Shown piece after piece: positions 1 to 64,000 of a stretch of DNA of 64,000 bases. The translations under genes and the position numbers were made by a program. Location of the stretch: positions 62,001 to 126,000 of the IMG/VR virus record IMGVR_UViG_3300007513_000004; one strand, given 5' to 3'. Below the pieces are notes generated by a model. It was not told where the DNA came from, made no database searches, and saw only the letters and a list, made by a program, of their open reading frames with translations. Within the stretch, counting starts at the first letter, position 1, and the number at the start of each line of letters is the position of its first letter.

Positions 1-1
1 C

Positions 2-2332
2 CATCCGTCGAACCTGATCACATTCGCCAGAATAAAGCCTTTCCAAATCCTCTTCATCCAATAAGAAATTAAAAAACGGAATACTTTTTACTTCTTTTAA
101 ATATTCTTCTTTATTATTTTTTGAAATTCTATTTAATTCATTTCTTTTGCCTTCATAAAATTTTAACACTTTATTCATCACAATCTTAACGCCATTAATT
201 GATCTGTTCCATACCTTTTGCTTTTCTCCCTTTTTTACATAAGAGCTTACATGCTGGGGATCTTCTTCGGCAATATCCATTCTTCTCCATCCATAAAATT
301 TTGACATAAGCATACTTGTTTCTGTTTCAGAATACAAAAGCAAAGCATTTCCAAGCTTGGAGTTTACACTTAACATAAGCTTGAAAAAGTTAAAAGCAAA
401 ATCTTCCACGCCTCTTTCTGTATCAAAGATATCCGAATTTCTTTTGTGAAGAGAACGCAAATAAAGATTGCCATCGGAACATAGTCCGTAAATATTATTC
501 TTGGAAAAAATCTCTTTCATCTTATCCAACTTCAGTTTGGCTCTTTCTTCGGAAGATGCAGACACTCTTTCATTATACGGTCGAGACTCATCCAAAAGCT
601 TAATGGCCTCGACTCGATCTCTTTCCAGCTGCTCAATTTCCGACGCTCCATCGGTTACGATGGCCTCTATGGTATGCGCGCAAGGCTCTCCCATAATGGG
701 GGTCTCATGAGTTATCGGCTTTTTAATTATCCTATTGGACTTTAATACAACACTTCTTATGTATTTTCTTACATCGCCAATTGTTCGAAAGTATGTTTTT
801 TTGGCATATGTGCGAACCATTGGGTCGGTTATAAGGCTTGTGCTATGCTCTGGGTTTGCCGCTCTTCCAAACCTTGTATCTTTACCGATATCTAATTTAG
901 CAGCCTTACCATAATATCCTTGAAGCTTATGCCTTGTGAGCCATTTTTCGCCCATCTCCATCTCCAGGGCTTGTCCAGATACATTATGACTTGGCTGATT
1001 GGCATACATGTCTTCTTCGCTCATTCCTTTTCGGTATTGCTCACGAGCCCATGTATACTTCTCTCTATACTGCTCTTGCTCCCATTCGTTTCTTTTTTTT
1101 CTATATTCACAAGGCAAAAAGTTGGTGGCATTTTGTTTAAATGCAGGTATTGCAGCATAGCTGAGTGCTTCTAAGTCTTTTTGAACATCTTCCGAAAATC
1201 CATTTAATAGAATAATTTTTGTTAACTCTTGAACAAGAGGGCTGCGCACATGGTTCCATTGCCTTCCCGGCTTGCCCTGCACGTCCCACAGAGTCTTTAT
1301 TGATAATTCTTTATTGATAATTTTATAAACAAACTCTTCTAAAGACTCCTCTTCTATGTTGTCAACATATTTGTCGTTGATTCTTCTGATTACAGACATA
1401 AAATTCTCTTGCCTTCTCGCTCCGCTATCAGACCTTCTTTTGACTCTTCCGACCAAGTTTCCTCTGATCTTTCTTCGCAAGTATGAATCTTCTTCTGGTT
1501 CTAAATTCTCTGTATCAAAAGAGGTTAGGCCTGCGGCCACATCCTTCATTTCATCATCATATTCGCTTGCCAATGCTCTTTCTATATTTTCAGGATGGTT
1601 GCTGCCTGCTTGAGCACCGGGCCATTTTATCGGAATCCAAGGAGCTTGCTCCAAAGAGCACTGGCCACCGGATACGCCTCTGACAAATCTTGTTCCGACC
1701 AGATTATAAAGCATTATCGTTAGGTCTTGTTCTCTTTCGATTCTCAAGTTCCTTCTTACTCTGCCATCCTCTTTGTCCCAAGGTGGCGTATCTGGACTTC
1801 TGAGGTTTAGGTTTTCTAAATAAAAAATCTCTATAGGCCTATGAGCCCTCGTCCAAATGGCCCCACAGGATGTTGCGGAAATATCAAAGCCATCTTCGGC
1901 AGAATCGATATCTTCAATTATGTTTCTAAAAAGCTTTATCTCTCGCGCAACCACAGATCTCATTTCATTATAATCACGAGGACTTAACTTCTTTCTCATC
2001 AGCTTTAGCTCGGCAAGACGTTTTTCTATTTCTTCATTATAATAAAAAACAGCCCTGTGCTGAAGCCATCTGCGTCCTACATTGTTTGTCTCGCCAACAT
2101 ACCAATTATATTTTGGCTTTCCATTCTCATCCACAATCTGCACCGGAGGGCTTTGCGATTCATCCAGGTTTTCAAGCTTTAAGATATATACCCAATCACC
2201 ATTATCATCCCCCATCTTTATATCAAGCTCTTTGCCACCCGGAGTTGTGGTACGCATAGCCATAGCATCTTTTTCCAAACCGCCGTAGGCGGTGAGTAAT
2301 AGCTCTTGTATTTGGCTTGCTCTATTCATCAT
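2..2332 (-). CDS. Large protein (>=777 aa, runs off the left edge) with N-terminal GIY-YIG nuclease domain; absent from the ORF track
   Basis: Manual translation from ATG at 2332: MMNRASQIQELLLTAYGGLEKDAMAM...WVYILKLEN...WYVGETNNVGRRWLQH...GAIWTRAHRP...EREQDLTIMLYNLVGTRFVRG. Both ends of the frame were translated and are open (...ECDQVRRM at position 2); absence from the track is consistent with no in-window stop. Confidence 0.8.
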   Translation of the reverse strand, partial: MMNRASQIQELLLTAYGGLEKDAMAMRTTTPGGKELDIKMGDDNGDWVYILKLENLDESQSPPVQIVDENGKPKYNWYVGETNNVGRRWLQHRAVFYYNEEIEKRLAELKLMRKKLSPRDYNEMRSVVAREIKLFRNIIEDIDSAEDGFDISATSCGAIWTRAHRPIEIFYLENLNLRSPDTPPWDKEDGRVRRNLRIEREQDLTIMLYNLVGTRFVRGVSGGQCSLEQAPWIPIKWPGAQAGSNHPENIERALASEYDDEMKDVAAGLTSFDTENLEPEEDSYLRRKIRGNLVGRVKRRSDSGARRQENFMSVIRRINDKYVDNIEEESLEEFVYKIINKELSIKTLWDVQGKPGRQWNHVRSPLVQELTKIILLNGFSEDVQKDLEALSYAAIPAFKQNATNFLPCEYRKKRNEWEQEQYREKYTWAREQYRKGMSEEDMYANQPSHNVSGQALEMEMGEKWLTRHKLQGYYGKAAKLDIGKDTRFGRAANPEHSTSLITDPMVRTYAKKTYFRTIGDVRKYIRSVVLKSNRIIKKPITHETPIMGEPCAHTIEAIVTDGASEIEQLERDRVEAIKLLDESRPYNERVSASSEERAKLKLDKMKEIFSKNNIYGLCSDGNLYLRSLHKRNSDIFDTERGVEDFAFNFFKLMLSVNSKLGNALLLYSETETSMLMSKFYGWRRMDIAEEDPQHVSSYVKKGEKQKVWNRSINGVKIVMNKVLKFYEGKRNELNRISKNNKEEYLKEVKSIPFFNFLLDEEDLERLYSGECDQVRRM

Positions 2333-2335
2333 CGT

Positions 2336-2662
2336 TTAGTCTCCGAAGTTTTCGGGAACCTCCACAGGTATTGAAAAATTTTTCGCGTCAGAAACAGTTA
2401 TATGTTGCAAGGACAATGACCCTTTGGCCATTTGGTGCCAGACCCCCTGGCCGTGAAGGTAGACGAAAAGATAATAGAGATAATTGGGATCAAGAATAGA
2501 TCTACCAACATCATTCAGCCGGAAACCGATGTGACTGGACTTAAAGCTCTTGGTCGGCTCTCCGACCTTCTTGGCATCGCCCTTGCGGATGATCCAAAAA
2601 TTGGCATCTTCAAAGTTGGTCTGTATATCCAAAATGTCTTTTAATCTAATATAAGCAATCAT
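2336..2662 (-). CDS. Hypothetical phage protein resembling a fragment of a type I R-M specificity (HsdS TRD-like) fold
   Basis: RLKDI N-terminus and LDPNYLYY...GS..LQHITVSDAKNFSIP C-terminus resemble the HsdS TRD end motif. Confidence 0.4.
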   Translation of the reverse strand: MIAYIRLKDILDIQTNFEDANFWIIRKGDAKKVGEPTKSFKSSHIGFRLNDVGRSILDPNYLYYLFVYLHGQGVWHQMAKGSLSLQHITVSDAKNFSIPVEVPENFGD

Positions 2663-2706
2663 ATTTTAACTCGCTGTAACTAAATATTTAATATTATTAA
2701 ATACCT

Positions 2707-3423
2707 TTAAAATTTATAACCAAATAAATCTATATCTTTTTTAAATAAGTTATAAACTATCTCTGCTGTTTTGTCTGTATATACTTCTCTGTAGTATTTG
2801 TGATTTGATTTGTTCAAATGCACAAGATTGTCTTTTAACCCAACCTTTGACGTTACGAAGGCCCAATCCTCTTCTATATTTTCAAACCTGCCGACGAAAT
2901 CTACCAATAGGTTTTTATCTTTATCATATATATATTCATACTGTTTATTCTTCACAAGGCATACGCACTCACCTCTCATGTGCGACCTGCAGCTTTGAAA
3001 GCTGCACCCTATTGGCTTTTCGCCAACTATATACTTTGTAAACTCTAGCCCTGGAGTCCAATATTCGCCACCCCTTGACTCTATAACTGCGCCTATTTCT
3101 TCTACCCATTCGTTAAAATCAAAACGCTTTAATGTTTTATATTTATTTAAAGTTTGCTTATAAACGATCCAAGATAAAAACCAATCCCAAGGGTTTCTAA
3201 TAAACGCGAACTTAAAAAAATCATCAAAAAGATCCGATTTAAGCCGGCCTTTTATTTCGGTAATCTTTTCATGAAGAGGCCCCGGCTTCGAGGATTTGCT
3301 CCTAAAGTTAACATCCCACTCTAAACCTCCTGCATCAATTATAGAGGTGTACATACTTAGGCTTGCTGTTTTGGGAATTCTAACAAATATTATTTTTTTA
3401 TTATAAAATATCGGCACAATCAA
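2707..3423 (-). CDS. Sulfotransferase family 2 protein
   Basis: FVRIPKTAS (5'-PSB loop), FIRNPWDWFLS (3'-PB), DFVGRFENIEED, C-terminal DIDLFGYKF. Confidence 0.85.
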   Translation of the reverse strand: MIVPIFYNKKIIFVRIPKTASLSMYTSIIDAGGLEWDVNFRSKSSKPGPLHEKITEIKGRLKSDLFDDFFKFAFIRNPWDWFLSWIVYKQTLNKYKTLKRFDFNEWVEEIGAVIESRGGEYWTPGLEFTKYIVGEKPIGCSFQSCRSHMRGECVCLVKNKQYEYIYDKDKNLLVDFVGRFENIEEDWAFVTSKVGLKDNLVHLNKSNHKYYREVYTDKTAEIVYNLFKKDIDLFGYKF

Positions 3424-3427
3424 CCTT

Positions 3428-6109
3428 CTAACTTATTATGGATGCTATTTTATTTAATAGCCTTTTTCTTTCAAAATTTTCTGCCAATCTCCATAAATCT
3501 TCTCCCGACCCAACAGATTCGGCCGCTCCATCATAGTGTTCCATTCTTGGAAAAAGCTCCTCTTCTATTATATCGTTTCGCTCTTCCTCTTCTCTATCAG
3601 CATAAAACTCCTCCAGAGAAGCTCTATTCGCAACGCTCATCTCTCCCGGTATTGTACTGTATGCATCTTTGTTTCTATCGGGAATGCGCCCCCATTTTCT
3701 TTTTTGCACATCAAATGGTGTTAAAAAGATTGCTTCTCCTTGAGCTTTTGCAAATTCGGTTAGGGTTAGCAAAAACTGAACATGCCAAAACTTTATCTTT
3801 TTATCCCACCATTTGATAGCGTTATAAAGAGGTGGATTTGATTCCTTATAATGCTTTAAAGTTTCTTTTCCAAGATTATAAATATCTGCATCTCTCTGTA
3901 GATTGTTAATAACATAGCTTTCGCCATCAACCTTTGATATTCTGGCATAGGCGATAGCTCCAGAGTGATGCTGAGTTCCTCTAACAGATAATGTATCCCA
4001 AGCCTTTGGGCCCTCTCGGCCAAATAATATTTCTGACGATTTAATCATGGCGGCCGATGGCTCCATAACGATTGTAAAGCTTGGAATGTCATTATACCTT
4101 GATTTCGTCACGCTATAATCTACACCAATTGGAGTAAACCTTCTTATTGCTTCAAGCCTTTTGCTTTTGCCTCCTGATTCGGATTCTCTTTTGACAGTCA
4201 CCACATTCCCATCTGCATCCTTAGTTGTTAATGGATAGGTATCATAAAATGAATTTGTAGAACTTACCTGTGATTGCACACTTTCGAGAAAATTATTCAT
4301 TTCATTTTGATACTGATCAATGCTATACTCATGATCAGATGAAAATTGTTTTGCCATAAACTTTTGAGCATGCCAAGTTAAAAGTAATGCATCTTCATTT
4401 GACAAGCCTTGCGATTGAAGCTTTTTCACGACCCCCTCTAGTGCCGGCCCGTGCGTTGTCCACTCTGTATTCGCAAGATTTTTTAAATCATTTAATTTTA
4501 ACCTTCTAAAGACCGGAATGGCTCTGCTTAATAGCGATGCAGGAACCGGCAGCAAACCCACCTGGGTTTGTCCACCAGTTTCTCGTGGAGTATTTAAGCC
4601 AAGAACACCGCCTCGTAAAGCGTTTTCCAAATGCTCTGTAGCCGCCTCTTCATCCGCTCCCATAACTGATTCGTAGCAACCTTCACAATAAATATCGCCA
4701 TCCTCTGTTGCGTGAGTTTCATTGGCATGAACCAATTCTCCACATTCTTCGCATCCATAGTAACTTTCGACGCATCCTTCGCATATTGGATTCCCCGCTG
4801 TATTTAAATACTTTAAATCTTCTCTCAAGTATTCTTCCCAGCAGTCATCGCATTTATCTAGCAGATCTTCTGCACACTCTTCGCATACAGGATACTTCAC
4901 AAGCCTTTCGGCCTGAGCGAAGCCGGAATAGCCTCCTGATACTGGTGACTTAATTGTCGGAGCACGCCCTTCAGATTCTGGTGTTAATTGATCAATGTAT
5001 AAATTAAGTATATTTAAAATTACTTCATACCTATCTGCAGCACTTTGAAGCTGCATAACAAACTGGCTTCCATAAAGCATTTTTTGTTCTATTAAATGAT
5101 TAACATAATCATTTCCTGACATCTGTCTTGTGGTTATTGCAAATAAAAATATACCAAACATATTTCGCCTTCCAACCCCCTGCAGATCCTGCAGAGCTTG
5201 ATGCGTGCTTCTTAAGTGCAGGTCGCCAGATAGACGATCAGGGTTTGAAACATCTTTACCTTCAGATATATTTTTAATGATGTTTCTGATATAATTTGGA
5301 AGTACAGCTTTGTAGCTCCTGATCTGATCCCCGATCTGCTCAAGCTTCGCCCTTATATCATCTATATTTTCGCTTAAATAAGTTTTATATAAAGCTTCTA
5401 CCTTTTGTTTCGTTGCATCTTTTATATTCGTCCAATCATCACGACTTATTATTTTGACTTGATCTAAAGATACTTCTTCTCCGTTAATATATAGCATAAA
5501 CCCTTGGCTTATCACTCTCTCATAATTCCAAGAATGATATGGGCCAAGACCCATGATATCTTCCATTTTAATTTGAGAAATATCATCAATTTTAATCCTT
5601 GCTTTTACAGGAGTTGGAGGAGTCTCAGTGTCAACCAGCCCATCTTCAGCTCGATTTAATATCTTTATTCCCATTTCAAAATCTAAAACCTGTGGAGGCA
5701 TCCTGTTTAAGACTTGAATTAACTTTCGTATTTCTATTAAAAAATCTCCCAATAATTTTGGAATTTCTTTATCATGATTAGGCATCATCCGGTCTGGATT
5801 ATATTCTGTTTCCGGAAACTCTTCTTTATATATTGGGGCATCATCTAAATCACTGTCATCAAGAGACTCTTCTTGATAAAACCCATGAATATCATCTTCA
5901 TGAAAAGTTTCTCCGCAACCCGCACATCGATAGCTGTTTGGCTCTACCCTTCCTGCGTGAAAAACAATTTCTGAATCAGGGATAACAGAAGGGGGAAACA
6001 TTACTTGTTGTGTTTGAGCAATCTTTTCCAAATGACAAATATGCACACACTCATCCCGCATGCCTCTTTGCCCTATGATATTCAACAATTGCTCAAGCTT
6101 ATTTAACAT
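3428..6109 (-). CDS. 893-aa tagged protein with CxxC zinc-ribbon repeats and a C-terminal H...AYAR...INNLQRD domain
   Basis: N-terminal tag MLNKLEQLLNIIGQRGMRDECVHICHLEKIA; CEEC/CDDC/CEGC repeats; C-terminal RKRLLNKIAS. Confidence 0.75.
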   Translation of the reverse strand: MLNKLEQLLNIIGQRGMRDECVHICHLEKIAQTQQVMFPPSVIPDSEIVFHAGRVEPNSYRCAGCGETFHEDDIHGFYQEESLDDSDLDDAPIYKEEFPETEYNPDRMMPNHDKEIPKLLGDFLIEIRKLIQVLNRMPPQVLDFEMGIKILNRAEDGLVDTETPPTPVKARIKIDDISQIKMEDIMGLGPYHSWNYERVISQGFMLYINGEEVSLDQVKIISRDDWTNIKDATKQKVEALYKTYLSENIDDIRAKLEQIGDQIRSYKAVLPNYIRNIIKNISEGKDVSNPDRLSGDLHLRSTHQALQDLQGVGRRNMFGIFLFAITTRQMSGNDYVNHLIEQKMLYGSQFVMQLQSAADRYEVILNILNLYIDQLTPESEGRAPTIKSPVSGGYSGFAQAERLVKYPVCEECAEDLLDKCDDCWEEYLREDLKYLNTAGNPICEGCVESYYGCEECGELVHANETHATEDGDIYCEGCYESVMGADEEAATEHLENALRGGVLGLNTPRETGGQTQVGLLPVPASLLSRAIPVFRRLKLNDLKNLANTEWTTHGPALEGVVKKLQSQGLSNEDALLLTWHAQKFMAKQFSSDHEYSIDQYQNEMNNFLESVQSQVSSTNSFYDTYPLTTKDADGNVVTVKRESESGGKSKRLEAIRRFTPIGVDYSVTKSRYNDIPSFTIVMEPSAAMIKSSEILFGREGPKAWDTLSVRGTQHHSGAIAYARISKVDGESYVINNLQRDADIYNLGKETLKHYKESNPPLYNAIKWWDKKIKFWHVQFLLTLTEFAKAQGEAIFLTPFDVQKRKWGRIPDRNKDAYSTIPGEMSVANRASLEEFYADREEEERNDIIEEELFPRMEHYDGAAESVGSGEDLWRLAENFERKRLLNKIASIIS

Positions 6110-6323
6110 TCTTTTTCCTAAAGTAACGGCTTATCTTACCAAACCATATTATATCGAATAAATAGTATAAAACTGTTGACAGAACATTGGCCACAATCGT
6201 CATCTTTAAAGCTATATCTAAGTTTCCTGTATAATAATAACATACGGTCAAACTCATTGGTATGGCTACCAAAAATCGCCAAACCAAAGACTTGACGATG
6301 GCTTCAAAGTTTGTTAACTGCAT
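6099..6323 (-). CDS. Small membrane protein, DUF2061-like
   Basis: AIVKSLVWR...TG...LYYLFDIIW pattern, two hydrophobic helices. Confidence 0.65.
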   Translation of the reverse strand: MQLTNFEAIVKSLVWRFLVAIPMSLTVCYYYTGNLDIALKMTIVANVLSTVLYYLFDIIWFGKISRYFRKKNVK

Positions 6324-6333
6324 TATTTATAAC

Positions 6334-7386
6334 CTAATCTTGGTTAAACTTTTTTATCAACTCTTTCTGATCATCTGTCAATTCTTTTGGCAACTTTACA
6401 TTAACTATTATGTAATGATCTCCAAGATTTTTGCCACGAACATCTGTAGCCCCTTCTCCTTTTATTCTCAACTTGGTTCCTGGCTGGATACACTCTGGTA
6501 TATTAACAACATACTCCTTTCTAACTAGCCCAACTTTTTTAGAACAACCCAACAGAGCCTCTGGCATGGTTATGTCCAATTCTGAATAAATATTATTGCC
6601 GTCTCTAATGAAATCATCAGAAGGCTCAACCAGAATCCTTACTAGGGTCGTGACATTATTTTTCTTACCTCTTACCCTGAGGGTATTTTCATTAAAGATT
6701 CCTGCCGGAATTTTAAGGTCAATAGAGTGTTTTGAGCTTATCTTTCCAGACCCTTTGCATGTTTTGCATGAATTTCGCGATGCCCAGCCGCGCCCACTAC
6801 ACTTAGAGCATGTTAGCTGAATAGTTACATATCCATGCGTAGAATTAACTTTTCCAGAACCACCGCAGTCGGAGCAGCTTACATGTCCAGAGGAGGGCTC
6901 TCCGCCTGTGCCTTCGCAATCATTACAGTTGTTTTTATAATCAAAAGCTATATGCTTGCTAACTCCTTTTATAGATTCTTCAAAAGTTATTCTTGCAGTA
7001 ATTTGAACCTCTGGTGCTGACCTTTGAGGCTGTCCCCTAGGCTTGTTATACGAGCCTTCATGAAACCCTCTGAATCTTGATGAGTTACCAAACCCAAAGC
7101 CTCTCAATATATCCTCAAATGCACCAAACCCTGATCTCGGACCTTGACGGCTTTCAAAGGCCGGGCCTGGGTCGCAGGTTCCAAACCTATCATACATTTG
7201 TTTCTTCTCAACATCCGACAGCACGTTATAGGCTTCAGATACCTCTTTGAACTTTGTTTCGGCATTGGGATCTTCTTGATTTCTATCAGGATGGTGCTCA
7301 AGAGCCAGCTTTCGAAAGGCTTTCTTAATCTCTGTTTCGCTTGCACCCCTAGAAACACCAAGAATTTCATAATAATCTTTGTTCAT
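6334..7386 (-). CDS. dnaJ: DnaJ chaperone (class A)
   Basis: [11 protein letters not shown] motif, G/F region, four CxxCxGxG repeats, C-terminal domain. Confidence 0.95.
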
Positions 7387-7423
7387 CTAAATTCTCCAAC
7401 GGTTTGATAATAGCAAAAATCCT

Positions 7424-7768
7424 ATGAATAAAATCGTACTATATAACAAGATTATTCCCATGATTATATTAAACATATTACTTACCGCATTTGTATTATT
7501 CGCACTTTTTGTTTCTGCATTACTGGTAAAGCAATGGAGAACAAGAAATAAATATACAAAACTCCTAGATAAATACAGGAAAGAATATTCTGTATATTCC
7601 GATCCAGAACCTGATAACGTTTATATGTTAGAAGACTACAGGAGTCTGAAGAAGAGACGAGAATCAGATGATCTTATAAAATATTCATTAACACATGATT
7701 TAATGTGGTCAGAAGAGCTTCAAGAGTATATTAAAATATCAGAAAATATTCCTATAGAAGATGAGTAA
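7424..7768 (+). CDS. Hypothetical membrane-anchored protein
   Basis: N-terminal hydrophobic helix followed by a charged domain; true start may be the second Met. Confidence 0.6.
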   Translation: MNKIVLYNKIIPMIILNILLTAFVLFALFVSALLVKQWRTRNKYTKLLDKYRKEYSVYSDPEPDNVYMLEDYRSLKKRRESDDLIKYSLTHDLMWSEELQEYIKISENIPIEDE

Positions 7769-7810
7769 ATAACATATTATTATTTACTTTATATACACAG
7801 GGATGGATTA

Positions 7811-8191
7811 ATGAGCAGAAAGGTAGCTTGGATAAGCGACATAAAGACTGAAGAAAAACCATGGGGCAATGAGCGCTCGTGGTCTGGCGCTGGCTATATG
7901 CATGGAAAGATTATAAAGATTAACAAAGGTCATAGAACATCTCTAAAGAGATACAGAGTAAAAAGTGAGGCCTTCTATCTTCTCTCTGGCAAAATCGCTG
8001 TTATATATGGGGATGAAAAAACAACAGATATAAATTATATGCACCAAGGAATTCTTGAACCAGACCAGATATTATCTGTTCCATCCATGTGTCCATATAG
8101 ACTTGAAGCTTTGGAGGATTCTGTAATAATTGAAACATCAGATTATAGAGATTCATCTTATGAGGTCTTAGAAGATGACTACGATAGATAA
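7811..8191 (+). CDS. Cupin (mannose-6-phosphate isomerase C-terminal-like)
   Basis: EKPWGNE, GHRTSL...KSEAFYLLSG, RLEALEDSVIIETS...EDDYDR; the usual metal-binding His residues appear substituted. Confidence 0.75.
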   Translation: MSRKVAWISDIKTEEKPWGNERSWSGAGYMHGKIIKINKGHRTSLKRYRVKSEAFYLLSGKIAVIYGDEKTTDINYMHQGILEPDQILSVPSMCPYRLEALEDSVIIETSDYRDSSYEVLEDDYDR

Positions 8192-9278
8192 AATAAACAA
8201 ACTTTCAAGATGGCTATGTAAAAACGGATTAGAAAAAGATGCTATAAGTTTAAATAATCTTGTAAAAATAAGCAACTTAGGATCTTTTCATCCGGAACAT
8301 ATGCGCCACGCTTTCAATACTGTACAAAGAATGAATACGCCTAACCATAGTAATTTAGCTGACTCTTTTTACAAAATTATAAGATACTCTGATTTTTCTG
8401 AAAACGAATGGAAGCTGACAAGAGCAATTCAAGGATCAGAAGAATATAAAGAATGGAGTGAAAAAGTAGACCCTGGCGGCCTTGGTGATTTTAATTTAGA
8501 AAATAAAAAATACTGGAAAAAAATGCAAAATACTCCTGGCGTTTCAACTGTTGATATAAATCCAAGTGAACATATTGAAGTTACATTTGAATATCCCAAG
8601 GATGAAGCCGGAAGACATCCTGCTAGACGGCAGTTAAATGGGATTAAATTAAAACAAGATTTGTATTTCTCTTTCGAACTAACAGATGAGGCGAAAAAAG
8701 ATCACTCTATTGCCTTAGAGGGTGTTAAAAACTATCTAAGGTGGATTTTAGAAGTAGTTAAATATTCTGGAGAAACAAACAGAGTTTTGAAAGAAAGTAA
8801 CTCACCAACTTACATTAGAGCCTTAAAGTTTAATCCGGGAATAAATCTCAATTATCTTGCAGGTTCACTCTTTGATGAAAAAGACACTCTTAAGATTTAT
8901 TTTGCAAATGCTCATCCAAAGTTTCTTAGGCAATTTTATAATAATGTTATTTCTTTAAAAAATAATTTTTCTGGATTTACTACAAATGAGAATAGAGCCA
9001 GATTAGCTCGGGGCTTTGATTTAAGCAAGGTTCCAAACATTGGGAGTATGTCTTTTGGTCAAATTGTTGCACACAGAATGGCCTTTCATGCTTTGAATAG
9101 TTTTGAATATGTAAAAAGTATAGAAGATAACGAAGAAGGTAGAGCGCAATTTGTTGAATTTTTGGGGAATATCATGGATGTCTCTCAGCGAGAATTAATT
9201 ACTCATATGGATAATTACATAACGAAGAAAGATTCATCCGGTATCGAAAGAGTTTTGCAGGAATCAAAAATTATATAA
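8175..9278 (+). CDS. Tagged hypothetical protein
   Basis: N-terminal tag IDKINKLSRWLCKNGLEKDAISLNNLVKIS; 367-aa ORF overlapping the upstream stop. Confidence 0.7.
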   Translation: MTTIDKINKLSRWLCKNGLEKDAISLNNLVKISNLGSFHPEHMRHAFNTVQRMNTPNHSNLADSFYKIIRYSDFSENEWKLTRAIQGSEEYKEWSEKVDPGGLGDFNLENKKYWKKMQNTPGVSTVDINPSEHIEVTFEYPKDEAGRHPARRQLNGIKLKQDLYFSFELTDEAKKDHSIALEGVKNYLRWILEVVKYSGETNRVLKESNSPTYIRALKFNPGINLNYLAGSLFDEKDTLKIYFANAHPKFLRQFYNNVISLKNNFSGFTTNENRARLARGFDLSKVPNIGSMSFGQIVAHRMAFHALNSFEYVKSIEDNEEGRAQFVEFLGNIMDVSQRELITHMDNYITKKDSSGIERVLQESKII

Positions 9279-9323
9279 CTAAATTTTGTAGAATAAATAT
9301 ATACTAATTTTAATGTAAAAAAC

Positions 9324-9503
9324 ATGGAAGCATCAGATATCATATTATTATTCATCGGATCGGTAATAGCTATGCTTGGCATTATAACCGCCAGAGCAGC
9401 GGCCGAAAAGCGATTAGAATTTATTCGTATTCAAGTTAATGATCAAATACATCGTGATGAACTTCGCAAAAAGCATCTTGACTCATTATATGGCAGGGAT
9501 TAA
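9324..9503 (+). CDS. Small membrane protein (59 aa, not in ORF track)
   Basis: MEASDIILLFIGSVIAMLGIITARAAAEKRLE...; fills the gap and ends 1 nt before the next ATG. Confidence 0.6.
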   Translation: MEASDIILLFIGSVIAMLGIITARAAAEKRLEFIRIQVNDQIHRDELRKKHLDSLYGRD

Positions 9504-9504
9504 A

Positions 9505-10035
9505 ATGATTAAAACAGCAGGTAGTATGTTTGACAAAAAGTCTCCCGAAGACAGAGACGCTATGGAGGCTCTTCTTGAGCAGCTAGATAGAGAAGAGACC
9601 GAAGAGGATTTGACTCACCTTCAAGATACCATTAACAAAATTGAAGAGTCATTAAAAATAATTCGTGAAAGAAATTTCTCTGAAATGTCTGACGAAGAAT
9701 TGCAAGAAGTTGCAGAAGTTGTTGCCAACTTAGACAAGTTCAAGAACGAAATGAATATACTAACTGACCAATACCTGGGGCAAGGAGCCTTAGCGGAAAT
9801 AGACTTGCCGGATGATGTATATCAAGACATCAAGCAAGAATTCGGCCAACCTTCAGAGTATCTTGGATGGGGCGCACGAAAGCCCGGAGATCCAGAGTTT
9901 GGAATGTTTCCTCCAACAATTCCATTAGCCGAAGCATCTTTTATTAATGAATTAGCCAAGATTGCAAATGAATTAGACAATCGTGGTCTTGCGAAAGAAG
10001 CTGATGAGCTTGATAAAATTATATTAAATAAATAA
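9505..10035 (+). CDS. Acidic coiled-coil protein with C-terminal tag
   Basis: Start re-assigned to ATG 9505 (MIKTAG...), directly after the upstream stop; ends EASFINELAKIANELDNRGLAKEADELDKIILNK. Confidence 0.75.
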   Translation: MIKTAGSMFDKKSPEDRDAMEALLEQLDREETEEDLTHLQDTINKIEESLKIIRERNFSEMSDEELQEVAEVVANLDKFKNEMNILTDQYLGQGALAEIDLPDDVYQDIKQEFGQPSEYLGWGARKPGDPEFGMFPPTIPLAEASFINELAKIANELDNRGLAKEADELDKIILNK

Positions 10036-10044
10036 TAATTATCA

Positions 10045-10602
10045 ATGGATAGATTCAATGATGATATTCATCCCATCGATGATTTATATTTCAATATAAA
10101 CAAACTCAAAAAAGACTTAAAAACAATTTATACAGCTGTTCAATACAAGGAAGGCGCTGTATATGGCATAAGCCTAACCAGGCCAGCAGATGGCTCAGAG
10201 GATGATGCTAGAGGCATATTTTGGACAAAGCCTAATGCCTCCGGCGCTGAAGAGCAACGAGAAAAGTATGTTGACGAATCAAGTTATACAAAGTTCTTAG
10301 AAGAAGCAAAAAATACTTATTACTTTGAAGTATATCAAACACTCTGTGAGCATTATAAAATTGGTCGAGTTAGAATTTTAAAACTAAAGCCTAGGACTTC
10401 ATTGAGTTGGCACAGAGATCCAGAGCCAAGAATTCACATCCCCATATTAACAAATCCCGGAGCACTAACTGTCGTTGAAAATTTTGCAACGAACATGCCT
10501 GCTGACGGATCAATCTATTTTATGAATACAATAAAATATCATACGGCAATCAATGGCGGCGAAGAAGATCGCATTCATTTGGTTGCAACTATACTAAGCT
10601 GA
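10045..10602 (+). CDS. Asp/Asn beta-hydroxylase-like 2OG-Fe(II) oxygenase
   Basis: LSWHRD (HxD), RIHIPILTN, HTAINGGEEDRIHLV. Confidence 0.85.
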   Translation: MDRFNDDIHPIDDLYFNINKLKKDLKTIYTAVQYKEGAVYGISLTRPADGSEDDARGIFWTKPNASGAEEQREKYVDESSYTKFLEEAKNTYYFEVYQTLCEHYKIGRVRILKLKPRTSLSWHRDPEPRIHIPILTNPGALTVVENFATNMPADGSIYFMNTIKYHTAINGGEEDRIHLVATILS

Positions 10603-10979
10603 ACATTTTTATCTTCCCAATCTTTAACCGCAGCTTTGATCGCATCTTCGGCAAGTACAGAACAATGTATCTTGACCGGCGGCAGGCAAAGCTCTTGAGC
10701 AATTACTGAATTCTTAATATCCTTTGCCTCATCTTTGCTCAATCCTTTTACCAACTCTGTTATAAAAGATGAAGATGCAATGGCCGAACCGCAACCAAAA
10801 GTTTTAAACTTGGCATCCTCGATAACACCATTGCTGTTGATCTTTAGCTGAAGCTTCATCACGTCACCACAGGCAGGCGCGCCGACGACTCCTGTTCCGA
10901 CTCCCTCTTCGTCTTTATCAAACGAACCTACATTCTTGGGATTTTCAAAATGATCTATAACCTTATCCGAATAAGACAT
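10575..10979 (-). CDS. iscU: Fe-S cluster scaffold IscU
   Basis: YSDKVIDHFENPKNVG, GAPACGDVM, KTFGCGSAIAS, LPPVKIHCS. Confidence 0.97.
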   Translation of the reverse strand: MSYSDKVIDHFENPKNVGSFDKDEEGVGTGVVGAPACGDVMKLQLKINSNGVIEDAKFKTFGCGSAIASSSFITELVKGLSKDEAKDIKNSVIAQELCLPPVKIHCSVLAEDAIKAAVKDWEDKNVQLSIVATK

Positions 10980-10980
10980 G

Positions 10981-11328
10981 TCACTCCCTCCATAATGCTT
11001 GTATTAAAATAATAGCAATAGATAGCAATAAACATACTGCCGTCTTTGTAGTTATACCCTCTCCCTTTAACAAATATGATATTGCTCCAAAGATTATTGT
11101 TGATACGCCAAAACCCAACATCCTTGCGGACCATAATGAACCTGTAGCCTCTACGGCATAGCGCCAGCCAAAATAGAAAGCCATGGATGTTGGTATGGAG
11201 TACATAAATATAGTCAAGAAAGGATGATCATACCACCACTTCCATAAGAATTGAGAATTAGCTTGAAACCAAGCCAGTGTATTTCCTAAGATAAAAAGTA
11301 TAACTGCAATTATAATGGGCTTATTCAC
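10981..11328 (-). CDS. Four-helix small membrane protein (SMR/DMT-like)
   Basis: About four hydrophobic segments in 115 aa. Confidence 0.6.
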   Translation of the reverse strand: MNKPIIIAVILFILGNTLAWFQANSQFLWKWWYDHPFLTIFMYSIPTSMAFYFGWRYAVEATGSLWSARMLGFGVSTIIFGAISYLLKGEGITTKTAVCLLLSIAIILIQALWRE

Positions 11329-11492
11329 AAGCTTCTCTTCTTAATGATCAACTATTATTATTTATAGTTAAAACGTGATAAATATAATGTACTTTATCAA
11401 CGTACAATAGGTTATGTTATGAAAAAAATTATCTCTTTATTAATATCTGAAATCGATGACGTTAAAGATGATGAAATAGGCTTTGAAAGATA

Positions 11493-11564
11493 ATGGACAA
11501 GCTAAGAAAGTTATCTGTATGGTTAAATACTAATGGTTTTAAAAAAGAATCATTAGTTATATAA
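11493..11564 (+). CDS. Tag-only micro-ORF (23 aa) or tagged-gene remnant
   Basis: MDKLRKLSVWLNTNGFKKESLVI*, matches the helical tag (cf. 8175 ORF IDKINKLSRWLCKNGLEKDA). Confidence 0.5.
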   Translation: MDKLRKLSVWLNTNGFKKESLVI

Positions 11565-11565
11565 A

Positions 11566-11727
11566 ATGATCACTCCGCGAATAAAAACCTATAAGAGTCA
11601 TCAGTTTGGATTGGGTGTAACTTTACATGCGGGATCAAATATGTTTAGAAATAAAGTTGTAAACTTCACCATATATTTTTTATGGTGGGAGTTTTCCGCA
11701 AGCCTTGAGCTCTCTAAACGTTTCTAG
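11566..11727 (+). CDS. Small hypothetical protein (53 aa)
   Basis: MITPRIKTYKSHQFGLGVTLHAG...WWEFSASLELSKRF; starts 1 nt after the micro-ORF stop. Confidence 0.45.
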   Translation: MITPRIKTYKSHQFGLGVTLHAGSNMFRNKVVNFTIYFLWWEFSASLELSKRF

Positions 11728-12476
11728 AGAGCGTCTTCAACCCAGCCTAATATAACGTCTTCGTTCCAACCATTGAGACCGTTGGTCAATACCATGCCTC
11801 TATCAATAACAACAAGTGTTGGCCAAGCAGATATGGGATATCCTGTCATTCCGGTTAAGTCAACAAAGTCTGCTCTATTTCCAGCAAGAACTGGCGAATC
11901 CACTATTCCATATGTAGTCGCCCAATCTTGTATATCCGTTTCGTCAGGGTCATTGCCTTGAGCATCTTCAATCAAAACAGTCACCCATAAAAATCCTTGT
12001 GGGCCATAAGTGTCTTGATGGGTCTGAACATCACCAGCTATGTTTTTGCATACACCGCACCATATGGTTGAGAAGTCTAATACCATTACTGTGTCATAAT
12101 TATCATAGAGAGTAAACGTATCACCATACTGATCTGTAAGAGAGAAGTCGCAAGGGTGGCTGCCTGGCCACTGATCGCAGTCTGTCCACGTTACAGGGGT
12201 TGGGCTACCTCCGTGAATAGAAGACCCTGGATCGTCTCCTGTGCCCGTATCTACGGCGGAATCGTCATCATCTCCCGAGGTGTCCACAGCAGAGTCGTCA
12301 TCATCTCCCGAGTCATCATCTCCCGAGGTGTCCACAGCAGAATCATCGTCGTCAACCACAGTTACCGTATCTTCCGGAACATCAGCAACATCGTCAAGGT
12401 TTTTATCATTTGAGCTTGAAGTGCATCCGGCAAGCATTGCAAACAATATTATAATTATATTTTTTGTATTAATCAT
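11724..12476 (-). CDS. Lipoprotein with DDDDSA low-complexity linker and TlpA/thioredoxin-like domain
   Basis: Lipobox LAGC, GDDDDSA repeats, DFSLTDQYG, WCGVC, AWPT. Confidence 0.85.
   Translation of the reverse strand: MINTKNIIIILFAMLAGCTSSSNDKNLDDVADVPEDTVTVVDDDDSAVDTSGDDDSGDDDDSAVDTSGDDDDSAVDTGTGDDPGSSIHGGSPTPVTWTDCDQWPGSHPCDFSLTDQYGDTFTLYDNYDTVMVLDFSTIWCGVCKNIAGDVQTHQDTYGPQGFLWVTVLIEDAQGNDPDETDIQDWATTYGIVDSPVLAGNRADFVDLTGMTGYPISAWPTLVVIDRGMVLTNGLNGWNEDVILGWVEDAL
12250..12352. repeat. Coding imperfect tandem repeats (GDDDDSAVDTS)
   Basis: Repeated tcatcatctcccgaggtgtccacagcaga units. Confidence 0.8.
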
Positions 12477-12591
12477 TTTATTTAATCCTTCTATTTTAAT
12501 AATACTAAGTGTAAGTATAATTAAAAGTGATTTATAATAAATATATAAAATTATTGACTATTAATGTTAAAGGAATATATAGAGCAATAAA

Positions 12592-13014
12592 ATGTCAAAA
12601 GAAAAACTTACACCCAAAGATGTTCACAAGGCTGCGGATAAAGCAGATATAGTATGGGACGATGATGATAATTTTATGGAAGCATCGCACAAGCTGACCG
12701 AGAAGAAGCATCTCGACGATATGTCGGAAAGTGAATTATCTACAATGATTTGTAAAATAGAAAATGATCCAAAGTATTTCAAAAGACAAGCTCACTTTGC
12801 TCCTGGCAAATTTAATCTAAAAAGTAAAAATGAAAAGGGCGAGCCAGAATTTGATTTCTTTAGAAGAAATCATGATTACGAAGGTGACTACTTGGAAAAA
12901 GTAGAACGTCGCTTAAAGCGTTTGTCTAAAACTTTGAAAAAAAGAAAACATAAGCAAGAGGCGAAAGATCTAGGCTCTATGATCAAAACCTTAAAGCCAA
13001 AGAATAAAAAATGA
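12592..13014 (+). CDS. Hypothetical protein with C-terminal tag variant
   Basis: VERRLKRLSKTLKKRKHKQEAKDLGSMIKTL. Confidence 0.7.
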   Translation: MSKEKLTPKDVHKAADKADIVWDDDDNFMEASHKLTEKKHLDDMSESELSTMICKIENDPKYFKRQAHFAPGKFNLKSKNEKGEPEFDFFRRNHDYEGDYLEKVERRLKRLSKTLKKRKHKQEAKDLGSMIKTLKPKNKK

Positions 13015-13084
13015 TATTTATGCCTACTAATAAAATAAATCAATATGATAACGAGATAGTATGATGAGCACACCAAAGGACTTA

Positions 13085-13222
13085 ATGAAATCTACATTTG
13101 CAAAATGGAAAGATTTGGCAATGCTAAATGGAGACCTAGAAGACTATGTTTTATTTACTATTGCCAAACTATGTTCATTCGCACTAGGACTAGGCGCTGG
13201 ATATTGGATATGGGGAGTGTAA
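13085..13222 (+). CDS. Small membrane protein (45 aa)
   Basis: MKSTFAKWKDLAMLNGDLEDYVLFTIAKLCSFALGLGAGYWIWGV*, with a GGA RBS upstream. Confidence 0.5.
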   Translation: MKSTFAKWKDLAMLNGDLEDYVLFTIAKLCSFALGLGAGYWIWGV

Positions 13223-13223
13223 A

Positions 13224-13640
13224 GTGAATAGACTACAAAAAATTTCCAAACTACAGAAGCTTGCAATGCACGACGATCCGGACAAGCAGGTTCAACAAAA
13301 CATATTTGATGCATTAGTTGCAAGCGGACTGCCTGAAGAAATGGCCGCAACGGTTGTTTCAAATATTGGCCGCATGGACATGAGGGATCTATGGAAGAAG
13401 CTCAAGCCAGAACGGGAAGAGCAGGAAGAGCATCGCGATCCGTATGGCTGGAAGCATTCTTGTGGAGAATCTTTTCACCAACTTGATAGCCCTGGAGATC
13501 CCTGCCCAAGCTGCGGAGTAAGCGGCGGCGAAGACGACGAAGGCAGTGGCTGGACCTGGTTTGATGAAGACGATGAAACATGGGAAAAGCGATCAAGAAT
13601 TAATAAGGTAAATCAATTATTAAAAACCGCTAGAAAATGA
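13224..13640 (+). CDS. Small zinc-ribbon protein with short tags at both ends
   Basis: MNRLQKISKLQKLA...HSCG...CPSCG...KRSRINKVNQLLKTARK. Confidence 0.7.
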   Translation: MNRLQKISKLQKLAMHDDPDKQVQQNIFDALVASGLPEEMAATVVSNIGRMDMRDLWKKLKPEREEQEEHRDPYGWKHSCGESFHQLDSPGDPCPSCGVSGGEDDEGSGWTWFDEDDETWEKRSRINKVNQLLKTARK

Positions 13641-13942
13641 TAAATCTTTTTGCCATATCTGCGGTCTTCTTCTCAACACCCTCTTTCGCCTCTGATATGA
13701 CAGGCAAACAAATCTATAAAACATATTGCGCAGGATGTCATGGCGACGAAGGTCAAGGCAGCGGAATGTGTCCAAGCTTTGTTGAAGACAAAACAAGACT
13801 GGCAAAGTCTGATGAAGAATTATTATTATCTATAAAGAATGGCAAGGGGATGATGCCAGCATATAGTTGGTTATTTGAAGACGAAGATATCTTAAAGGTA
13901 GTTAAATATTTACGCGATACCTTTGAGGAAGAAGCTAAATAG
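13637..13942 (+). CDS. Class I cytochrome c (c6/c553-like)
   Basis: Signal peptide, GKQIY..YCAGCHG haem motif, GKGMMPAY axial Met. Confidence 0.92.
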   Translation: MINLFAISAVFFSTPSFASDMTGKQIYKTYCAGCHGDEGQGSGMCPSFVEDKTRLAKSDEELLLSIKNGKGMMPAYSWLFEDEDILKVVKYLRDTFEEEAK

Positions 13943-16900
13943 CAAATTTGCTAAGCATCCAAAGCTTTCTAGCCCTAGCTCTCTTTTCCTCTTCTGAATC
14001 ATCCAAAGGCTCTGACCTCCACACCGTATCTTCCCGGGACTCCTCAGAGACTCCCAGCTTCTCTTCTTGCGGCTCTTGCTCTAGAACCCTTTGGACATCA
14101 GGCTCTTCCATATCAAGTTCTGGTTCATTTAAATCTTCGTAATATTCGCTCATATAATCTTTAGATAACTGCTGCTCTACCTCTTCTTCATCATAAGGAA
14201 CGGGTTTCCAAGGGCCATCATAGCTTGTGCGTTCCCATTGATCTCTTAGGCTAAATCCTTTTTTAAAAAATTCATCATATCCAAGCCCTGTTCGCTTGGG
14301 CCAAATGTTTTTCATTTGTTCAATATAATTTTCGACATCTGCTTCTTGAATCGCAGCCTCTTCGCCCATCTCATTAAATGTCGAAATAGACCAGTACATA
14401 AATCCATAAATAAACTCTGCAAAAACTTCCTCTTTAGCTTTCGGATTTTCTCCACCTAATTTTGTCAACTCCTCTTTTAAGAATTCTATAAACTCTTCGT
14501 CTTTAAAGACGAGGCTTTCCGGATAGTCAGGATCATTGTAATAATATTTAGCCAAAAGCTTATCAACATCGGCTCTGGGGCCGAAGATATTCCATAATGA
14601 CATTTTCTTTTCTTCAAGTTCTTTTTCGTATATCTCTTTAATTGCTGGAAACAAAGACTTGCTAACCTCTTCAATTGCACGAGATAACTTTTCGCTATAA
14701 GAAGAGTTAGGCTTATGCCATCCAAAGTTAATATACATTCTCAAAACCCCTATATGTTTAAGGACCTGATCATTGTAGTTATCTGGATTAAGATTATTTT
14801 CAATCGTATTTTTAATATATTCCTTTAATTTAACTGCCAATGTATAATTAACCTTCCCAAATAGACGAATAAACTTTGGAAGATCCTCTAGCTCGGAATG
14901 CAAATCATGCTTTCTTATCAAATGAAGCATTCTAACTGAGTGCTTAAGGTCCCATATCATATTCCCCAAAACATGCATTTGCAAGTGCCGGGTCGGATGT
15001 CGTTCTTCGTTTAATTTTTGCAAAGAACTAAAAAGAGATCGCCATCTATCTTGAAGAGTATTTTTAATTATAAATTTATATAACTCTGGAAAGTTTTTTC
15101 TTGATGTTGCTTTTCTCAAGAAAGCACTAGTAGCATAATCATCTTTTAAGTCTTCTTTTTTAGCTACATCAACAATAGCCTCTCTCATATCATGGGTCAA
15201 TTCATCAGGAACTAGGCCCTCTGTTTCTTTTATTAATCTGGGGAAAAAGCTAAATATAGACCAAGAGTTAATATTGCCACGAACATCTGGAAGAGTCATT
15301 GTTCCATGGCCATATCTTTCTGGATTTTCCTTTTTTCTAGAAACTTGAGAATTTCGTTCAACATCACGGCGACCAGCATAAGTTCTAAAAAGATCCGTAG
15401 ATTTAATAGCTCTTATTGTAGTTTCTAAAAATAATGGATTTTTATAAAAAAGCCTATTTCTCAAGTAATTAGAACCATAACGAGAACCATAACGCGAAGA
15501 TAATGTATCGTTTAAATATAAATTTGCTATCCTCTTTTTTGTTTCATCAGATACCCCCTTCAGCCTTACGATCCTATTCCATTCAGGAACTACTTGCATA
15601 TGCTTTGTTCCATCAAAATTATCAACTATATTTTTTGCAACAGAATCTGTTAAGTGCTTATATTCCTTTGTCATATGCAAACCAAGACGAAAAAATGAAC
15701 CTGGATCCGTCCTCACCCCTTGTTCGGGCTCAGCCCCGCTGGAAGGATCGACGTTAAATTCATCCGCACTCGCCGGAAGCTCATCTGACCCACCTCCCCG
15801 AGATCCAGCCTCAAGATCATCCTCAGGCTGGTCGTCGTCCTCCCTCTTTAATGAGTCGGGCTCTTCTAATTCTTTTTCTATATTGCTAACAGCTTCATCA
15901 ACTATTCTTTTAAATATTCCACCCCTTCTATACAGCCTGCTGTCTACAGCTCCTTTTACAATTTCAGGGAAAGAATAAGGCGATCCAGAATGTGCGTCCA
16001 ATCCTCCAAAGTTTTCAGCAATACTTTCTGCTAAATCTGGATATTTTTTCAAAATATAAGAATTCTTAAACAAAGACATGATCATCCAATCATTCCCGCC
16101 AGACTCGTTACTGTTCCACCCCAAGCTCCTATCGTCTAACAAAATCTTTTCTGACATTCCTACAATTTTATGTACAGCGGTTTCTTCTCTTTTTTTGATC
16201 ATATCCATTATATTGTCATCAAAGACTTTCCCTCTCCAATTATGTTTTGGATTTAGATAATCAATTATCTTATTTGGACGCATCTCTGTAAGGTTGTCAA
16301 CAGCCTCTTCATGGGCTTCTGAGAAGGCTGTGCTAGAATAAGTCTTTGGAAGATTGTTGAGCAAGTATAATTCAGGATAATCTCTTGCAATATCATCAAG
16401 ATGTTTGGCAAACTCATTTGAGTATACATGATGAACTCGCTCCTTTAAGAGTACGCTTAACAAATAGCGATCATTATTGTGCTCTTTCCCTCTGTATTCA
16501 GAAAATATAAATTTCAAAGTATTTATCAGCTCTGGCTTAAACTCCTCCCTATAACCTCTAAACCATCCTTTTCTTATAAAATCAGCACGACTTTTATTCC
16601 AAACCTCCTTGGCTTCTTTCCAGGAGGTTGGTGGCATCCTGTTATAATCTGTTTGACCCAAGTGCGAAAAGCTATAGCCGCCTTCCTTTAGCCATTCTTT
16701 TATCATTTTTGAATTTGGAATAGAAACGGAAGAGGCGTGATTGCCCGGGCCCTTTATCTCCTTTACAGCATTTCTCTCTATCCTTATACAAGCACCCGCC
16801 TTTCCATTTGGAGATCTTATAGAATAAATCTCACCCTGTTCATCATTTGAATATAAACCCTGCCGAAGACAAAGGCCTAGCTTTTGTCCAAGCTTTTTTC

Positions 16901-17492
16901 TTGCAACTGGATCTACAGACGCAATAGGTTCATAAACAATTTTGCTGCCATTGCTAAAAGAGTATATCACCTTTTTCTCTGCCTCTGAGGCTGCAACAAC
17001 AGGGCCGGCAGGAGCATCGTGCCACTCTTTAGACGCCATCAAAGCATATTCCAAATCGAGATCTGCCAAAACTATAGCCTCACCCTCTGGCCACCCAGAG
17101 CCCAAGAGCCAATCCTTTATCATGGCTATGTCATTTACATCTGGGTATTGCCTATCACTGGCTTTATTAAGCTCTGTCGCTAACCATTTAATAAACTCTT
17201 TTCTATTTGCTGGAATTAAATCTTCATCTATATTATTTCGAACAAACTCTATTGCTTTTGAAGAAAAGTAAGGACCATTCGCAGCCAATTGATTAAGCAT
17301 TCTATAATACTCTCTAGGCTCTTCTCCTTCTTTCTTTGGAAACTCTTTCCTCAAAGCACCTAGGTTGATTCCAGATAAATATTTAGCATCTCTTTCTGCT
17401 GCAGTCTTTATTAAATCTTCTAAATATAAAAACTCAGTATCATGAGATTCTTTTTGCAAGTAACTTGCTAATTTTAACAAACAGTCTTTCAT
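13935..17492 (-). CDS. 1185-aa tagged protein with PcfJ-like domain and helical repeats
   Basis: N-terminal tag MKDCLLKLASYLQKESHDTEFLYLEDLIKTA; SKEWH...LGQKLGLCL...IYSIRSPNGK...KEIKGPGN resembles PcfJ-like; C-terminal KRARARKLWMLSKFA. Confidence 0.7.
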   Translation of the reverse strand: MKDCLLKLASYLQKESHDTEFLYLEDLIKTAAERDAKYLSGINLGALRKEFPKKEGEEPREYYRMLNQLAANGPYFSSKAIEFVRNNIDEDLIPANRKEFIKWLATELNKASDRQYPDVNDIAMIKDWLLGSGWPEGEAIVLADLDLEYALMASKEWHDAPAGPVVAASEAEKKVIYSFSNGSKIVYEPIASVDPVARKKLGQKLGLCLRQGLYSNDEQGEIYSIRSPNGKAGACIRIERNAVKEIKGPGNHASSVSIPNSKMIKEWLKEGGYSFSHLGQTDYNRMPPTSWKEAKEVWNKSRADFIRKGWFRGYREEFKPELINTLKFIFSEYRGKEHNNDRYLLSVLLKERVHHVYSNEFAKHLDDIARDYPELYLLNNLPKTYSSTAFSEAHEEAVDNLTEMRPNKIIDYLNPKHNWRGKVFDDNIMDMIKKREETAVHKIVGMSEKILLDDRSLGWNSNESGGNDWMIMSLFKNSYILKKYPDLAESIAENFGGLDAHSGSPYSFPEIVKGAVDSRLYRRGGIFKRIVDEAVSNIEKELEEPDSLKREDDDQPEDDLEAGSRGGGSDELPASADEFNVDPSSGAEPEQGVRTDPGSFFRLGLHMTKEYKHLTDSVAKNIVDNFDGTKHMQVVPEWNRIVRLKGVSDETKKRIANLYLNDTLSSRYGSRYGSNYLRNRLFYKNPLFLETTIRAIKSTDLFRTYAGRRDVERNSQVSRKKENPERYGHGTMTLPDVRGNINSWSIFSFFPRLIKETEGLVPDELTHDMREAIVDVAKKEDLKDDYATSAFLRKATSRKNFPELYKFIIKNTLQDRWRSLFSSLQKLNEERHPTRHLQMHVLGNMIWDLKHSVRMLHLIRKHDLHSELEDLPKFIRLFGKVNYTLAVKLKEYIKNTIENNLNPDNYNDQVLKHIGVLRMYINFGWHKPNSSYSEKLSRAIEEVSKSLFPAIKEIYEKELEEKKMSLWNIFGPRADVDKLLAKYYYNDPDYPESLVFKDEEFIEFLKEELTKLGGENPKAKEEVFAEFIYGFMYWSISTFNEMGEEAAIQEADVENYIEQMKNIWPKRTGLGYDEFFKKGFSLRDQWERTSYDGPWKPVPYDEEEVEQQLSKDYMSEYYEDLNEPELDMEEPDVQRVLEQEPQEEKLGVSEESREDTVWRSEPLDDSEEEKRARARKLWMLSKFAI

Positions 17493-17500
17493 CTAAACCT

Positions 17501-18514
17501 CTAGATATAATCTTGCAAATCTTCATAGCCTTGACCATAGCGTTTTTCCTCAAGCCTTTCTAGATCACCAGAGGTTCCTACTGGCTCTTCTTTTTCATAA
17601 GAGGAGGTATCGCCGTATAAGGGCACCTCTTCTGGAACGGAAAAGCTTTCGTCTTCAAAAAGCTGTCTTTGATCATCTGGAATAGAGTCTAAAAACTCTT
17701 CCCACTCTTCATAGATAGTGCTCATTGAACCACTTAAGTTTGGAAGGTCTGTTTTTATTTTATTTAATAAATCTTCAAACTCCAAATCTTCTAATGACTC
17801 AAGATTTGGTTCCCGGTACTCAACCCATTCAGAAAACTTTTTAGCGATTTCATCCCTTACCTCTAATACCTCACCTCTTCCTGGACGCTCTGTTTGACGA
17901 TTTAAATCTTCATTTTGATAATCCTGCAAAGAAATAAGATTATTATCAAAATCATGATGGCCTTCGGGAGTTAATCCCGATGCTGCCCACAAAACCTCTG
18001 AAGCTTCATCCATATTTAAGTCCTCCAAAGAAGCTAATCCGTCATCCATTAATTGCGCAAATTGCTTTTCTAGATCGGAAAAACCAAGCTCAAAGATAGA
18101 CTCTCTAAAGTCTGTATCGTAATTCCAATCAACAAAGTTTTCAGAATATTCTTCGGCAAGAGTGTTTAAAGCCTCTCTTTTTAGCTTTTCTTTTAATTCA
18201 TTTCCATCATCTAAGATTGAAATATTTGCTAGCTTTAGAACTTCATAGCTTTCTTTTCTAAAATTATTCTTTTTAAGAAAAGAACTAAGCTTTGTCAACC
18301 TAGCCTTTGGGCAGGAAGCTTCATTAACTCTTACTTCAAGATTGGGAGCCTCTTCATCTTTTAAGTCAAACTTGTCGGTTATATCCCTTGCCTCATCTTC
18401 TACAAAGTCTTCTAAAAAATCCTCTGCAAAATCCTCTGCAAAATCCTCCAAGTTATCTTCTAGTGCATTAATTTTTTCTAATTTATCATACATTTTGCAC
18501 TCATATTGCACCAT
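17501..18514 (-). CDS. Highly acidic protein with internal tag
   Basis: VNEASCPKARLTKLSSFLKKNNFRKESYEVLKLAN embedded in a D/E-rich sequence. Confidence 0.75.
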   Translation of the reverse strand: MVQYECKMYDKLEKINALEDNLEDFAEDFAEDFLEDFVEDEARDITDKFDLKDEEAPNLEVRVNEASCPKARLTKLSSFLKKNNFRKESYEVLKLANISILDDGNELKEKLKREALNTLAEEYSENFVDWNYDTDFRESIFELGFSDLEKQFAQLMDDGLASLEDLNMDEASEVLWAASGLTPEGHHDFDNNLISLQDYQNEDLNRQTERPGRGEVLEVRDEIAKKFSEWVEYREPNLESLEDLEFEDLLNKIKTDLPNLSGSMSTIYEEWEEFLDSIPDDQRQLFEDESFSVPEEVPLYGDTSSYEKEEPVGTSGDLERLEEKRYGQGYEDLQDYI

Positions 18515-19167
18515 TAATCGTCTAAAAGATCTTCAAATCGATTTACATATTTGTAAGAAGCATTTACGGTTAATTCTCCAGAAGTATTTCCTATATTTTC
18601 CAATGTTTGCGTTACGTTTACTCCGCCTCGGCCACTATATCGTCCGCCAACATCCTCTGGGTCTTCTGGATCCTCAGGGTCTAGAGGTTCGGGATCAGGG
18701 CATGGTGGGCAAGGGCCAGAATGATCTAGGTTGTTCACAAGAGCCTTTAGGCTGTCTAGCCCTTGATGCATAGAGAGAAGATTTGATGTAACTTTTTCAT
18801 GAATTTCTTCATCTTCAATTACCGGCTGCGGACCTGCCATGCCAACAAGGGGCGGCTCAGCAGCGGCACCCGGCCGATGCAGTGCCTGAAAAACCACCTC
18901 TCCCAAATCATCTATATCTTGTATGGCTGCCAATATAGCTGCAATATCACTAGTTGTTTCTGAAGATGTTCCACCTTTATCCGTTAAATCATCTGGCTCC
19001 GTACCTGAGTCTGGCTCCGTACCTGAGTCTGGCTCATCTGGAAATATTTTAGTCTCCTCACCTTCTGCTGTTTTGCTTATAATCATATCCACAGTATTTG
19101 CCTCTGCAGTCATGCCTGCTCTGTCAAGTTTATCTGCCAACCATATTAATTCTATTTTTGCATTCAT
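18514..19167 (-). CDS. Acidic, low-complexity tagged protein
   Basis: MNAKIELIWLADKLDRAGMTAEANTVDMIISKTA; EPDSGT repeats; PCPPCP. Confidence 0.75.
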   Translation of the reverse strand: MNAKIELIWLADKLDRAGMTAEANTVDMIISKTAEGEETKIFPDEPDSGTEPDSGTEPDDLTDKGGTSSETTSDIAAILAAIQDIDDLGEVVFQALHRPGAAAEPPLVGMAGPQPVIEDEEIHEKVTSNLLSMHQGLDSLKALVNNLDHSGPCPPCPDPEPLDPEDPEDPEDVGGRYSGRGGVNVTQTLENIGNTSGELTVNASYKYVNRFEDLLDD

Positions 19168-19188
19168 AATATTAATCCCTATATTGTT

Positions 19189-19725
19189 TTAATCTTTTTT
19201 ATTATCAACATGATCAGAGATAGCCTCTACATGCATGCCTAAAAATCCAAAATCATCTGAAAGATCAGAATCTAATTTTTGCGAAAGAACCCCAGCCTTA
19301 TATGCTATATTATGCGAAAGCTCAAGAGCTTTTTTCAACTCATCTTGTGTTGCAGATTTTTCTTTAAGAATTTCCTTTTCCAAACCAAGTAGTTCATCAG
19401 TTTCCCCAAGAGCCTCCAAGGCTATATCTATAGAGTCCTCATCTACTCCGTCATTCTTTACTTCTTCTCTAAGCATTTTAAAAGCCTTAACCGCTCCAGG
19501 ACATATGTCAAAATGCTCCGTACTTTCTCCATTAAACTCTACTTGCTCGTCTTCTTCTGGAGCATCTTCTTCTGGAGCATCTTCCTCTGGAGCGTCCCCA
19601 CTTACGCCTTCCAGGCCATTAACCAACTTTGTTAATGTAGCCATAATATCATCAACCTTTCCAGCTTCTTTGATCAAGCCTCTTTGGTCTAATTCATTTG
19701 CTAAATTTATAAGTTTTTCTAACAT
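19189..19725 (-). CDS. Acidic tagged protein
   Basis: MLEKLINLANELDQRGLIKEAGKVDDIM; EEDAP repeats; FDICPGA. Confidence 0.8.
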   Translation of the reverse strand: MLEKLINLANELDQRGLIKEAGKVDDIMATLTKLVNGLEGVSGDAPEEDAPEEDAPEEDEQVEFNGESTEHFDICPGAVKAFKMLREEVKNDGVDEDSIDIALEALGETDELLGLEKEILKEKSATQDELKKALELSHNIAYKAGVLSQKLDSDLSDDFGFLGMHVEAISDHVDNKKD

Positions 19726-19752
19726 AATTAAAGTCTCTATTTTCTATAAAAA

Positions 19753-19759
19753 TTATTAG
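19753..19759 (-). promoter_or_regulatory. Candidate phage (late) promoter motif CTAATAA (representative copy)
   Basis: CTAWTWW recurs 28-35 nt upstream of starts at 3423, 12592, 19725, 20553, 32754, 36015, 40409, 41887, 47161, 51139, 61430 and 62263. Confidence 0.55.
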
Positions 19760-19764
19760 TATTT

Positions 19765-20553
19765 TTAGTCTAATGCTATTACAGAATTTCTTGCTGCTTC
19801 CCAATCTATTTTAGACGAAGGTAAAACCCAAACCATATCCTCCATTAATACCGGACCTTCTCTAAAACTACCAACACTTATGGCGAATAATATACCTGTC
19901 AAGTTTCCATGTTTATCAAACACGCAAGATCCAGATGATCCCATCCATGCTGCTGCATGCATTATAAGGTTATCTCCTTCGGTTCCGGCCATATATCCTC
20001 GGATTGTTGTCAAGCTATGTTGAGCTGGATATCCAGAAAATACCAATTCAGATCCAACTCTATCTTCTATATCATATCTCGGAAGTTTAAGCTTTAAAGG
20101 TTTAATTTTTTTAAACTCTGGAATCAATATTATTGCAAAATCCCTCTGTGAATCCTTATGCACCAAGACCCCAAGCCTGGCATTATTCCATTGATCAGTA
20201 ACCAGATAAATACCACTATCATCAGTTAGATGTGCTGCAGTAAAAACCACATGATGCCCTTCAAACAAGAAGTATGCTCCAGACCCATGACCCCCGCTTT
20301 GTGTTGAAACTTTCACAGAAGCATTCCTGGTTGCGACTTCTATTCTTGACATAGATGCCAATTCTATTTCAAAATCTTTTTTTACATTTTCACTTAGGCT
20401 TGGGCTTGTACTTGCGCTTGTGTCTTCGCCCGTGGTCGCAACAGGCTCTTCGCTTGATCCAGCTTCTTGTGCAATACCATTTGTTTGGTTTGCAGGAATT
20501 AGCAAAAGGGCCAATATTAACGGAAAAAGAAATAGGTATGCTTTGTGCTTCAT
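19765..20553 (-). CDS. Secreted/membrane trypsin-like serine protease
   Basis: Signal peptide; TAAH, DFA, GSSGS catalytic triad motifs. Confidence 0.88.
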   Translation of the reverse strand: MKHKAYLFLFPLILALLLIPANQTNGIAQEAGSSEEPVATTGEDTSASTSPSLSENVKKDFEIELASMSRIEVATRNASVKVSTQSGGHGSGAYFLFEGHHVVFTAAHLTDDSGIYLVTDQWNNARLGVLVHKDSQRDFAIILIPEFKKIKPLKLKLPRYDIEDRVGSELVFSGYPAQHSLTTIRGYMAGTEGDNLIMHAAAWMGSSGSCVFDKHGNLTGILFAISVGSFREGPVLMEDMVWVLPSSKIDWEAARNSVIALD

Positions 20554-20591
20554 TCGGCTTTCCTCCTGTTTATAGGAAAATTATTAGCCGA

Positions 20592-21092
20592 TTATAGATT
20601 TAGCAACAAAAAGCACACAATAGAGTTGTTTATAACGTGAGCTAATATAGATGGAAATATTGAATCTGACCGAAGTCTAAGCCATCCAATGTATATTCCT
20701 ATTGGAAAAACACCAACAATATGTTCTGGATCTACATGGGCAAATGCAAACAAAATGCTTGTTAAAAAGAAAGCATAAGTTTCATCGGAAAATTTCTTTA
20801 AAAGCTTCCAAAAAATTCCTCTGAAAAAAAGCTCTTCTAAAATTGGAGTTATAATGCATACTGATAATAATATTAAATAGAAGTCATAAGTCTGAGGGCC
20901 CATGATCACCTCATACCAAGGCTGCAGTCCGTCTGGGACTTCCTTTACAGACTCATCAATCAAGGGGCTTCTGAACCACATTGGAACCATTGCCATCAAT
21001 ATTGTTCCGAAGATAGCCCACAAATAATCGCTAACCTCACCGGCCCTTAAAGCAAATGTATCTTTTAGGTATTTTTTTACAGCCTTAATCAT
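20592..21092 (-). CDS. CPBP (CAAX/Abi) intramembrane metalloprotease
   Basis: PILEELFFRG, FAFAH, SILAHVINN. Confidence 0.9.
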   Translation of the reverse strand: MIKAVKKYLKDTFALRAGEVSDYLWAIFGTILMAMVPMWFRSPLIDESVKEVPDGLQPWYEVIMGPQTYDFYLILLSVCIITPILEELFFRGIFWKLLKKFSDETYAFFLTSILFAFAHVDPEHIVGVFPIGIYIGWLRLRSDSIFPSILAHVINNSIVCFLLLNL

Positions 21093-21126
21093 AGCTATAA
21101 AAATTATACCAAATATTTATATTATT

Positions 21127-21462
21127 TTAAAATACTTTTAGAATCCACAAAATAGCGCCCATCATAAATTGAGCAGCTATAAATACGCCAATAGCTTTTG
21201 TCTTAAAAGAATTAAGATCATCCACCTTTGCAATAAGCTCTTTTAATTGAGTTGGAGAAGACACGTCGTCCATCTTTTCTTTCCAGGCTCTTAATTCGTC
21301 AATGCGATCTTCTTTTACTTTTATCTCAATTATCTCTTGCTTTAATTCTTGTATTTGTGTGTTTAGATTGTCAAGGCTATCAGCAAGCGACTCAAGTTCT
21401 TTGAGCACAAGCTTAGAATATTCATTCCAACCATTTTGATGATTATCCGCCATCTTCAACAA
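21127..21462 (-). CDS. Coiled-coil protein with C-terminal TM helix (holin/XhlA-like possible)
   Basis: NGWNEYSKLVLKEL, heptad region, C-terminal hydrophobic helix. Confidence 0.55.
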   Translation of the reverse strand: MLKMADNHQNGWNEYSKLVLKELESLADSLDNLNTQIQELKQEIIEIKVKEDRIDELRAWKEKMDDVSSPTQLKELIAKVDDLNSFKTKAIGVFIAAQFMMGAILWILKVF

Positions 21463-21718
21463 CCTTCTTGCATCCTCTTTCCGAAACTAAGCTGGATATT
21501 CCATTCAATCTTTCAATAACTGTATTGATATTATTTTGATTTTCCCTATTTTCTACTGAGATTTCGCCAAGGGCATCTTTCGCCTCCTGAATATTTAACA
21601 ATATATCCCACAGCGTTGAGGCGTTAATTTTTAATTGTTCGTCGCGATCTTCTAAATCATCGCATAAAGCTTTAAGCTTATTTAAATTTTCTCTACAGGC
21701 TTTCATTACGTTCTCCAA
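21443..21718 (-). CDS. Hypothetical coiled-coil protein
   Basis: 91-aa ORF tiling with its neighbours. Confidence 0.55.
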   Translation of the reverse strand: MENVMKACRENLNKLKALCDDLEDRDEQLKINASTLWDILLNIQEAKDALGEISVENRENQNNINTVIERLNGISSLVSERGCKKVVEDGG

Positions 21719-21813
21719 ATAATAATTATAAATAAATTAACTTTTAAGAACTTAACAAATACTAACACTTTATGTCTAAATAATTAGCATGTAATAAAAA
21801 TATGTGATATTTA

Positions 21814-22275
21814 TTATACAGAAATATATCCAAAGCCTTTAACTACACAAAGCCTGTCATCATATGAGCATTTTGGTATTTCTAATTCTAAATATAAATT
21901 TTCCCAAACTACATTCAGACAGGTCTCTGTTTCCCACCCCCACTCTAGGTCATCCTCCTCTGCATTTGAGCAAAGTAATTCGTTCTCAGTTGCACGAGCG
22001 GCCATGGCATCTTTGATGAGATGACCTGTGTTTAATTCTAAATTTGCTCCACATAGAAATAATGTTGTGTCATAATATGGATCATCTTGAAAATAATAAA
22101 GCTTTATATGTCCCGTTAATGGGTCTGTTGCGACATCCTCTTCGCACAAGGTAATTGTCTCGCCCCATCTAGCGCATGAAAGTTCAAAGTCACCCTCTTT
22201 TTCTTTAAAAAGTTCTGAGCAACCAGTTGTTAAAATTAATAATAAACTTAAAAAAATTCCTTTTGCATTTAACAA
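21814..22275 (-). CDS. Cys-rich lipoprotein
   Basis: Lipobox LTTGC, multiple Cys. Confidence 0.65.
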   Translation of the reverse strand: MLNAKGIFLSLLLILTTGCSELFKEKEGDFELSCARWGETITLCEEDVATDPLTGHIKLYYFQDDPYYDTTLFLCGANLELNTGHLIKDAMAARATENELLCSNAEEDDLEWGWETETCLNVVWENLYLELEIPKCSYDDRLCVVKGFGYISV

Positions 22276-22872
22276 TTATTCTCCCATGGTGTCTTGAATC
22301 AACATATCAATATAAGAAGAGCTATATCCCCGCATACTTGTATTTAAAACCATTTCATCTGTAATGAAATAAAAGGTCGGCCAACTTGTGATGTTCCATC
22401 CGGATGTTGAACTGTAATCAATTATCGAACGATCACCCGCAAGAACCGGCTCTGAAATACCATAATCATCTGCCCAACCTTTACAGTCATCAACCGTAGG
22501 GGCAGTACCTTGGGGTGTTTCAATTAAGACCGTTAGATATGAAAGATTTTCATACGCATCTGCAACAGCTTGAACCTCAGAAGCCGCACTATTGCAAGGG
22601 CCGCACCACATTACGCTAAAATCCAAAACTATAGTATCTCCATAAAAATCATACAAAGATACGTCATTACCATTTTGATCTGTTAAAGTGAAATTGCATG
22701 GATGATCTCCCATGTTTTGCGAACAAGTCTCCCATGTCGCAAAAGAATATTCTTCACTACCATTTTCACCGTTATTTGCTGTATCATTTTCGCTTTCAAT
22801 ATTTTGCGTGCAAGCAGAACATGCCGTAAGCATTACTGAAATAAAAAATAAACATATTTTTTTACCAAACAT
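22276..22872 (-). CDS. TlpA/thioredoxin-like lipoprotein (paralogue of the 11724 ORF)
   Basis: LTAC lipobox; WETC...HPCNFTLTDQNG; WCGPC; SWPT. Confidence 0.88.
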   Translation of the reverse strand: MFGKKICLFFISVMLTACSACTQNIESENDTANNGENGSEEYSFATWETCSQNMGDHPCNFTLTDQNGNDVSLYDFYGDTIVLDFSVMWCGPCNSAASEVQAVADAYENLSYLTVLIETPQGTAPTVDDCKGWADDYGISEPVLAGDRSIIDYSSTSGWNITSWPTFYFITDEMVLNTSMRGYSSSYIDMLIQDTMGE

Positions 22873-22897
22873 TTTAACTCCCTATGTTTGTTGCTGT

Positions 22898-24517
22898 TTA
22901 TTGAGATCCATCTTCATTTGGTTCTTCACTACAGTCTGCCCAAACTGCATATGAAATATCTATCAAACTTCCATCTGCTGGCGCTATAGTGAATGTTACA
23001 GAGTTTGAAGAGCTACTGTATGTCCAATCTGTACTGATAGAACTGTCAACCAACACTTCTATGGTATCTTCTATTGGATCGCCAGAAAGAGGAAAATCCA
23101 TTAATGCCATCGACTCTCTAGCAAGAGTGTCCATCTGGGTTCCCCAATCAGATGCGCAAATAGACATAAAGGTTCCGCCTAGATCATTTACCACATCATA
23201 GTATCCGTCTCCAAATTGTGCTCCACCATTTGTTGAGCACCCGCTCGGATAATCTCCAGCGACAGCATGAGCTGCAACCATTGAGCTTGAAGATTTAAGA
23301 CTTGCAAGATGACTGCTTACTTCGGACGGAGTTACATAGGCGCTAGACCCATCTGGCTCGTCAGACACATATATAACAGCCAGCTTTGCATCTGATCTTA
23401 AAAACGCACTTCCAATACCGGCATCTGCTCCGGGTTGGGTTGCAAGGTATGAATAATAAAGGCCCTTCTCCATCGCACTACCTGTAGTTCCAATGCTATC
23501 AACAATATCTCCAACCTCTGTAATCGGATCTGGAGAGGATGCAGTTACAATGGTTCCGTTTACAAAGTTTTCATCATCTGTTGTGATAAATGCAATTTGA
23601 TAGTCAACACCAGCAGAGGAAAATACTGCTATAAATGAGTCAAAATTATTTTTAAAATTAAGCTGATTGGACCACATAGATCCTGAATTATCTATAACAA
23701 ATAGAATATCAGTGATTGCCATACCATCTTGTTCGAAGTTATCAATAACATAACTTTCATAGTCGCCTAGCCCATCTTGGTCTGAGGTTACAATCGGATT
23801 CAAGGGATCACTAGACGTAACCTCTATATAGGCTGAGTCATCATATATGTCTAGGGGCGTATATGAAACGTCCAAACTAATTGTTTCTCCCGGAGTCATC
23901 GTCCAAGGCAGGGGTCCATATTCTATTTCATATTCTCCAAGATCAAAGTCAACAGGAAGGGTTGCAAAATATTCTACGTCACTAATCTCCAATGAAACAT
24001 TTCCAACATTTCCTATAACGACCTCAAGTGTATCATCACACCCTAAATATACAGATCCAAAGTCATAATACTCTGGACTTATCTCTATGACCGGAGCATC
24101 GCCCGAGCCTCCGATTGGAACCCATGTATCTGGTTCGTCTTCATCATTAGATAATATGCTGACAATATCACTATTTGTTTCGTATGTATCCGGATTATAT
24201 GTAACGGCAAGATCTGTTGACTCCCAAGGCTCTAACGACGAAACCGATAGAGCACTTAGAGCAAAGGTCGAATCTCCATTCACAAGAGATACTCCATCCA
24301 AAGTTAAGGTGTCACTACCAATGTTTGATATGCTTATAATGATCTGATCACCATAGCCATTGGCGTCTATTGCTCCAAACGCATGCTCCACTGGAGTTAC
24401 ATCTATCTCCGGAGCTAACACTGGCGGTTCGGTTTCTTCTGGTATCACTGATAACTTATAATCGCTACACCCAGTAAAAAATATTAAACACAAACTCGCT
24501 ATAACTAACCTAAACAT
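22898..24517 (-). CDS. Lipoprotein with Ig-like (choice-of-anchor D/ASH-like) domains and a vWA domain
   Basis: FTGC lipobox; two Ig-like repeats (ISNIG/IGNVG); MIDAS DILFVIDNSGSM; VSDEPD. Confidence 0.85.
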   Translation of the reverse strand: MFRLVIASLCLIFFTGCSDYKLSVIPEETEPPVLAPEIDVTPVEHAFGAIDANGYGDQIIISISNIGSDTLTLDGVSLVNGDSTFALSALSVSSLEPWESTDLAVTYNPDTYETNSDIVSILSNDEDEPDTWVPIGGSGDAPVIEISPEYYDFGSVYLGCDDTLEVVIGNVGNVSLEISDVEYFATLPVDFDLGEYEIEYGPLPWTMTPGETISLDVSYTPLDIYDDSAYIEVTSSDPLNPIVTSDQDGLGDYESYVIDNFEQDGMAITDILFVIDNSGSMWSNQLNFKNNFDSFIAVFSSAGVDYQIAFITTDDENFVNGTIVTASSPDPITEVGDIVDSIGTTGSAMEKGLYYSYLATQPGADAGIGSAFLRSDAKLAVIYVSDEPDGSSAYVTPSEVSSHLASLKSSSSMVAAHAVAGDYPSGCSTNGGAQFGDGYYDVVNDLGGTFMSICASDWGTQMDTLARESMALMDFPLSGDPIEDTIEVLVDSSISTDWTYSSSSNSVTFTIAPADGSLIDISYAVWADCSEEPNEDGSQ

Positions 24518-24525
24518 TTTTTCTC

Positions 24526-25398
24526 CTAAGCATACACTTGATATCCAACCTCCACCAGAGTTCCATAATCTGGCAGAAAGTCAAGCTTAACCGTGTTTGT
24601 CTCCTCAATATATTTCCAACCACTTGTAACTTGACCATCTATATAAACTATTAATGAATCTAAAATGGGCGTTTCTTCACTAAGGATTATATAATCTCTT
24701 ATCTCTGTTAAGTATGAAGATTCTGAAAGCCACATAGACCAATCTTCTTCGCAAATATCTATAGAATTTTTTCCATAAAGAGATGAAAGCTCTTCATATT
24801 TATATCCCACATCATATACGTATCCGCAGCTGCTGTCTTCAACCTGAATAATTGTAACAACATCGTGCCTAACTTCATAAAACTCCTGTTGGAGCCATTC
24901 TTGAAAAACCGCAGCTGTGATGCCGCTTTGTTCATCTTCGTCGGAAATCAAAAATAAAAGAAAATCTGCTTCAGGGCGAGAAAACTCCATACCCTCTTCT
25001 GATGTCATAAACGAATATGTTGCAGCAAAACCCTCTTCATACCCGGCGGATGAAAGCAGGTATGGGGCCATCAACATGTCTATTGTTGTTGAGGACGAAT
25101 CATACGGACCAACATAACTTAGGTTGGTCGGATCCATTGTTATATATCCAAACTGATAATCTAAAGTGAGGCCTTCAATATCAGAGCGCAAAAGCTCCAT
25201 TCCGCCAGCTACTGCATCAAAGTTGTCATTCATTGAGCCGGAGGTGTCCAGCGATATTAAAACGTCTAGCTCCTCTACTGGATCTGCCTGTATGAATGAA
25301 TCTACAATTACACGAGTTTCTCTTTGTTCTACAATTGAAATGTCACTTTGACATCCCCCGACCAGCAACGCAAATAATGCTATGTAGAAAAACTTCAC
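24526..25398 (-). CDS. vWA-domain lipoprotein
   Basis: GGC lipobox; LDTSGSM MIDAS; ISDEDEQS; paralogous to the downstream gene. Confidence 0.85.
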   Translation of the reverse strand: MKFFYIALFALLVGGCQSDISIVEQRETRVIVDSFIQADPVEELDVLISLDTSGSMNDNFDAVAGGMELLRSDIEGLTLDYQFGYITMDPTNLSYVGPYDSSSTTIDMLMAPYLLSSAGYEEGFAATYSFMTSEEGMEFSRPEADFLLFLISDEDEQSGITAAVFQEWLQQEFYEVRHDVVTIIQVEDSSCGYVYDVGYKYEELSSLYGKNSIDICEEDWSMWLSESSYLTEIRDYIILSEETPILDSLIVYIDGQVTSGWKYIEETNTVKLDFLPDYGTLVEVGYQVYA

Positions 25399-25553
25399 TT
25401 AAACCCACCAATAAACTTAATAGTACCTATATAAGCATTGAATATTAATTGTTTTTTACATGTGGTTTAAGTATAACATTGGTTTTGATATGTCGTGTCT
25501 GAGAACAGCATTTGGGCATTATATATTATCTCTTTGATAATCAATAACAAATA

Positions 25554-25934
25554 TTATTTATTCTTTTTTCGTCTTTTTCTGCGTTTTCTTCTTCTATATT
25601 GAACAACGTCTATACCCTTTGCCATTATATCATCAAAAAGATGTCCTTGAAAATCTGTATCATATACCAGAAGTCCTTGTTTGTGAATTCTGCTTATTCC
25701 CTCATCTTGTACTAGTATTGTCAATATCTCCGCAATAGATGCAGAGCTTTGAACCTCAGCAGATTCGGCAAGAACCGTGAGAATCTCTGCAACGGATGCA
25801 GAGCTTTGAACCTCAGCAGATTCGGCAAGAACCGTGAGAATCTCTGCAACGGATGCAGAGCTTTGAACCTCAGTAGCTTGAGATACTACTGTTAATACTT
25901 CTGCAATAGCAGAAGAACTGTATATCTGCCCCAA
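25554..25934 (-). CDS. Protein with 19-aa tandem repeats and a poly-basic C-terminus
   Basis: (EVQSSASVAEILTVLAESA)n; ends YRRRKRRKRRKKNK. Confidence 0.65.
   Translation of the reverse strand: MGQIYSSSAIAEVLTVVSQATEVQSSASVAEILTVLAESAEVQSSASVAEILTVLAESAEVQSSASIAEILTILVQDEGISRIHKQGLLVYDTDFQGHLFDDIMAKGIDVVQYRRRKRRKRRKKNK
25741..25873. repeat. 57-bp coding tandem repeat (2.3 exact copies plus degenerate flanks)
   Basis: gcagagctttgaacctcagcagattcggcaagaaccgtgagaatctctgcaacggat at 25741 and 25798, partial at 25855. Confidence 0.9.
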
Positions 25935-25949
25935 CTTGACCTCCCATTA

Positions 25950-27500
25950 TCAGCCACCACCACCGGCGGTATCAACCTTGAGGCCTATCCTCATAGAGTC
26001 AATTACAAAAGACCTGTCTGCCGGGTTGCCATTGGGAATAAGGGGACCGGGATTGCCGTCGCCATTGCCATCTGGATTTTGATCAAAAACAGCAGATACT
26101 ATTTGAAAATCGGTACCAGCCAGACCCTTAGACATCGATGCGTCACCGGTCGCGGCAGCCCCATTGGTCGGCGGAGCCTTAAATGTTAGTTGTACCGTTT
26201 CATTACTTGCTTCCGTAAACTTACATACATTTATAACACGTATAGCTCTAATCTCACCAATCTTACTATCCCAAGCAGCATCAACCATATCTCTATCCCA
26301 CGTGTCTACAGTGTATTTAGAATTTTCTCCAATGTCATTAGTTTTCAAGTAAGTATCTCCCGCATAAGAAATTGGATTTTCTGGAAGATTAGGATCGGTA
26401 GGAGTAAAGTTGTCATCTCCCTGGATAGCCAGATGGGACGTGGCATTGCCGAGGGCGGCGCTTCCATCTGATGCTTTCCAATTTCCCCACTCATTAGTAT
26501 CGTCATTCCCACCTTCGCCTCCAGATTCATTCACCGGATACACACCCTGTATTACTTGATTCAAAGTTGTGGTCTGAGCTATGGTTCCCTGCAGATCCGA
26601 AAAGTCAGGGCTCTGACCTGGTTGCCAATGATCATAAACTACAACATTATCGAAGAGGGTGCGAATAGCGCTACCTTCATTTGCATCAGTATTTGATGTC
26701 AAAAAAGAATAATACTCAATAGCCTGAGCGGCCGGGGCTTCCTCCGTGGACGGAAACTGAATTTCTGCGTTTATAGTAACAACGTCCACCCCGTCTACAT
26801 TGATTACCAACAACCCATCGCTATCCTGAGGATTCTCTCCGGCTGCGCCGCCAACGACTACGGTAATTGCAATTTGATGCCATGAAGGGGTTCCTGCGGC
26901 ACTGACATTGAAACAAGACTGCGTTGTTTGGCCGAGGATGCTTCCATTGTCATGAGTTTTTACATAGAGTCCGGCCTTGCTGGGGTTATTGCCTGCGTCG
27001 TTTTTAAAGCTTAATCTAAAAAGCGGCGAGCCGTCCTCTATCTTATTTCCACCAGCATCTGAGAACAATCTTCCTAAATCACCGTCCCAAAATCGGCACA
27101 ATTGATCCTTGCCCTCCTCAAAGGCCTCTGGCGCTCTGTAGAAAAATCGAAAGCCCATTCTTTTGAGGCCCTTGCCGCCGGTGCCATGTATATTGCTTGC
27201 CCCACCATCAAGAAGATTCGGGGGTGATAAAAATTCTATGTGTGAATCCTGAGGCGCAGTCAAGGCCAAGGCGCACTTTCCACCACCTGGCGGAATAGCT
27301 CCGTTAATCATGCCTGCTTCAGTATCATTTGTACTGATATTGCTTAACAGGTTAACGTTTTGAGACCCTGGATCTTGAGTGGTTGTATATGCAACATACG
27401 CTCTATCATTACCGCCACCATATGCAGCACCGTTAATAGTGTGTATTCCGTCACCAAGAGACGCGTTTACTTCATATCCATCCATATGACTTATGCCCAT
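25950..27500 (-). CDS. Putative virion protein with concanavalin/LamG-like beta-sandwich
   Basis: G/N/D-rich; WHQIAITV...LVINVDG...FDNVVVYD pattern. Confidence 0.5.
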   Translation of the reverse strand: MGISHMDGYEVNASLGDGIHTINGAAYGGGNDRAYVAYTTTQDPGSQNVNLLSNISTNDTEAGMINGAIPPGGGKCALALTAPQDSHIEFLSPPNLLDGGASNIHGTGGKGLKRMGFRFFYRAPEAFEEGKDQLCRFWDGDLGRLFSDAGGNKIEDGSPLFRLSFKNDAGNNPSKAGLYVKTHDNGSILGQTTQSCFNVSAAGTPSWHQIAITVVVGGAAGENPQDSDGLLVINVDGVDVVTINAEIQFPSTEEAPAAQAIEYYSFLTSNTDANEGSAIRTLFDNVVVYDHWQPGQSPDFSDLQGTIAQTTTLNQVIQGVYPVNESGGEGGNDDTNEWGNWKASDGSAALGNATSHLAIQGDDNFTPTDPNLPENPISYAGDTYLKTNDIGENSKYTVDTWDRDMVDAAWDSKIGEIRAIRVINVCKFTEASNETVQLTFKAPPTNGAAATGDASMSKGLAGTDFQIVSAVFDQNPDGNGDGNPGPLIPNGNPADRSFVIDSMRIGLKVDTAGGGG

Positions 27501-27589
27501 TTTTATATCTCCTTAAAAATTTTTTATTATATATAAACTTACTGGACTAAACTTTCTGTAAAATCAATATTAATTAATAGAACCAAAGT

Positions 27590-30154
27590 CTATTGATGCA
27601 ACTCATACAGCCCAACGTCAATTATCACCGGCTCTCGCGAACCCGGCCTTTGCATTAAATTATTTGCATGCACATCCGACCAGTTAATTCCATTATCTTT
27701 TAATGTTTGAAGAAGAGCAAATAAACTTTCTGTTTCTGGCATATACTTTTCTGAAAACAAGAATCCTTCAGGAGATTCTGTGTAAATAGTTTGCTCTCTC
27801 TCCTTCTCTAATGCCTCTAATCTTCTGCGATTTCTACCTGCGCTATACCCCTGAGGATTATCTTCTAACATACCCTGTAATGCTCCAATAGATTGGTCTA
27901 CGCCTTCTGTTGAATAATATTTTGGAATAGGTCTTTCCGAAGCTTGGAAATATGAATTTATATTATTTTGAATTTCATCTGCAATTTGAGAAATGAAATC
28001 ATTTTCACCAAGCATAAATAAATTAGAAATATTTAGTAATTTATTATTTACAAAAGCAGATACCCCATCTGTTTGCACATCCCTAACAAGGATTGCCCTC
28101 TCCAGCTCTCTCTTTATACCCTCCTGCTCTGTAACAAAAGATCTATATATATCTTCTTCTTCCTCATTCTTTGATGTATTCCTTAAGGTTTCGGTGGCTG
28201 AATTGAAAGAGCGAGAGATTGCATCATGAATAAACTCTTCATTTTTAAACAAATCTCCTGATTCCCTATTTCTCTTTGTCCGCAAGACAGAATCCATATG
28301 ACCTCCGAAAGGTTCCAGGACTTCCATTATAATTATAGTGTCAAACATATCTTCAACTATTTTATAAATTTTTGGCAAATGCTTTCTTTGTTCTTCCGGA
28401 ACTTCAATTTCTGAAATCTTCTTCCAAATATCCGGCTCCATATTGCTGCTTGTAACCACCTTCGCTATTGCTCTATTGCCGTCATGCAGAACCTCATAGA
28501 TATTACCTTCTGCTGTTCTGGCCCCTTCGCCTCGTCGCTCTGCTTCTGTCCCTGCTATATACTTTATTATTTCCACTCCATTTCTTTTTAACACCTCTTC
28601 GCTTGGAAATCTGCGTCTCTCTACCCTGGTTTGCACCGGGATTGTAGCGTCTGGATCAACGGGGGTGGTTATCCCTGGCCCTATAGACATGGTTGAACCT
28701 GCCTGATCATCCGAATTAGTTGTCGCTAATTTTAAAATCTCTTCTAAAAAAGAAGCTTCTTGTGTAAAACCATTTTTCTTTAAATATTCATTTAAATTAT
28801 AAAATTTATTATCGATACTTGCAAAAGCGCTTGTCTGCTGAGGCATATCCACTCCCGGCGTCTGACCAGCATAAGGTATTCCGTCTTGCAAAAACCTATC
28901 AGCCTCTCTGTTTCTTCTCTTTGTAAGGCCGCGCATTTTTCTTCTTTTACCATCTGATCCGGTTGAAGTTTGAGGGCCATTTCGAATAGCCTTTTCTGCC
29001 CCCATATAATCACCCTCATTAAGGGGTCCTAATATATTATATTTTTTTGGACCACCCCTTCCGGTATTAAATGCAAAAGATGACATTGCATCAAACATAC
29101 TTTGGGTTATCGGAACTTTTATCTGACCTTTCCATGGAGACTCATGTTTTTTTACATCCTCTTTATAAAGACTCCAGGCCTGATCTCTTGTCATCTCCCC
29201 TCGCCCTTTTAGATACTTTGAAAACCTAGGCTTCTCTCTGGTTCTTACCAAATGTCCAATTCCAATTGTTGCTCGACCTTTAGCTTCCCCATATGAAGAA
29301 ATCGGCTCTCCCGTTGCATCATCATAAACATTTCCACGATAACTTTCTTTATCTGCCATCTCTTTCATTAAAGCCTCTGATGTTTCCATGCTACTTGCAG
29401 ACCCTATATTTGTAGCCCTTGATGCCTGAGCGGTGCCCGCCGGGGCAGGCAGAGGAGGCATGGCATCAGAGGGCAGAGGAGGCATGGCATCAGAGGGCAG
29501 AGGAGGCATAGCTCCAGAGCCTTGGCCCGGCGGGGTCGCTGCCCCTTGGCCTGCAGGCACCGCAGCAATGCTTTCCAGCATTATTAAAGTATTTTTATCA
29601 ACTATGCCAGTTGGCTCTATTTGATTGTTTGTCTGAAACTGAATAACAGCATTTTTTGTTTCTTCTCCATAATTTCCATTTACGTATCTTCCTGCTGAAA
29701 TATACCCATGTTTTACCAAAAGACTTTGAATCTTTGAGACAGGAGTGTTTCCAGCAACATCTTTGCTTCCAACCTGAAGTGTGCTAGAACCAGATCTGAT
29801 GGACGCCAGTTGATCCACCGGCGGAGGAAGATCTGGAGAAGAGACAGCTTGCGGTTCTGCCGACAAAGGCTCTGAGCGAGCCACCTCTTCGGCTCTCTGC
29901 AAGGCCTCCGCCTCTCCGCCTGCAGCAGCCGCAGCTTCTTCTGCAGCTTTTTGATCTTGCAAAGTCTTTTTAACCCACTCTAAATCGAACCCAAAAAACT
30001 CTGCATATGCCTCAGGGTCCGTTTCTGGATCAGGAATATCCGTAGATCCGCCACCGGTGCCAGAAATATTCCTAATAGCCCGCATCATCTCAGCTTCTTT
30101 TTCAAAACCCTTTTCTGTAAGAAACTTTTTTAATGTAAAAAGCCGATCATGCAC
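27590..30154 (-). CDS. Tagged multidomain protein: PG-binding domain + GH24 lysozyme + protein-kinase-like domain
   Basis: IQSLLVKHGY...G.YGEETKNAVIQFQ (PG_binding_1); KESYRGNVYDD...TIGIGH...FDAMSSFAFNTG...GLTKRRNREA (GH24); AIAKV...IIMEVL...DVHANNLM...IIDVG (kinase); tag at the N-terminus and between lysozyme and kinase. Confidence 0.85.
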   Translation of the reverse strand: MHDRLFTLKKFLTEKGFEKEAEMMRAIRNISGTGGGSTDIPDPETDPEAYAEFFGFDLEWVKKTLQDQKAAEEAAAAAGGEAEALQRAEEVARSEPLSAEPQAVSSPDLPPPVDQLASIRSGSSTLQVGSKDVAGNTPVSKIQSLLVKHGYISAGRYVNGNYGEETKNAVIQFQTNNQIEPTGIVDKNTLIMLESIAAVPAGQGAATPPGQGSGAMPPLPSDAMPPLPSDAMPPLPAPAGTAQASRATNIGSASSMETSEALMKEMADKESYRGNVYDDATGEPISSYGEAKGRATIGIGHLVRTREKPRFSKYLKGRGEMTRDQAWSLYKEDVKKHESPWKGQIKVPITQSMFDAMSSFAFNTGRGGPKKYNILGPLNEGDYMGAEKAIRNGPQTSTGSDGKRRKMRGLTKRRNREADRFLQDGIPYAGQTPGVDMPQQTSAFASIDNKFYNLNEYLKKNGFTQEASFLEEILKLATTNSDDQAGSTMSIGPGITTPVDPDATIPVQTRVERRRFPSEEVLKRNGVEIIKYIAGTEAERRGEGARTAEGNIYEVLHDGNRAIAKVVTSSNMEPDIWKKISEIEVPEEQRKHLPKIYKIVEDMFDTIIIMEVLEPFGGHMDSVLRTKRNRESGDLFKNEEFIHDAISRSFNSATETLRNTSKNEEEEDIYRSFVTEQEGIKRELERAILVRDVQTDGVSAFVNNKLLNISNLFMLGENDFISQIADEIQNNINSYFQASERPIPKYYSTEGVDQSIGALQGMLEDNPQGYSAGRNRRRLEALEKEREQTIYTESPEGFLFSEKYMPETESLFALLQTLKDNGINWSDVHANNLMQRPGSREPVIIDVGLYELHQ

Positions 30155-30170
30155 CTGTCAGCCCTCGCTA

Positions 30171-32627
30171 TTATTGATTTGAATCTTCTGGGTCGGGGTC
30201 AACGTCTGCATATGCCCCCTCCTCCTTGGATAAGAATTTAGTCATGTTTTGCTTTTCATCATATTCTGATGTCACAACGACCGTAGTAAGAGCAGTATCG
30301 GGCAAGGCAGCATCTGCGTCTTCCGCAGATGCGTAGACTACCAACCTGCAAGCCAAAAGCCTACCTGTCTCATCATATATGGAATCTGTGATTCTATGGT
30401 TATACTGAGCAAGTCCTGCTATAATCCTGTTGAACATACCGAATGTATGCTTGGTTTCGTGATCCGCAACTTCCTCTTCCCAAACTTCATGAGCAATCTC
30501 ATGCATTGTGCTATCAGTCTCTGCCTTGACGATTAAGACATCACTTGCTTCAAGGCCGGGAGAGGGAACAGAGCTCTCATCTTCATTTACTAATTTTATT
30601 TCAAAATATTGAGTGCCAGAGCCTTCTTCTTCGCCAACAGATACAATTCTTCCCAAATAACTCTGTGTATCTTGATCAAAAGACATTGTTCCAAAATCAA
30701 ACCCCTTTATAACAACAATTGACCTATCTACATAAGATATCATCTCAGCCTCTGTCAAAGGATGCGCCAATAGCCGGTTTGAATAAAATTTCTGACCATT
30801 GGGATCTGCATTATTGCATGTATGCACAGGGGTTCCCACCGGAGTCCCGCCTCCTGTCCAATGATTCATGTTTTCACTTAGATACCGAATAATCATGGCT
30901 TCAGCCATTGTGTTGGTATTTGGCGGAGCGGCTGTGCCGGTGTGTGGGTTGTAAATTGTATTAAATATATCGGCATTCCAAACTGCATCACTAATCTCTT
31001 GAGCGGCAGTGGCCGATATTTCTTCATATGTTACAGAATCAACCTGTATTGCATCTTCATCAATTGCATTGTTTGCAATTATCTGCGTTCTAATATTTGG
31101 CCTCCGAACAACAGAGTTACCATCTGGTAGGTAATCTTGGGTCCAAGTTACAAGAATATCATCAGGACTTGTTGGGCTTCCGCCTGTAACGCTGGTGCCC
31201 GCGCCCTCCCAGGTCTTGACCGAAATACGGGGAAATCTATTGGTTGTTCCGACCGAAACAGCTGCATCACTCACTCCCGCCCAGCCCTTGACTGTTATAG
31301 CGGGAAGCAATACGGTATTAACACTGTGGTCATATTCAGAACCGCCGGGAGCAGAAAAGACATATGCATCGGCACTCGTTGGGGTGGTAGCATTATTGGT
31401 TGTATTCCAAGCCTTAACGCTAATCTCAGGAACAGCAGATGTGTTGCCCACTGTGAACGAGGCATCACTATCTCCTCCCCAACCGCCAACACTAATCATA
31501 GGAAGAGAGTCGCCGCTTACTGCGTCCCCTCCAGCGCTGGTCTGAACATATGCATCTGCATGTGAAGCGTTTCCATCGCTGGTATTCCACGCTCTAACGC
31601 TAATTTCTGGAGCTTTGGAGGTATCGCCTATCGAAAATGCCGCATCGCCATCGCCTCCCCAGCCCTCAACCGTTACTGCCGGAAGACCAACACTGAGATT
31701 GGCTCCAGAGGTTCTAACCGTTACTGATCCTGTGTTATCATTCCAAGCTTCAACATTAATACTTGGCAGGCCTGAGCTTGAGCCAAGGGCTGTCTCGGCA
31801 TCAGTTGCTGAACTTCCATCTCTCCAGCCTCCAACACTAATCACGGGAAAGCTTGTGCTTGAACCAACAGAAAGAGATGGATTAAGTCCGCCCCAGTCTA
31901 CGACATTTGCACTAATCGTCCCCCCGCTTGCCGCATCAACATTCGGAAAGTGTGTTGTACTATCTGCCGAAAGTATAACACCAGTTGTATTTCCCGGATC
32001 AGCGTATGGTCCAAGATTATTCCAATCTACTACGTTTGCATCAACAGTTATTGAAGATACAACATCCACATCGGGAATTCCACCTGATCCAGAAACTCCG
32101 GATCCATCCCACTCTACAACATTAACATTTGGAACGCCATTAGTAGTTGTCGCAGTAACGTTATTGCCCTCCCATTGTACAACATTTGCATCTATAGCTC
32201 CAGAGAACGATGTAGATGAGACCATGACATCGCTTACAACAACATGGATGTATTCCAAGAAACCAGAGGTTGACTCTTCCATTCTTATTACATATCCCTC
32301 ATCTGCAGAATCGGGAGATGTGGTTGCAACACTGTTTGACCAAAATATACCCACCCCTGAGACCGAGGCGTTAAAATCATAAACGCCAGGTAACCCATCA
32401 GCCTGAAGCTCTCCCATGTCGCCCTCACAATCAGAGGGGCTAGAGACGTAATCCGCATTCGTAACCCACACATTAGAAGGGGCACCACCAGAGGTGAACT
32501 GCCAATACTCATCATTGTTAATACTATAAATACGAATCTTTGGAGCCAAACCAGACGTTGGAGTTCCACCGATAATCACTTCCATAGTAAAGTGTAGTGA
32601 TTCAGAATCTCTTATTTCATGTCTCAT
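30171..32627 (-). CDS. Putative virion structural/tail protein with P-x-I-x-V-x-x-W repeats
   Basis: About 12 repeats such as PSINVEAW, PAVTVEGW, PEISVRAW; EISDAVW and IAHEVWEE motifs. Confidence 0.6.
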   Translation of the reverse strand: MRHEIRDSESLHFTMEVIIGGTPTSGLAPKIRIYSINNDEYWQFTSGGAPSNVWVTNADYVSSPSDCEGDMGELQADGLPGVYDFNASVSGVGIFWSNSVATTSPDSADEGYVIRMEESTSGFLEYIHVVVSDVMVSSTSFSGAIDANVVQWEGNNVTATTTNGVPNVNVVEWDGSGVSGSGGIPDVDVVSSITVDANVVDWNNLGPYADPGNTTGVILSADSTTHFPNVDAASGGTISANVVDWGGLNPSLSVGSSTSFPVISVGGWRDGSSATDAETALGSSSGLPSINVEAWNDNTGSVTVRTSGANLSVGLPAVTVEGWGGDGDAAFSIGDTSKAPEISVRAWNTSDGNASHADAYVQTSAGGDAVSGDSLPMISVGGWGGDSDASFTVGNTSAVPEISVKAWNTTNNATTPTSADAYVFSAPGGSEYDHSVNTVLLPAITVKGWAGVSDAAVSVGTTNRFPRISVKTWEGAGTSVTGGSPTSPDDILVTWTQDYLPDGNSVVRRPNIRTQIIANNAIDEDAIQVDSVTYEEISATAAQEISDAVWNADIFNTIYNPHTGTAAPPNTNTMAEAMIIRYLSENMNHWTGGGTPVGTPVHTCNNADPNGQKFYSNRLLAHPLTEAEMISYVDRSIVVIKGFDFGTMSFDQDTQSYLGRIVSVGEEEGSGTQYFEIKLVNEDESSVPSPGLEASDVLIVKAETDSTMHEIAHEVWEEEVADHETKHTFGMFNRIIAGLAQYNHRITDSIYDETGRLLACRLVVYASAEDADAALPDTALTTVVVTSEYDEKQNMTKFLSKEEGAYADVDPDPEDSNQ

Positions 32628-32753
32628 ATTTATCTAACCTATTCGTTGTCCAAAACACAGGATACATTTTACTTATATTATTAATAAAAATAGCAAATGT
32701 ATATCATCATACATACTAATATGAATTAGTATGTTGTACTTGGAGGAAGAAAT

Positions 32754-33206
32754 ATGGCATTAGCAATAAACAGAACCCTTAGGGATGACAGCTCCCGAGC
32801 TGTATTCGAAATAGTCAGTGCCGATGGCACGGCTGTTGATGCAACCATCATTACTGCATCGACATTAACCGGTGCAAATGTTAGCGGACAGACGAACCAC
32901 ATGCTAAGGGTGACAAAGGTAATTGCCCTAGTGTGCGATAATTCAGGCGCAGGTGGAAACGTTACCCTGGAATGGGACGATGGAGTAACTGAGACAGCCT
33001 TTTTAACATTGCCTGTTGGGCATACCGTAACAACCCTTTCATGCACCCCTCCGGCTGCCTCGACCACGACGAGCGGATACTATGTTACGTCAACAGATAT
33101 AAACGCAGTAAGTAGCGACACCAATATAAGCTTTACACTTCGGATATATGTTGAAAAAGTTAGAGGCTTTGATAACAGCCTTATAAATATACTACAGGAT
33201 GATTAA
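32754..33206 (+). CDS. Hypothetical beta-rich protein (possibly virion)
   Basis: GGAGG RBS; T/S/V-rich 150 aa. Confidence 0.6.
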   Translation: MALAINRTLRDDSSRAVFEIVSADGTAVDATIITASTLTGANVSGQTNHMLRVTKVIALVCDNSGAGGNVTLEWDDGVTETAFLTLPVGHTVTTLSCTPPAASTTTSGYYVTSTDINAVSSDTNISFTLRIYVEKVRGFDNSLINILQDD

Positions 33207-33555
33207 ACGAATTTTAAATAAAATAGGAATACTATCCGCTTTAAGCATCATGTTAACCGGATGCTCTACGAAGATCCTTCCTAGGCATATAACTTTCGAA
33301 CCAACAAACAGCGCTTGCCTTGATGCTTTGACCGCAAACTTCGCTTATGCTAAGTGCAAAGAAATAGAGGAAGAAGGAAGCTGGGGAGAACAGCTTAGAG
33401 TATACTGCTCCGAACCAAAGAGGCAGACCGAATGGGCCATGAGAGATTATTATATAATCACGACTCTATGGGGAGGATATGCTCCTGTAAACGCGGTACC
33501 ATTGTGTGCAGATGAAGGTTTAATCCTTCTTTATACAGAAGGTGTAACTTACTAA
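33199..33555 (+). CDS. Cys-containing lipoprotein
   Basis: MLTGC lipobox. Confidence 0.6.
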   Translation: MIKRILNKIGILSALSIMLTGCSTKILPRHITFEPTNSACLDALTANFAYAKCKEIEEEGSWGEQLRVYCSEPKRQTEWAMRDYYIITTLWGGYAPVNAVPLCADEGLILLYTEGVTY

Positions 33556-33595
33556 ACTTCAGTTTTAATTCTCTATTAATTATATATATAAAAAT

Positions 33596-33817
33596 ATGAA
33601 TAATGAATTAATTAAACTAGCAAATCATTTAGACAAAAAGGGCTTTCACAAAGAAGCTGATTTCTTAGATTCAATTATAAAAACCGCTTTAAATACCTCG
33701 TATCCAGAAGGCGGAGGAACCCGGTCTAATATACGCAAACTATGGGAACGAGTAAATGCTATCGAAAAACAGCTTGCTCTTTTAGATGAATCAACCCATA
33801 CACATCCGGATCCATAA
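33596..33817 (+). CDS. 73-aa tagged micro-protein
   Basis: MNNELIKLANHLDKKGFHKEADFLDSIIKTA plus ~42-aa cargo; cleanest tag copy. Confidence 0.8.
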   Translation: MNNELIKLANHLDKKGFHKEADFLDSIIKTALNTSYPEGGGTRSNIRKLWERVNAIEKQLALLDESTHTHPDP

Positions 33818-33893
33818 CCAAACAAAAACTTTAAGATAAGGACAAAGCAACTACCAAGTTGCCCCGGTTTTTGTTTTTAAAAATATCAAACCT

Positions 33894-34172
33894 TTATCGC
33901 CAATGCCCAGGAGTCCAAGCTCCATGATGATTATAATGTCCAGGCACCCAAGCGCTATGAGAATGAGGACGCCTTGGGGCCGGACGCACAACCCAATGAC
34001 CCTTTGTCCAATGCCTGTGGGGCCCTCTGTGGACCCAACGACCGCTAACCCAAACCTTTACGGTTATAGGGTGAGAGCGAACAACAGGGGCCGTTTCAAC
34101 ATGCTTTACAGCATGTGCTGAAGCACATCCTGAGAAAAAGAATGATGCTATAATTAATAAAAACTTATTCAT
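33894..34172 (-). CDS. YXWGXW (WxxGxW) repeat lipoprotein
   Basis: FSGC lipobox; WVSGRW, WTKGHW, WVPGHY, WTPGHW. Confidence 0.8.
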   Translation of the reverse strand: MNKFLLIIASFFFSGCASAHAVKHVETAPVVRSHPITVKVWVSGRWVHRGPHRHWTKGHWVVRPAPRRPHSHSAWVPGHYNHHGAWTPGHWR

Positions 34173-34225
34173 GACTAACTCCTTGTGGCGACTAGACGAA
34201 CAAGAAGTGTATAATATTCAAAAGT

Positions 34226-34669
34226 TTATTTTAAAATTCCCGATAAATTCAATGCCAGCAAATAATCATATGCTGTATTGGATTTTGATCCATAATAACT
34301 TGTTTGATCGCCAGAGACTGCATAAACTTTATTCTCAATTTCTAAATAAGCAAACTCTTTACTATTTACGGGAGAGCCGCTTCTCTTCTCTGTGTTTAAT
34401 CTTGGCAAAAGTATAAAATTTACAGCTTCTTCTAAGAATAGATGTATAGCGCTCTTTATTTTTAATCTATTTTCCCCAATATGAAACAAGTCATCCTCAG
34501 AGAGATCTTCAACCTGTATATCTGAAACATCTAGATCAATTAATTCATTAATTAATAAGGCATCTTCGGCAGATATATCTCTTATAGAATTTTTTATACT
34601 TTTTATAGAATCTAAATTTATAACTTTTGGTACTTCAACAACTATAAATTTGAACTCACTTGAAGACAT
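34226..34669 (-). CDS. Hypothetical protein
   Basis: 147-aa ORF tiling downstream of the 34678 ORF. Confidence 0.6.
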   Translation of the reverse strand: MSSSEFKFIVVEVPKVINLDSIKSIKNSIRDISAEDALLINELIDLDVSDIQVEDLSEDDLFHIGENRLKIKSAIHLFLEEAVNFILLPRLNTEKRSGSPVNSKEFAYLEIENKVYAVSGDQTSYYGSKSNTAYDYLLALNLSGILK

Positions 34670-34677
34670 AAATTTTT

Positions 34678-36015
34678 CTAACTAATCTGATACCCAGCAT
34701 TCTTCAGCGCCGAGTTATGGCACATAATTCCAGGCGTTGATCCAGACAGCTCTGTCCAATCCTCTATTTCTCCACTTTCATCTGCTCCAAAAATATATGT
34801 TTCCGGACCAGACATCGGCACCTCATTGGCTGACACTACAACGTGTGTGTGACCATCCAATGGTTCGCTTAACTCATAAAGGGCAGCATCTCCTCTGAAA
34901 TTATCCAAGGTTTTTATACGCTTTGCCGTTTTGCTTTTTGACAATTGCTCTGCATCCAAAAGATTCTGCCCCCGACCATGATAGGGTTTTTCGGTCATAG
35001 TGTTTAAAGAAACACCCCTATCTGCCCAAGGCTTATCCCAAGGCTTATCGTCAGAACTTATTTGGCTTACCATTTGACTTACCATTTCATCCATTCTTCC
35101 CTCTGGATGCGATCCGGGACGAGCTTGAACATCAGACGTTGGGTCAAGATCATCTTTTAGCTGCTGTACTTCATCGCCTATTCTTTCGTCAACCTCTGCA
35201 GCAATCTCCTCAGGATCTTTGGAGCTTCCGGAGTCAGCAGCGCCTTCTCCGAGGCCATACCAATCCCAATTAGCCTCACCCTCTTCGTCGTCATCCCACG
35301 AGGGTGCATCTACTTCTTTTGTTCTTTTCGCAACCAATGTAGCCTCAAGAACTGCCGAGCCTTCCCAGACACAGCCGGAGGCCACATCCCAACCATAATA
35401 CCACATACTACTGTGCCTAAAGCTATACTGATAAGGGCAGATCTCAATGCCAGAATATTTCATAGCAACTTTTGCCCAATCAATAGTCTTCCCCCAAGAA
35501 CTATCTGGAACCGAATACTCTCTCTCAAAGGCGACAAACTCTTGCTCATTCGTTATCATAAGCATTCTGCTTTCATCAACCTTGAAAGAATAAACATAAC
35601 CACCAATCCATTGTGGCATCTCATAAGTCAGCCAGCTAATCCACTCATTTCCGCATGCATACCAAATGCCCGAAGGTTTTGGTCCCTTTTGTTGCGCAGG
35701 AAAGTTTGGAATTCTAGTCAACTCTTCTGCCGCCATAGTTATTCTGTTATTTTGATTATCCCCTATTAACTCTGTAAGCTGTGTATAATTTGCCTCTTTA
35801 TCCTTTTTTTCAGGAATATTTACCTTCAGATCTTGAGTCTCTTCTTTCAGCTTCGCTAGTTCTTCCGGAATCCTTCTTGCCATTCCTAATTTATCAAAGT
35901 GGTATGCCAACTTATCGCAGACATCAGCCTCTCTAATCATTCCTTTTTGATCAAACTTATTAGACAGATCTATCAACTCATTGATATTTAATTTTGAAAT
36001 GGCAGCTTTATCCAT
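34678..36015 (-). CDS. Tagged two-domain protein (KPxGIW...IDW...WDVASG domain plus C-terminal phage domain)
   Basis: Tag NELIDLSNKFDQKGMIREADVCDKLA; acidic linker between two globular domains. Confidence 0.75.
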   Translation of the reverse strand: MDKAAISKLNINELIDLSNKFDQKGMIREADVCDKLAYHFDKLGMARRIPEELAKLKEETQDLKVNIPEKKDKEANYTQLTELIGDNQNNRITMAAEELTRIPNFPAQQKGPKPSGIWYACGNEWISWLTYEMPQWIGGYVYSFKVDESRMLMITNEQEFVAFEREYSVPDSSWGKTIDWAKVAMKYSGIEICPYQYSFRHSSMWYYGWDVASGCVWEGSAVLEATLVAKRTKEVDAPSWDDDEEGEANWDWYGLGEGAADSGSSKDPEEIAAEVDERIGDEVQQLKDDLDPTSDVQARPGSHPEGRMDEMVSQMVSQISSDDKPWDKPWADRGVSLNTMTEKPYHGRGQNLLDAEQLSKSKTAKRIKTLDNFRGDAALYELSEPLDGHTHVVVSANEVPMSGPETYIFGADESGEIEDWTELSGSTPGIMCHNSALKNAGYQIS

Positions 36016-36056
36016 AAGATACTCCTTGGTATAAGTAAATAAATAATTAGTAACTA

Positions 36057-39000
36057 TTATTCTCTAATAAAATTTATGATTCTTAAGAAAGAAAGCTTTC
36101 TTAATTCTCTTTTTCTGTCAAAATTATGTGAAGACGTTTTTACAATCATTTCGTTCATAAGCAGCAACAACCTGCTGGCTCGGGAAAGCTTTCCAAGCTC
36201 TCGCATTATTGGTCCAAATGTTGAATTAAATCTTTTCTTTGGAACTATTTTGGTTTTGATCTCTGAGTTCAAATACCTCATAATACTAACCGGATCATAA
36301 AAATCCGGAACATCAATACCCGAAAGCTCTGCTTGAACTACCCCAGATAGCTCCTTAAGTTTTTCAATCTTTTCAGGTGTCGGATTCCATGTGGAATCTT
36401 TTTTGACGGGCGCTATATTAGTCTTGTTTTGTGCCGGAGTTAAACTAAAGTCATATTGATCATTTTGGCCCGAAAGTTTTTGCGCCGCTGATCGCAAAAC
36501 CGCAATAGATTCATCATTTGCAGGAACCTCATATACAGTCTCCAAATGTTTTTCGTCATACCCCGCAGTGCCTATTTTATTGGAAACATAAAGATCTTTA
36601 TCAATGCTTCTCGATGTAGCTACCAACTCCGGTATATTCTTATATAGTTTTGTGGCTTTTTCTACATTTTGTATACTAGCATAAAATGGAGCATTCTTTA
36701 ATATATAAATATATTTATGGTCTAATTTTTTTGCAACCTCAATTGTATTAATAATAACAAGATATGGATAAACTTTTGATATTATATCAAAATGCTTTCT
36801 TGCATCCTTAGCCTGTGGGGAAGCCTCCAAAGGAAAATGCTCTTCGGGATCAAAATCATTAATTACATGTTCTTTGAAAAATACATTTATAATTGTTTTC
36901 TCCAATTCTTCCCCGCCAGTTCTAAAATGCTCATCGCCATGTACTTCCCGATAATTAGATATATGATCGTTCCACTGTTCAGAAAAGTTAGATTTTTCCA
37001 ACCAAGCCTTTGCTGCATCTACGTCTAAATGCTGCAAAATCATATTATTTAACTGGGTATACTCTTTGCCTGTAACCCCACCATCGTCATCTCGTAGGTT
37101 TCCAAGAAATATTCTATCATAGACTACTGGATAATCGCTTTGGTATTGTTCAATGACCAGCGTTTCTTCCGGAAAGTCCTCCGGACCCTCTTCGCCTTCT
37201 TTCGTTTTCTTTTGCAAATTTATTATTGGTCTAAAAATATCTGCCAGTATCTTGACTAGCCACTCAGGCTGATTTGCTACCTTCCATGCCTTTATAACAT
37301 CAAAATTCTTTAAAACTATATAAATCAAACCTCCAATTTTATAGTCTGGTACGCCAATCTCTCTGTCTATCATTTTAACAATATAGCTTATATCGTTATC
37401 TGCAAGCCCCGCCTCCACAGGCTCATACCCCATTGGGTTTTCCATGCTTCCAACTATTGGAGCTTGTAATAGTCTATGAAAAGTATCTGTTGCAGCTTCA
37501 TCTGCCAAGTAATCTTTTACGCCCTTTTCTTTTAAGATATTTAAAATTTCTTCATTTTTATCGTCCTTTGATAGCTGCCAAAAATATTGCTTTAAATCCT
37601 CAACAGCCTCTAAGATTTTTAAATTGCTAGAATGATCAGTGGTGGAGATATCTCCCTCGTGTTTACTTATAGACCCATGCACTGTAGCCAATGCCCAAGC
37701 AGACGTAAACCCACTTGCTCCAACATTTGTATGTTGAACTCCATCTCCGGCATGAATTAACTTTTTATTTATATTATAAAGAAGATCGGTTGGATTTGTA
37801 TTATTTTGAGATATAGTAAATCTTTCATGACCCTCCCACTCATCTGGTCGCTGATCATCTTGATACATAGACCTATTTATTTTTATATGATTTGGCAAAT
37901 CGCCTCTTACCAAAGAGCTGGCTGCTCCATTAAAATGGTTTAAGGCTTCTTCTTTATTTTCTATTTGTCTTAATGAAGATATATTTTTGTATTTTATATC
38001 TGGATATAATTTAGATACTTCGTATTTATCAAAATTTGCAGAATCTATGAGTGCAAAATTTTCTGCAACTTTTTTAATAAATTCTGGAAATTTATCCTTT
38101 AAAGAATAATCATTAGAATCCTTCATATATTTAAAAAGTTTTGCCGCGCTCAATGGGGGGCTCCCGGCAGATGTTTCCAAATAATTTGAATCTATTCCTG
38201 CATTTTTTCCATATATAAATCTTTTTAATAAATATTCTTCATCTTCTAGAGATAATTCTACATTATAATTCTTTATAACATTATAAAAGCTATATATCTT
38301 TCCGCTCTTAAGAAGCGCCTCTAGAGCCGTCTCTATAAACTCTGGATATAAATTTGCTATCAATAGATTTTTATCATGCTCGTGCTCTTTCTCCTCTATC
38401 TTAGCCTTAAGCTCTTCGTCCTGAAGGCCTTCGCTAAACTGTTCATTAATCATTATGTGATAATAAGAATTACTCTCTCCACTTAATTGTCTTGTAAAAA
38501 AGAATAACGGATCTTTTTCGGCCAAGCTATAAGCAAATGATGATATTATTTCATCAACTTTGTTTTCATCACCATCATCAGATGCGCCCCTCAATATACT
38601 GGGTAAGTTATTTCTGAAAAAACTATCCGGCTTATCGGCCTTTTCCAAATCTACCCTTTTTTGTTTATTTAAAAATGCCAATAAAGCTTTGGGATATTTT
38701 GCAGCAATTCCTTCTTCTGTAGATCTGCCAAGGTCTTCAAGGAAGGCCATGATGGCCATTGCGCTTTTTTCGCCCTCTGAATCTAAATCATCAAGATGCC
38801 ATTTAAAATAATCAAACAGTCTTTCTGCCCTCTTCATACGTATAACAACGCCCGACTCAAGATGCGAACTGGCTTGGGACTTGTACTTAGATAACGCAAC
38901 CTCTATAAACTCTGGGAATTTCGTATGAAAGTCTTTTGTGAAATATTCCAAAGGTTTAAATTCAATATATTTTAACAGATTATTTCTTGCAACTTCTGGA

Positions 39001-40409
39001 AAGTGATCATGCAACCTAGAGCTAGATTCAAAAAATTGTTTAATATTATTTCTTGCATAAAATTCTGCCAGCTGCTTTACCATAGGATGATCTATATATT
39101 CTTCAAATCTTCCCGTTACGTCGATGCCATAGGCGGCTCTTATTCCAAATAATTTTTCTACAATATCCTTAAAGCGCCCAGACTTATCGGGATCTGGATC
39201 ATAATCTGGATCTGCAAAAGCAGCTCTAAGGCTGCCAGCCTCTTCAAGCAGCTTGTTCATAGCATAATCTCTTATTGATTTACCGCTTACTTCTTGCTGA
39301 ATCCCAACTGCCTCCATGGCGTCAGACCATACATCCGATGTTAAAAAGTATTCAGAACCAGAACCATGCGCTCCAGCTTCAGAAGGATCTTTGTTCATCT
39401 GACTGTCTATGGCGTTCGCTATGTTCTCTCTATGGTTTATGCTTTCATTATAAAATACTTCTGGCCTATCTTTACCTTTAAAGTACATTGCATGAAAATA
39501 TGAAGCAGGATCTTCTTTGGCTAAGGCGCTAATGGCTATATTAAAAGCTTCAGCATCATACGCGACAGTTCTTGATTCTACGAATCTCTTTGGATCTTTT
39601 TTTGCCCACCCCCTAAGCGCATTTATCGTCTCTTCCGGATATGCTTCTATATATTTTCCAGCCCCTCCCCCTCCTGAGCCAACCCAATCAATAGAAGATT
39701 GCATGAATGGCCTTGCTGCCTCCGGATTGCTCCTCCATCCATCATGCTCCATGAGTATATTGTAAGCTGTGGATCCATATTTCGGCTCTTTACCTTCCAG
39801 TCCATCAATTATATCTCCAATTATGGCTCGCTCTTCCTCCGGAAAGCTAATTTCATTTACCATTTCCGATTCAGCATCTGTCTTTCCTTTGCTTCTTTTT
39901 TTGAGATAAAAATAATTGGACGGCGTTGCTTTTAACAAAGAAAGCATAAGCGGCTCAAGGGCTTCAGGGTTTGTTTTGTGAAAATTATGTCCAAAATAAT
40001 TAAACGTATCGCCGGAATTAATTAAAATATTTACTATATCCTGTGCAACCTCTGGAACCTTTTCATTAATTTTATATTTAAGGATCGTATACAAAGCAGA
40101 GCCGTTGGGACTCTCTTCTCGTAATTTCAAAAGCCTTTTGGCTGCGGCCAGACCAAGATCCGGATATAGCTGATAAGCAGGAGTTCCACCAGACATAGGG
40201 TTTGTAAAAAATGTCCCCAATGTATAAACGCTTCCTGGATCATAGCCTCCTATGTCTATAGGAGAATTTGGATCAAGCTTTGCTTCGGCCCACTCACGAG
40301 TCCAATCCTCGGCAAACTTTCTTAATATATTAAGGCCCGATACATCGATATTACTTTTAAAAAGAATATCGAGCATTTTCTTTGATCTATTGTTAATAGA
40401 GTGAGACAT
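36057..40409 (-). CDS. 1450-aa helical-repeat protein with short tags at both ends and a VIEQYQSD domain
   Basis: N-terminal ...LNILRKFA; repeats DP..FF...H..FPE; C-terminal SRASRLLLLMNEMIVKTS...RKRELRKLS. Confidence 0.75.
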   Translation of the reverse strand: MSHSINNRSKKMLDILFKSNIDVSGLNILRKFAEDWTREWAEAKLDPNSPIDIGGYDPGSVYTLGTFFTNPMSGGTPAYQLYPDLGLAAAKRLLKLREESPNGSALYTILKYKINEKVPEVAQDIVNILINSGDTFNYFGHNFHKTNPEALEPLMLSLLKATPSNYFYLKKRSKGKTDAESEMVNEISFPEEERAIIGDIIDGLEGKEPKYGSTAYNILMEHDGWRSNPEAARPFMQSSIDWVGSGGGGAGKYIEAYPEETINALRGWAKKDPKRFVESRTVAYDAEAFNIAISALAKEDPASYFHAMYFKGKDRPEVFYNESINHRENIANAIDSQMNKDPSEAGAHGSGSEYFLTSDVWSDAMEAVGIQQEVSGKSIRDYAMNKLLEEAGSLRAAFADPDYDPDPDKSGRFKDIVEKLFGIRAAYGIDVTGRFEEYIDHPMVKQLAEFYARNNIKQFFESSSRLHDHFPEVARNNLLKYIEFKPLEYFTKDFHTKFPEFIEVALSKYKSQASSHLESGVVIRMKRAERLFDYFKWHLDDLDSEGEKSAMAIMAFLEDLGRSTEEGIAAKYPKALLAFLNKQKRVDLEKADKPDSFFRNNLPSILRGASDDGDENKVDEIISSFAYSLAEKDPLFFFTRQLSGESNSYYHIMINEQFSEGLQDEELKAKIEEKEHEHDKNLLIANLYPEFIETALEALLKSGKIYSFYNVIKNYNVELSLEDEEYLLKRFIYGKNAGIDSNYLETSAGSPPLSAAKLFKYMKDSNDYSLKDKFPEFIKKVAENFALIDSANFDKYEVSKLYPDIKYKNISSLRQIENKEEALNHFNGAASSLVRGDLPNHIKINRSMYQDDQRPDEWEGHERFTISQNNTNPTDLLYNINKKLIHAGDGVQHTNVGASGFTSAWALATVHGSISKHEGDISTTDHSSNLKILEAVEDLKQYFWQLSKDDKNEEILNILKEKGVKDYLADEAATDTFHRLLQAPIVGSMENPMGYEPVEAGLADNDISYIVKMIDREIGVPDYKIGGLIYIVLKNFDVIKAWKVANQPEWLVKILADIFRPIINLQKKTKEGEEGPEDFPEETLVIEQYQSDYPVVYDRIFLGNLRDDDGGVTGKEYTQLNNMILQHLDVDAAKAWLEKSNFSEQWNDHISNYREVHGDEHFRTGGEELEKTIINVFFKEHVINDFDPEEHFPLEASPQAKDARKHFDIISKVYPYLVIINTIEVAKKLDHKYIYILKNAPFYASIQNVEKATKLYKNIPELVATSRSIDKDLYVSNKIGTAGYDEKHLETVYEVPANDESIAVLRSAAQKLSGQNDQYDFSLTPAQNKTNIAPVKKDSTWNPTPEKIEKLKELSGVVQAELSGIDVPDFYDPVSIMRYLNSEIKTKIVPKKRFNSTFGPIMRELGKLSRASRLLLLMNEMIVKTSSHNFDRKRELRKLSFLRIINFIRE

Positions 40410-40505
40410 TAAACAAACCTATTTACCTTCTAACTACGTTTGAAAATTAGTAAGGTTACTTAAATAGGGATTATACTTTTTAAAAGTACAAATAAAGTTA
40501 TAATG

Positions 40506-41147
40506 TTATAAGGTAACGCCTCTATACAAACTAAACTCTACAATAGGCTGACAACTAAGGGTAGCAGCTCCGCTATTACTGGCCGTCACGTCTACGCTGA
40601 TAATAAAGGCTATCCATTCAGCCATTGTAGTAGGCACTCTAAGGCTTATCTGCCTCTCAACTGGAGCTTGAGTAGCACCGCTTGAGGGTACAGGATCGAA
40701 TGCGCCTATCTGTATGTCTTTAATTAAAACAGAATATTTAGCAACATCAACAGATCCTACAAATGGTGTTACCACCTCCTCTAAGAAAAGCGGAGACCAA
40801 TGCTTTGATTCCGGATTTGCAAAAGTAGGCGGAAGCTCTACGAAATCAACCATATTAGAATATATAACTTTAATCTCTAAATCCTGAGCAAGCACAATCG
40901 GGCTTGAAGCAAAGTAACCGCCCCAAGCAGATGCATCTCCAAAATTATCTAAACAAGTTATGTTCAAAACTACTTCATCAAACTCGCTTACATTAATGGG
41001 TGCTGTTGTAGAATAATCACCAACCCCCCATCCTGCTGCTGCGTTTCCGGGAGAGCCTATTGTCATTGATCCATGAGTATTGTCAAACTTTTGTACAGGC
41101 ACTTTTATACCAGCAGCGCTACCTCTGCTGCTTGGAATTCGACTCAT
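40506..41147 (-). CDS. Hypothetical (possibly virion) protein
   Basis: GGAGG RBS, beta-rich composition. Confidence 0.6.
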   Translation of the reverse strand: MSRIPSSRGSAAGIKVPVQKFDNTHGSMTIGSPGNAAAGWGVGDYSTTAPINVSEFDEVVLNITCLDNFGDASAWGGYFASSPIVLAQDLEIKVIYSNMVDFVELPPTFANPESKHWSPLFLEEVVTPFVGSVDVAKYSVLIKDIQIGAFDPVPSSGATQAPVERQISLRVPTTMAEWIAFIISVDVTASNSGAATLSCQPIVEFSLYRGVTL

Positions 41148-41887
41148 CTAAACCTCCTTGCGGTTATCCTTATTCTCAAAATCGACCTTCCACCAGTGGC
41201 GGGTCCGCCAATAGCTGGATGCCAAAGTTTCCAAACAATGCCCATCCCAAGATCTCCGGTATTATGAGGGTCTGAACCGCGAACATACGGAATTGGCGTA
41301 GAAAAATTTTCTTGAAAGAATGGAGTACGAGTCCCGGCGACCGCCACACCTGCTGCGCCCGGGGTGACAGATTCTGAAAATCCAGGATATAATGTATCCG
41401 ATTCATAAAAAAGATCTGTAGGCATTGGGCCATGGAAAGGGTCTGGATAATCTAAAACTTCTTCGGGCGACAACGGGGGAGAGGCCTCTCCTATAACATT
41501 AAAATTAAATTTCCCAATAAATATTTTCATATGCTTAAAAGAACTTTCTGTAACACTTCCAGACAAAATTCCTCCCGAAGGAGGGTTCGTATGTATGTCT
41601 CCAAGCCAAGCCATTATAGACAATAACTCGCCTTCATTTCCAAGATTTTCCAAATCAAAGTTTAAAGGCCTAGCGGGTCCACCCGAGCCTACGGCAGGAA
41701 ATGAATAATCCAGGTCTCTAAGCCATCCCTGGTTTGGATACGGAGCAAGGTCATGCAACGCTCCCCACCCTGAGATTGGGCCTACAGAGCTATTATAATC
41801 GGTAAGCTTATGTCCTGCACCACCAGGTGAATAATTCGTGTCTATAAAAAACTCTTGCATAACTATTGGCGGAAAATTAAGGTTCAT
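41144..41887 (-). CDS. Hypothetical Pro/Gly-rich (possibly virion) protein
   Basis: 247-aa ORF with GGAG RBS; ATGA overlap with the next gene. Confidence 0.6.
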   Translation of the reverse strand: MNLNFPPIVMQEFFIDTNYSPGGAGHKLTDYNSSVGPISGWGALHDLAPYPNQGWLRDLDYSFPAVGSGGPARPLNFDLENLGNEGELLSIMAWLGDIHTNPPSGGILSGSVTESSFKHMKIFIGKFNFNVIGEASPPLSPEEVLDYPDPFHGPMPTDLFYESDTLYPGFSESVTPGAAGVAVAGTRTPFFQENFSTPIPYVRGSDPHNTGDLGMGIVWKLWHPAIGGPATGGRSILRIRITARRFR

Positions 41888-41952
41888 TGTATCTCCAAGC
41901 TAACAATATTCATAATATTATTAGAAATTACTTCGTTCATCTAAATGTATGA

Positions 41953-42558
41953 TTATAACCATATGACATCTTTAAAATTCCACATAGGTTTAAAAAAATT
42001 TTCAATTTTCTTTTTATCATCATCTGTAATAACCCCATCGGGTGCTAGAACTATCTTATCATTACCCTTTGGAGCAGGCTTGCCCTCCGGTCGAGAAGGT
42101 GACTTCGTTTTTTCTCGCCACTCTTCATCACTATCATTAACAGGAACATACCCAACGGCAATAAGGTTATGGCCCTGCGGAATATGCTTCACATCTTCTT
42201 CTTCGTCTTCTGGATCCACAGTAGTTTTGGCGCTTGGTACGATTATAACATCCCAGCCCATATCGTCAGCAGGATTATTTACCTCTGTAAACTCTCCATA
42301 GTGAAAAGGCATCTTCTTGCGAAGTTTTTGTCCAAACCTTTTTTTGCTGCCCTTTGGATTGTCTAGAAATATAAATTTACCCGGATTTTCATCCAGGTAT
42401 TCCAAAACACTATCAATGCCCTCTACGTCTATCTCCTCGGTAGGATAATCTATTCCGGGCATAGAGCATATTTTTATAATGCGTTTTATTTTAAGTGCAT
42501 CATTAGAAAGGCCAAGTTTCTTAAGCTGTTTAACAAGAAGCTTTAACCTTGAAATCAC
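41953..42558 (-). CDS. Tagged inorganic pyrophosphatase-like protein
   Basis: Tag MISRLKLLVKQLKKLGLSNDALKIKRIIKICS; NPKGS, MPFHYGEF, ADDMGWDVII, NDKIVL, IENFF as in family I PPase. Confidence 0.7.
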   Translation of the reverse strand: MISRLKLLVKQLKKLGLSNDALKIKRIIKICSMPGIDYPTEEIDVEGIDSVLEYLDENPGKFIFLDNPKGSKKRFGQKLRKKMPFHYGEFTEVNNPADDMGWDVIIVPSAKTTVDPEDEEEDVKHIPQGHNLIAVGYVPVNDSDEEWREKTKSPSRPEGKPAPKGNDKIVLAPDGVITDDDKKKIENFFKPMWNFKDVIWL

Positions 42559-44012
42559 TTTCTAAATCTCCGCATCTTGCCGCTTGGAATGCCGCCGGGC
42601 GTTAATGATTTTACTGTAACATGAAAATGATCTGTCTCTCTAAGAATATCAACTGTAGCCATCTTTTGAGCTTCAAACAAAACCTCTTTGATATTACTCC
42701 CAAGCCTAATATCAAGAGACTTGCCTCCCCTATGACCAGTTTTGGGCCAAGATTCTGCAATTACTTTTTCTGCAGCTTTTCTTTTACCCTCTGCCTCTGC
42801 AGACCCCGAAAAAATAGATACAATCTCACTAATTCTTGGAAACTTTCTATATAGACTTGAAAGATACTTGTTAGCCCTGTTGCTGCCTACCCCTCTTCTT
42901 TTGTAATTGTTATACATAATCCTTGCTTGATCATAAGGGCCTCTATAAGCGCTTGTTATTTTAACCTTTGCATTCATTTGACTGGCAGCATTATTAATTA
43001 TCTTCAGAAGCTCATGCAACATAGGAGAGCCTCCATCAACATCTACCCGGCTGCTTGTAAACTGTACATGAGTTAAGCTATCAGATAATTCGGATGAACA
43101 ATTTGGAGAACAACTTCTTTGCCACTCTCGACCCCCAAGCCTCTCCTGCCTCTGCATCCTTCGATGTTCTCGCCTAGATTCTACAGGAAATGGTTTGGGA
43201 TTTGAAATAAGAGTAGATAGCGTTGCCTTATCAACAATGCCGGTTGTTGGCAATTTATTTTCCTGCTGAAACCTAACAACCGCATCTGCCGTTATATCTC
43301 CAAACTTTCCATCAACACCGTAGCTTCCCAGGTTATATCCTAACCCTTCGAGTCTTTGTTGAATATAAGCTACTTGATCACGATTTTCATGATCCTTTGT
43401 TATATTAAGGTTTGGATCGATATCCATGGTTTCTTTTACTACAGTAGGATCTTTTCTCTCAAAAACCTCTGAAGACTTTAAATATTCACTGTTGTATTTT
43501 GATGATTTTTCAACTAAATCTTGAATAAAAAATTTAAAATACGCTGGATCTTCCTCTTTGTTGTTAATAACTGTTTCTATTTCTAATTTTATTGCATTTG
43601 AACTAAAGTTTTTATCTTGCAATTTATCACTAGATAATATTCTTAAAATTTCATAAGAAGTTTCTGGTCCTACTTTGGATCGAAACTCTCTAATAGATAC
43701 TGTCAAATCAGATGCTGCAACATTAAGATTTGCAACTTTATAAAGACCGCCAATACTATCGGCTCTATCCTTCGAGCCCAAAGAACCTATATTTGTGTCG
43801 GCATTCATACTATAGCCCATTTCTATAAGTTTTTTTTCAACGATAGGCGAAGGCGTGGCAGCTAGAACCCACCTTCTTCTTTCTTCATCCGAACGTAATT
43901 CGTCCAAAGAGGTCAAACCCATGTCTGCCATCATAGTTTCCAAATACTTTCTTCTTTCAGATTTTCTTGGATTTCCGAAGTCTTTTATTATTTTGAATTT
44001 TCTTTTGGGCAT
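42555..44012 (-). CDS. PG-binding domain + peptidase M15-like cell-wall hydrolase
   Basis: IQQRLEGLGY...DGKFGDITADAVVRFQ; ITSAYRGPYDQ, H-x6-D (GHRGGKSLD), DHFHV. Confidence 0.8.
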   Translation of the reverse strand: MPKRKFKIIKDFGNPRKSERRKYLETMMADMGLTSLDELRSDEERRRWVLAATPSPIVEKKLIEMGYSMNADTNIGSLGSKDRADSIGGLYKVANLNVAASDLTVSIREFRSKVGPETSYEILRILSSDKLQDKNFSSNAIKLEIETVINNKEEDPAYFKFFIQDLVEKSSKYNSEYLKSSEVFERKDPTVVKETMDIDPNLNITKDHENRDQVAYIQQRLEGLGYNLGSYGVDGKFGDITADAVVRFQQENKLPTTGIVDKATLSTLISNPKPFPVESRREHRRMQRQERLGGREWQRSCSPNCSSELSDSLTHVQFTSSRVDVDGGSPMLHELLKIINNAASQMNAKVKITSAYRGPYDQARIMYNNYKRRGVGSNRANKYLSSLYRKFPRISEIVSIFSGSAEAEGKRKAAEKVIAESWPKTGHRGGKSLDIRLGSNIKEVLFEAQKMATVDILRETDHFHVTVKSLTPGGIPSGKMRRFRK

Positions 44013-44289
44013 CTCTATCTTTCTTCTCGATTTTTCTTAACCAGTCAATTATATTTCTAAATATCTTATTACATAAATTATCATTATTATCATTTAAATT
44101 AGCTGTTCTTCTATATCTTTTAAACTCATCTAATATATGTCTAATTTCGTTTCTGAGCCTCAAAACCTCTTTGCCTCTTCTTCTCGGATCTTCTATATCA
44201 AATGCGGCTCTCCATCTCTTGTCCAATGCAAACAAGGCCAGCTGCAAATCTCTTTCTGTTTTGATTTTTGATAATTCTATTTTTTTCAT
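43957..44289 (-). CDS. Basic hypothetical protein
   Basis: 110-aa ORF overlapping the start of the next gene. Confidence 0.5.
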   Translation of the reverse strand: MKKIELSKIKTERDLQLALFALDKRWRAAFDIEDPRRRGKEVLRLRNEIRHILDEFKRYRRTANLNDNNDNLCNKIFRNIIDWLRKIEKKDRDAQKKIQNNKRLRKSKKI

Positions 44290-44399
44290 TACAGACTCGC
44301 TTATTGTTTATGCTGAACATTTAAAAACTATAGATCCTCACCAATTATTAATATAATATTACCTGATGTAGCCAGTATAATCTTTCTAAAGAGGGTCGC

Positions 44400-44876
44400 A
44401 TGTTAAAAGAAAATGTTATACGAAATTTTGACAACGGAACAATCGAATACGATGATCTTGTTAAACGAATAGAAAAATTAACCTTAGAAGGTTATGATGT
44501 ATTTATAGGAACCGATTCTCAAGTTATAAAAACAAAGCTATCTATTGTAACGTGCGTATGTCTTTATAAAAACGGAACAGGTAAATCTCAAATATTTTAT
44601 GTAAAGAACAGATTGCCTGCAAAGAATTATCCCACACTAAGATCCAGAATGCTCTTTGAAGCTTATAAGAGCCTGGAGGCAGCCCTTGACGTTGATCCCT
44701 ATGCTGCGGGTCGGCTAACCGTCCATCTCGATATAGGATCAGATTTTAAGAAATGCAAGACTGCCAAGTTCAAAAAAGAACTGCAAATACTTGTGCGATC
44801 TCAAGGGTTTGGCTGTGAAGTTAAGCCAAACAGTTGGGCCAGCAGCGCCGTAGCTGATAGGTTTACGAAAACCTAA
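44400..44876 (+). CDS. YkuK-like RNase H-fold protein
   Basis: VFIGTDSQ, RMLFEAYKS, VHLDIG, KPNSWASSAVADR. Confidence 0.85.
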   Translation: MLKENVIRNFDNGTIEYDDLVKRIEKLTLEGYDVFIGTDSQVIKTKLSIVTCVCLYKNGTGKSQIFYVKNRLPAKNYPTLRSRMLFEAYKSLEAALDVDPYAAGRLTVHLDIGSDFKKCKTAKFKKELQILVRSQGFGCEVKPNSWASSAVADRFTKT

Positions 44877-47161
44877 TTAGATTTAAGAGCTGCGACTTCT
44901 GCCTGAAGCTCTTCGATCATAACTTGCTGCTCTTGAATTGCAGAGACAAGAAATGGAAGAATTCCGTTAAAGTCTAAACTCAACGGCTTACCATCAAACT
45001 CTGGATCTAAATCTTTCGGATCCAAAACAAGATCTGGAACAAGCTCTGCAATCTCTTGCGCTATAAATCCATACTTGCTCTTATTAAGAGCAACGTCATT
45101 TATGCCTGGCTTTAGTCTGTTGGCTAAAAATTCTTCATTCCAATTATAAGAGACTGCTCGCATTCCGAGAACTTTTTCTAAACCATTATCTATGGTAGAT
45201 ATATTTGTTTTCATATTTCTATCTGAAAGATAACTAATAGAGGAAATAATGCCTACGCCTATCGATATTGCACCGTTTGATGCTATAGTAAAGTCTCCGA
45301 TATCTCCGGATATAGCCCCAGAAGTTGCAACATTCATATACCCCATTGCCACCGACCCATTAGCAGCTACGGATATCTGACCTATATCTACCGCAGAAGT
45401 TATATCTCCACTGCCATTCATTGTAAAGCCATTGTCAAAAACAACTCCGCCACCGACCTGGGTCACAACGGAGGATGCAAACTGAGCATAATCACCTATA
45501 TGATCTACGCCTCCAGAGCTATACATATCCATGCCATTAAATTTGAGTTCTTCTGTAGCATGAGACAAATTATAAGTTGATGTATTAAATCTTAAATTGC
45601 CCATATACTCTGTGCTTCCAGAGCTATACATGTCCATGCCATTCATCTTGATATTTGCTGAAACATGAGACAAGTCATAAGTTGATGTATCAAATCTTAA
45701 ACTGCCCATATAATCTGTATTTCCAGATCTATACACATCCAAGCCATTAACGGTAAAGTCTCCAGAGTCTAAGTACATATCCAATGTTGATGTATTAAAT
45801 CTTAAGTTTCCAAACTCAAAAATACCTGCATCCATCCGGAAGGGCAAAGTGTTAATACTTATCATATCCGGAATGCCAAGATCTTTAATTCCATCGTCCC
45901 AATTTAGAAAAGATACATCAATCAAACCAATATCATATGCATTGGTTGATATATTGGAAGCCATGTCGGTAATGCTTTCGCCATCGAACATAAGACCCCC
46001 TAAGTCGCTTGTAAGATCCCTTGTTACAGTATTAAACTTTAAGTCTCCAATCATAAAGTCATTACCATCCAGCCCCCAGGCTTGGCCATTGATTGTTCCA
46101 AGACCGGTTGAGAAGGTTAAGGCTCCATCAAGCACGCTCAGCATATCAGCATCTTTTAGAGTTATATTGCCCATCGACTGGTGGCCACCATAAGCTCTCA
46201 ACTCAATGCCCCCTGTTCTAAAGAACTGCGACTCATCAATTGGATTCATGCCCAAGTTATCTTGATCAACTCGAAGAATCATTCCAATATCATTGGCTAT
46301 ATCTCCAAATCTAAGAGTATAGGGATTATCCTCTGGCGGGCCTTCCCAGGGGCCTGGCATCCCCGGCCAATCTATAACAAACATATCCGTTAAATCTATA
46401 TGAAGATATTCATCCCATGCTATATAGTTTTCTGGATTGAATTGAAACTTTGGAAACAAAGTAGATTCATCAAATTGAATCCCGCCTTGAAAATCATTAG
46501 CACCATCATAAACGCCAAAGGAAGGGCCGTCAACCTTGATGGTATAGCCTCCAGGGGTGTCGGCAATTAACGATCCGGTAACTTCGCCCGTAAGGTCTCC
46601 CGTCACATTGGCATACAGCCTTCCATTTCCACTGTTAAGAGATATGTTTCCAGTGCTTGCATCACAAGTAATTTTAGAAGATGTTTTTGGTCCCAAGCCC
46701 GAGTGGGAAGCTGCTGTCCAAATGCCCAGATAAGAGCTAGAGTTTGTTGTCGTGGAAACTGATATGGTATCAGGAATGATATTTGCGCTACCGTCAAAAG
46801 ATACTCCTCCAATGGTTCTTGCAGTTTCTAAAATAGTTGCTGCGGCAGCAATAGTTGCTGTAGCAGCGTTGCCCGTGCAGGAGCTTGATGATCCAGTCAC
46901 ATTGCCTGTCACATCCCCTGTTACATCCCCTGTAAACCCACCAGTTGCGGATACGGCCCCAGAAGCAGTCAGGCTTGCTGCAGAAATAGCGCTCGAAGAA
47001 GCTGTTATGCTTCCGCTGCTCACAATCAAACCGCCGCTGCTTATTGTTAGGCCAGACGCCAACTCCAAAGCTCCGCCAAACTCTATATCGTTGGCATCAA
47101 GAGTTATACTCCCATCTGTTACTTTTATAGTGTGACTGCCCGAATATCTATCCGTTGACAT
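44873..47161 (-). CDS. Tail fibre with C-terminal intramolecular chaperone (peptidase S74)
   Basis: GDVTG repeats, ARTIGGVSFDGSANI, ~30-aa internal repeats, SDRNMKTNI...GFIAQE...LVSAIQE. Confidence 0.88.
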   Translation of the reverse strand: MSTDRYSGSHTIKVTDGSITLDANDIEFGGALELASGLTISSGGLIVSSGSITASSSAISAASLTASGAVSATGGFTGDVTGDVTGNVTGSSSSCTGNAATATIAAAATILETARTIGGVSFDGSANIIPDTISVSTTTNSSSYLGIWTAASHSGLGPKTSSKITCDASTGNISLNSGNGRLYANVTGDLTGEVTGSLIADTPGGYTIKVDGPSFGVYDGANDFQGGIQFDESTLFPKFQFNPENYIAWDEYLHIDLTDMFVIDWPGMPGPWEGPPEDNPYTLRFGDIANDIGMILRVDQDNLGMNPIDESQFFRTGGIELRAYGGHQSMGNITLKDADMLSVLDGALTFSTGLGTINGQAWGLDGNDFMIGDLKFNTVTRDLTSDLGGLMFDGESITDMASNISTNAYDIGLIDVSFLNWDDGIKDLGIPDMISINTLPFRMDAGIFEFGNLRFNTSTLDMYLDSGDFTVNGLDVYRSGNTDYMGSLRFDTSTYDLSHVSANIKMNGMDMYSSGSTEYMGNLRFNTSTYNLSHATEELKFNGMDMYSSGGVDHIGDYAQFASSVVTQVGGGVVFDNGFTMNGSGDITSAVDIGQISVAANGSVAMGYMNVATSGAISGDIGDFTIASNGAISIGVGIISSISYLSDRNMKTNISTIDNGLEKVLGMRAVSYNWNEEFLANRLKPGINDVALNKSKYGFIAQEIAELVPDLVLDPKDLDPEFDGKPLSLDFNGILPFLVSAIQEQQVMIEELQAEVAALKSN

Positions 47162-47189
47162 TACATCTCCTTATACAAGATATTACCTT

Positions 47190-47756
47190 TTAATAGTAGA
47201 CTTGATTCATCTGCTCTATTCGCCTTTTAATACGTCTTTTGAGCTTTTTAATTTTACGAGTATACATATCTCTTTTAAGCTTGCTAACCTTATCCAGCAA
47301 GGTTACTCCATCCAAATGATCTAATTCATGCTGAACAACAACAGCTTCGGCCCCAAAGAGTTCCTCTTCCTTTTCTTCGCCAAGCGGAGTTACATACTGA
47401 ACCTTTATTGACTCGCTTCTTTCGACATCAAGTATAAATCCCGGCAGGGATAGGCACCCCTCCTGAAAGGTTATGGTTTCTTCCGATTTGCTAACAACTT
47501 TTGGATTTACCATCATCAACGGATTCGATCCAGCATCTGCAACAAGAAGTCTTCTTGAGTCTCCAACCTGAATGCCGGCAAGCCCAACCCCATTTAGCTC
47601 ATACATCTTACTCAACATACCCTTCATGTGGGCCTCTAACTCTTCTCCCAAATCATCCTCATGAACATCATCGCTCACATCTCTAAGGCTAGAACTGGGT
47701 GCAAAAACAATATTTACTTCACTCATAATAATTTCTCCTTTCATCATTTGTATCAA
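47190..47756 (-). CDS. def: Peptide deformylase
   Basis: GVGLAGIQ, EGCLS, QHELDHLDG; likely start at MSEVNI (47726). Confidence 0.95.
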   Translation of the reverse strand: MIQMMKGEIIMSEVNIVFAPSSSLRDVSDDVHEDDLGEELEAHMKGMLSKMYELNGVGLAGIQVGDSRRLLVADAGSNPLMMVNPKVVSKSEETITFQEGCLSLPGFILDVERSESIKVQYVTPLGEEKEEELFGAEAVVVQHELDHLDGVTLLDKVSKLKRDMYTRKIKKLKRRIKRRIEQMNQVYY

Positions 47757-47970
47757 TAATCCATCCAGCTATTGAAGAAGCAGTATCTACAAATAGGAAT
47801 GGAAATATAGCGTGTATAAGACATACTACTCCAGCGAACAAAAGAGATATGCTAAAAAATATTGCAACAACACAATGTTTTATATATGACTCTCCAACGC
47901 TATTAGGGTGTTCTGTAAATAATCTTTTAAAAGATTTAAAAACATCTTTTAAAAATTCTTTCATTATCAA
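47719..47970 (-). CDS. DUF6356-like small membrane protein
   Basis: FTEHPNSVGESYIKH...IHAIFPFLF..TAS. Confidence 0.75.
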   Translation of the reverse strand: MIMKEFLKDVFKSFKRLFTEHPNSVGESYIKHCVVAIFFSISLLFAGVVCLIHAIFPFLFVDTASSIAGWIIDTNDERRNYYE

Positions 47971-48497
47971 TCCTCATATATAGATCCTTCGAAATCGTAT
48001 CTGGCCTCTTTCCCATTAAAGAACCCTATTCTCGCATCCAACTCTACTCCGTCAACTTCGTTGATTCCCACGCCAAGTAATTCATTCGAATAAACAGGGC
48101 TGGTTTCCTCTGTGGTTGACACTGTTATATGAGGAATGCTGTTTGAAGAGGCTACCCCAGCAACCATAACGGCCTGGCCTCGATCATCTTCATTGTATCC
48201 AATAATTTTTAACTTAACAATCTTTCCATCTATTGGCAAAGCTAGAACCTCTTCTTCCGATGGTTTAAACTTTATAGTCATATGGTGCATAAAATGCTTA
48301 GAATGAAGCTCCTTCTGAACTACGGTTCCCCACCAATTTTCCAACATTTCTTTACCAGATGGTGTTAAAAATGCCGCAGTATATAAGGCTTTCTTTTTCT
48401 TTTTTGCATATTTTATAATTTCTTCTACAGACTTTAAATATGCAGAGCCACCTTCTTTTTCTATTTTATCTTTTAATTCCTCTAATGCTTTAATCAT
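47967..48497 (-). CDS. 2H phosphoesterase (cyclic phosphodiesterase-like), with divergent tag
   Basis: Two HxT motifs, HHMTIKF and PHITVS; N-terminal MIKALEELKDKIEKEGG...EEIIKYA. Confidence 0.8.
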   Translation of the reverse strand: MIKALEELKDKIEKEGGSAYLKSVEEIIKYAKKKKKALYTAAFLTPSGKEMLENWWGTVVQKELHSKHFMHHMTIKFKPSEEEVLALPIDGKIVKLKIIGYNEDDRGQAVMVAGVASSNSIPHITVSTTEETSPVYSNELLGVGINEVDGVELDARIGFFNGKEARYDFEGSIYED

Positions 48498-50848
48498 ATT
48501 ATCTCCATATTATCTAAATAATCTGCCTCTTCAATAAGGCCTCTCTCATCTAACTCGTTTGCTACTGTAATTAATTTTTTTAATATACTCACTTTATCAT
48601 TCGACGCCTTTACTCGAAGCGATTCTTTGGGTTTAGCGCTAATGCTTACTCTATAAATAGTTACTTTTGAATGAAGATCTGGACCATAAACGTTTTCTAG
48701 TATATTATTTACATCATTTATATATTTCAAATTATCGTCATAAAATTTTATTGAACTTACAGAATCTTGCTGTGCAATTTGTCCAATTATATGCGCCTTA
48801 TATTTTCCACTAGAAATATTGGTTGGCTTTGTAAATATAGATATAGGAAGCTTAAGGCCAACGCTTGTGAGTCGATCCATTATACCCTCTGCCATACCTT
48901 CTCTTGTTTCTCTTGCTGTCAATATAACGGCGTTATCACTATGAGTCTTGTATGTGTTTAAAATCTCTTCATTCGGTATGGTCCCCAATGTTTTAGGGCT
49001 TTGATAAAACACAGCGTCTCCAGCTACAACCGCTTGCTCGGGAACATACTTGCCCCTTAAATCAAATGCTTTCAAATTTTTTGATGAAAAATATTTTTTC
49101 AACATCGGAATTCCTATTGGGCTTCCGCTTTCGTCGGAAAGAACAAACACTACCTGCCTATCCTTTCCAAGCATAGGTAAATCCACAATCCTCTTTATAA
49201 GCCTAAGGTTTCCCACCTCTTGCCTATATGAGTCTGCCAACCCTTGTATTTCTTTTCCCTTTTTATCTTTTTTGATTAATTCTACATGATTTTCATTAGC
49301 TCTTTGCACAAAAGAAATAGCCTTATGAAACATATTTGGAAGGTCCATGTCTACAGAGGTTGCATCACCCTCCTCGTTGGTCTCCACTATAGTGTGCCAC
49401 TCAGGAGTCCAGAACAGTGTGTCATCCATATCAAAAATATACACTTCTCCACTAAGCGGTGGAATAGGTATATTTAGTGGATTTTCTATTTTATCACCAT
49501 TCAAAGAATGCGCTTTTTTTATATGATTATTTAAAAAATTAGTCTCAGAAAATTTTCCAAGTTTGCTTAATTCTAAAGAAAGCTTAATCAATTTTTCTGT
49601 TATATCAGAACTGGCCTCAGATATTCCTTCAGTATTCTCTGGATTTTTTTCAAAATAAGCATCAACCTCAGCGCTCCTAATGGCTTCGCCCATCTCTGGC
49701 CCAGGCTTCATACCTCCCGCTATAAGATCTCGCGCAGATACAACCGGTGGGGCAGATGCAAAGTTTATAAACTTATTAAAGTCCTGCCCTATAGCCCCTC
49801 CAAAGTCCATTATTGCCTCGTTGCTCATAATTGTCTTTGAAGCTTTTTTCATTCGTATCAACTCTCTCTTTAGTCCGATTAAACTTTCGGCATTTAATTT
49901 AGTTAAATTTAAGAGAAATTTTACAGAATCTTTTATATCATTTCCATATTTCTTTTGAAACAAAACATTAGCTACATCGCTACTATTGTTTTCTTGAAGA
50001 ATCGTAGCAAGTTGAACAGCAACATTTCTGCTTGAAGATATTGCTTTAGAAACTTTTAATCCTGGCAATATTTGTGGAAACAAATCAAAATCTTTTAACA
50101 TATTAATATAATGAGATGGAGACTTTGATGTTTTAATTCCTTTTTTTACTTCATCCTGAATTCTTTCATCAGAAACCGCTGCTTCACTATTCTCTGTAAG
50201 TGAATTATTACTTCTAATTGCATTAGCAGTTTCTTCATCAACCTCTCCGCCCATTCTTCCTGCAAATCTAAAGGCTCTAAGGATTCTTAAACGATCTTCT
50301 CCGAATCTTTCATCAGGATCTCCAACGGTTCTTATAACCTCATTCTTAATGTCGTCTATTCCACCAACATAGTCAACGACCTCTCCCGCAACTCCATCCT
50401 CCCTCTCTTTGCGTGTTGGAATTCTATAAAACAAAGCATTTATGGTGAGATCTCGACGCATTGCGTCATCTTTTATTGATAACGGATTCTCTTTTGTGGA
50501 AAGGGTGGCCTCACCACCCATCCTGGTTCCGCGCTCTACTCGATATGGAGCAAATTCATACTCGTTTCCATCATAAGCTATCATCCTTGCTACTGCGAAT
50601 GACTTTTCGCCCTGAACCCCTATGCGCTTAACGTACGGGCTTAAAATTCTAATGACATCTTCCGGAGTTGCGTTTGTTGCTATATCATAATCCTTTGGAG
50701 ACTTTCCAAGAATGGTGTCCCTTACTGCTCCTCCAGCAATGTACATTTCAAATCCAGCAGAAGCCATTACATCCCTTAGTTGATAAAGGCTTTCAGGAAT
50801 TTCCATAGGAATTTCCATTATAATTGGATTATCAAAAGCTTCAGACAT
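48494..50848 (-). CDS. cca: Class II tRNA nucleotidyltransferase (CCA/poly(A) polymerase family) fused via a tag to an RNA-repair-type HAD phosphatase
   Basis: GGAVRD..LG..PKDYDIAT, RRDLTINAL, EDRLRILRAFRF, ERI..E; then FDMDDTLF, ILTAR, K, FYDD (HAD); internal and C-terminal tags. Confidence 0.85.
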   Translation of the reverse strand: MSEAFDNPIIMEIPMEIPESLYQLRDVMASAGFEMYIAGGAVRDTILGKSPKDYDIATNATPEDVIRILSPYVKRIGVQGEKSFAVARMIAYDGNEYEFAPYRVERGTRMGGEATLSTKENPLSIKDDAMRRDLTINALFYRIPTRKEREDGVAGEVVDYVGGIDDIKNEVIRTVGDPDERFGEDRLRILRAFRFAGRMGGEVDEETANAIRSNNSLTENSEAAVSDERIQDEVKKGIKTSKSPSHYINMLKDFDLFPQILPGLKVSKAISSSRNVAVQLATILQENNSSDVANVLFQKKYGNDIKDSVKFLLNLTKLNAESLIGLKRELIRMKKASKTIMSNEAIMDFGGAIGQDFNKFINFASAPPVVSARDLIAGGMKPGPEMGEAIRSAEVDAYFEKNPENTEGISEASSDITEKLIKLSLELSKLGKFSETNFLNNHIKKAHSLNGDKIENPLNIPIPPLSGEVYIFDMDDTLFWTPEWHTIVETNEEGDATSVDMDLPNMFHKAISFVQRANENHVELIKKDKKGKEIQGLADSYRQEVGNLRLIKRIVDLPMLGKDRQVVFVLSDESGSPIGIPMLKKYFSSKNLKAFDLRGKYVPEQAVVAGDAVFYQSPKTLGTIPNEEILNTYKTHSDNAVILTARETREGMAEGIMDRLTSVGLKLPISIFTKPTNISSGKYKAHIIGQIAQQDSVSSIKFYDDNLKYINDVNNILENVYGPDLHSKVTIYRVSISAKPKESLRVKASNDKVSILKKLITVANELDERGLIEEADYLDNMEII

Positions 50849-50881
50849 TACTCTTCCTTTGCCTTAGCTTTTTTTAATATA

Positions 50882-51139
50882 CTATAAAGCTGCTGAGCTT
50901 TTAACCAGGAGTGTGGGTGCATGTAATTCCTCTCTTAATAAAAATTCTATTGAACTAAGAGTATATCCAAGAGAGCTTGGGCATCCATGACACCCTCCCA
51001 TAAAATCAAGCGTAATCTCCCAACTATCTCCGCATGGATCTATGCTGTTTAACTCAACATATCCGCCATGCGAGGCTAAGCCTGGGTTTATTTGCTCATC
51101 TATTATCTTTATAACATCATCTTTTATCTTGCAAGACAT
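50882..51139 (-). CDS. NifU-C/NfuA-like Fe-S carrier
   Basis: INPGLASHGGYVEL, GGCHGCPSS. Confidence 0.88.
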   Translation of the reverse strand: MSCKIKDDVIKIIDEQINPGLASHGGYVELNSIDPCGDSWEITLDFMGGCHGCPSSLGYTLSSIEFLLREELHAPTLLVKSSAAL

Positions 51140-51186
51140 AATATACCTTTAAGTTCGTAAATTATAAAATAATTAATAGAGGAAAA

Positions 51187-53268
51187 CTATACAGTTTTCA
51201 TTATATTTCTACACTTTGGAAAGCCGGAGCACCCATAAAACTTCCCATACTTTCCCGTTCTTTCTACCATCTCACTCTTCTTACACTTCGGACAAGTTAC
51301 ACCCGTCTTTTTTACCTTCGGCTTTTTCTTTACGACAACTTCTTCATTTTCGCCTATTGCTGCTGTAAACTTACATGCAGGATATGACTTGCACCCGTAA
51401 AAATCACCGTTTCTTCCGGCTCTCCTTATTAAAATATTTGAACAGTCTGGACACTTATGTCCGGTTTCTATCGCTTCTTTCGCCTTATCTTCTCCGCTTA
51501 TTGAAAGTGTTCCGTCACAATTCGGCCAGTCTAAACATCCCAAGAACGGACCATGTTTCGATATCTTTTTAACCATTTTAGAAGAGCACTTTGGACACTC
51601 AACATCTACAACAAAAGCGTCTGGAAGACTCGATGTTGTCGCACTATTGATTTGAGAATCTAGATCTTCATTAAATAACTTAAGAGTATCTATATAATCA
51701 AGCTGACCATCTGCTATCTTGTCTAAGTTTTGCTCCATTCTAGAAGTAAACTTTGTATCAACAATGGATGGAAAATTTGCAGATAAATAATCAGAAACCA
51801 TTATTCCGATCTCAGTGGCCGCTAATGATTTCTTCTGTCTTTCTACATACTTCCTCTTTAATAACGTATCTATAATTGAAGCATACGTACTTGGCCTTCC
51901 AACGCCTTCTTTTTCTAACATCTTAACAATTGATGCATCAGAAAATCTGGGCGGAGGCTTTGTAAAGTGTTGTGAAGGAATAACTTCATCCCATGGTAAT
52001 TTTTGACCAACCGAAAGAACAGGAAGTATGACATCACTCTTGGTCTCTCCATAAACCTTTAAGAAGCCGTCGAAAATTAATGTACTTCCATTCTTTTTAA
52101 AGTTGTATGCATCCTTTTTCCCAGGATACTTCAATTTCACAGCGACTTGTTCAAATTGTGCATCTGTCATTTGAGATGCTGTAAACCTATCGTCAATTAA
52201 CTTTAAAAGCTTTTTCTCATCCGAATTCAAAGCAGATACCGGCGAGTCATAAGTAGGCCTGATAGCTTCGTGCGCATCTTGCGATGAAGACTTTGGTCCA
52301 TAATTTATAGTATTTGCAGATAAATACTTTTTACCATGATCATTCTTTATCTTTACTCTAAGGTCTTTTATTTTTTGCGGATCAGACCTAGTGCTATCAG
52401 TTCTGTGATATGTAATCAATCCGTTACCAAACAAACTTTGTGCAATACTCATAGTCTTTTTTGCACCCCAGCCGAAGCTGTTGCTCGCAGCCTGTTGAAG
52501 TGTAGAGGTTATAAAGGGAGGGGCAGGTTTTCTGCTCCTCTTTTTGTTTGTATGCTCTGTAACAACAAGGTCTAACTTATCACCATTCATAGCAGAAACA
52601 ATCTTATCTGCTTCAGCTTTATTCTTTATCTTAAAATCTTTGCCGTTAACTCCCCAGAAATCTACATTAAATCCAGAATTTGTTTCAACAATTATTTCCC
52701 AATATTCCTCTGGAGTAAAGGCTCTTATCTCCTTTTCTCTATCGGAGATAACCTTAAGAGCCACAGACTGCACTCTGCCAGCGCTGGTGCCTCTAAGGCC
52801 CTTGTTCCACATAACAGGGCTAACCTTAAAGCCAACAAGCCTGTCGGTTATCCTGCGAGCCTGCTGTGCATTATATAGATTGTCATCCAGTATTTCTGGA
52901 TTCTTAATAGCTTTCTTTACAGCTTCTTTGGTTATTGCGTTAAACCTTGTACGATGAACCTTAACTCCTCGTTTTGGCAACAAGGTTGCCAAGTGAAAAG
53001 CGATTGCTTCACCCTCCCTATCCGGGTCTGTTGCTATATAGATAACTTCGTGATTTTTTGCTTCACGTTTTATTTCTTTCGCAATATCTTTTTTATCTGT
53101 ATTTACTTTGTATGTTGCTTCAAACGTTTCTATGTCTATACCCATCTGCTTTTTGGACAGATCCATAATGTGACCAACGGAGGCCATAATGGTATAGCTA
53201 TTTCCAAGAATTTTTCTTAGTTTAGAAATCTTATTTGGAGACTCTATAAGTACGAGTGGCATGATCAA
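51187..53268 (-). CDS. topA: DNA topoisomerase I (type IA) with C-terminal zinc ribbons
   Basis: IESPNK, ASVGHI, ATDPDREGEAIA, SAGRVQS, ITYHRTD, QDAHEAIRPT, GRPSTY, three C4 ribbons. Confidence 0.97.
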   Translation of the reverse strand: MIMPLVLIESPNKISKLRKILGNSYTIMASVGHIMDLSKKQMGIDIETFEATYKVNTDKKDIAKEIKREAKNHEVIYIATDPDREGEAIAFHLATLLPKRGVKVHRTRFNAITKEAVKKAIKNPEILDDNLYNAQQARRITDRLVGFKVSPVMWNKGLRGTSAGRVQSVALKVISDREKEIRAFTPEEYWEIIVETNSGFNVDFWGVNGKDFKIKNKAEADKIVSAMNGDKLDLVVTEHTNKKRSRKPAPPFITSTLQQAASNSFGWGAKKTMSIAQSLFGNGLITYHRTDSTRSDPQKIKDLRVKIKNDHGKKYLSANTINYGPKSSSQDAHEAIRPTYDSPVSALNSDEKKLLKLIDDRFTASQMTDAQFEQVAVKLKYPGKKDAYNFKKNGSTLIFDGFLKVYGETKSDVILPVLSVGQKLPWDEVIPSQHFTKPPPRFSDASIVKMLEKEGVGRPSTYASIIDTLLKRKYVERQKKSLAATEIGIMVSDYLSANFPSIVDTKFTSRMEQNLDKIADGQLDYIDTLKLFNEDLDSQINSATTSSLPDAFVVDVECPKCSSKMVKKISKHGPFLGCLDWPNCDGTLSISGEDKAKEAIETGHKCPDCSNILIRRAGRNGDFYGCKSYPACKFTAAIGENEEVVVKKKPKVKKTGVTCPKCKKSEMVERTGKYGKFYGCSGFPKCRNIMKTV

Positions 53269-53287
53269 CTCCTTTTGCCATAAAATA

Positions 53288-53350
53288 ATACCAACGAGAT
53301 TAATACTTGTCTATAAAAATTTACAAGTTTTTATTAAATCTCGTTGGTAT
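53288..53350. repeat. Long inverted repeat/hairpin upstream of topA
   Basis: Perfect 14-bp arms ataccaacgagatt (53288-53301) / aatctcgttggtat (53337-53350), with inner pairing acttgt/acaagt. Confidence 0.8.
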
Positions 53351-53377
53351 ATATTTGTATAAGTATATGATTCTAGC

Positions 53378-53572
53378 TTAAAAAGCCTCCTGTAGAATCG
53401 TGGCTAATTGTTCTCTATCCTGTCTCTCAAGAAACGGCATTGCTTCTTTCATAGGCATAAGGAATCTATTTTTATTAAAATATTTTATTAAAATATACTC
53501 CAGGAACATAATGGATTTAGTATCTCGTTGGACATTAAGACGACTTAGTGCGTCTATGAAGGTTTTTTCCAT
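53378..53572 (-). CDS. Small hypothetical protein
   Basis: GGAGG RBS, 64 aa. Confidence 0.6.
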   Translation of the reverse strand: MEKTFIDALSRLNVQRDTKSIMFLEYILIKYFNKNRFLMPMKEAMPFLERQDREQLATILQEAF

Positions 53573-53630
53573 GCCACCCTCCTTTGGAAAAGATCAGAAA
53601 GCTTGATGCTTTCAATATATAATCTTTTTA

Positions 53631-54155
53631 TTAGCCTAAAGATAAATCTGTGCTGCCAAAGCCTCCATTGCTTCTGATTGTTTCTTCCAACTCTTGCACT
53701 GCAAAGCTGCAGTTGTTTCTTTTTCTAAGAATAGCCTGAAAAAGCTTTGGCTTATTTCTTAAAATCAAGTCAGCCAAGGCTGGCATGGTCTGCGGCCTTA
53801 GTCCAAATATCTTTACAATGCCATTGGGGAATGTAATCCTTGAAGGGTCGCCGCCCATATCTTGATGGTGTACTCTTACCGGTACAAGAATTTCTCCCGT
53901 ATAAGATTCATCTATAACACCAACCGAGTTTGCCATAGACAACGGAAGCTTTGATATGCTGCTTCTTGGTACCACTTCAAAATAATAACCATTTGAAGGT
54001 TGCATGGAGATGCCCGTATTAAATAAAATAACGTCTCCAACAATCTTTTCTACACCAATAAACGTCAGATCATATCCCGTATCTGTATTGTGCGCCCTTG
54101 ATGGGACTTGTGCTTTTTCATCTAACAACTCTACCTTAACTTTAACATTAGCCAT
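53631..54155 (-). CDS. dut: Trimeric dUTPase
   Basis: TGYDL, PRSS, GVIDESYTGE, RSNGGFGST. Confidence 0.93.
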   Translation of the reverse strand: MANVKVKVELLDEKAQVPSRAHNTDTGYDLTFIGVEKIVGDVILFNTGISMQPSNGYYFEVVPRSSISKLPLSMANSVGVIDESYTGEILVPVRVHHQDMGGDPSRITFPNGIVKIFGLRPQTMPALADLILRNKPKLFQAILRKRNNCSFAVQELEETIRSNGGFGSTDLSLG

Positions 54156-54266
54156 GCAATCCTCCTAAGCTTTAAAAATAATACTGCGTAGCTCGAAATA
54201 GAACAGTAAAATATTTAATGTCTATGAATAGAATTTTACTCAGTAGATCTTAAAGGTTAATCGTCA

Positions 54267-54488
54267 ATGAGCAATAGACAAGATAAATACTTTTTGGAAA
54301 TCAATATAGAATGCGTATTAGAAATTGATGGAAAGAAAAAAGAAGCTACAATAGATAGGATTAATAAACTAATCTATAAGATACTAAAAGGTGAAGATGC
54401 AGTACATCTTAATACAAGTATGAATTTAATTGCAGAAAAAAATCTAATGTACTCATTGGCAAATATAGATTTTGGTGAAGAAAATTAA
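54267..54488 (+). CDS. Hypothetical protein
   Basis: 73-aa ORF filling the gap. Confidence 0.55.
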   Translation: MSNRQDKYFLEINIECVLEIDGKKKEATIDRINKLIYKILKGEDAVHLNTSMNLIAEKNLMYSLANIDFGEEN

Positions 54489-54895
54489 AACTTTGGATCC
54501 AAACACCATTGCATATAAAGCTTGAGAGCCCTTGCAACATCTCTATTCCATTTGTCTTTATCGACTGGAATCCCCAGCCTATTAGCTAAAGACAGGCCTC
54601 TCTTCCAAGCCTCAACTTCTTCAATTACAGTAAATACTCTATACATATTGCTTTTTTCATTATAATTATCTGTAACCTCTTTAACATTTGTAACCTTATC
54701 ACTTCCATATATAAGAATATGACCACACTCATGAAGTAACGTATAAAGCTGCGTCTCTAATGATCGAGTTGTATTTATAGATATAATTTTAGACTCTTGA
54801 TCTACGGAATCATCTCCATCGCGAGAGAAATCAACGCAGTAACCTTTGGTATAGGCCCAATACTCTAAAGCACCAATGGCATCTTTATGAGGCAT
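54485..54895 (-). CDS. Zincin-like metallopeptidase (HExxH)
   Basis: LLHECGH with downstream EEVEAW. Confidence 0.7.
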   Translation of the reverse strand: MPHKDAIGALEYWAYTKGYCVDFSRDGDDSVDQESKIISINTTRSLETQLYTLLHECGHILIYGSDKVTNVKEVTDNYNEKSNMYRVFTVIEEVEAWKRGLSLANRLGIPVDKDKWNRDVARALKLYMQWCLDPKF

Positions 54896-54928
54896 GCCTA
54901 TATAATACTAAAATTAATTTATTAATCT

Positions 54929-57900
54929 TTACCCACTGCCTATAGACGTTGCTTTGAATTTTACATTCCAATCCATAACCTCGTTGAGGCCCTTTATTCG
55001 GATTATTGGCTGATTTCCCGATGAATAAATTGTATGATCTAATGCCTCATCAGTTTCGAATGGCGTTCCAATATCTTCATTCAAATCAATTGAAATGGAT
55101 ACTCCACCACCGCCATTGTCTTCAGCATATAATACCGCTCTCTTTTTATAGCAGGCTCTATTTGTGCTATTTTCGCTTTTTGCTATAATATCTGTTTCTA
55201 TATATAAAACTTCATTTATTAACATTCGAGTTCCAAAGGGAAATACATCAGAATGATCAGTTGTCTGTAAGCTAAGCTCTTGTTCGATTGTATAATTTAT
55301 AGGCGTATTTCCTGCTCCCCAGTTTACTGCGGCAACGCCCAGTGTTCCATGATGCCTATTCCCCCTAAATTCTACGTCTCTAAACTTGGCCGTCTTGGCT
55401 CCGCGAACACTCAGGGCTAAAACGTACTCCCCTTCAACATCAGGCGTAAAAGTGGGCGACTCGACAGCCGGATCGCTCAAGGAGGCCGAAGAGCCTTCCG
55501 GCGAAGTTAGCGTCCAACTATACACCAAGCTTCCTCCGCCTAGATCTGAGGACCCTGATCCGTCTAGCGAAACTAAGGCCCCTATGGCGACAGCTTGATT
55601 AGCCCCCGCATTAGCTACCGCCGTAACCCCCGGTACTCCACTTCCCGTATCCGTACTAAGAGAAGGAACAGGCCCTCCTCCGGCAATGGTTGCAGCTATA
55701 TAAACATAATCTACAGCCTGAGGAGCAAGCGAATTTACACCAAAATAAAATATATAATCAGAAGTTCCATAAATGTGATTATCAATAACAGACAAGTTTA
55801 CAACGTCTCTTGGCCCAATGTTCGACCCCATATAACAATTATGAAACTTATTGCCTCTAATGGTTACAAATTTAGCGTCCACCGGCTCTTGAGGGTTAGC
55901 AAGAGCGGGCCCCGTTGTAAGGCTGAGCCCCCCGCCGCCGCTTCCTCCGAAGTCAAAAAAGTCATTACCTACCAAATCAATAAACTCTCCTGACAAAGAA
56001 AACTTTGCTCCGAACGCACCATCCCTGCCAGTTCCTCGTACTATGTTATTAGAAAATTTAACCCTAGACTGATTATGCCCCCCGGTGTGAAGATACAGCC
56101 CTATCCACGGGTCATTTACAACATTGTTTGCAACCAAACAATCGTCGCACAAAACTCTTAAAGCCGACATCTTCCCCGAGTCTTCAATGTTATTATTCAG
56201 AACCTGGGTTGAATACCCATCTACACTCACTGGAATACCCGAATTCGCCAGCATATCTGCTACAAAATCTGTGTGCAAGTCTCTAGGAACACCCTTTATG
56301 GTTATGCCTGTTGTGGTAGCCTCTGAAACTATATTCTCTATTATATTTCCAGATATAATAGCCATCCTACACTTGGTGTATATTCCATGACACTCTGTCG
56401 CCACGCTAAGGCCATCAATATTCTTTATTATATTATTTTTAATATGTGCTTGTTGGCCATAGACCAGTATTCCTATATCGCTGGTGTGTCCAAGCGCGGC
56501 GCTTACGCCATCAATAATATTATCTTGAATATACATATTCTTCCACAAGTCCTGAGAGGACCTATTATTTGTTCCAAGACGAATAGAGACACCTTTGTTA
56601 TTCTTTATAATATTTCGCTCTATCCTAACCCTTTCAAATGGTCGCTCGATATATACTGGATTTATATAATTGCATGTATTATTTATAAAGTCCAGCATTA
56701 GGTCAGAATCACTGCTGGTGTCACTCAATAAATTTCTTACTACAGTTTTGGCAAGCGTGTCGTCCCCAACAAATTTGCAATTTGTTATTTCAACAGAATG
56801 CAAGGCTCTTATGAAATGCTCAGACACTGAAATCGTTGCACCATTTCCGTTTAATCTCAATGATTGCACTGTAGAGTACTCACTCCATCCGGCAAGATTG
56901 TAAGTTTTTCCCGCCACTAGTTCTATTTTATCTCCCGAATTAAATGCCGCAATAAATGCAGCTTTATCATCGCCGCCGCCGATTTCTCCATAATTTTCCA
57001 CTGGAATTCCGAAAGACAGTTCACTGCCGACCGAAATGTCTTCTTCGTAGTCTTCTGTATCCTGTCTAAAAATATCATTTATTTGAGCCCCCCCCTGGCC
57101 CGCCAGGGTTTGCATGTATGCCTTCCAGTGTTTCAGCTTCATGTCACTCAAAGCGCCTTTTCCGGAATGAGCGAGGGCATTACCAGAATTTCCTCCAGCG
57201 GCAATGACTGCAGCCGGGACTGAATTCGTCTTTCTCTTTCTGAACTTCATTTTGCCAGATGTGTCAATTGTAATCTTGTGATTGTCACCTACCCAAAGAG
57301 ATGAGTCTGACACATATAGATCTCTGACTTTATATTCTGCAGAACCTATATCATAAGAGTCATTTGATTGCGGAAGAATATGACCCCCCTGAGTGACTTT
57401 CCAGCGATCAGAACCTTCAGTCTTCATGATGATTTCGCCATCTGATCCAGTATCTACAACCTCAACACTTGTGTTTAACTGTGTAATCGCTGTTCCACCA
57501 CCTCCTGAGGGTCCAACCAAAGATGTTGGACTTCCCCAGCCTGAGACAGTCTTTGGGCCGTATATTTCATTTGTATCTGTTTTTATATAAAAATCACCTT
57601 CACTGCCAGGATCTGTAGAGGTTGGATCATCAGTTCCGTTCAAAATAGTCGCACCGTCTGCACCTGCAGCACCTGCAGGGCCAGTAGAGCCTGAGTCTCC
57701 TATTAGTGACGTTGCACTGCCCCAAGCTCCCGAATCGCGAGGTCCATATATATCACTCGTATCTGTCCTTATCCAAAAATCACCATCACTACCATCGGGA
57801 GAGCCAGAGCCTTCATCAAACGGAGCGCGATCTCCATTCCAAATTGTCTTTCCATCTATTCCACTCGGTCCTGAAGCACCATCGGAGCCATTGGCCCCGG

Positions 57901-58327
57901 CATCGCCAGTAGGGCCAGCCGGACCTCTTACGTCTCCTGCATTGATATCAGGCTCTCCACCGCTTCTGGTGAGAATTAAGTTATCACCAGAAATGTTAGC
58001 TCCGGTTATAGAGATTCCGTCTGCACCAGAACCACCGCCGCTTGCGGCTGTTGGAGAAGATCCATCATAAGTTAAGTTTAAACTTTGATTCACATCAAAC
58101 ACCATATCGCCTGTATTCAGGGTTGTAAACTCCCACGCAAGTGTGGTATCGTTGTATGTTGCAACCTTTCCGTCTTGACCAGCCCAAACGTCTGAGCCTG
58201 TTCCTACGATGTGGCGATCTCCATCGGATGGAGATAGGGTGGTTGGGTCGTCATGTGTGCTTGCTACCGGTGGATGTATCTTGCCCGGACCCCAAGGCAC
58301 TAGTTGGTCTGTTTTTGTATATGACAT
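54929..58327 (-). CDS. Tail fibre/spike: DUF2793-like N-terminus, collagen-like repeats, right-handed beta-helix, inserted PKD domain
   Basis: GDRHIVG..WAGQDGKVA; GPAGPTGDAG; GDFWI/GDFYI..IYGP repeats; Asn-ladder parallel beta-helix; ANAGANQ...LDGSGSSD...YSW. Confidence 0.75.
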   Translation of the reverse strand: MSYTKTDQLVPWGPGKIHPPVASTHDDPTTLSPSDGDRHIVGTGSDVWAGQDGKVATYNDTTLAWEFTTLNTGDMVFDVNQSLNLTYDGSSPTAASGGGSGADGISITGANISGDNLILTRSGGEPDINAGDVRGPAGPTGDAGANGSDGASGPSGIDGKTIWNGDRAPFDEGSGSPDGSDGDFWIRTDTSDIYGPRDSGAWGSATSLIGDSGSTGPAGAAGADGATILNGTDDPTSTDPGSEGDFYIKTDTNEIYGPKTVSGWGSPTSLVGPSGGGGTAITQLNTSVEVVDTGSDGEIIMKTEGSDRWKVTQGGHILPQSNDSYDIGSAEYKVRDLYVSDSSLWVGDNHKITIDTSGKMKFRKRKTNSVPAAVIAAGGNSGNALAHSGKGALSDMKLKHWKAYMQTLAGQGGAQINDIFRQDTEDYEEDISVGSELSFGIPVENYGEIGGGDDKAAFIAAFNSGDKIELVAGKTYNLAGWSEYSTVQSLRLNGNGATISVSEHFIRALHSVEITNCKFVGDDTLAKTVVRNLLSDTSSDSDLMLDFINNTCNYINPVYIERPFERVRIERNIIKNNKGVSIRLGTNNRSSQDLWKNMYIQDNIIDGVSAALGHTSDIGILVYGQQAHIKNNIIKNIDGLSVATECHGIYTKCRMAIISGNIIENIVSEATTTGITIKGVPRDLHTDFVADMLANSGIPVSVDGYSTQVLNNNIEDSGKMSALRVLCDDCLVANNVVNDPWIGLYLHTGGHNQSRVKFSNNIVRGTGRDGAFGAKFSLSGEFIDLVGNDFFDFGGSGGGGLSLTTGPALANPQEPVDAKFVTIRGNKFHNCYMGSNIGPRDVVNLSVIDNHIYGTSDYIFYFGVNSLAPQAVDYVYIAATIAGGGPVPSLSTDTGSGVPGVTAVANAGANQAVAIGALVSLDGSGSSDLGGGSLVYSWTLTSPEGSSASLSDPAVESPTFTPDVEGEYVLALSVRGAKTAKFRDVEFRGNRHHGTLGVAAVNWGAGNTPINYTIEQELSLQTTDHSDVFPFGTRMLINEVLYIETDIIAKSENSTNRACYKKRAVLYAEDNGGGGVSISIDLNEDIGTPFETDEALDHTIYSSGNQPIIRIKGLNEVMDWNVKFKATSIGSG

Positions 58328-58346
58328 ATCTGTTATTCCTTATTTG

Positions 58347-61300
58347 TTAAATTATATACCAGTTTGCACCATCAGACTGAACTGTAACTGCTACCCATAA
58401 GGACGATATCGTCTTGGTTGCTACTCCATCAATGTTTCCTGCGGCAGAAGCTACTATTATATCATTAGCTCCTGCAATCTTTTTAATATTATACAGCCTT
58501 CCTTCGCAAAGTGCAGCATCTGGCAATGTGAACGTTATATCACCCCCAGTGTCGTTTTCGCCCAACACTGTATAATCACTCTCATCAAGATTTGTGTTTG
58601 CATCAGTAACTGTACGAATAGGAAGATTTAACGCACCCTCTGCAGTAACCTCACCATCTACATGCAGCTTGGTTGCCGGGTTCGTCGTTCCGATGCCGAC
58701 GTTTCCCTCTACATAAAGACCACTTGTAGGAGGGGTGTTGCTGTGAACATTGTGACCTATTGAGACTCCACCGGCATCCATATCAACGGCCATTTTGACG
58801 TAGCCAGTTCGACCGCCGCGTGCAAATAGGACCTCGCCGCCAGTATTGGCAAAGAGCACCATGTCGGTACCGTCTTTTTGCGCCATACCCACATCAGATG
58901 CACCCAAATGGATCTTATCTTCATTCTGGGTAGTCGAGAAGTCTAATGGTGCGCCTGGACTCGTTGTTCCGATGCCGACGTTTCCACCGCTATCAATAGT
59001 TACTTGGTCGTCAGTGCCATCGGTGCCGAAATGTAGATTATCTGTAGCGTGATTATATGAGATAGCCCCAGCATGTGCGGATCCTCCGCTGGTACCATCT
59101 GCGAAGTAAATAGAGCCCCAATCTGATGAGGTTCCCGCAATGGTTATGCCGCCATTGCCAGCCTCGTAGATAACAAGGTTATCGGCACTATCATTGTAAT
59201 CTCCCGGAGAATCTGTTCCGATGCCGACGTTTCCAGCAGAATCGATACGCATGTGCTCCGTTGATTCTCCTGTTCCGTTTGCTCTGGTAAGGAAAACTAA
59301 GTCAGCATCATAGTTTGTGGCTGTTCCGTTTGATTTGGCGGCTCGGATGGTTGCAAACTCTGTTAAAGAACCCGCGACATCGTAAATGCCTCGGAAAGTA
59401 ATGCCTCCACCCACGCCCGCAGCTTGGGAGGTGGTATCTGATGCAACTATAGTATACATTCCGAAACCACTAGGGTTATGGACATCAAAAGTATAGGCGG
59501 GGCTTGTTGTTCCAACTCCAACACGATGGGTGGTGGAATCAACAAATAAAGTGTCTGTATCAACCGTTAGGTTTCCACCAGAATCTATTGTGGTAACTCC
59601 AGACAATGCTCCGCCAGACAGAATGGCCGTACCGTCCGTAAGCGTACCGCCGGTTATTGTGCCGGCCGATGCTGTTATGTCTGCCACGCCAGTTAAGCTG
59701 CCACCAGAAAGGGTGGCCGTACCGTCTGTAAGTGAGGTGCCGGTTATTGTGCCGCTAGAACTAAGGTTTCCAGTAACGGACAGTCCTGGATTAATATACC
59801 AAAGATTTTCCACCATCCCCCAAGAGAGGGTCTTATTTGTATCTCCGAGAAGAGTTATTCCTCCGCCATTTGCACTAGAATCATTTGGGGAATCTACTGC
59901 GTTTAATGTAATATTCGGATCATCAACAGTCATCTCTTCAGTATTAAGAGTGGTTGTTGTTCCACTTACTGTTAGATCATTTACTGTTAGATCACCCGTT
60001 ATGTTGACATTACCATCTTTATCAATTATCATCCTTGGAGAAAGAGGCGTTGCATCCGCCGGGTCTCTTGTCCAAAACCGTAATTGACTCTCTCCCGATG
60101 GGTCAGTCCAATCGGTTGTAATAGCACCTGCCAAAAGAGGAGTATTCGGCGCGTTTGTTTGTAGCTCAAATTCGACACCTGCACCAAAACCAGCTACTGG
60201 CGTAGCGGAACAGGCGTTAGAAATGCGTTGTCCGTAAGTAATGTTGTCAGAAATAGCGCTTGTGGTACTAACCAATAGTGTTTCGGTCCTGGTTTGTCCA
60301 ACGACATGAAGAGCGGACCCCGGAACGCTTGTCGCAATTCCAACCCGTCCAGCGGAATCTACAGACCAACCCTGATTAGTGCCATTAGTTTTCGAATACA
60401 GCCTTTCAGTATCATGATCATACTTTACAGCGCCCTCACCGGGGATGCCGCTAGCGGATGCAAAATGCAAGGCATTAACATGCGCCCCATCTGTCGCCTG
60501 TATCTTAATGCCTGTATCGTTGACAGAAGGAGAAACTACAAGCTCTTGATCTGGGTCGACCGTACCAATGCCAACAAACCCAGCTTGACTGACTGTCATT
60601 ACCGGGCTTGCAGAAGAGTTTCTAAGCCTAAAGCTTTCAGCATCAGCGCTACCATCTGCGCCCTTACTTCCGATAGCCCACTTTAAAGTGCCACCTTCTT
60701 CAAATCTTATATTTGTATTATTGGCTGCAGTTGATTCTAGGCCTATGTTGCAAGAATTATTAACATCAATATTCTTTACAAAAAGCACCTTGCCACCAGG
60801 CAGGGAGGGTGAGGCTGTTTCAACATATAATGGATGATCTGTTAAGCTAGAACCTATAGATGCAGTCGTTGAAACAAACAAATTACTATTAACAGTTGCG
60901 GAACCAGCCGTTAAAGCATTGGTAATAGCTGCAGTATCCGCCGTTAAACCTGCCGCAATAGCTGCAGAATCCGCCGTTAAACCTGCCGCAATAGCTGCAG
61001 AATCCGCCGATAAGGTGGAGGAAATTACTGCCGAGAGAGCGGCAAAGTCGAGGACGGTTGTGGCGCCGGCCGATAAGGCTCCGGCAATAGCTGCCGAGCC
61101 TGCTGTTAAAATACCAACATCTGCGGTACCTGCAATATTTGCATTATCGTTCAGCCACAAATCATGCCATCGCTGGCCATCAATTCCTAAGTTTAAAGTT
61201 GCTGACTCAGGTAGAAGATCAGAGTTAATATTCGCAGAGAAAGTAACTGTATCATTGCCCATGATCCCATCGGGCTCATTCCCCAATACAATATTTCCGC

Positions 61301-61430
61301 CTATGGTTATATTGCCAGTTACATCAAGATCTGCGTCTATACTAACATCTTCTGAAAAGTTGAAAGAACTGTTTATGGTTATTGGACCACCAGAGTGTGA
61401 TTCGATTGTATTAACTTTTAACGTACTCAT
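58347..61430 (-). CDS. Long tail fibre-like protein with GNVGIGT repeats
   Basis: MSTLKVNTI start; multiple G[NFR]VGIGT..P repeats; C-terminal TLPDA...KKI...QSDGANWYII. Confidence 0.8.
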   Translation of the reverse strand: MSTLKVNTIESHSGGPITINSSFNFSEDVSIDADLDVTGNITIGGNIVLGNEPDGIMGNDTVTFSANINSDLLPESATLNLGIDGQRWHDLWLNDNANIAGTADVGILTAGSAAIAGALSAGATTVLDFAALSAVISSTLSADSAAIAAGLTADSAAIAAGLTADTAAITNALTAGSATVNSNLFVSTTASIGSSLTDHPLYVETASPSLPGGKVLFVKNIDVNNSCNIGLESTAANNTNIRFEEGGTLKWAIGSKGADGSADAESFRLRNSSASPVMTVSQAGFVGIGTVDPDQELVVSPSVNDTGIKIQATDGAHVNALHFASASGIPGEGAVKYDHDTERLYSKTNGTNQGWSVDSAGRVGIATSVPGSALHVVGQTRTETLLVSTTSAISDNITYGQRISNACSATPVAGFGAGVEFELQTNAPNTPLLAGAITTDWTDPSGESQLRFWTRDPADATPLSPRMIIDKDGNVNITGDLTVNDLTVSGTTTTLNTEEMTVDDPNITLNAVDSPNDSSANGGGITLLGDTNKTLSWGMVENLWYINPGLSVTGNLSSSGTITGTSLTDGTATLSGGSLTGVADITASAGTITGGTLTDGTAILSGGALSGVTTIDSGGNLTVDTDTLFVDSTTHRVGVGTTSPAYTFDVHNPSGFGMYTIVASDTTSQAAGVGGGITFRGIYDVAGSLTEFATIRAAKSNGTATNYDADLVFLTRANGTGESTEHMRIDSAGNVGIGTDSPGDYNDSADNLVIYEAGNGGITIAGTSSDWGSIYFADGTSGGSAHAGAISYNHATDNLHFGTDGTDDQVTIDSGGNVGIGTTSPGAPLDFSTTQNEDKIHLGASDVGMAQKDGTDMVLFANTGGEVLFARGGRTGYVKMAVDMDAGGVSIGHNVHSNTPPTSGLYVEGNVGIGTTNPATKLHVDGEVTAEGALNLPIRTVTDANTNLDESDYTVLGENDTGGDITFTLPDAALCEGRLYNIKKIAGANDIIVASAAGNIDGVATKTISSLWVAVTVQSDGANWYII

Positions 61431-61458
61431 CTAATAATTTCTCCTGAGTCAATCATTA

Positions 61459-62085
61459 CTATAATATTAGTAAATTAGCATCTTCCTGAATATCTAGCGT
61501 AACACCCTCTTGAATATCAATGTCTCCAATCAACATATGGTTCAAACCGGAATAGATATTTAAGTCCGCTGATAAGTTGGGAACATTGGAATATAAACGA
61601 GATTCTGTCATACCCACAACCTCAAGGTATCCAGATACTTGCAATGCCTTTGCCGCACTTGGGTCAAAAGTTTCTGCATTTGTTCTAGCCCCCGAATTAG
61701 TTCTAGATATCTCTAAAGCATTCGTGTCAACGAATGTGCCGGCTGAAACATCATTTACAATTCTTACCGCACCACTATCTGCGGTTATTTCCCTTCCAGA
61801 CCCTCTGACTCTAGGGTCTCGCTCTCTAATGCCAATCCCATCATAGGCTCTATCGAGATGAAAATTAAACCATGACTCTATATCATCAAGGCGCTCATTT
61901 ACATCTATAAATTCTTCATCAAAATCTGATATATGTGGAGCAATACCTAATGTATTCTCTATGTTTACCGCAGCAGATCGAAGCCTGTTAACGCTTTCTG
62001 CGTTAACGGCACTATATCGGTCAACAGCCAGTGGAATCTGGGCATAACCGTCAATTGCTTTGGGATAAACACTATAATCTGACAT
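61459..62085 (-). CDS. Putative virion structural protein
   Basis: YPKAID..., VNRLRSAAVNIENTLG motif; directly upstream of the fibre genes. Confidence 0.55.
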   Translation of the reverse strand: MSDYSVYPKAIDGYAQIPLAVDRYSAVNAESVNRLRSAAVNIENTLGIAPHISDFDEEFIDVNERLDDIESWFNFHLDRAYDGIGIRERDPRVRGSGREITADSGAVRIVNDVSAGTFVDTNALEISRTNSGARTNAETFDPSAAKALQVSGYLEVVGMTESRLYSNVPNLSADLNIYSGLNHMLIGDIDIQEGVTLDIQEDANLLIL

Positions 62086-62101
62086 TTAATACCTTCTCAT
62101 T

Positions 62102-62263
62102 TTAACTAGTCTTTTTTACCACTTTCCCAGTTGACCTTCCAGGAACAGAAATCAGCTTAGAGATCCTTCTCTTCCTAATTACACTACCAGTTTTTTTAAT
62201 AGCAGATTTCTTAGCTTTTCTAGCCTTGCTTTTCGCTATTTTTCTGCCACAACCACATCCCAT
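62102..62263 (-). CDS. Small very basic protein (53 aa, not in ORF track)
   Basis: MGCGCGRKIAKSKARKAKKSAIKKTGSVIRKRRISKLISVPGRSTGKVVKKTS*, GGAG RBS and CTAATAA upstream. Confidence 0.7.
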   Translation of the reverse strand: MGCGCGRKIAKSKARKAKKSAIKKTGSVIRKRRISKLISVPGRSTGKVVKKTS

Positions 62264-62368
62264 GAAACACTCCGACTACTTCATTAGAATAATTATTATT
62301 AGTATTACTTATCTAATGTTATTAATTTATATACTTATATAGGAAAGCCTCTTTCCCTTGGACTACAA

Positions 62369-63166
62369 ATGAGGAAACTTATAAGCTACATTTTTTTACT
62401 TTCAGTATTGATTTCTTTGGTCTATATTACTAAAGAAGTTATAAGTTTTTCAAAAAATATCATATCTTTAAAAGAGTATCAAACAGACGCTATAATAAAA
62501 CAAGAAAAGATGCTACACCCAACCGTCAGGGTAATTAGCATGGAACGAACCTATGACAGCTCTGCCTCTGCAGACTCTGGCGATGTAGAGGTTGAGATTA
62601 TACTGGCTACAGCCACCGGGTTTAGCATTCAATATGATGCAATAAATGATGTTTCTTTTGTAGTCACAAATGATCACTTCTGTAACTCAATAATGCCAAG
62701 CTCATCTTTGGTAGTGGAAGACTATAATAAAAATTCATTAAATATTTCAGAAAATTATATAAGTTCAAAAATCTTATACACAGATGAAGGATTAGATCTT
62801 TGCCTACTAGCAGCATATGGGTTTATAAAGCCGGCAATTATTGCAGATGTTGATTACACTCCAGAATTATTTGAAAAAGTTTTTGTAATCGGAGGACCGA
62901 CCGGAAACTTTCCAATTATAATAGATACCTATATTTCTGGCTCAAGCGACAGAAGAAGCATAACGGTTGGAAACTTAGATGCTTCTGGAAATGATTTTTT
63001 GCTTATTTCAGAACAAATATTCCCAGGACATAGCGGAAGCCCTATCTTTAACCAAGATGGAGAGGTTATTGGAGTAATTTTTGCAGCATTAGAAACATAT
63101 GGTGGTTTAGCGATATCTCATAGAGATATATTCATGTTATTATTCTATTATCAAAATAGTCTCTAA
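62369..63166 (+). CDS. Membrane-anchored trypsin-like serine protease
   Basis: N-terminal TM; TNDHFC, DLCLL, PGHSGSP. Confidence 0.88.
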   Translation: MRKLISYIFLLSVLISLVYITKEVISFSKNIISLKEYQTDAIIKQEKMLHPTVRVISMERTYDSSASADSGDVEVEIILATATGFSIQYDAINDVSFVVTNDHFCNSIMPSSSLVVEDYNKNSLNISENYISSKILYTDEGLDLCLLAAYGFIKPAIIADVDYTPELFEKVFVIGGPTGNFPIIIDTYISGSSDRRSITVGNLDASGNDFLLISEQIFPGHSGSPIFNQDGEVIGVIFAALETYGGLAISHRDIFMLLFYYQNSL

Positions 63167-63733
63167 TTATTTCTTATTCTTGAATTTTTTACCCATCTTC
63201 TTTACACGGCTAGAAGCCCTTCTCGCATAAAGGGTGTAAAAAGCAAGATCTACCCTTTTTCCGTCTAAAACCATCTTAAGCGCTTCGTTGGCAAAATTTG
63301 CAGACTTAATAGCCTCGGCCCCAAGAGGGTCTCGTATACCATCACTGTTTTTCTTTGTATATGTTGAACTTATTTTTTCAACCTGATTTGCGGTAACTCC
63401 ACACAAAAGCATATTTGGCTTTAACTCATCAATAACTTTATCTAACTTCTTCTTTTCTTCCAAAACTTTAAAAAAGTTTTCATTCTTATTATTGGTACAT
63501 TCCAATGGGCAGGTAAAGCAGCTCTCCTCTAGTCCCATATTCCACAAATCACAAGTATAAAACTGCTTTACATCCTTTGCTTCATTTCTTATGTTTTCTT
63601 CGCAGCCATAAAACACCTGTCCATCCACAACCTTTGCTTTACCGTTGCAAAACTCGCTCTCCCTCATGGCCGTTGTCATCTTGCAATTTTTTGTGCAATC
63701 AACAATTTTTATTTCGGCTTTTTTATCAGACAT
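63167..63733 (-). CDS. Cys-rich hypothetical protein
   Basis: 188-aa ORF with several Cys clusters. Confidence 0.6.
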   Translation of the reverse strand: MSDKKAEIKIVDCTKNCKMTTAMRESEFCNGKAKVVDGQVFYGCEENIRNEAKDVKQFYTCDLWNMGLEESCFTCPLECTNNKNENFFKVLEEKKKLDKVIDELKPNMLLCGVTANQVEKISSTYTKKNSDGIRDPLGAEAIKSANFANEALKMVLDGKRVDLAFYTLYARRASSRVKKMGKKFKNKK

Positions 63734-63926
63734 TCTTTATCATTATTTTAGACATTAGAGAAATTAACTCTGATATAACCAAATCTACTTGATCTACATC
63801 AAATTCTAAAGTCGTTAAGAATATTTTACCATTTTGACCTTTAATCTTACTTGAAAAAATAACTTTTTCTTTATCTTCAGATATGTCTAGCAAAATATCA
63901 GTATTTTCATCTAATTTTATCTTCAA
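63726..63926 (-). CDS. Hypothetical protein
   Basis: 66-aa ORF overlapping both neighbours. Confidence 0.55.
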   Translation of the reverse strand: MKIKLDENTDILLDISEDKEKVIFSSKIKGQNGKIFLTTLEFDVDQVDLVISELISLMSKIMIKNV

Positions 63927-64000
63927 AGCCTTATTTCATTATTGATTTCAAATTGTTTATCAATATTGAAATCTATCTCTGGAGAATTTTCAGTTGACTT

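What the first reader, a model, noticed from the sequence alone, without database searches (positions are those of the whole stretch)
47967..50848. Tagged tRNA 3'-end repair kit: CCA enzyme - tag - HAD phosphatase - tag, coupled to a tagged 2H phosphoesterase
Seen: a class II nucleotidyltransferase is fused to a DxDxT HAD domain (FDMDDTLF/LTAR/FYDD), with a tag exactly at the junction and another at the C-terminus. It overlaps (ATGA) a gene with two HxT motifs. Established: 2H enzymes open 2',3'-cyclic phosphates, HAD phosphatases such as the T4 Pnkp phosphatase remove 3'-phosphates, and CCA enzymes rebuild tRNA ends. In E. coli-type CCA enzymes the healing function is carried by an HD domain, which appears replaced here. 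Inference: this is a complete heal-and-rebuild pathway against host nucleases or toxins that damage tRNA 3' ends. The tags suggest it may be delivered as protein at infection, before translation is attacked.
Basis: partly seen in the sequence, partly recalled or inferred. Interest (0 to 1): 0.78.

Follow-up and report, generated by a model that had tools for sequence, protein, structure and literature searches.

The report
Phage tRNA-end repair cassette with peptide tags
An uncultured marine jumbo phage fuses a CCA-adding type tRNA nucleotidyltransferase to a T4-Pnkp-like phosphatase and couples it to a cyclic-phosphodiesterase gene. Together these look like a ligase-free kit for cleaning and rebuilding damaged tRNA 3' ends; the peptide "tags" are real but their role is unknown.

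Summary
Gene 48494..50848 (-) encodes a 784-aa protein with three parts:
- a class II CCA-type nucleotidyltransferase (residues 1-403);
- a helical hairpin linker;
- a HAD phosphatase (466-737) in which all four catalytic motifs are invariant across orthologs.

Its best solved structural matches for the HAD part are the RNA-repair phosphatases T4 Pnkp and Pnkp1. The gene overlaps, by ATGA, a 176-aa 2H phosphoesterase of the CNPase/Trl1-CPD type.

The link between the genes is strong. All five related contigs checked keep CCA-HAD followed directly by 2H. Some relatives fuse all three domains into one protein. Other phage lineages show CCA-2H fusions, or CCA next to a HAD_SAK_1-2H protein.

All 9 tRNAs and the tmRNA of this phage already encode CCA, and no RNA ligase was found in the 223 kb held. 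This favours repair of tRNA 3' ends over tRNA maturation or break sealing.

The tags are only partly as described:
- The C-terminal tag is a strong match.
- The junction tag is a degenerate relic.
- The N-terminus of the 2H protein is not a recognisable tag.

The tag itself is a widespread, unannotated module of about 30 aa (3,469 protein clusters). Delivery of the proteins at infection is unsupported.

Verdict: a new architecture built from known RNA-repair parts.

The parts
48494..50848 (-). Gene for the 784-aa fusion protein: CCA-type nucleotidyltransferase, hairpin linker, HAD phosphatase, C-terminal tag
   Evidence: ORF. Domains. RBS-like aaggaag lies upstream of the ATG. 33 ortholog clusters have the same fusion. 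The stretch is identical in Logan contigs of an independent run (X5, a different study), in pieces that do not span it whole.
49640..50848 (-). Class II nucleotidyltransferase, residues 1-403 (head, neck, body, tail). Motifs: GGAVRD...DYD (39-55), RRD (131-133), EDRLR (184-188)
   Evidence: PF01743 E 2e-30 and PF12627 E 2e-7. phrog_2244 tRNA nucleotidyltransferase E 7e-55. AF2 model aligns to CCA-adding enzymes over residues 14-401 with Z 26. Invariant motif residues.
49505..49618 (-). Junction helical hairpin, residues 411-448: a degenerate tag-like linker. Near-identical relatives carry a 331-aa insertion here
   Evidence: Helices 411-429 and 433-448, low pLDDT. Tag-profile score 5.6-10.9 bits, reached by 0-1 of 500 shuffles. 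P0002 has its insertion after residue 443, and contig ends in run X10 read into both insertion borders at 49514 and 49521.
48638..49453 (-). HAD-superfamily phosphatase domain, residues 466-737, with a roughly 160-aa insert between motifs I and II
   Evidence: Motifs I-IV invariant. Best solved matches: T4 Pnkp 3'-phosphatase 5uj0_B Z 14.2 and Pnkp1 4xrp_A Z 13.9; the next HAD scores Z 10.5. Weak HAD_SAK_1 hit, E 0.006-0.015.
49418..49432 (-). HAD motif I, DMDDT (D473 nucleophile, D475 acid/base, T477)
   Evidence: Invariant in 22 orthologs. The roles are assigned by analogy with D165/D167 of T4 Pnkp (PMC3592404).
48503..48586 (-). C-terminal tag, residues 755-782 (ILKKLITVANELDERGLIEEADYLDNME)
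   Evidence: Tag HMM iE 4.9e-15. 46-51 bits, reached by 0 of 500 shuffles. Predicted as two helices.
47967..48497 (-). Gene for the 176-aa 2H phosphoesterase; its start overlaps the upstream stop as ATGA
   Evidence: ORF; overlap. PF08302 tRNA_lig_CPD, 25.0 bits against a cut-off of 23. AF2 model pLDDT 94.3. Matches CNPase, Trl1 CPD domains and LigT.
48276..48284 (-). First HxT motif (H72-M-T74)
   Evidence: H72 and T74 invariant in 31 homologs.
48123..48131 (-). Second HxT motif (H123-I-T125)
   Evidence: H123 invariant; T125 kept in at least 90% of homologs.
48405..48497 (-). N-terminal two-helix extension of the 2H protein (residues 1-31), at the position where some orthologs carry a canonical tag
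   Evidence: Helices 2-15 and 21-31. Not a significant tag match here. Canonical tags in orthologs P0047, P0048, P0057 and P0088.
47190..47756 (-). Peptide deformylase gene. It is a conserved downstream neighbour, not part of the kit
   Evidence: PF01327 E 5e-40. The order Topo I, CCA-HAD, 2H, PDF is kept in L007 and L009; L008 keeps CCA-HAD, 2H, one extra gene, then PDF.

Best explanation
This is a ligase-independent cassette that heals and rebuilds tRNA (and tmRNA) 3' ends. Proposed order of events:
1. A tRNA that has lost part or all of its CCA and ends in a 2',3'-cyclic phosphate is opened by the 2H phosphodiesterase. This end is the product of metal-independent RNases or of spontaneous transesterification. 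The expected product for a CNPase/Trl1-type enzyme is a 2'-phosphate with a 3'-OH.
2. The DxDxT HAD domain removes the remaining 2'- (or 3'-) phosphomonoester through an aspartyl-phosphate intermediate at D473.
3. The fused class II nucleotidyltransferase holds the same tRNA by its body and tail domains and re-adds the missing C, C and A.

The fusion, and the translational coupling to the 2H gene, would keep the three steps on one substrate. The arrangement would do, with unrelated domains, what the HD domain does in E. coli-type CCA enzymes.

What is shown: the domain identities, the conserved catalytic residues, the folds, the gene linkage and fusions, and that the phage's own tRNAs already encode CCA.

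What is inferred: the substrates, the order of the steps, and the purpose, which would be keeping translation running during infection, possibly against a host tRNA-end nuclease.
For: Nucleotidyltransferase
- Profiles and fold (Z 26 to CCA-adding enzymes over residues 14-401) support the assignment.
- Motifs A, B, C and D are invariant.

HAD domain
- All four motifs are invariant.
- The top solved matches are the RNA-repair phosphatases T4 Pnkp and Pnkp1 (Z 14.2 and 13.9), clearly above other HADs (at most 10.5). They were also the first HAD hits by Foldseek.

2H protein
- PF08302 is above its cut-off.
- H72, T74 and H123 are invariant and T125 is near-invariant.
- The fold matches CNPase, the CPD domains of plant and fungal tRNA ligases, and LigT.
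- The nearest viral folds are giant-virus multidomain proteins, one of them named RNA ligase.

Linkage
- 2H lies directly downstream of CCA-HAD in L007, L008, L009, L013 and L014. L013 is 100% identical and may be the same virus.
- P0006 and P0004 fuse CCA-HAD-tag-2H. P0033 fuses CCA-2H-HAD.
- In CCA enzymes only 32-33% identical to this one, L049 and L050 fuse CCA-2H, and L089 has CCA followed by a HAD_SAK_1 (E 2e-40) plus CPD protein.

Repair rather than maturation or sealing
- All 9 tRNAs and the tmRNA encode CCA.
- No Rnl2/DNA-ligase-type (PF09414) or RtcB ligase was found in the 223 kb. The Rnl1 model (PF09511) also found nothing, but it rang in no control genome, so that search is uninformative.

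Precedents
- T4 Pnkp phosphatase acts on 2',3'-cyclic, 3'- and 2'-phosphate ends (PMC3592404).
- Trl1 CPD gives 3'-OH with 2'-PO4 (PMC6379707).
- The HD domain of CCA enzymes removes cyclic phosphates from tRNA 3' ends (PMC10673834, citing Yakunin 2004).
- Jumbo phages are already proposed to use 2H, SAK-HAD and CCA enzymes in RNA repair (PMC7824862).
Against: - There is no biochemical data at all.
- Sequence does not separate CCA-adding from poly(A) polymerase activity: PAP 108.7 bits against CCA 108.5 bits in the PDB. NCBIfam cut-offs are not reached.
- The HAD domain has no sequence-level match to any solved HAD. It hits HAD_SAK_1 only weakly, in 3 of 22 orthologs, so its RNA-end specificity rests on fold ranking alone.
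- The record is only 67% complete, so a ligase could lie in the missing third. A PNK-like AAA_33 kinase exists about 60 kb away.
- T4 Pnkp can open cyclic phosphates by itself, so the need for a separate 2H enzyme is not explained.
- 74 of 80 other phage CCA loci have neither partner within 6 kb.
Confidence: 0.6

Rival explanations
1. The biochemistry is the same, but the purpose is housekeeping rather than counter-defence. The cassette would maintain the pool of host and phage tRNAs and the tmRNA during a long jumbo-phage infection. It would repair ends damaged by ordinary turnover or spontaneous cyclisation, as part of a general investment in translation.
For: The genome also carries 9 tRNAs, a tmRNA and a peptide deformylase that stays syntenic with the cassette. 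No host nuclease or defence system is identified anywhere in the data. In bacteria whose tRNA genes encode CCA, the CCA enzyme serves repair of ordinary damage (PMC10673834, discussion).
Against: Independent re-invention of CCA plus 2H (plus or minus HAD) in several phage lineages, and a rapidly shuffled architecture, are more typical of conflict systems (PMC7824862). Neither point is decisive.
Confidence: 0.22
2. The nucleotidyltransferase is a poly(A) polymerase or another RNA-tailing enzyme. The 2H and HAD domains would heal cyclic-phosphate ends of cleaved RNAs so that they can be tailed and then degraded, serving RNA clearance and nucleotide recycling rather than tRNA repair.
For: E. coli PAP I is the top sequence hit in the PDB by a hair. 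The NCBIfam pcnB subfamily model gives the top score, 157.9 bits. PAP is structurally close as well, Z 24.6.
Against: The best structural matches, and the ones covering the full length, are CCA-adding enzymes. By eye, the PAP-specific motif between motif A and the flexible loop is not kept: the alignment shows RIGVQGEKSFAVARM opposite RLVGRRFRLAHV. PMC10673834 describes this criterion. The pcnB score is far below its cut-off (157.9 against 305.65). From my own knowledge, PAP I is restricted to beta- and gamma-proteobacteria.
Confidence: 0.1
3. The 2H enzyme, with or without the HAD domain, destroys nucleotide immune signals or 2',3'-cNMPs in the manner of Acb1. Its link to the CCA enzyme would be incidental.
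For: Acb1 proteins appear among the viral structural matches (E 7e-4, TM 0.41-0.48). 2H enzymes in phages have been proposed to target cyclic phosphate signals (PMC7824862).
Against: Closer matches are CNPase, Trl1 CPD and giant-virus multidomain proteins, one of them named RNA ligase. PF08302 is the only Pfam family above its cut-off. Covalent fusion of this 2H family to CCA enzymes recurs in several arrangements.
Confidence: 0.06
4. One reading: the tags direct these enzymes into the capsid, so that they are injected with the DNA and act before translation is attacked.
For: The tag sits at the extreme N-terminus of many small proteins in a tandem array. This is loosely reminiscent of capsid-targeting leaders of phage internal proteins (my own knowledge). 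One tagged protein has an ArdC-N domain, a domain known from proteins transferred with DNA (PMC5512222). Tail-fibre genes lie nearby.
Against: There is no virion data. Most CCA-HAD orthologs have no C-terminal tag, and many 2H orthologs have no N-terminal extension, so the tag is dispensable for this cassette. Tags also occur internally and in tiny proteins made only of tags, which fits a docking or assembly module at least as well. Pfam and PHROGs show no clear virion link for tagged proteins.
Confidence: 0.1

Closest known systems
E. coli-type multifunctional CCA-adding/repair enzyme (class II nucleotidyltransferase plus HD domain)
   Same: One polypeptide joins a class II CCA-type nucleotidyltransferase to a phosphohydrolase that can clear 2',3'-cyclic and monoester phosphates from the tRNA 3' end (PMC10673834, citing Yakunin 2004).
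   Different: There is no HD domain here. The healing function is split between a HAD domain, fused C-terminally after a hairpin linker, and a separate or fused 2H enzyme.
T4 polynucleotide kinase-phosphatase (Pnkp) phosphatase domain, and Pnkp1 of the Pnkp1/Rnl/Hen1 complex
   Same: These are the best solved structural matches of the HAD core (Z 14.2 and 13.9). They share DxDxT chemistry and act on RNA 3'-, 2'- and cyclic-phosphate ends (PMC3592404).
   Different: No sequence-level similarity is detectable. This domain has a roughly 160-aa insert between motifs I and II. It has no fused 5'-kinase and no ligase partner; it is fused to a nucleotidyltransferase instead.
Cyclic phosphodiesterase (CPD) domain of fungal and plant tRNA ligase Trl1, and vertebrate CNPase
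   Same: 2H fold with two HxT motifs. PF08302 is above its cut-off, and these are the top fold matches. The expected product is 2'-PO4 with 3'-OH (PMC6379707).
   Different: This is a minimal domain of about 140 aa, standing alone or fused to CCA-HAD rather than to a ligase and kinase. It comes from a phage.
'Swiss Army Knife' HAD (PF10307) plus 2H proteins, and the jumbo-phage RNA-repair toolkit described by Iyer et al. 2021 (PMC7824862)
   Same: The same set of domain types (2H, HAD, CCA enzyme) is proposed there for phage RNA repair. A true HAD_SAK_1-CPD protein lies next to a CCA gene in locus L089.
   Different: That paper treats the SAK HAD as mostly standalone and places 2H and HAD alongside RNA ligases. 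A CCA-HAD(-2H) fusion is not described in the section read. The HAD here is below the PF10307 cut-off (15.5 against 25.6 bits).
Eukaryotic repair of angiogenin-trimmed tRNA CCA ends (ANGEL2 cyclic phosphatase plus TRNT1). This comparison is from my own knowledge and was not checked here
   Same: The logic is the same: remove the 2',3'-cyclic phosphate left at a truncated CCA end, then re-add the nucleotides with the CCA enzyme, with no ligase.
   Different: The phosphatase belongs to an unrelated fold (EEP), the proteins are separate, and the system is cellular rather than viral.

Membership tests
Class II tRNA nucleotidyltransferase (CCA-adding enzyme) | Pol-beta head with motif A (GGxVRD...DxD), motif B (RRD), motif C and motif D (EDxxR) | tested here: met
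   PF01743 E 2e-30. G39-R43, D53, D55, R131-R132, D185 and R188 are invariant in 22 orthologs.
Class II tRNA nucleotidyltransferase (CCA-adding enzyme) | Neck, body and tail domains that hold the tRNA | tested here: met
   The AF2 model aligns over residues 14-401 to full-length CCA-adding enzymes (1miv, 4x4w, 6qy6), Z about 26.
Class II tRNA nucleotidyltransferase (CCA-adding enzyme) | Distinction from bacterial poly(A) polymerase and from CC- or A-adding subtypes | tested here: inconclusive
   PAP and CCA enzymes tie by sequence. All NCBIfam equivalogs are below their cut-offs. The PAP-specific motif is not kept in the alignment, but this is judged by eye.
Class II tRNA nucleotidyltransferase (CCA-adding enzyme) | Adds C, C, A to tRNA 3' ends without a template | not testable with these tools
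   Needs an enzyme assay.
HAD superfamily phosphatase | Motifs I (DxDxT), II (S/T), III (K) and IV (DD) on a Rossmannoid core | tested here: met
   D473, D475, T477, T644, K684, D704 and D705 are invariant. The core superposes on HAD structures with rmsd 2.2-3.4 A.
T4 Pnkp-type polynucleotide 3'-phosphatase family | Closest fold relatives are Pnkp phosphatases | tested here: met
   5uj0_B Z 14.2, 4xrp_A Z 13.9, 2ia5_D Z 12.0. The next HAD scores Z 10.5.
T4 Pnkp-type polynucleotide 3'-phosphatase family | Detectable sequence homology, and fusion to a 5'-kinase | tested here: not met
   The profile of 22 orthologs finds no HAD in the PDB at E up to 10. There is no kinase domain in the protein.
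HAD_SAK_1 (PF10307) | Score above the Pfam gathering cut-off (25.6 bits) | tested here: not met
   15.5-16.8 bits. Only 3 of 22 orthologs hit at E up to 0.1. hhalign against a true member gives 30% probability, over motifs III-IV only.
2H phosphoesterase, tRNA-ligase CPD / CNPase branch (PF08302) | Two H-x-T/S motifs on the 2H fold; score above the cut-off | tested here: met
   25.0 bits against a cut-off of 23. H72, T74 and H123 are invariant and T125 is kept in at least 90% of homologs. Foldseek matches CNPase at 1.5e-5 and Trl1 CPD at 1.5e-4 to 1.9e-3.
2H phosphoesterase, tRNA-ligase CPD / CNPase branch (PF08302) | Hydrolyses an RNA 2',3'-cyclic phosphate to a 2'-phosphate | not testable with these tools
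   Needs an enzyme assay.
E. coli-type CCA/HD repair enzyme | C-terminal HD phosphohydrolase domain | tested here: not met
   No HD family appears among Pfam or NCBIfam hits. PRK10885 matches only positions 2-211 of its profile.
Heal-and-seal RNA repair system (T4 Pnkp plus Rnl type) | RNA ligase and 5'-kinase encoded with the end-healing enzymes | tested here: not met
   PF09414 and PF01139 are absent from the 223 kb. PF09511 also found nothing, but its control was uninformative. The only AAA_33 kinase lies about 60 kb away. The record is only 67% complete.
Anti-CBASS Acb1 (2H) | Closest fold relatives are Acb1 proteins | tested here: not met
   Acb1 ranks sixth or lower among viral matches (E 7e-4) and is absent from the top 50 PDB matches.
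Virion-packaged or injected effector | Presence in particles, or a validated capsid-targeting signal | not testable with these tools
   No isolate and no proteome exist. The tag matches no Pfam or PHROG family.

The most novel reading that the evidence does not exclude
The roughly 30-aa tag (consensus MINELIKLANxLDxKGLxKEADxLDxxIKK) may be a new, self-contained two-helix docking module used by a large uncultured marine phage group. It would assemble or route dozens of otherwise unrelated proteins. In this locus it would hold the CCA-HAD enzyme and its partners together, or take them to a common site: a repair or translation hub, or the capsid. The tags would also be the seams at which modules are inserted, split and fused. 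Supporting observations: a 331-aa module is present or absent exactly at the junction tag in phages whose protein is 97% identical, and a SET domain, a 2H domain or unknown domains are attached after the C-terminal tag in relatives.
Probability: 0.25. Interest if true: 0.8.

Novelty: new variant of a known kind. Interest (0 to 1): 0.6.

Why it matters
If the mechanism holds, this would be a viral, ligase-free pathway devoted to the tRNA 3' end. It would be built from a CCA enzyme, a Pnkp-like HAD and a Trl1-like 2H, and it would be a non-homologous replacement of the HD domain of bacterial CCA enzymes.

It points to damage of tRNA 3' ends as a pressure on marine phages, distinct from anticodon-loop cleavage. 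That would predict host nucleases that trim CCA and leave cyclic phosphates.

The fusion gives a compact, directly testable enzyme for RNA-end chemistry.

Separately, the tag is a widespread protein module (3,469 clusters at 50% identity) with no entry in Pfam or PHROGs. It seems to mark module boundaries in phage proteins, and its function is an open question.

Tried and rejected
- DNA and protein searches of GenBank phages. No phage has the fusion, the 2H protein or the tag. A HAD_SAK_1-2H query found only scattered single-domain hits.
- A DNA-level explanation of the tag (repeat, promoter or cassette end). Rejected: identity by codon position is 0.59/0.76/0.44, and upstream identity is 0.31.
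- tRNA maturation as the role of the CCA enzyme. Rejected: every tRNA and the tmRNA already encode CCA.
- Predicted binding of HAD-plus-tag to the 2H protein. The tool gave no answer (score 0.01), so this is evidence neither for nor against.
- Sequence profile of the HAD domain against the PDB. Nothing relevant.
- hhalign against a true HAD_SAK_1 protein. Only motifs III-IV aligned, at 30% probability.
- Pfam and PHROGs scans of 61 long tagged proteins. Only single, unrelated hits.
- ESM Atlas look-up of a 73-aa tagged protein. Uninformative.
- Literature search for the tag sequence. No relevant paper.
- Burroughs & Aravind 2016 (the RNA-repair systems paper) is not held, so I could not check whether it lists a CCA-HAD architecture.
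- Promoter and terminator scan. Not above chance.
- Scan of 185,579 species genomes for the HAD family. One weak hit only.

Full report
**Setting**

The window is bases 62001-126000 of a 223,402-bp IMG/VR virus record that CheckV rates 67% complete. GC content is about 38%. The same sequence occurs in marine and seawater metagenomes from several independent studies. No GenBank phage resembles the region at DNA level. The part of the genome outside the window carries 9 tRNA genes and a tmRNA gene.

**The genes**

On the minus strand the order is as follows:

| Coordinates | Product |
|---|---|
| 51187..53268 | topoisomerase I |
| 50882..51139 | NifU-like protein |
| 48494..50848 | 784-aa protein (CCA-HAD) |
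| 47967..48497 | 176-aa protein (2H) |
| 47719..47970 | DUF6356 protein |
| 47190..47756 | peptide deformylase |
| 44873..47161 | tail-fibre protein with an S74 chaperone domain |

The 784-aa gene has a good ribosome-binding site. Its stop codon overlaps the start of the 176-aa gene as ATGA.

**The nucleotidyltransferase (residues 1-403)**

- Profiles: PF01743 E 2e-30, PF12627 E 2e-7, phrog_2244 'tRNA nucleotidyltransferase' E 7e-55.
- Motifs A (GGAVRD...DYD), B (RRD), C and D (EDRLR) are invariant across 22 orthologs.
- The AlphaFold model has mean pLDDT 84.8. It superposes on full-length CCA-adding enzymes over residues 14-401: Bacillus 1miv, human TRNT1 4x4w and a psychrophilic enzyme 6qy6, all with Z about 26. 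E. coli poly(A) polymerase follows at Z 24.6.
- By sequence alone, PAP and CCA enzymes tie at 108.7 and 108.5 bits. No NCBIfam equivalog reaches its cut-off.
- In the alignment, the PAP-specific stretch between motif A and the flexible loop is not kept. PMC10673834 describes this criterion. This is my reading by eye.

I call it a CCA-type enzyme with moderate confidence.

**The HAD domain (residues 466-737)**

- The four HAD motifs are invariant: D473/D475/T477, T644 (with R646), K684, and D704/D705.
- A roughly 160-aa insert lies between motifs I and II.
- Pfam gives only a sub-threshold HAD_SAK_1 hit (15.5-16.8 bits against a cut-off of 25.6), seen in 3 of 22 orthologs.
- A profile of the domain finds no solved HAD by sequence.
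- By structure, the best matches are the RNA-repair phosphatases: T4 Pnkp (5uj0_B, Z 14.2, rmsd 2.5 A), Pnkp1 of the Pnkp1/Rnl/Hen1 complex (Z 13.9) and T4 Pnkp 2ia5 (Z 12.0). These stand above all other HADs, which reach at most 10.5. They were also the first HAD hits by Foldseek.
- T4 Pnkp removes 3'-, 2'- and 2',3'-cyclic phosphates from RNA ends (PMC3592404).

**The 2H protein**

- PF08302 (fungal tRNA ligase CPD) scores 25.0 bits against a cut-off of 23.
- Among 31 homologs, H72, T74 and H123 are invariant and T125 is nearly so.
- The model has pLDDT 94.3. It matches CNPase (E 1.5e-5), the CPD domains of Arabidopsis, S. pombe and yeast tRNA ligases, and archaeal and bacterial LigT.
- Among viral models, the nearest are giant-virus multidomain proteins, one of them named RNA ligase. 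Acb1 proteins rank lower.
- Trl1 CPD yields 3'-OH with 2'-PO4 (PMC6379707).

**Linkage**

- The C-terminal half of the 784-aa protein finds 33 protein clusters. All come from metagenomes and nearly all carry the CCA head domain.
- In every related contig examined, the gene directly downstream is the 2H homolog: L007, L008, L009, L013 (100% identical, possibly the same virus) and L014.
- P0006 (929 aa) and P0004 (1300 aa) are single proteins reading CCA-HAD-tag-2H. P0033 reads CCA-2H-HAD followed by a protein-kinase-like end.
- Among 80 other phage CCA loci, L049 and L050 carry a 520-aa CCA-2H fusion. L089 has a CCA gene followed at once by a protein with HAD_SAK_1 (E 2e-40) and CPD domains. 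74 loci have neither partner within 6 kb.

The same three activities have thus been brought together repeatedly and in different orders. This is the strongest evidence that they act on one substrate.

**Repair rather than maturation or sealing**

- All nine tRNA genes and the tmRNA gene end in an encoded CCA.
- No Rnl2/DNA-ligase-type (PF09414) or RtcB ligase is found in the 223 kb. The Rnl1 search was uninformative, because its model rang in no control genome.
- One AAA_33 P-loop kinase lies about 60 kb away.
- A third of the genome is missing, so these absences are not final.

The picture fits a ligase-free pathway confined to the 3' end. Functionally it parallels the HD domain of E. coli-type and mycobacterial CCA enzymes (PMC10673834). 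Iyer et al. (PMC7824862) already list 2H, SAK-HAD and CCA enzymes among jumbo-phage RNA-repair parts. They place the first two beside RNA ligases and describe the SAK HAD as mostly standalone. The fusion seen here is not described in the section I read.

**The tags**

- A profile built from five copies finds 23 ORFs in the genome at iE below 0.01. Most copies sit at the very start of the protein, and 11 tagged genes lie in a tandem array at genome 53-61.7 kb.
- Conservation is at protein level: nucleotide identity by codon position is 0.59/0.76/0.44, and upstream DNA is not conserved.
- In this locus the three claimed tags differ. The C-terminal copy is strong. The junction copy is a weak relic. 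The N-terminus of the 2H protein cannot be told from shuffled sequence, although orthologs carry a canonical tag at that position.
- Most CCA-HAD orthologs have no C-terminal tag at all.
- A profile search of 1.84 billion representative proteins finds 3,469 clusters at E up to 0.001 and 546 at E up to 1e-10.
- In the best 150 proteins there are 220 tags: 123 N-terminal, 24 C-terminal and 73 internal. 61 of these proteins carry more than one tag, and some tiny proteins consist only of tags.
- No Pfam or PHROG family covers the tag, and no paper containing the motif was found.
- A complex prediction between HAD-plus-tag and the 2H protein gave no answer.

The tag is therefore a real, widespread and unnamed module. 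Its function is unknown, and the idea that it marks proteins for injection is untested.

**Module seams**

- P0002, whose protein is 97% identical, has a 331-aa insertion exactly after residue 443, at the end of the junction hairpin. The insertion contains HxxxD and HxH motifs.
- Contigs of an independent run (X10) read from the window sequence into both borders of that insertion, at 49514 and 49521. Several runs show extra depth and broken contigs over 49514-49604.
- Relatives attach a SET domain (P0003), an unknown 370-aa region (P0005) or the 2H domain (P0004, P0006) after the C-terminal tag.

Tags thus coincide with the places where modules are gained, lost, split or fused.

**Verdict**

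The enzymatic reading is well supported by sequence, fold and linkage evidence, but it has not been tested biochemically. It is a new architecture made of known RNA-repair parts. The counter-defence purpose and the delivery idea are inferences. The tag family is the least understood and potentially the most novel element.

Noticed in passing
whole genome G000; in the window 9940-10032 (+), 19060-19161 (-), 19624-19725 (-), 33596-33697 (+), 35887-35988 (-); tandem array at genome 53.0-61.7 kb (L010): A roughly 30-aa two-helix motif (MINELIKLANxLDxKGLxKEADxLDxxIKK) occurs in 23 ORFs of this genome, mostly at the exact N-terminus. Globally it is found in 3,469 representative protein clusters. No Pfam or PHROG family covers it. 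Some proteins consist only of two tags.
   Followed up: partly
window 49514-49521 (after residue 443 of the 784-aa protein): Presence/absence polymorphism. In variant P0002 (97% identical protein), a 331-aa module with HxxxD and HxH motifs (LAS/M23-like, judged by eye; no Pfam hit) is inserted right after the junction hairpin. Contigs of run X10 read into both borders of the insertion.
   Followed up: partly
window 48479 -> 50864 (run X1): One low-depth contig joins these two points and so skips the whole CCA-HAD gene. Only 21 letters lie on the shorter side, so it may come from another strain or be an artefact.
   Followed up: no
genome G000:C1:1878-44629 (outside the window; L012 holds part): The phage carries a tmRNA gene (tag peptide ANNNYYYEPVALAA) and 9 tRNA genes (Gly, Pro, Thr, Asn, Met, Lys x2, Arg, Leu). 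All have an encoded CCA.
   Followed up: partly
window 34678-36015 (-): A 445-aa protein with an N-terminal tag and an ArdC-N (anti-restriction, ssDNA-binding) domain, E 4.5e-5.
   Followed up: no
window 42555-44012 (-) and 27590-30154 (-): Two large endolysin-like proteins by PHROGs. The 485-aa one ends with H..GG.S.D and DHFH motifs, resembling the module inserted into the CCA-HAD protein of relatives. That resemblance is judged by eye only.
   Followed up: no
L093:1354-1854 (-) = genome about 48.5-49.0 kb: A standalone 166-aa P-loop kinase of the AAA_33 (PNK-like) family, about 60 kb from the cassette. It is unknown whether it acts on RNA 5' ends.
   Followed up: no
protein P0033 (metagenomic relative), residues about 1160-1210: A distant relative orders the domains CCA-2H-HAD and ends in a protein-kinase-like segment (Pkinase E 4e-4).
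   Followed up: no
window 47190-47756 (-) and related loci L007-L009: Peptide deformylase stays next to the cassette in related phages: directly after 2H in L007 and L009, one gene further in L008. Topoisomerase I stays upstream in L007 and L009. This suggests a conserved block that includes translation-support genes.
   Followed up: partly
window 41953-42558 (-): A 201-aa protein whose N-terminus (MISRLKLLVKQLKKLGLSNDALKIKRIIK) looks like another degenerate tag.
   Followed up: no
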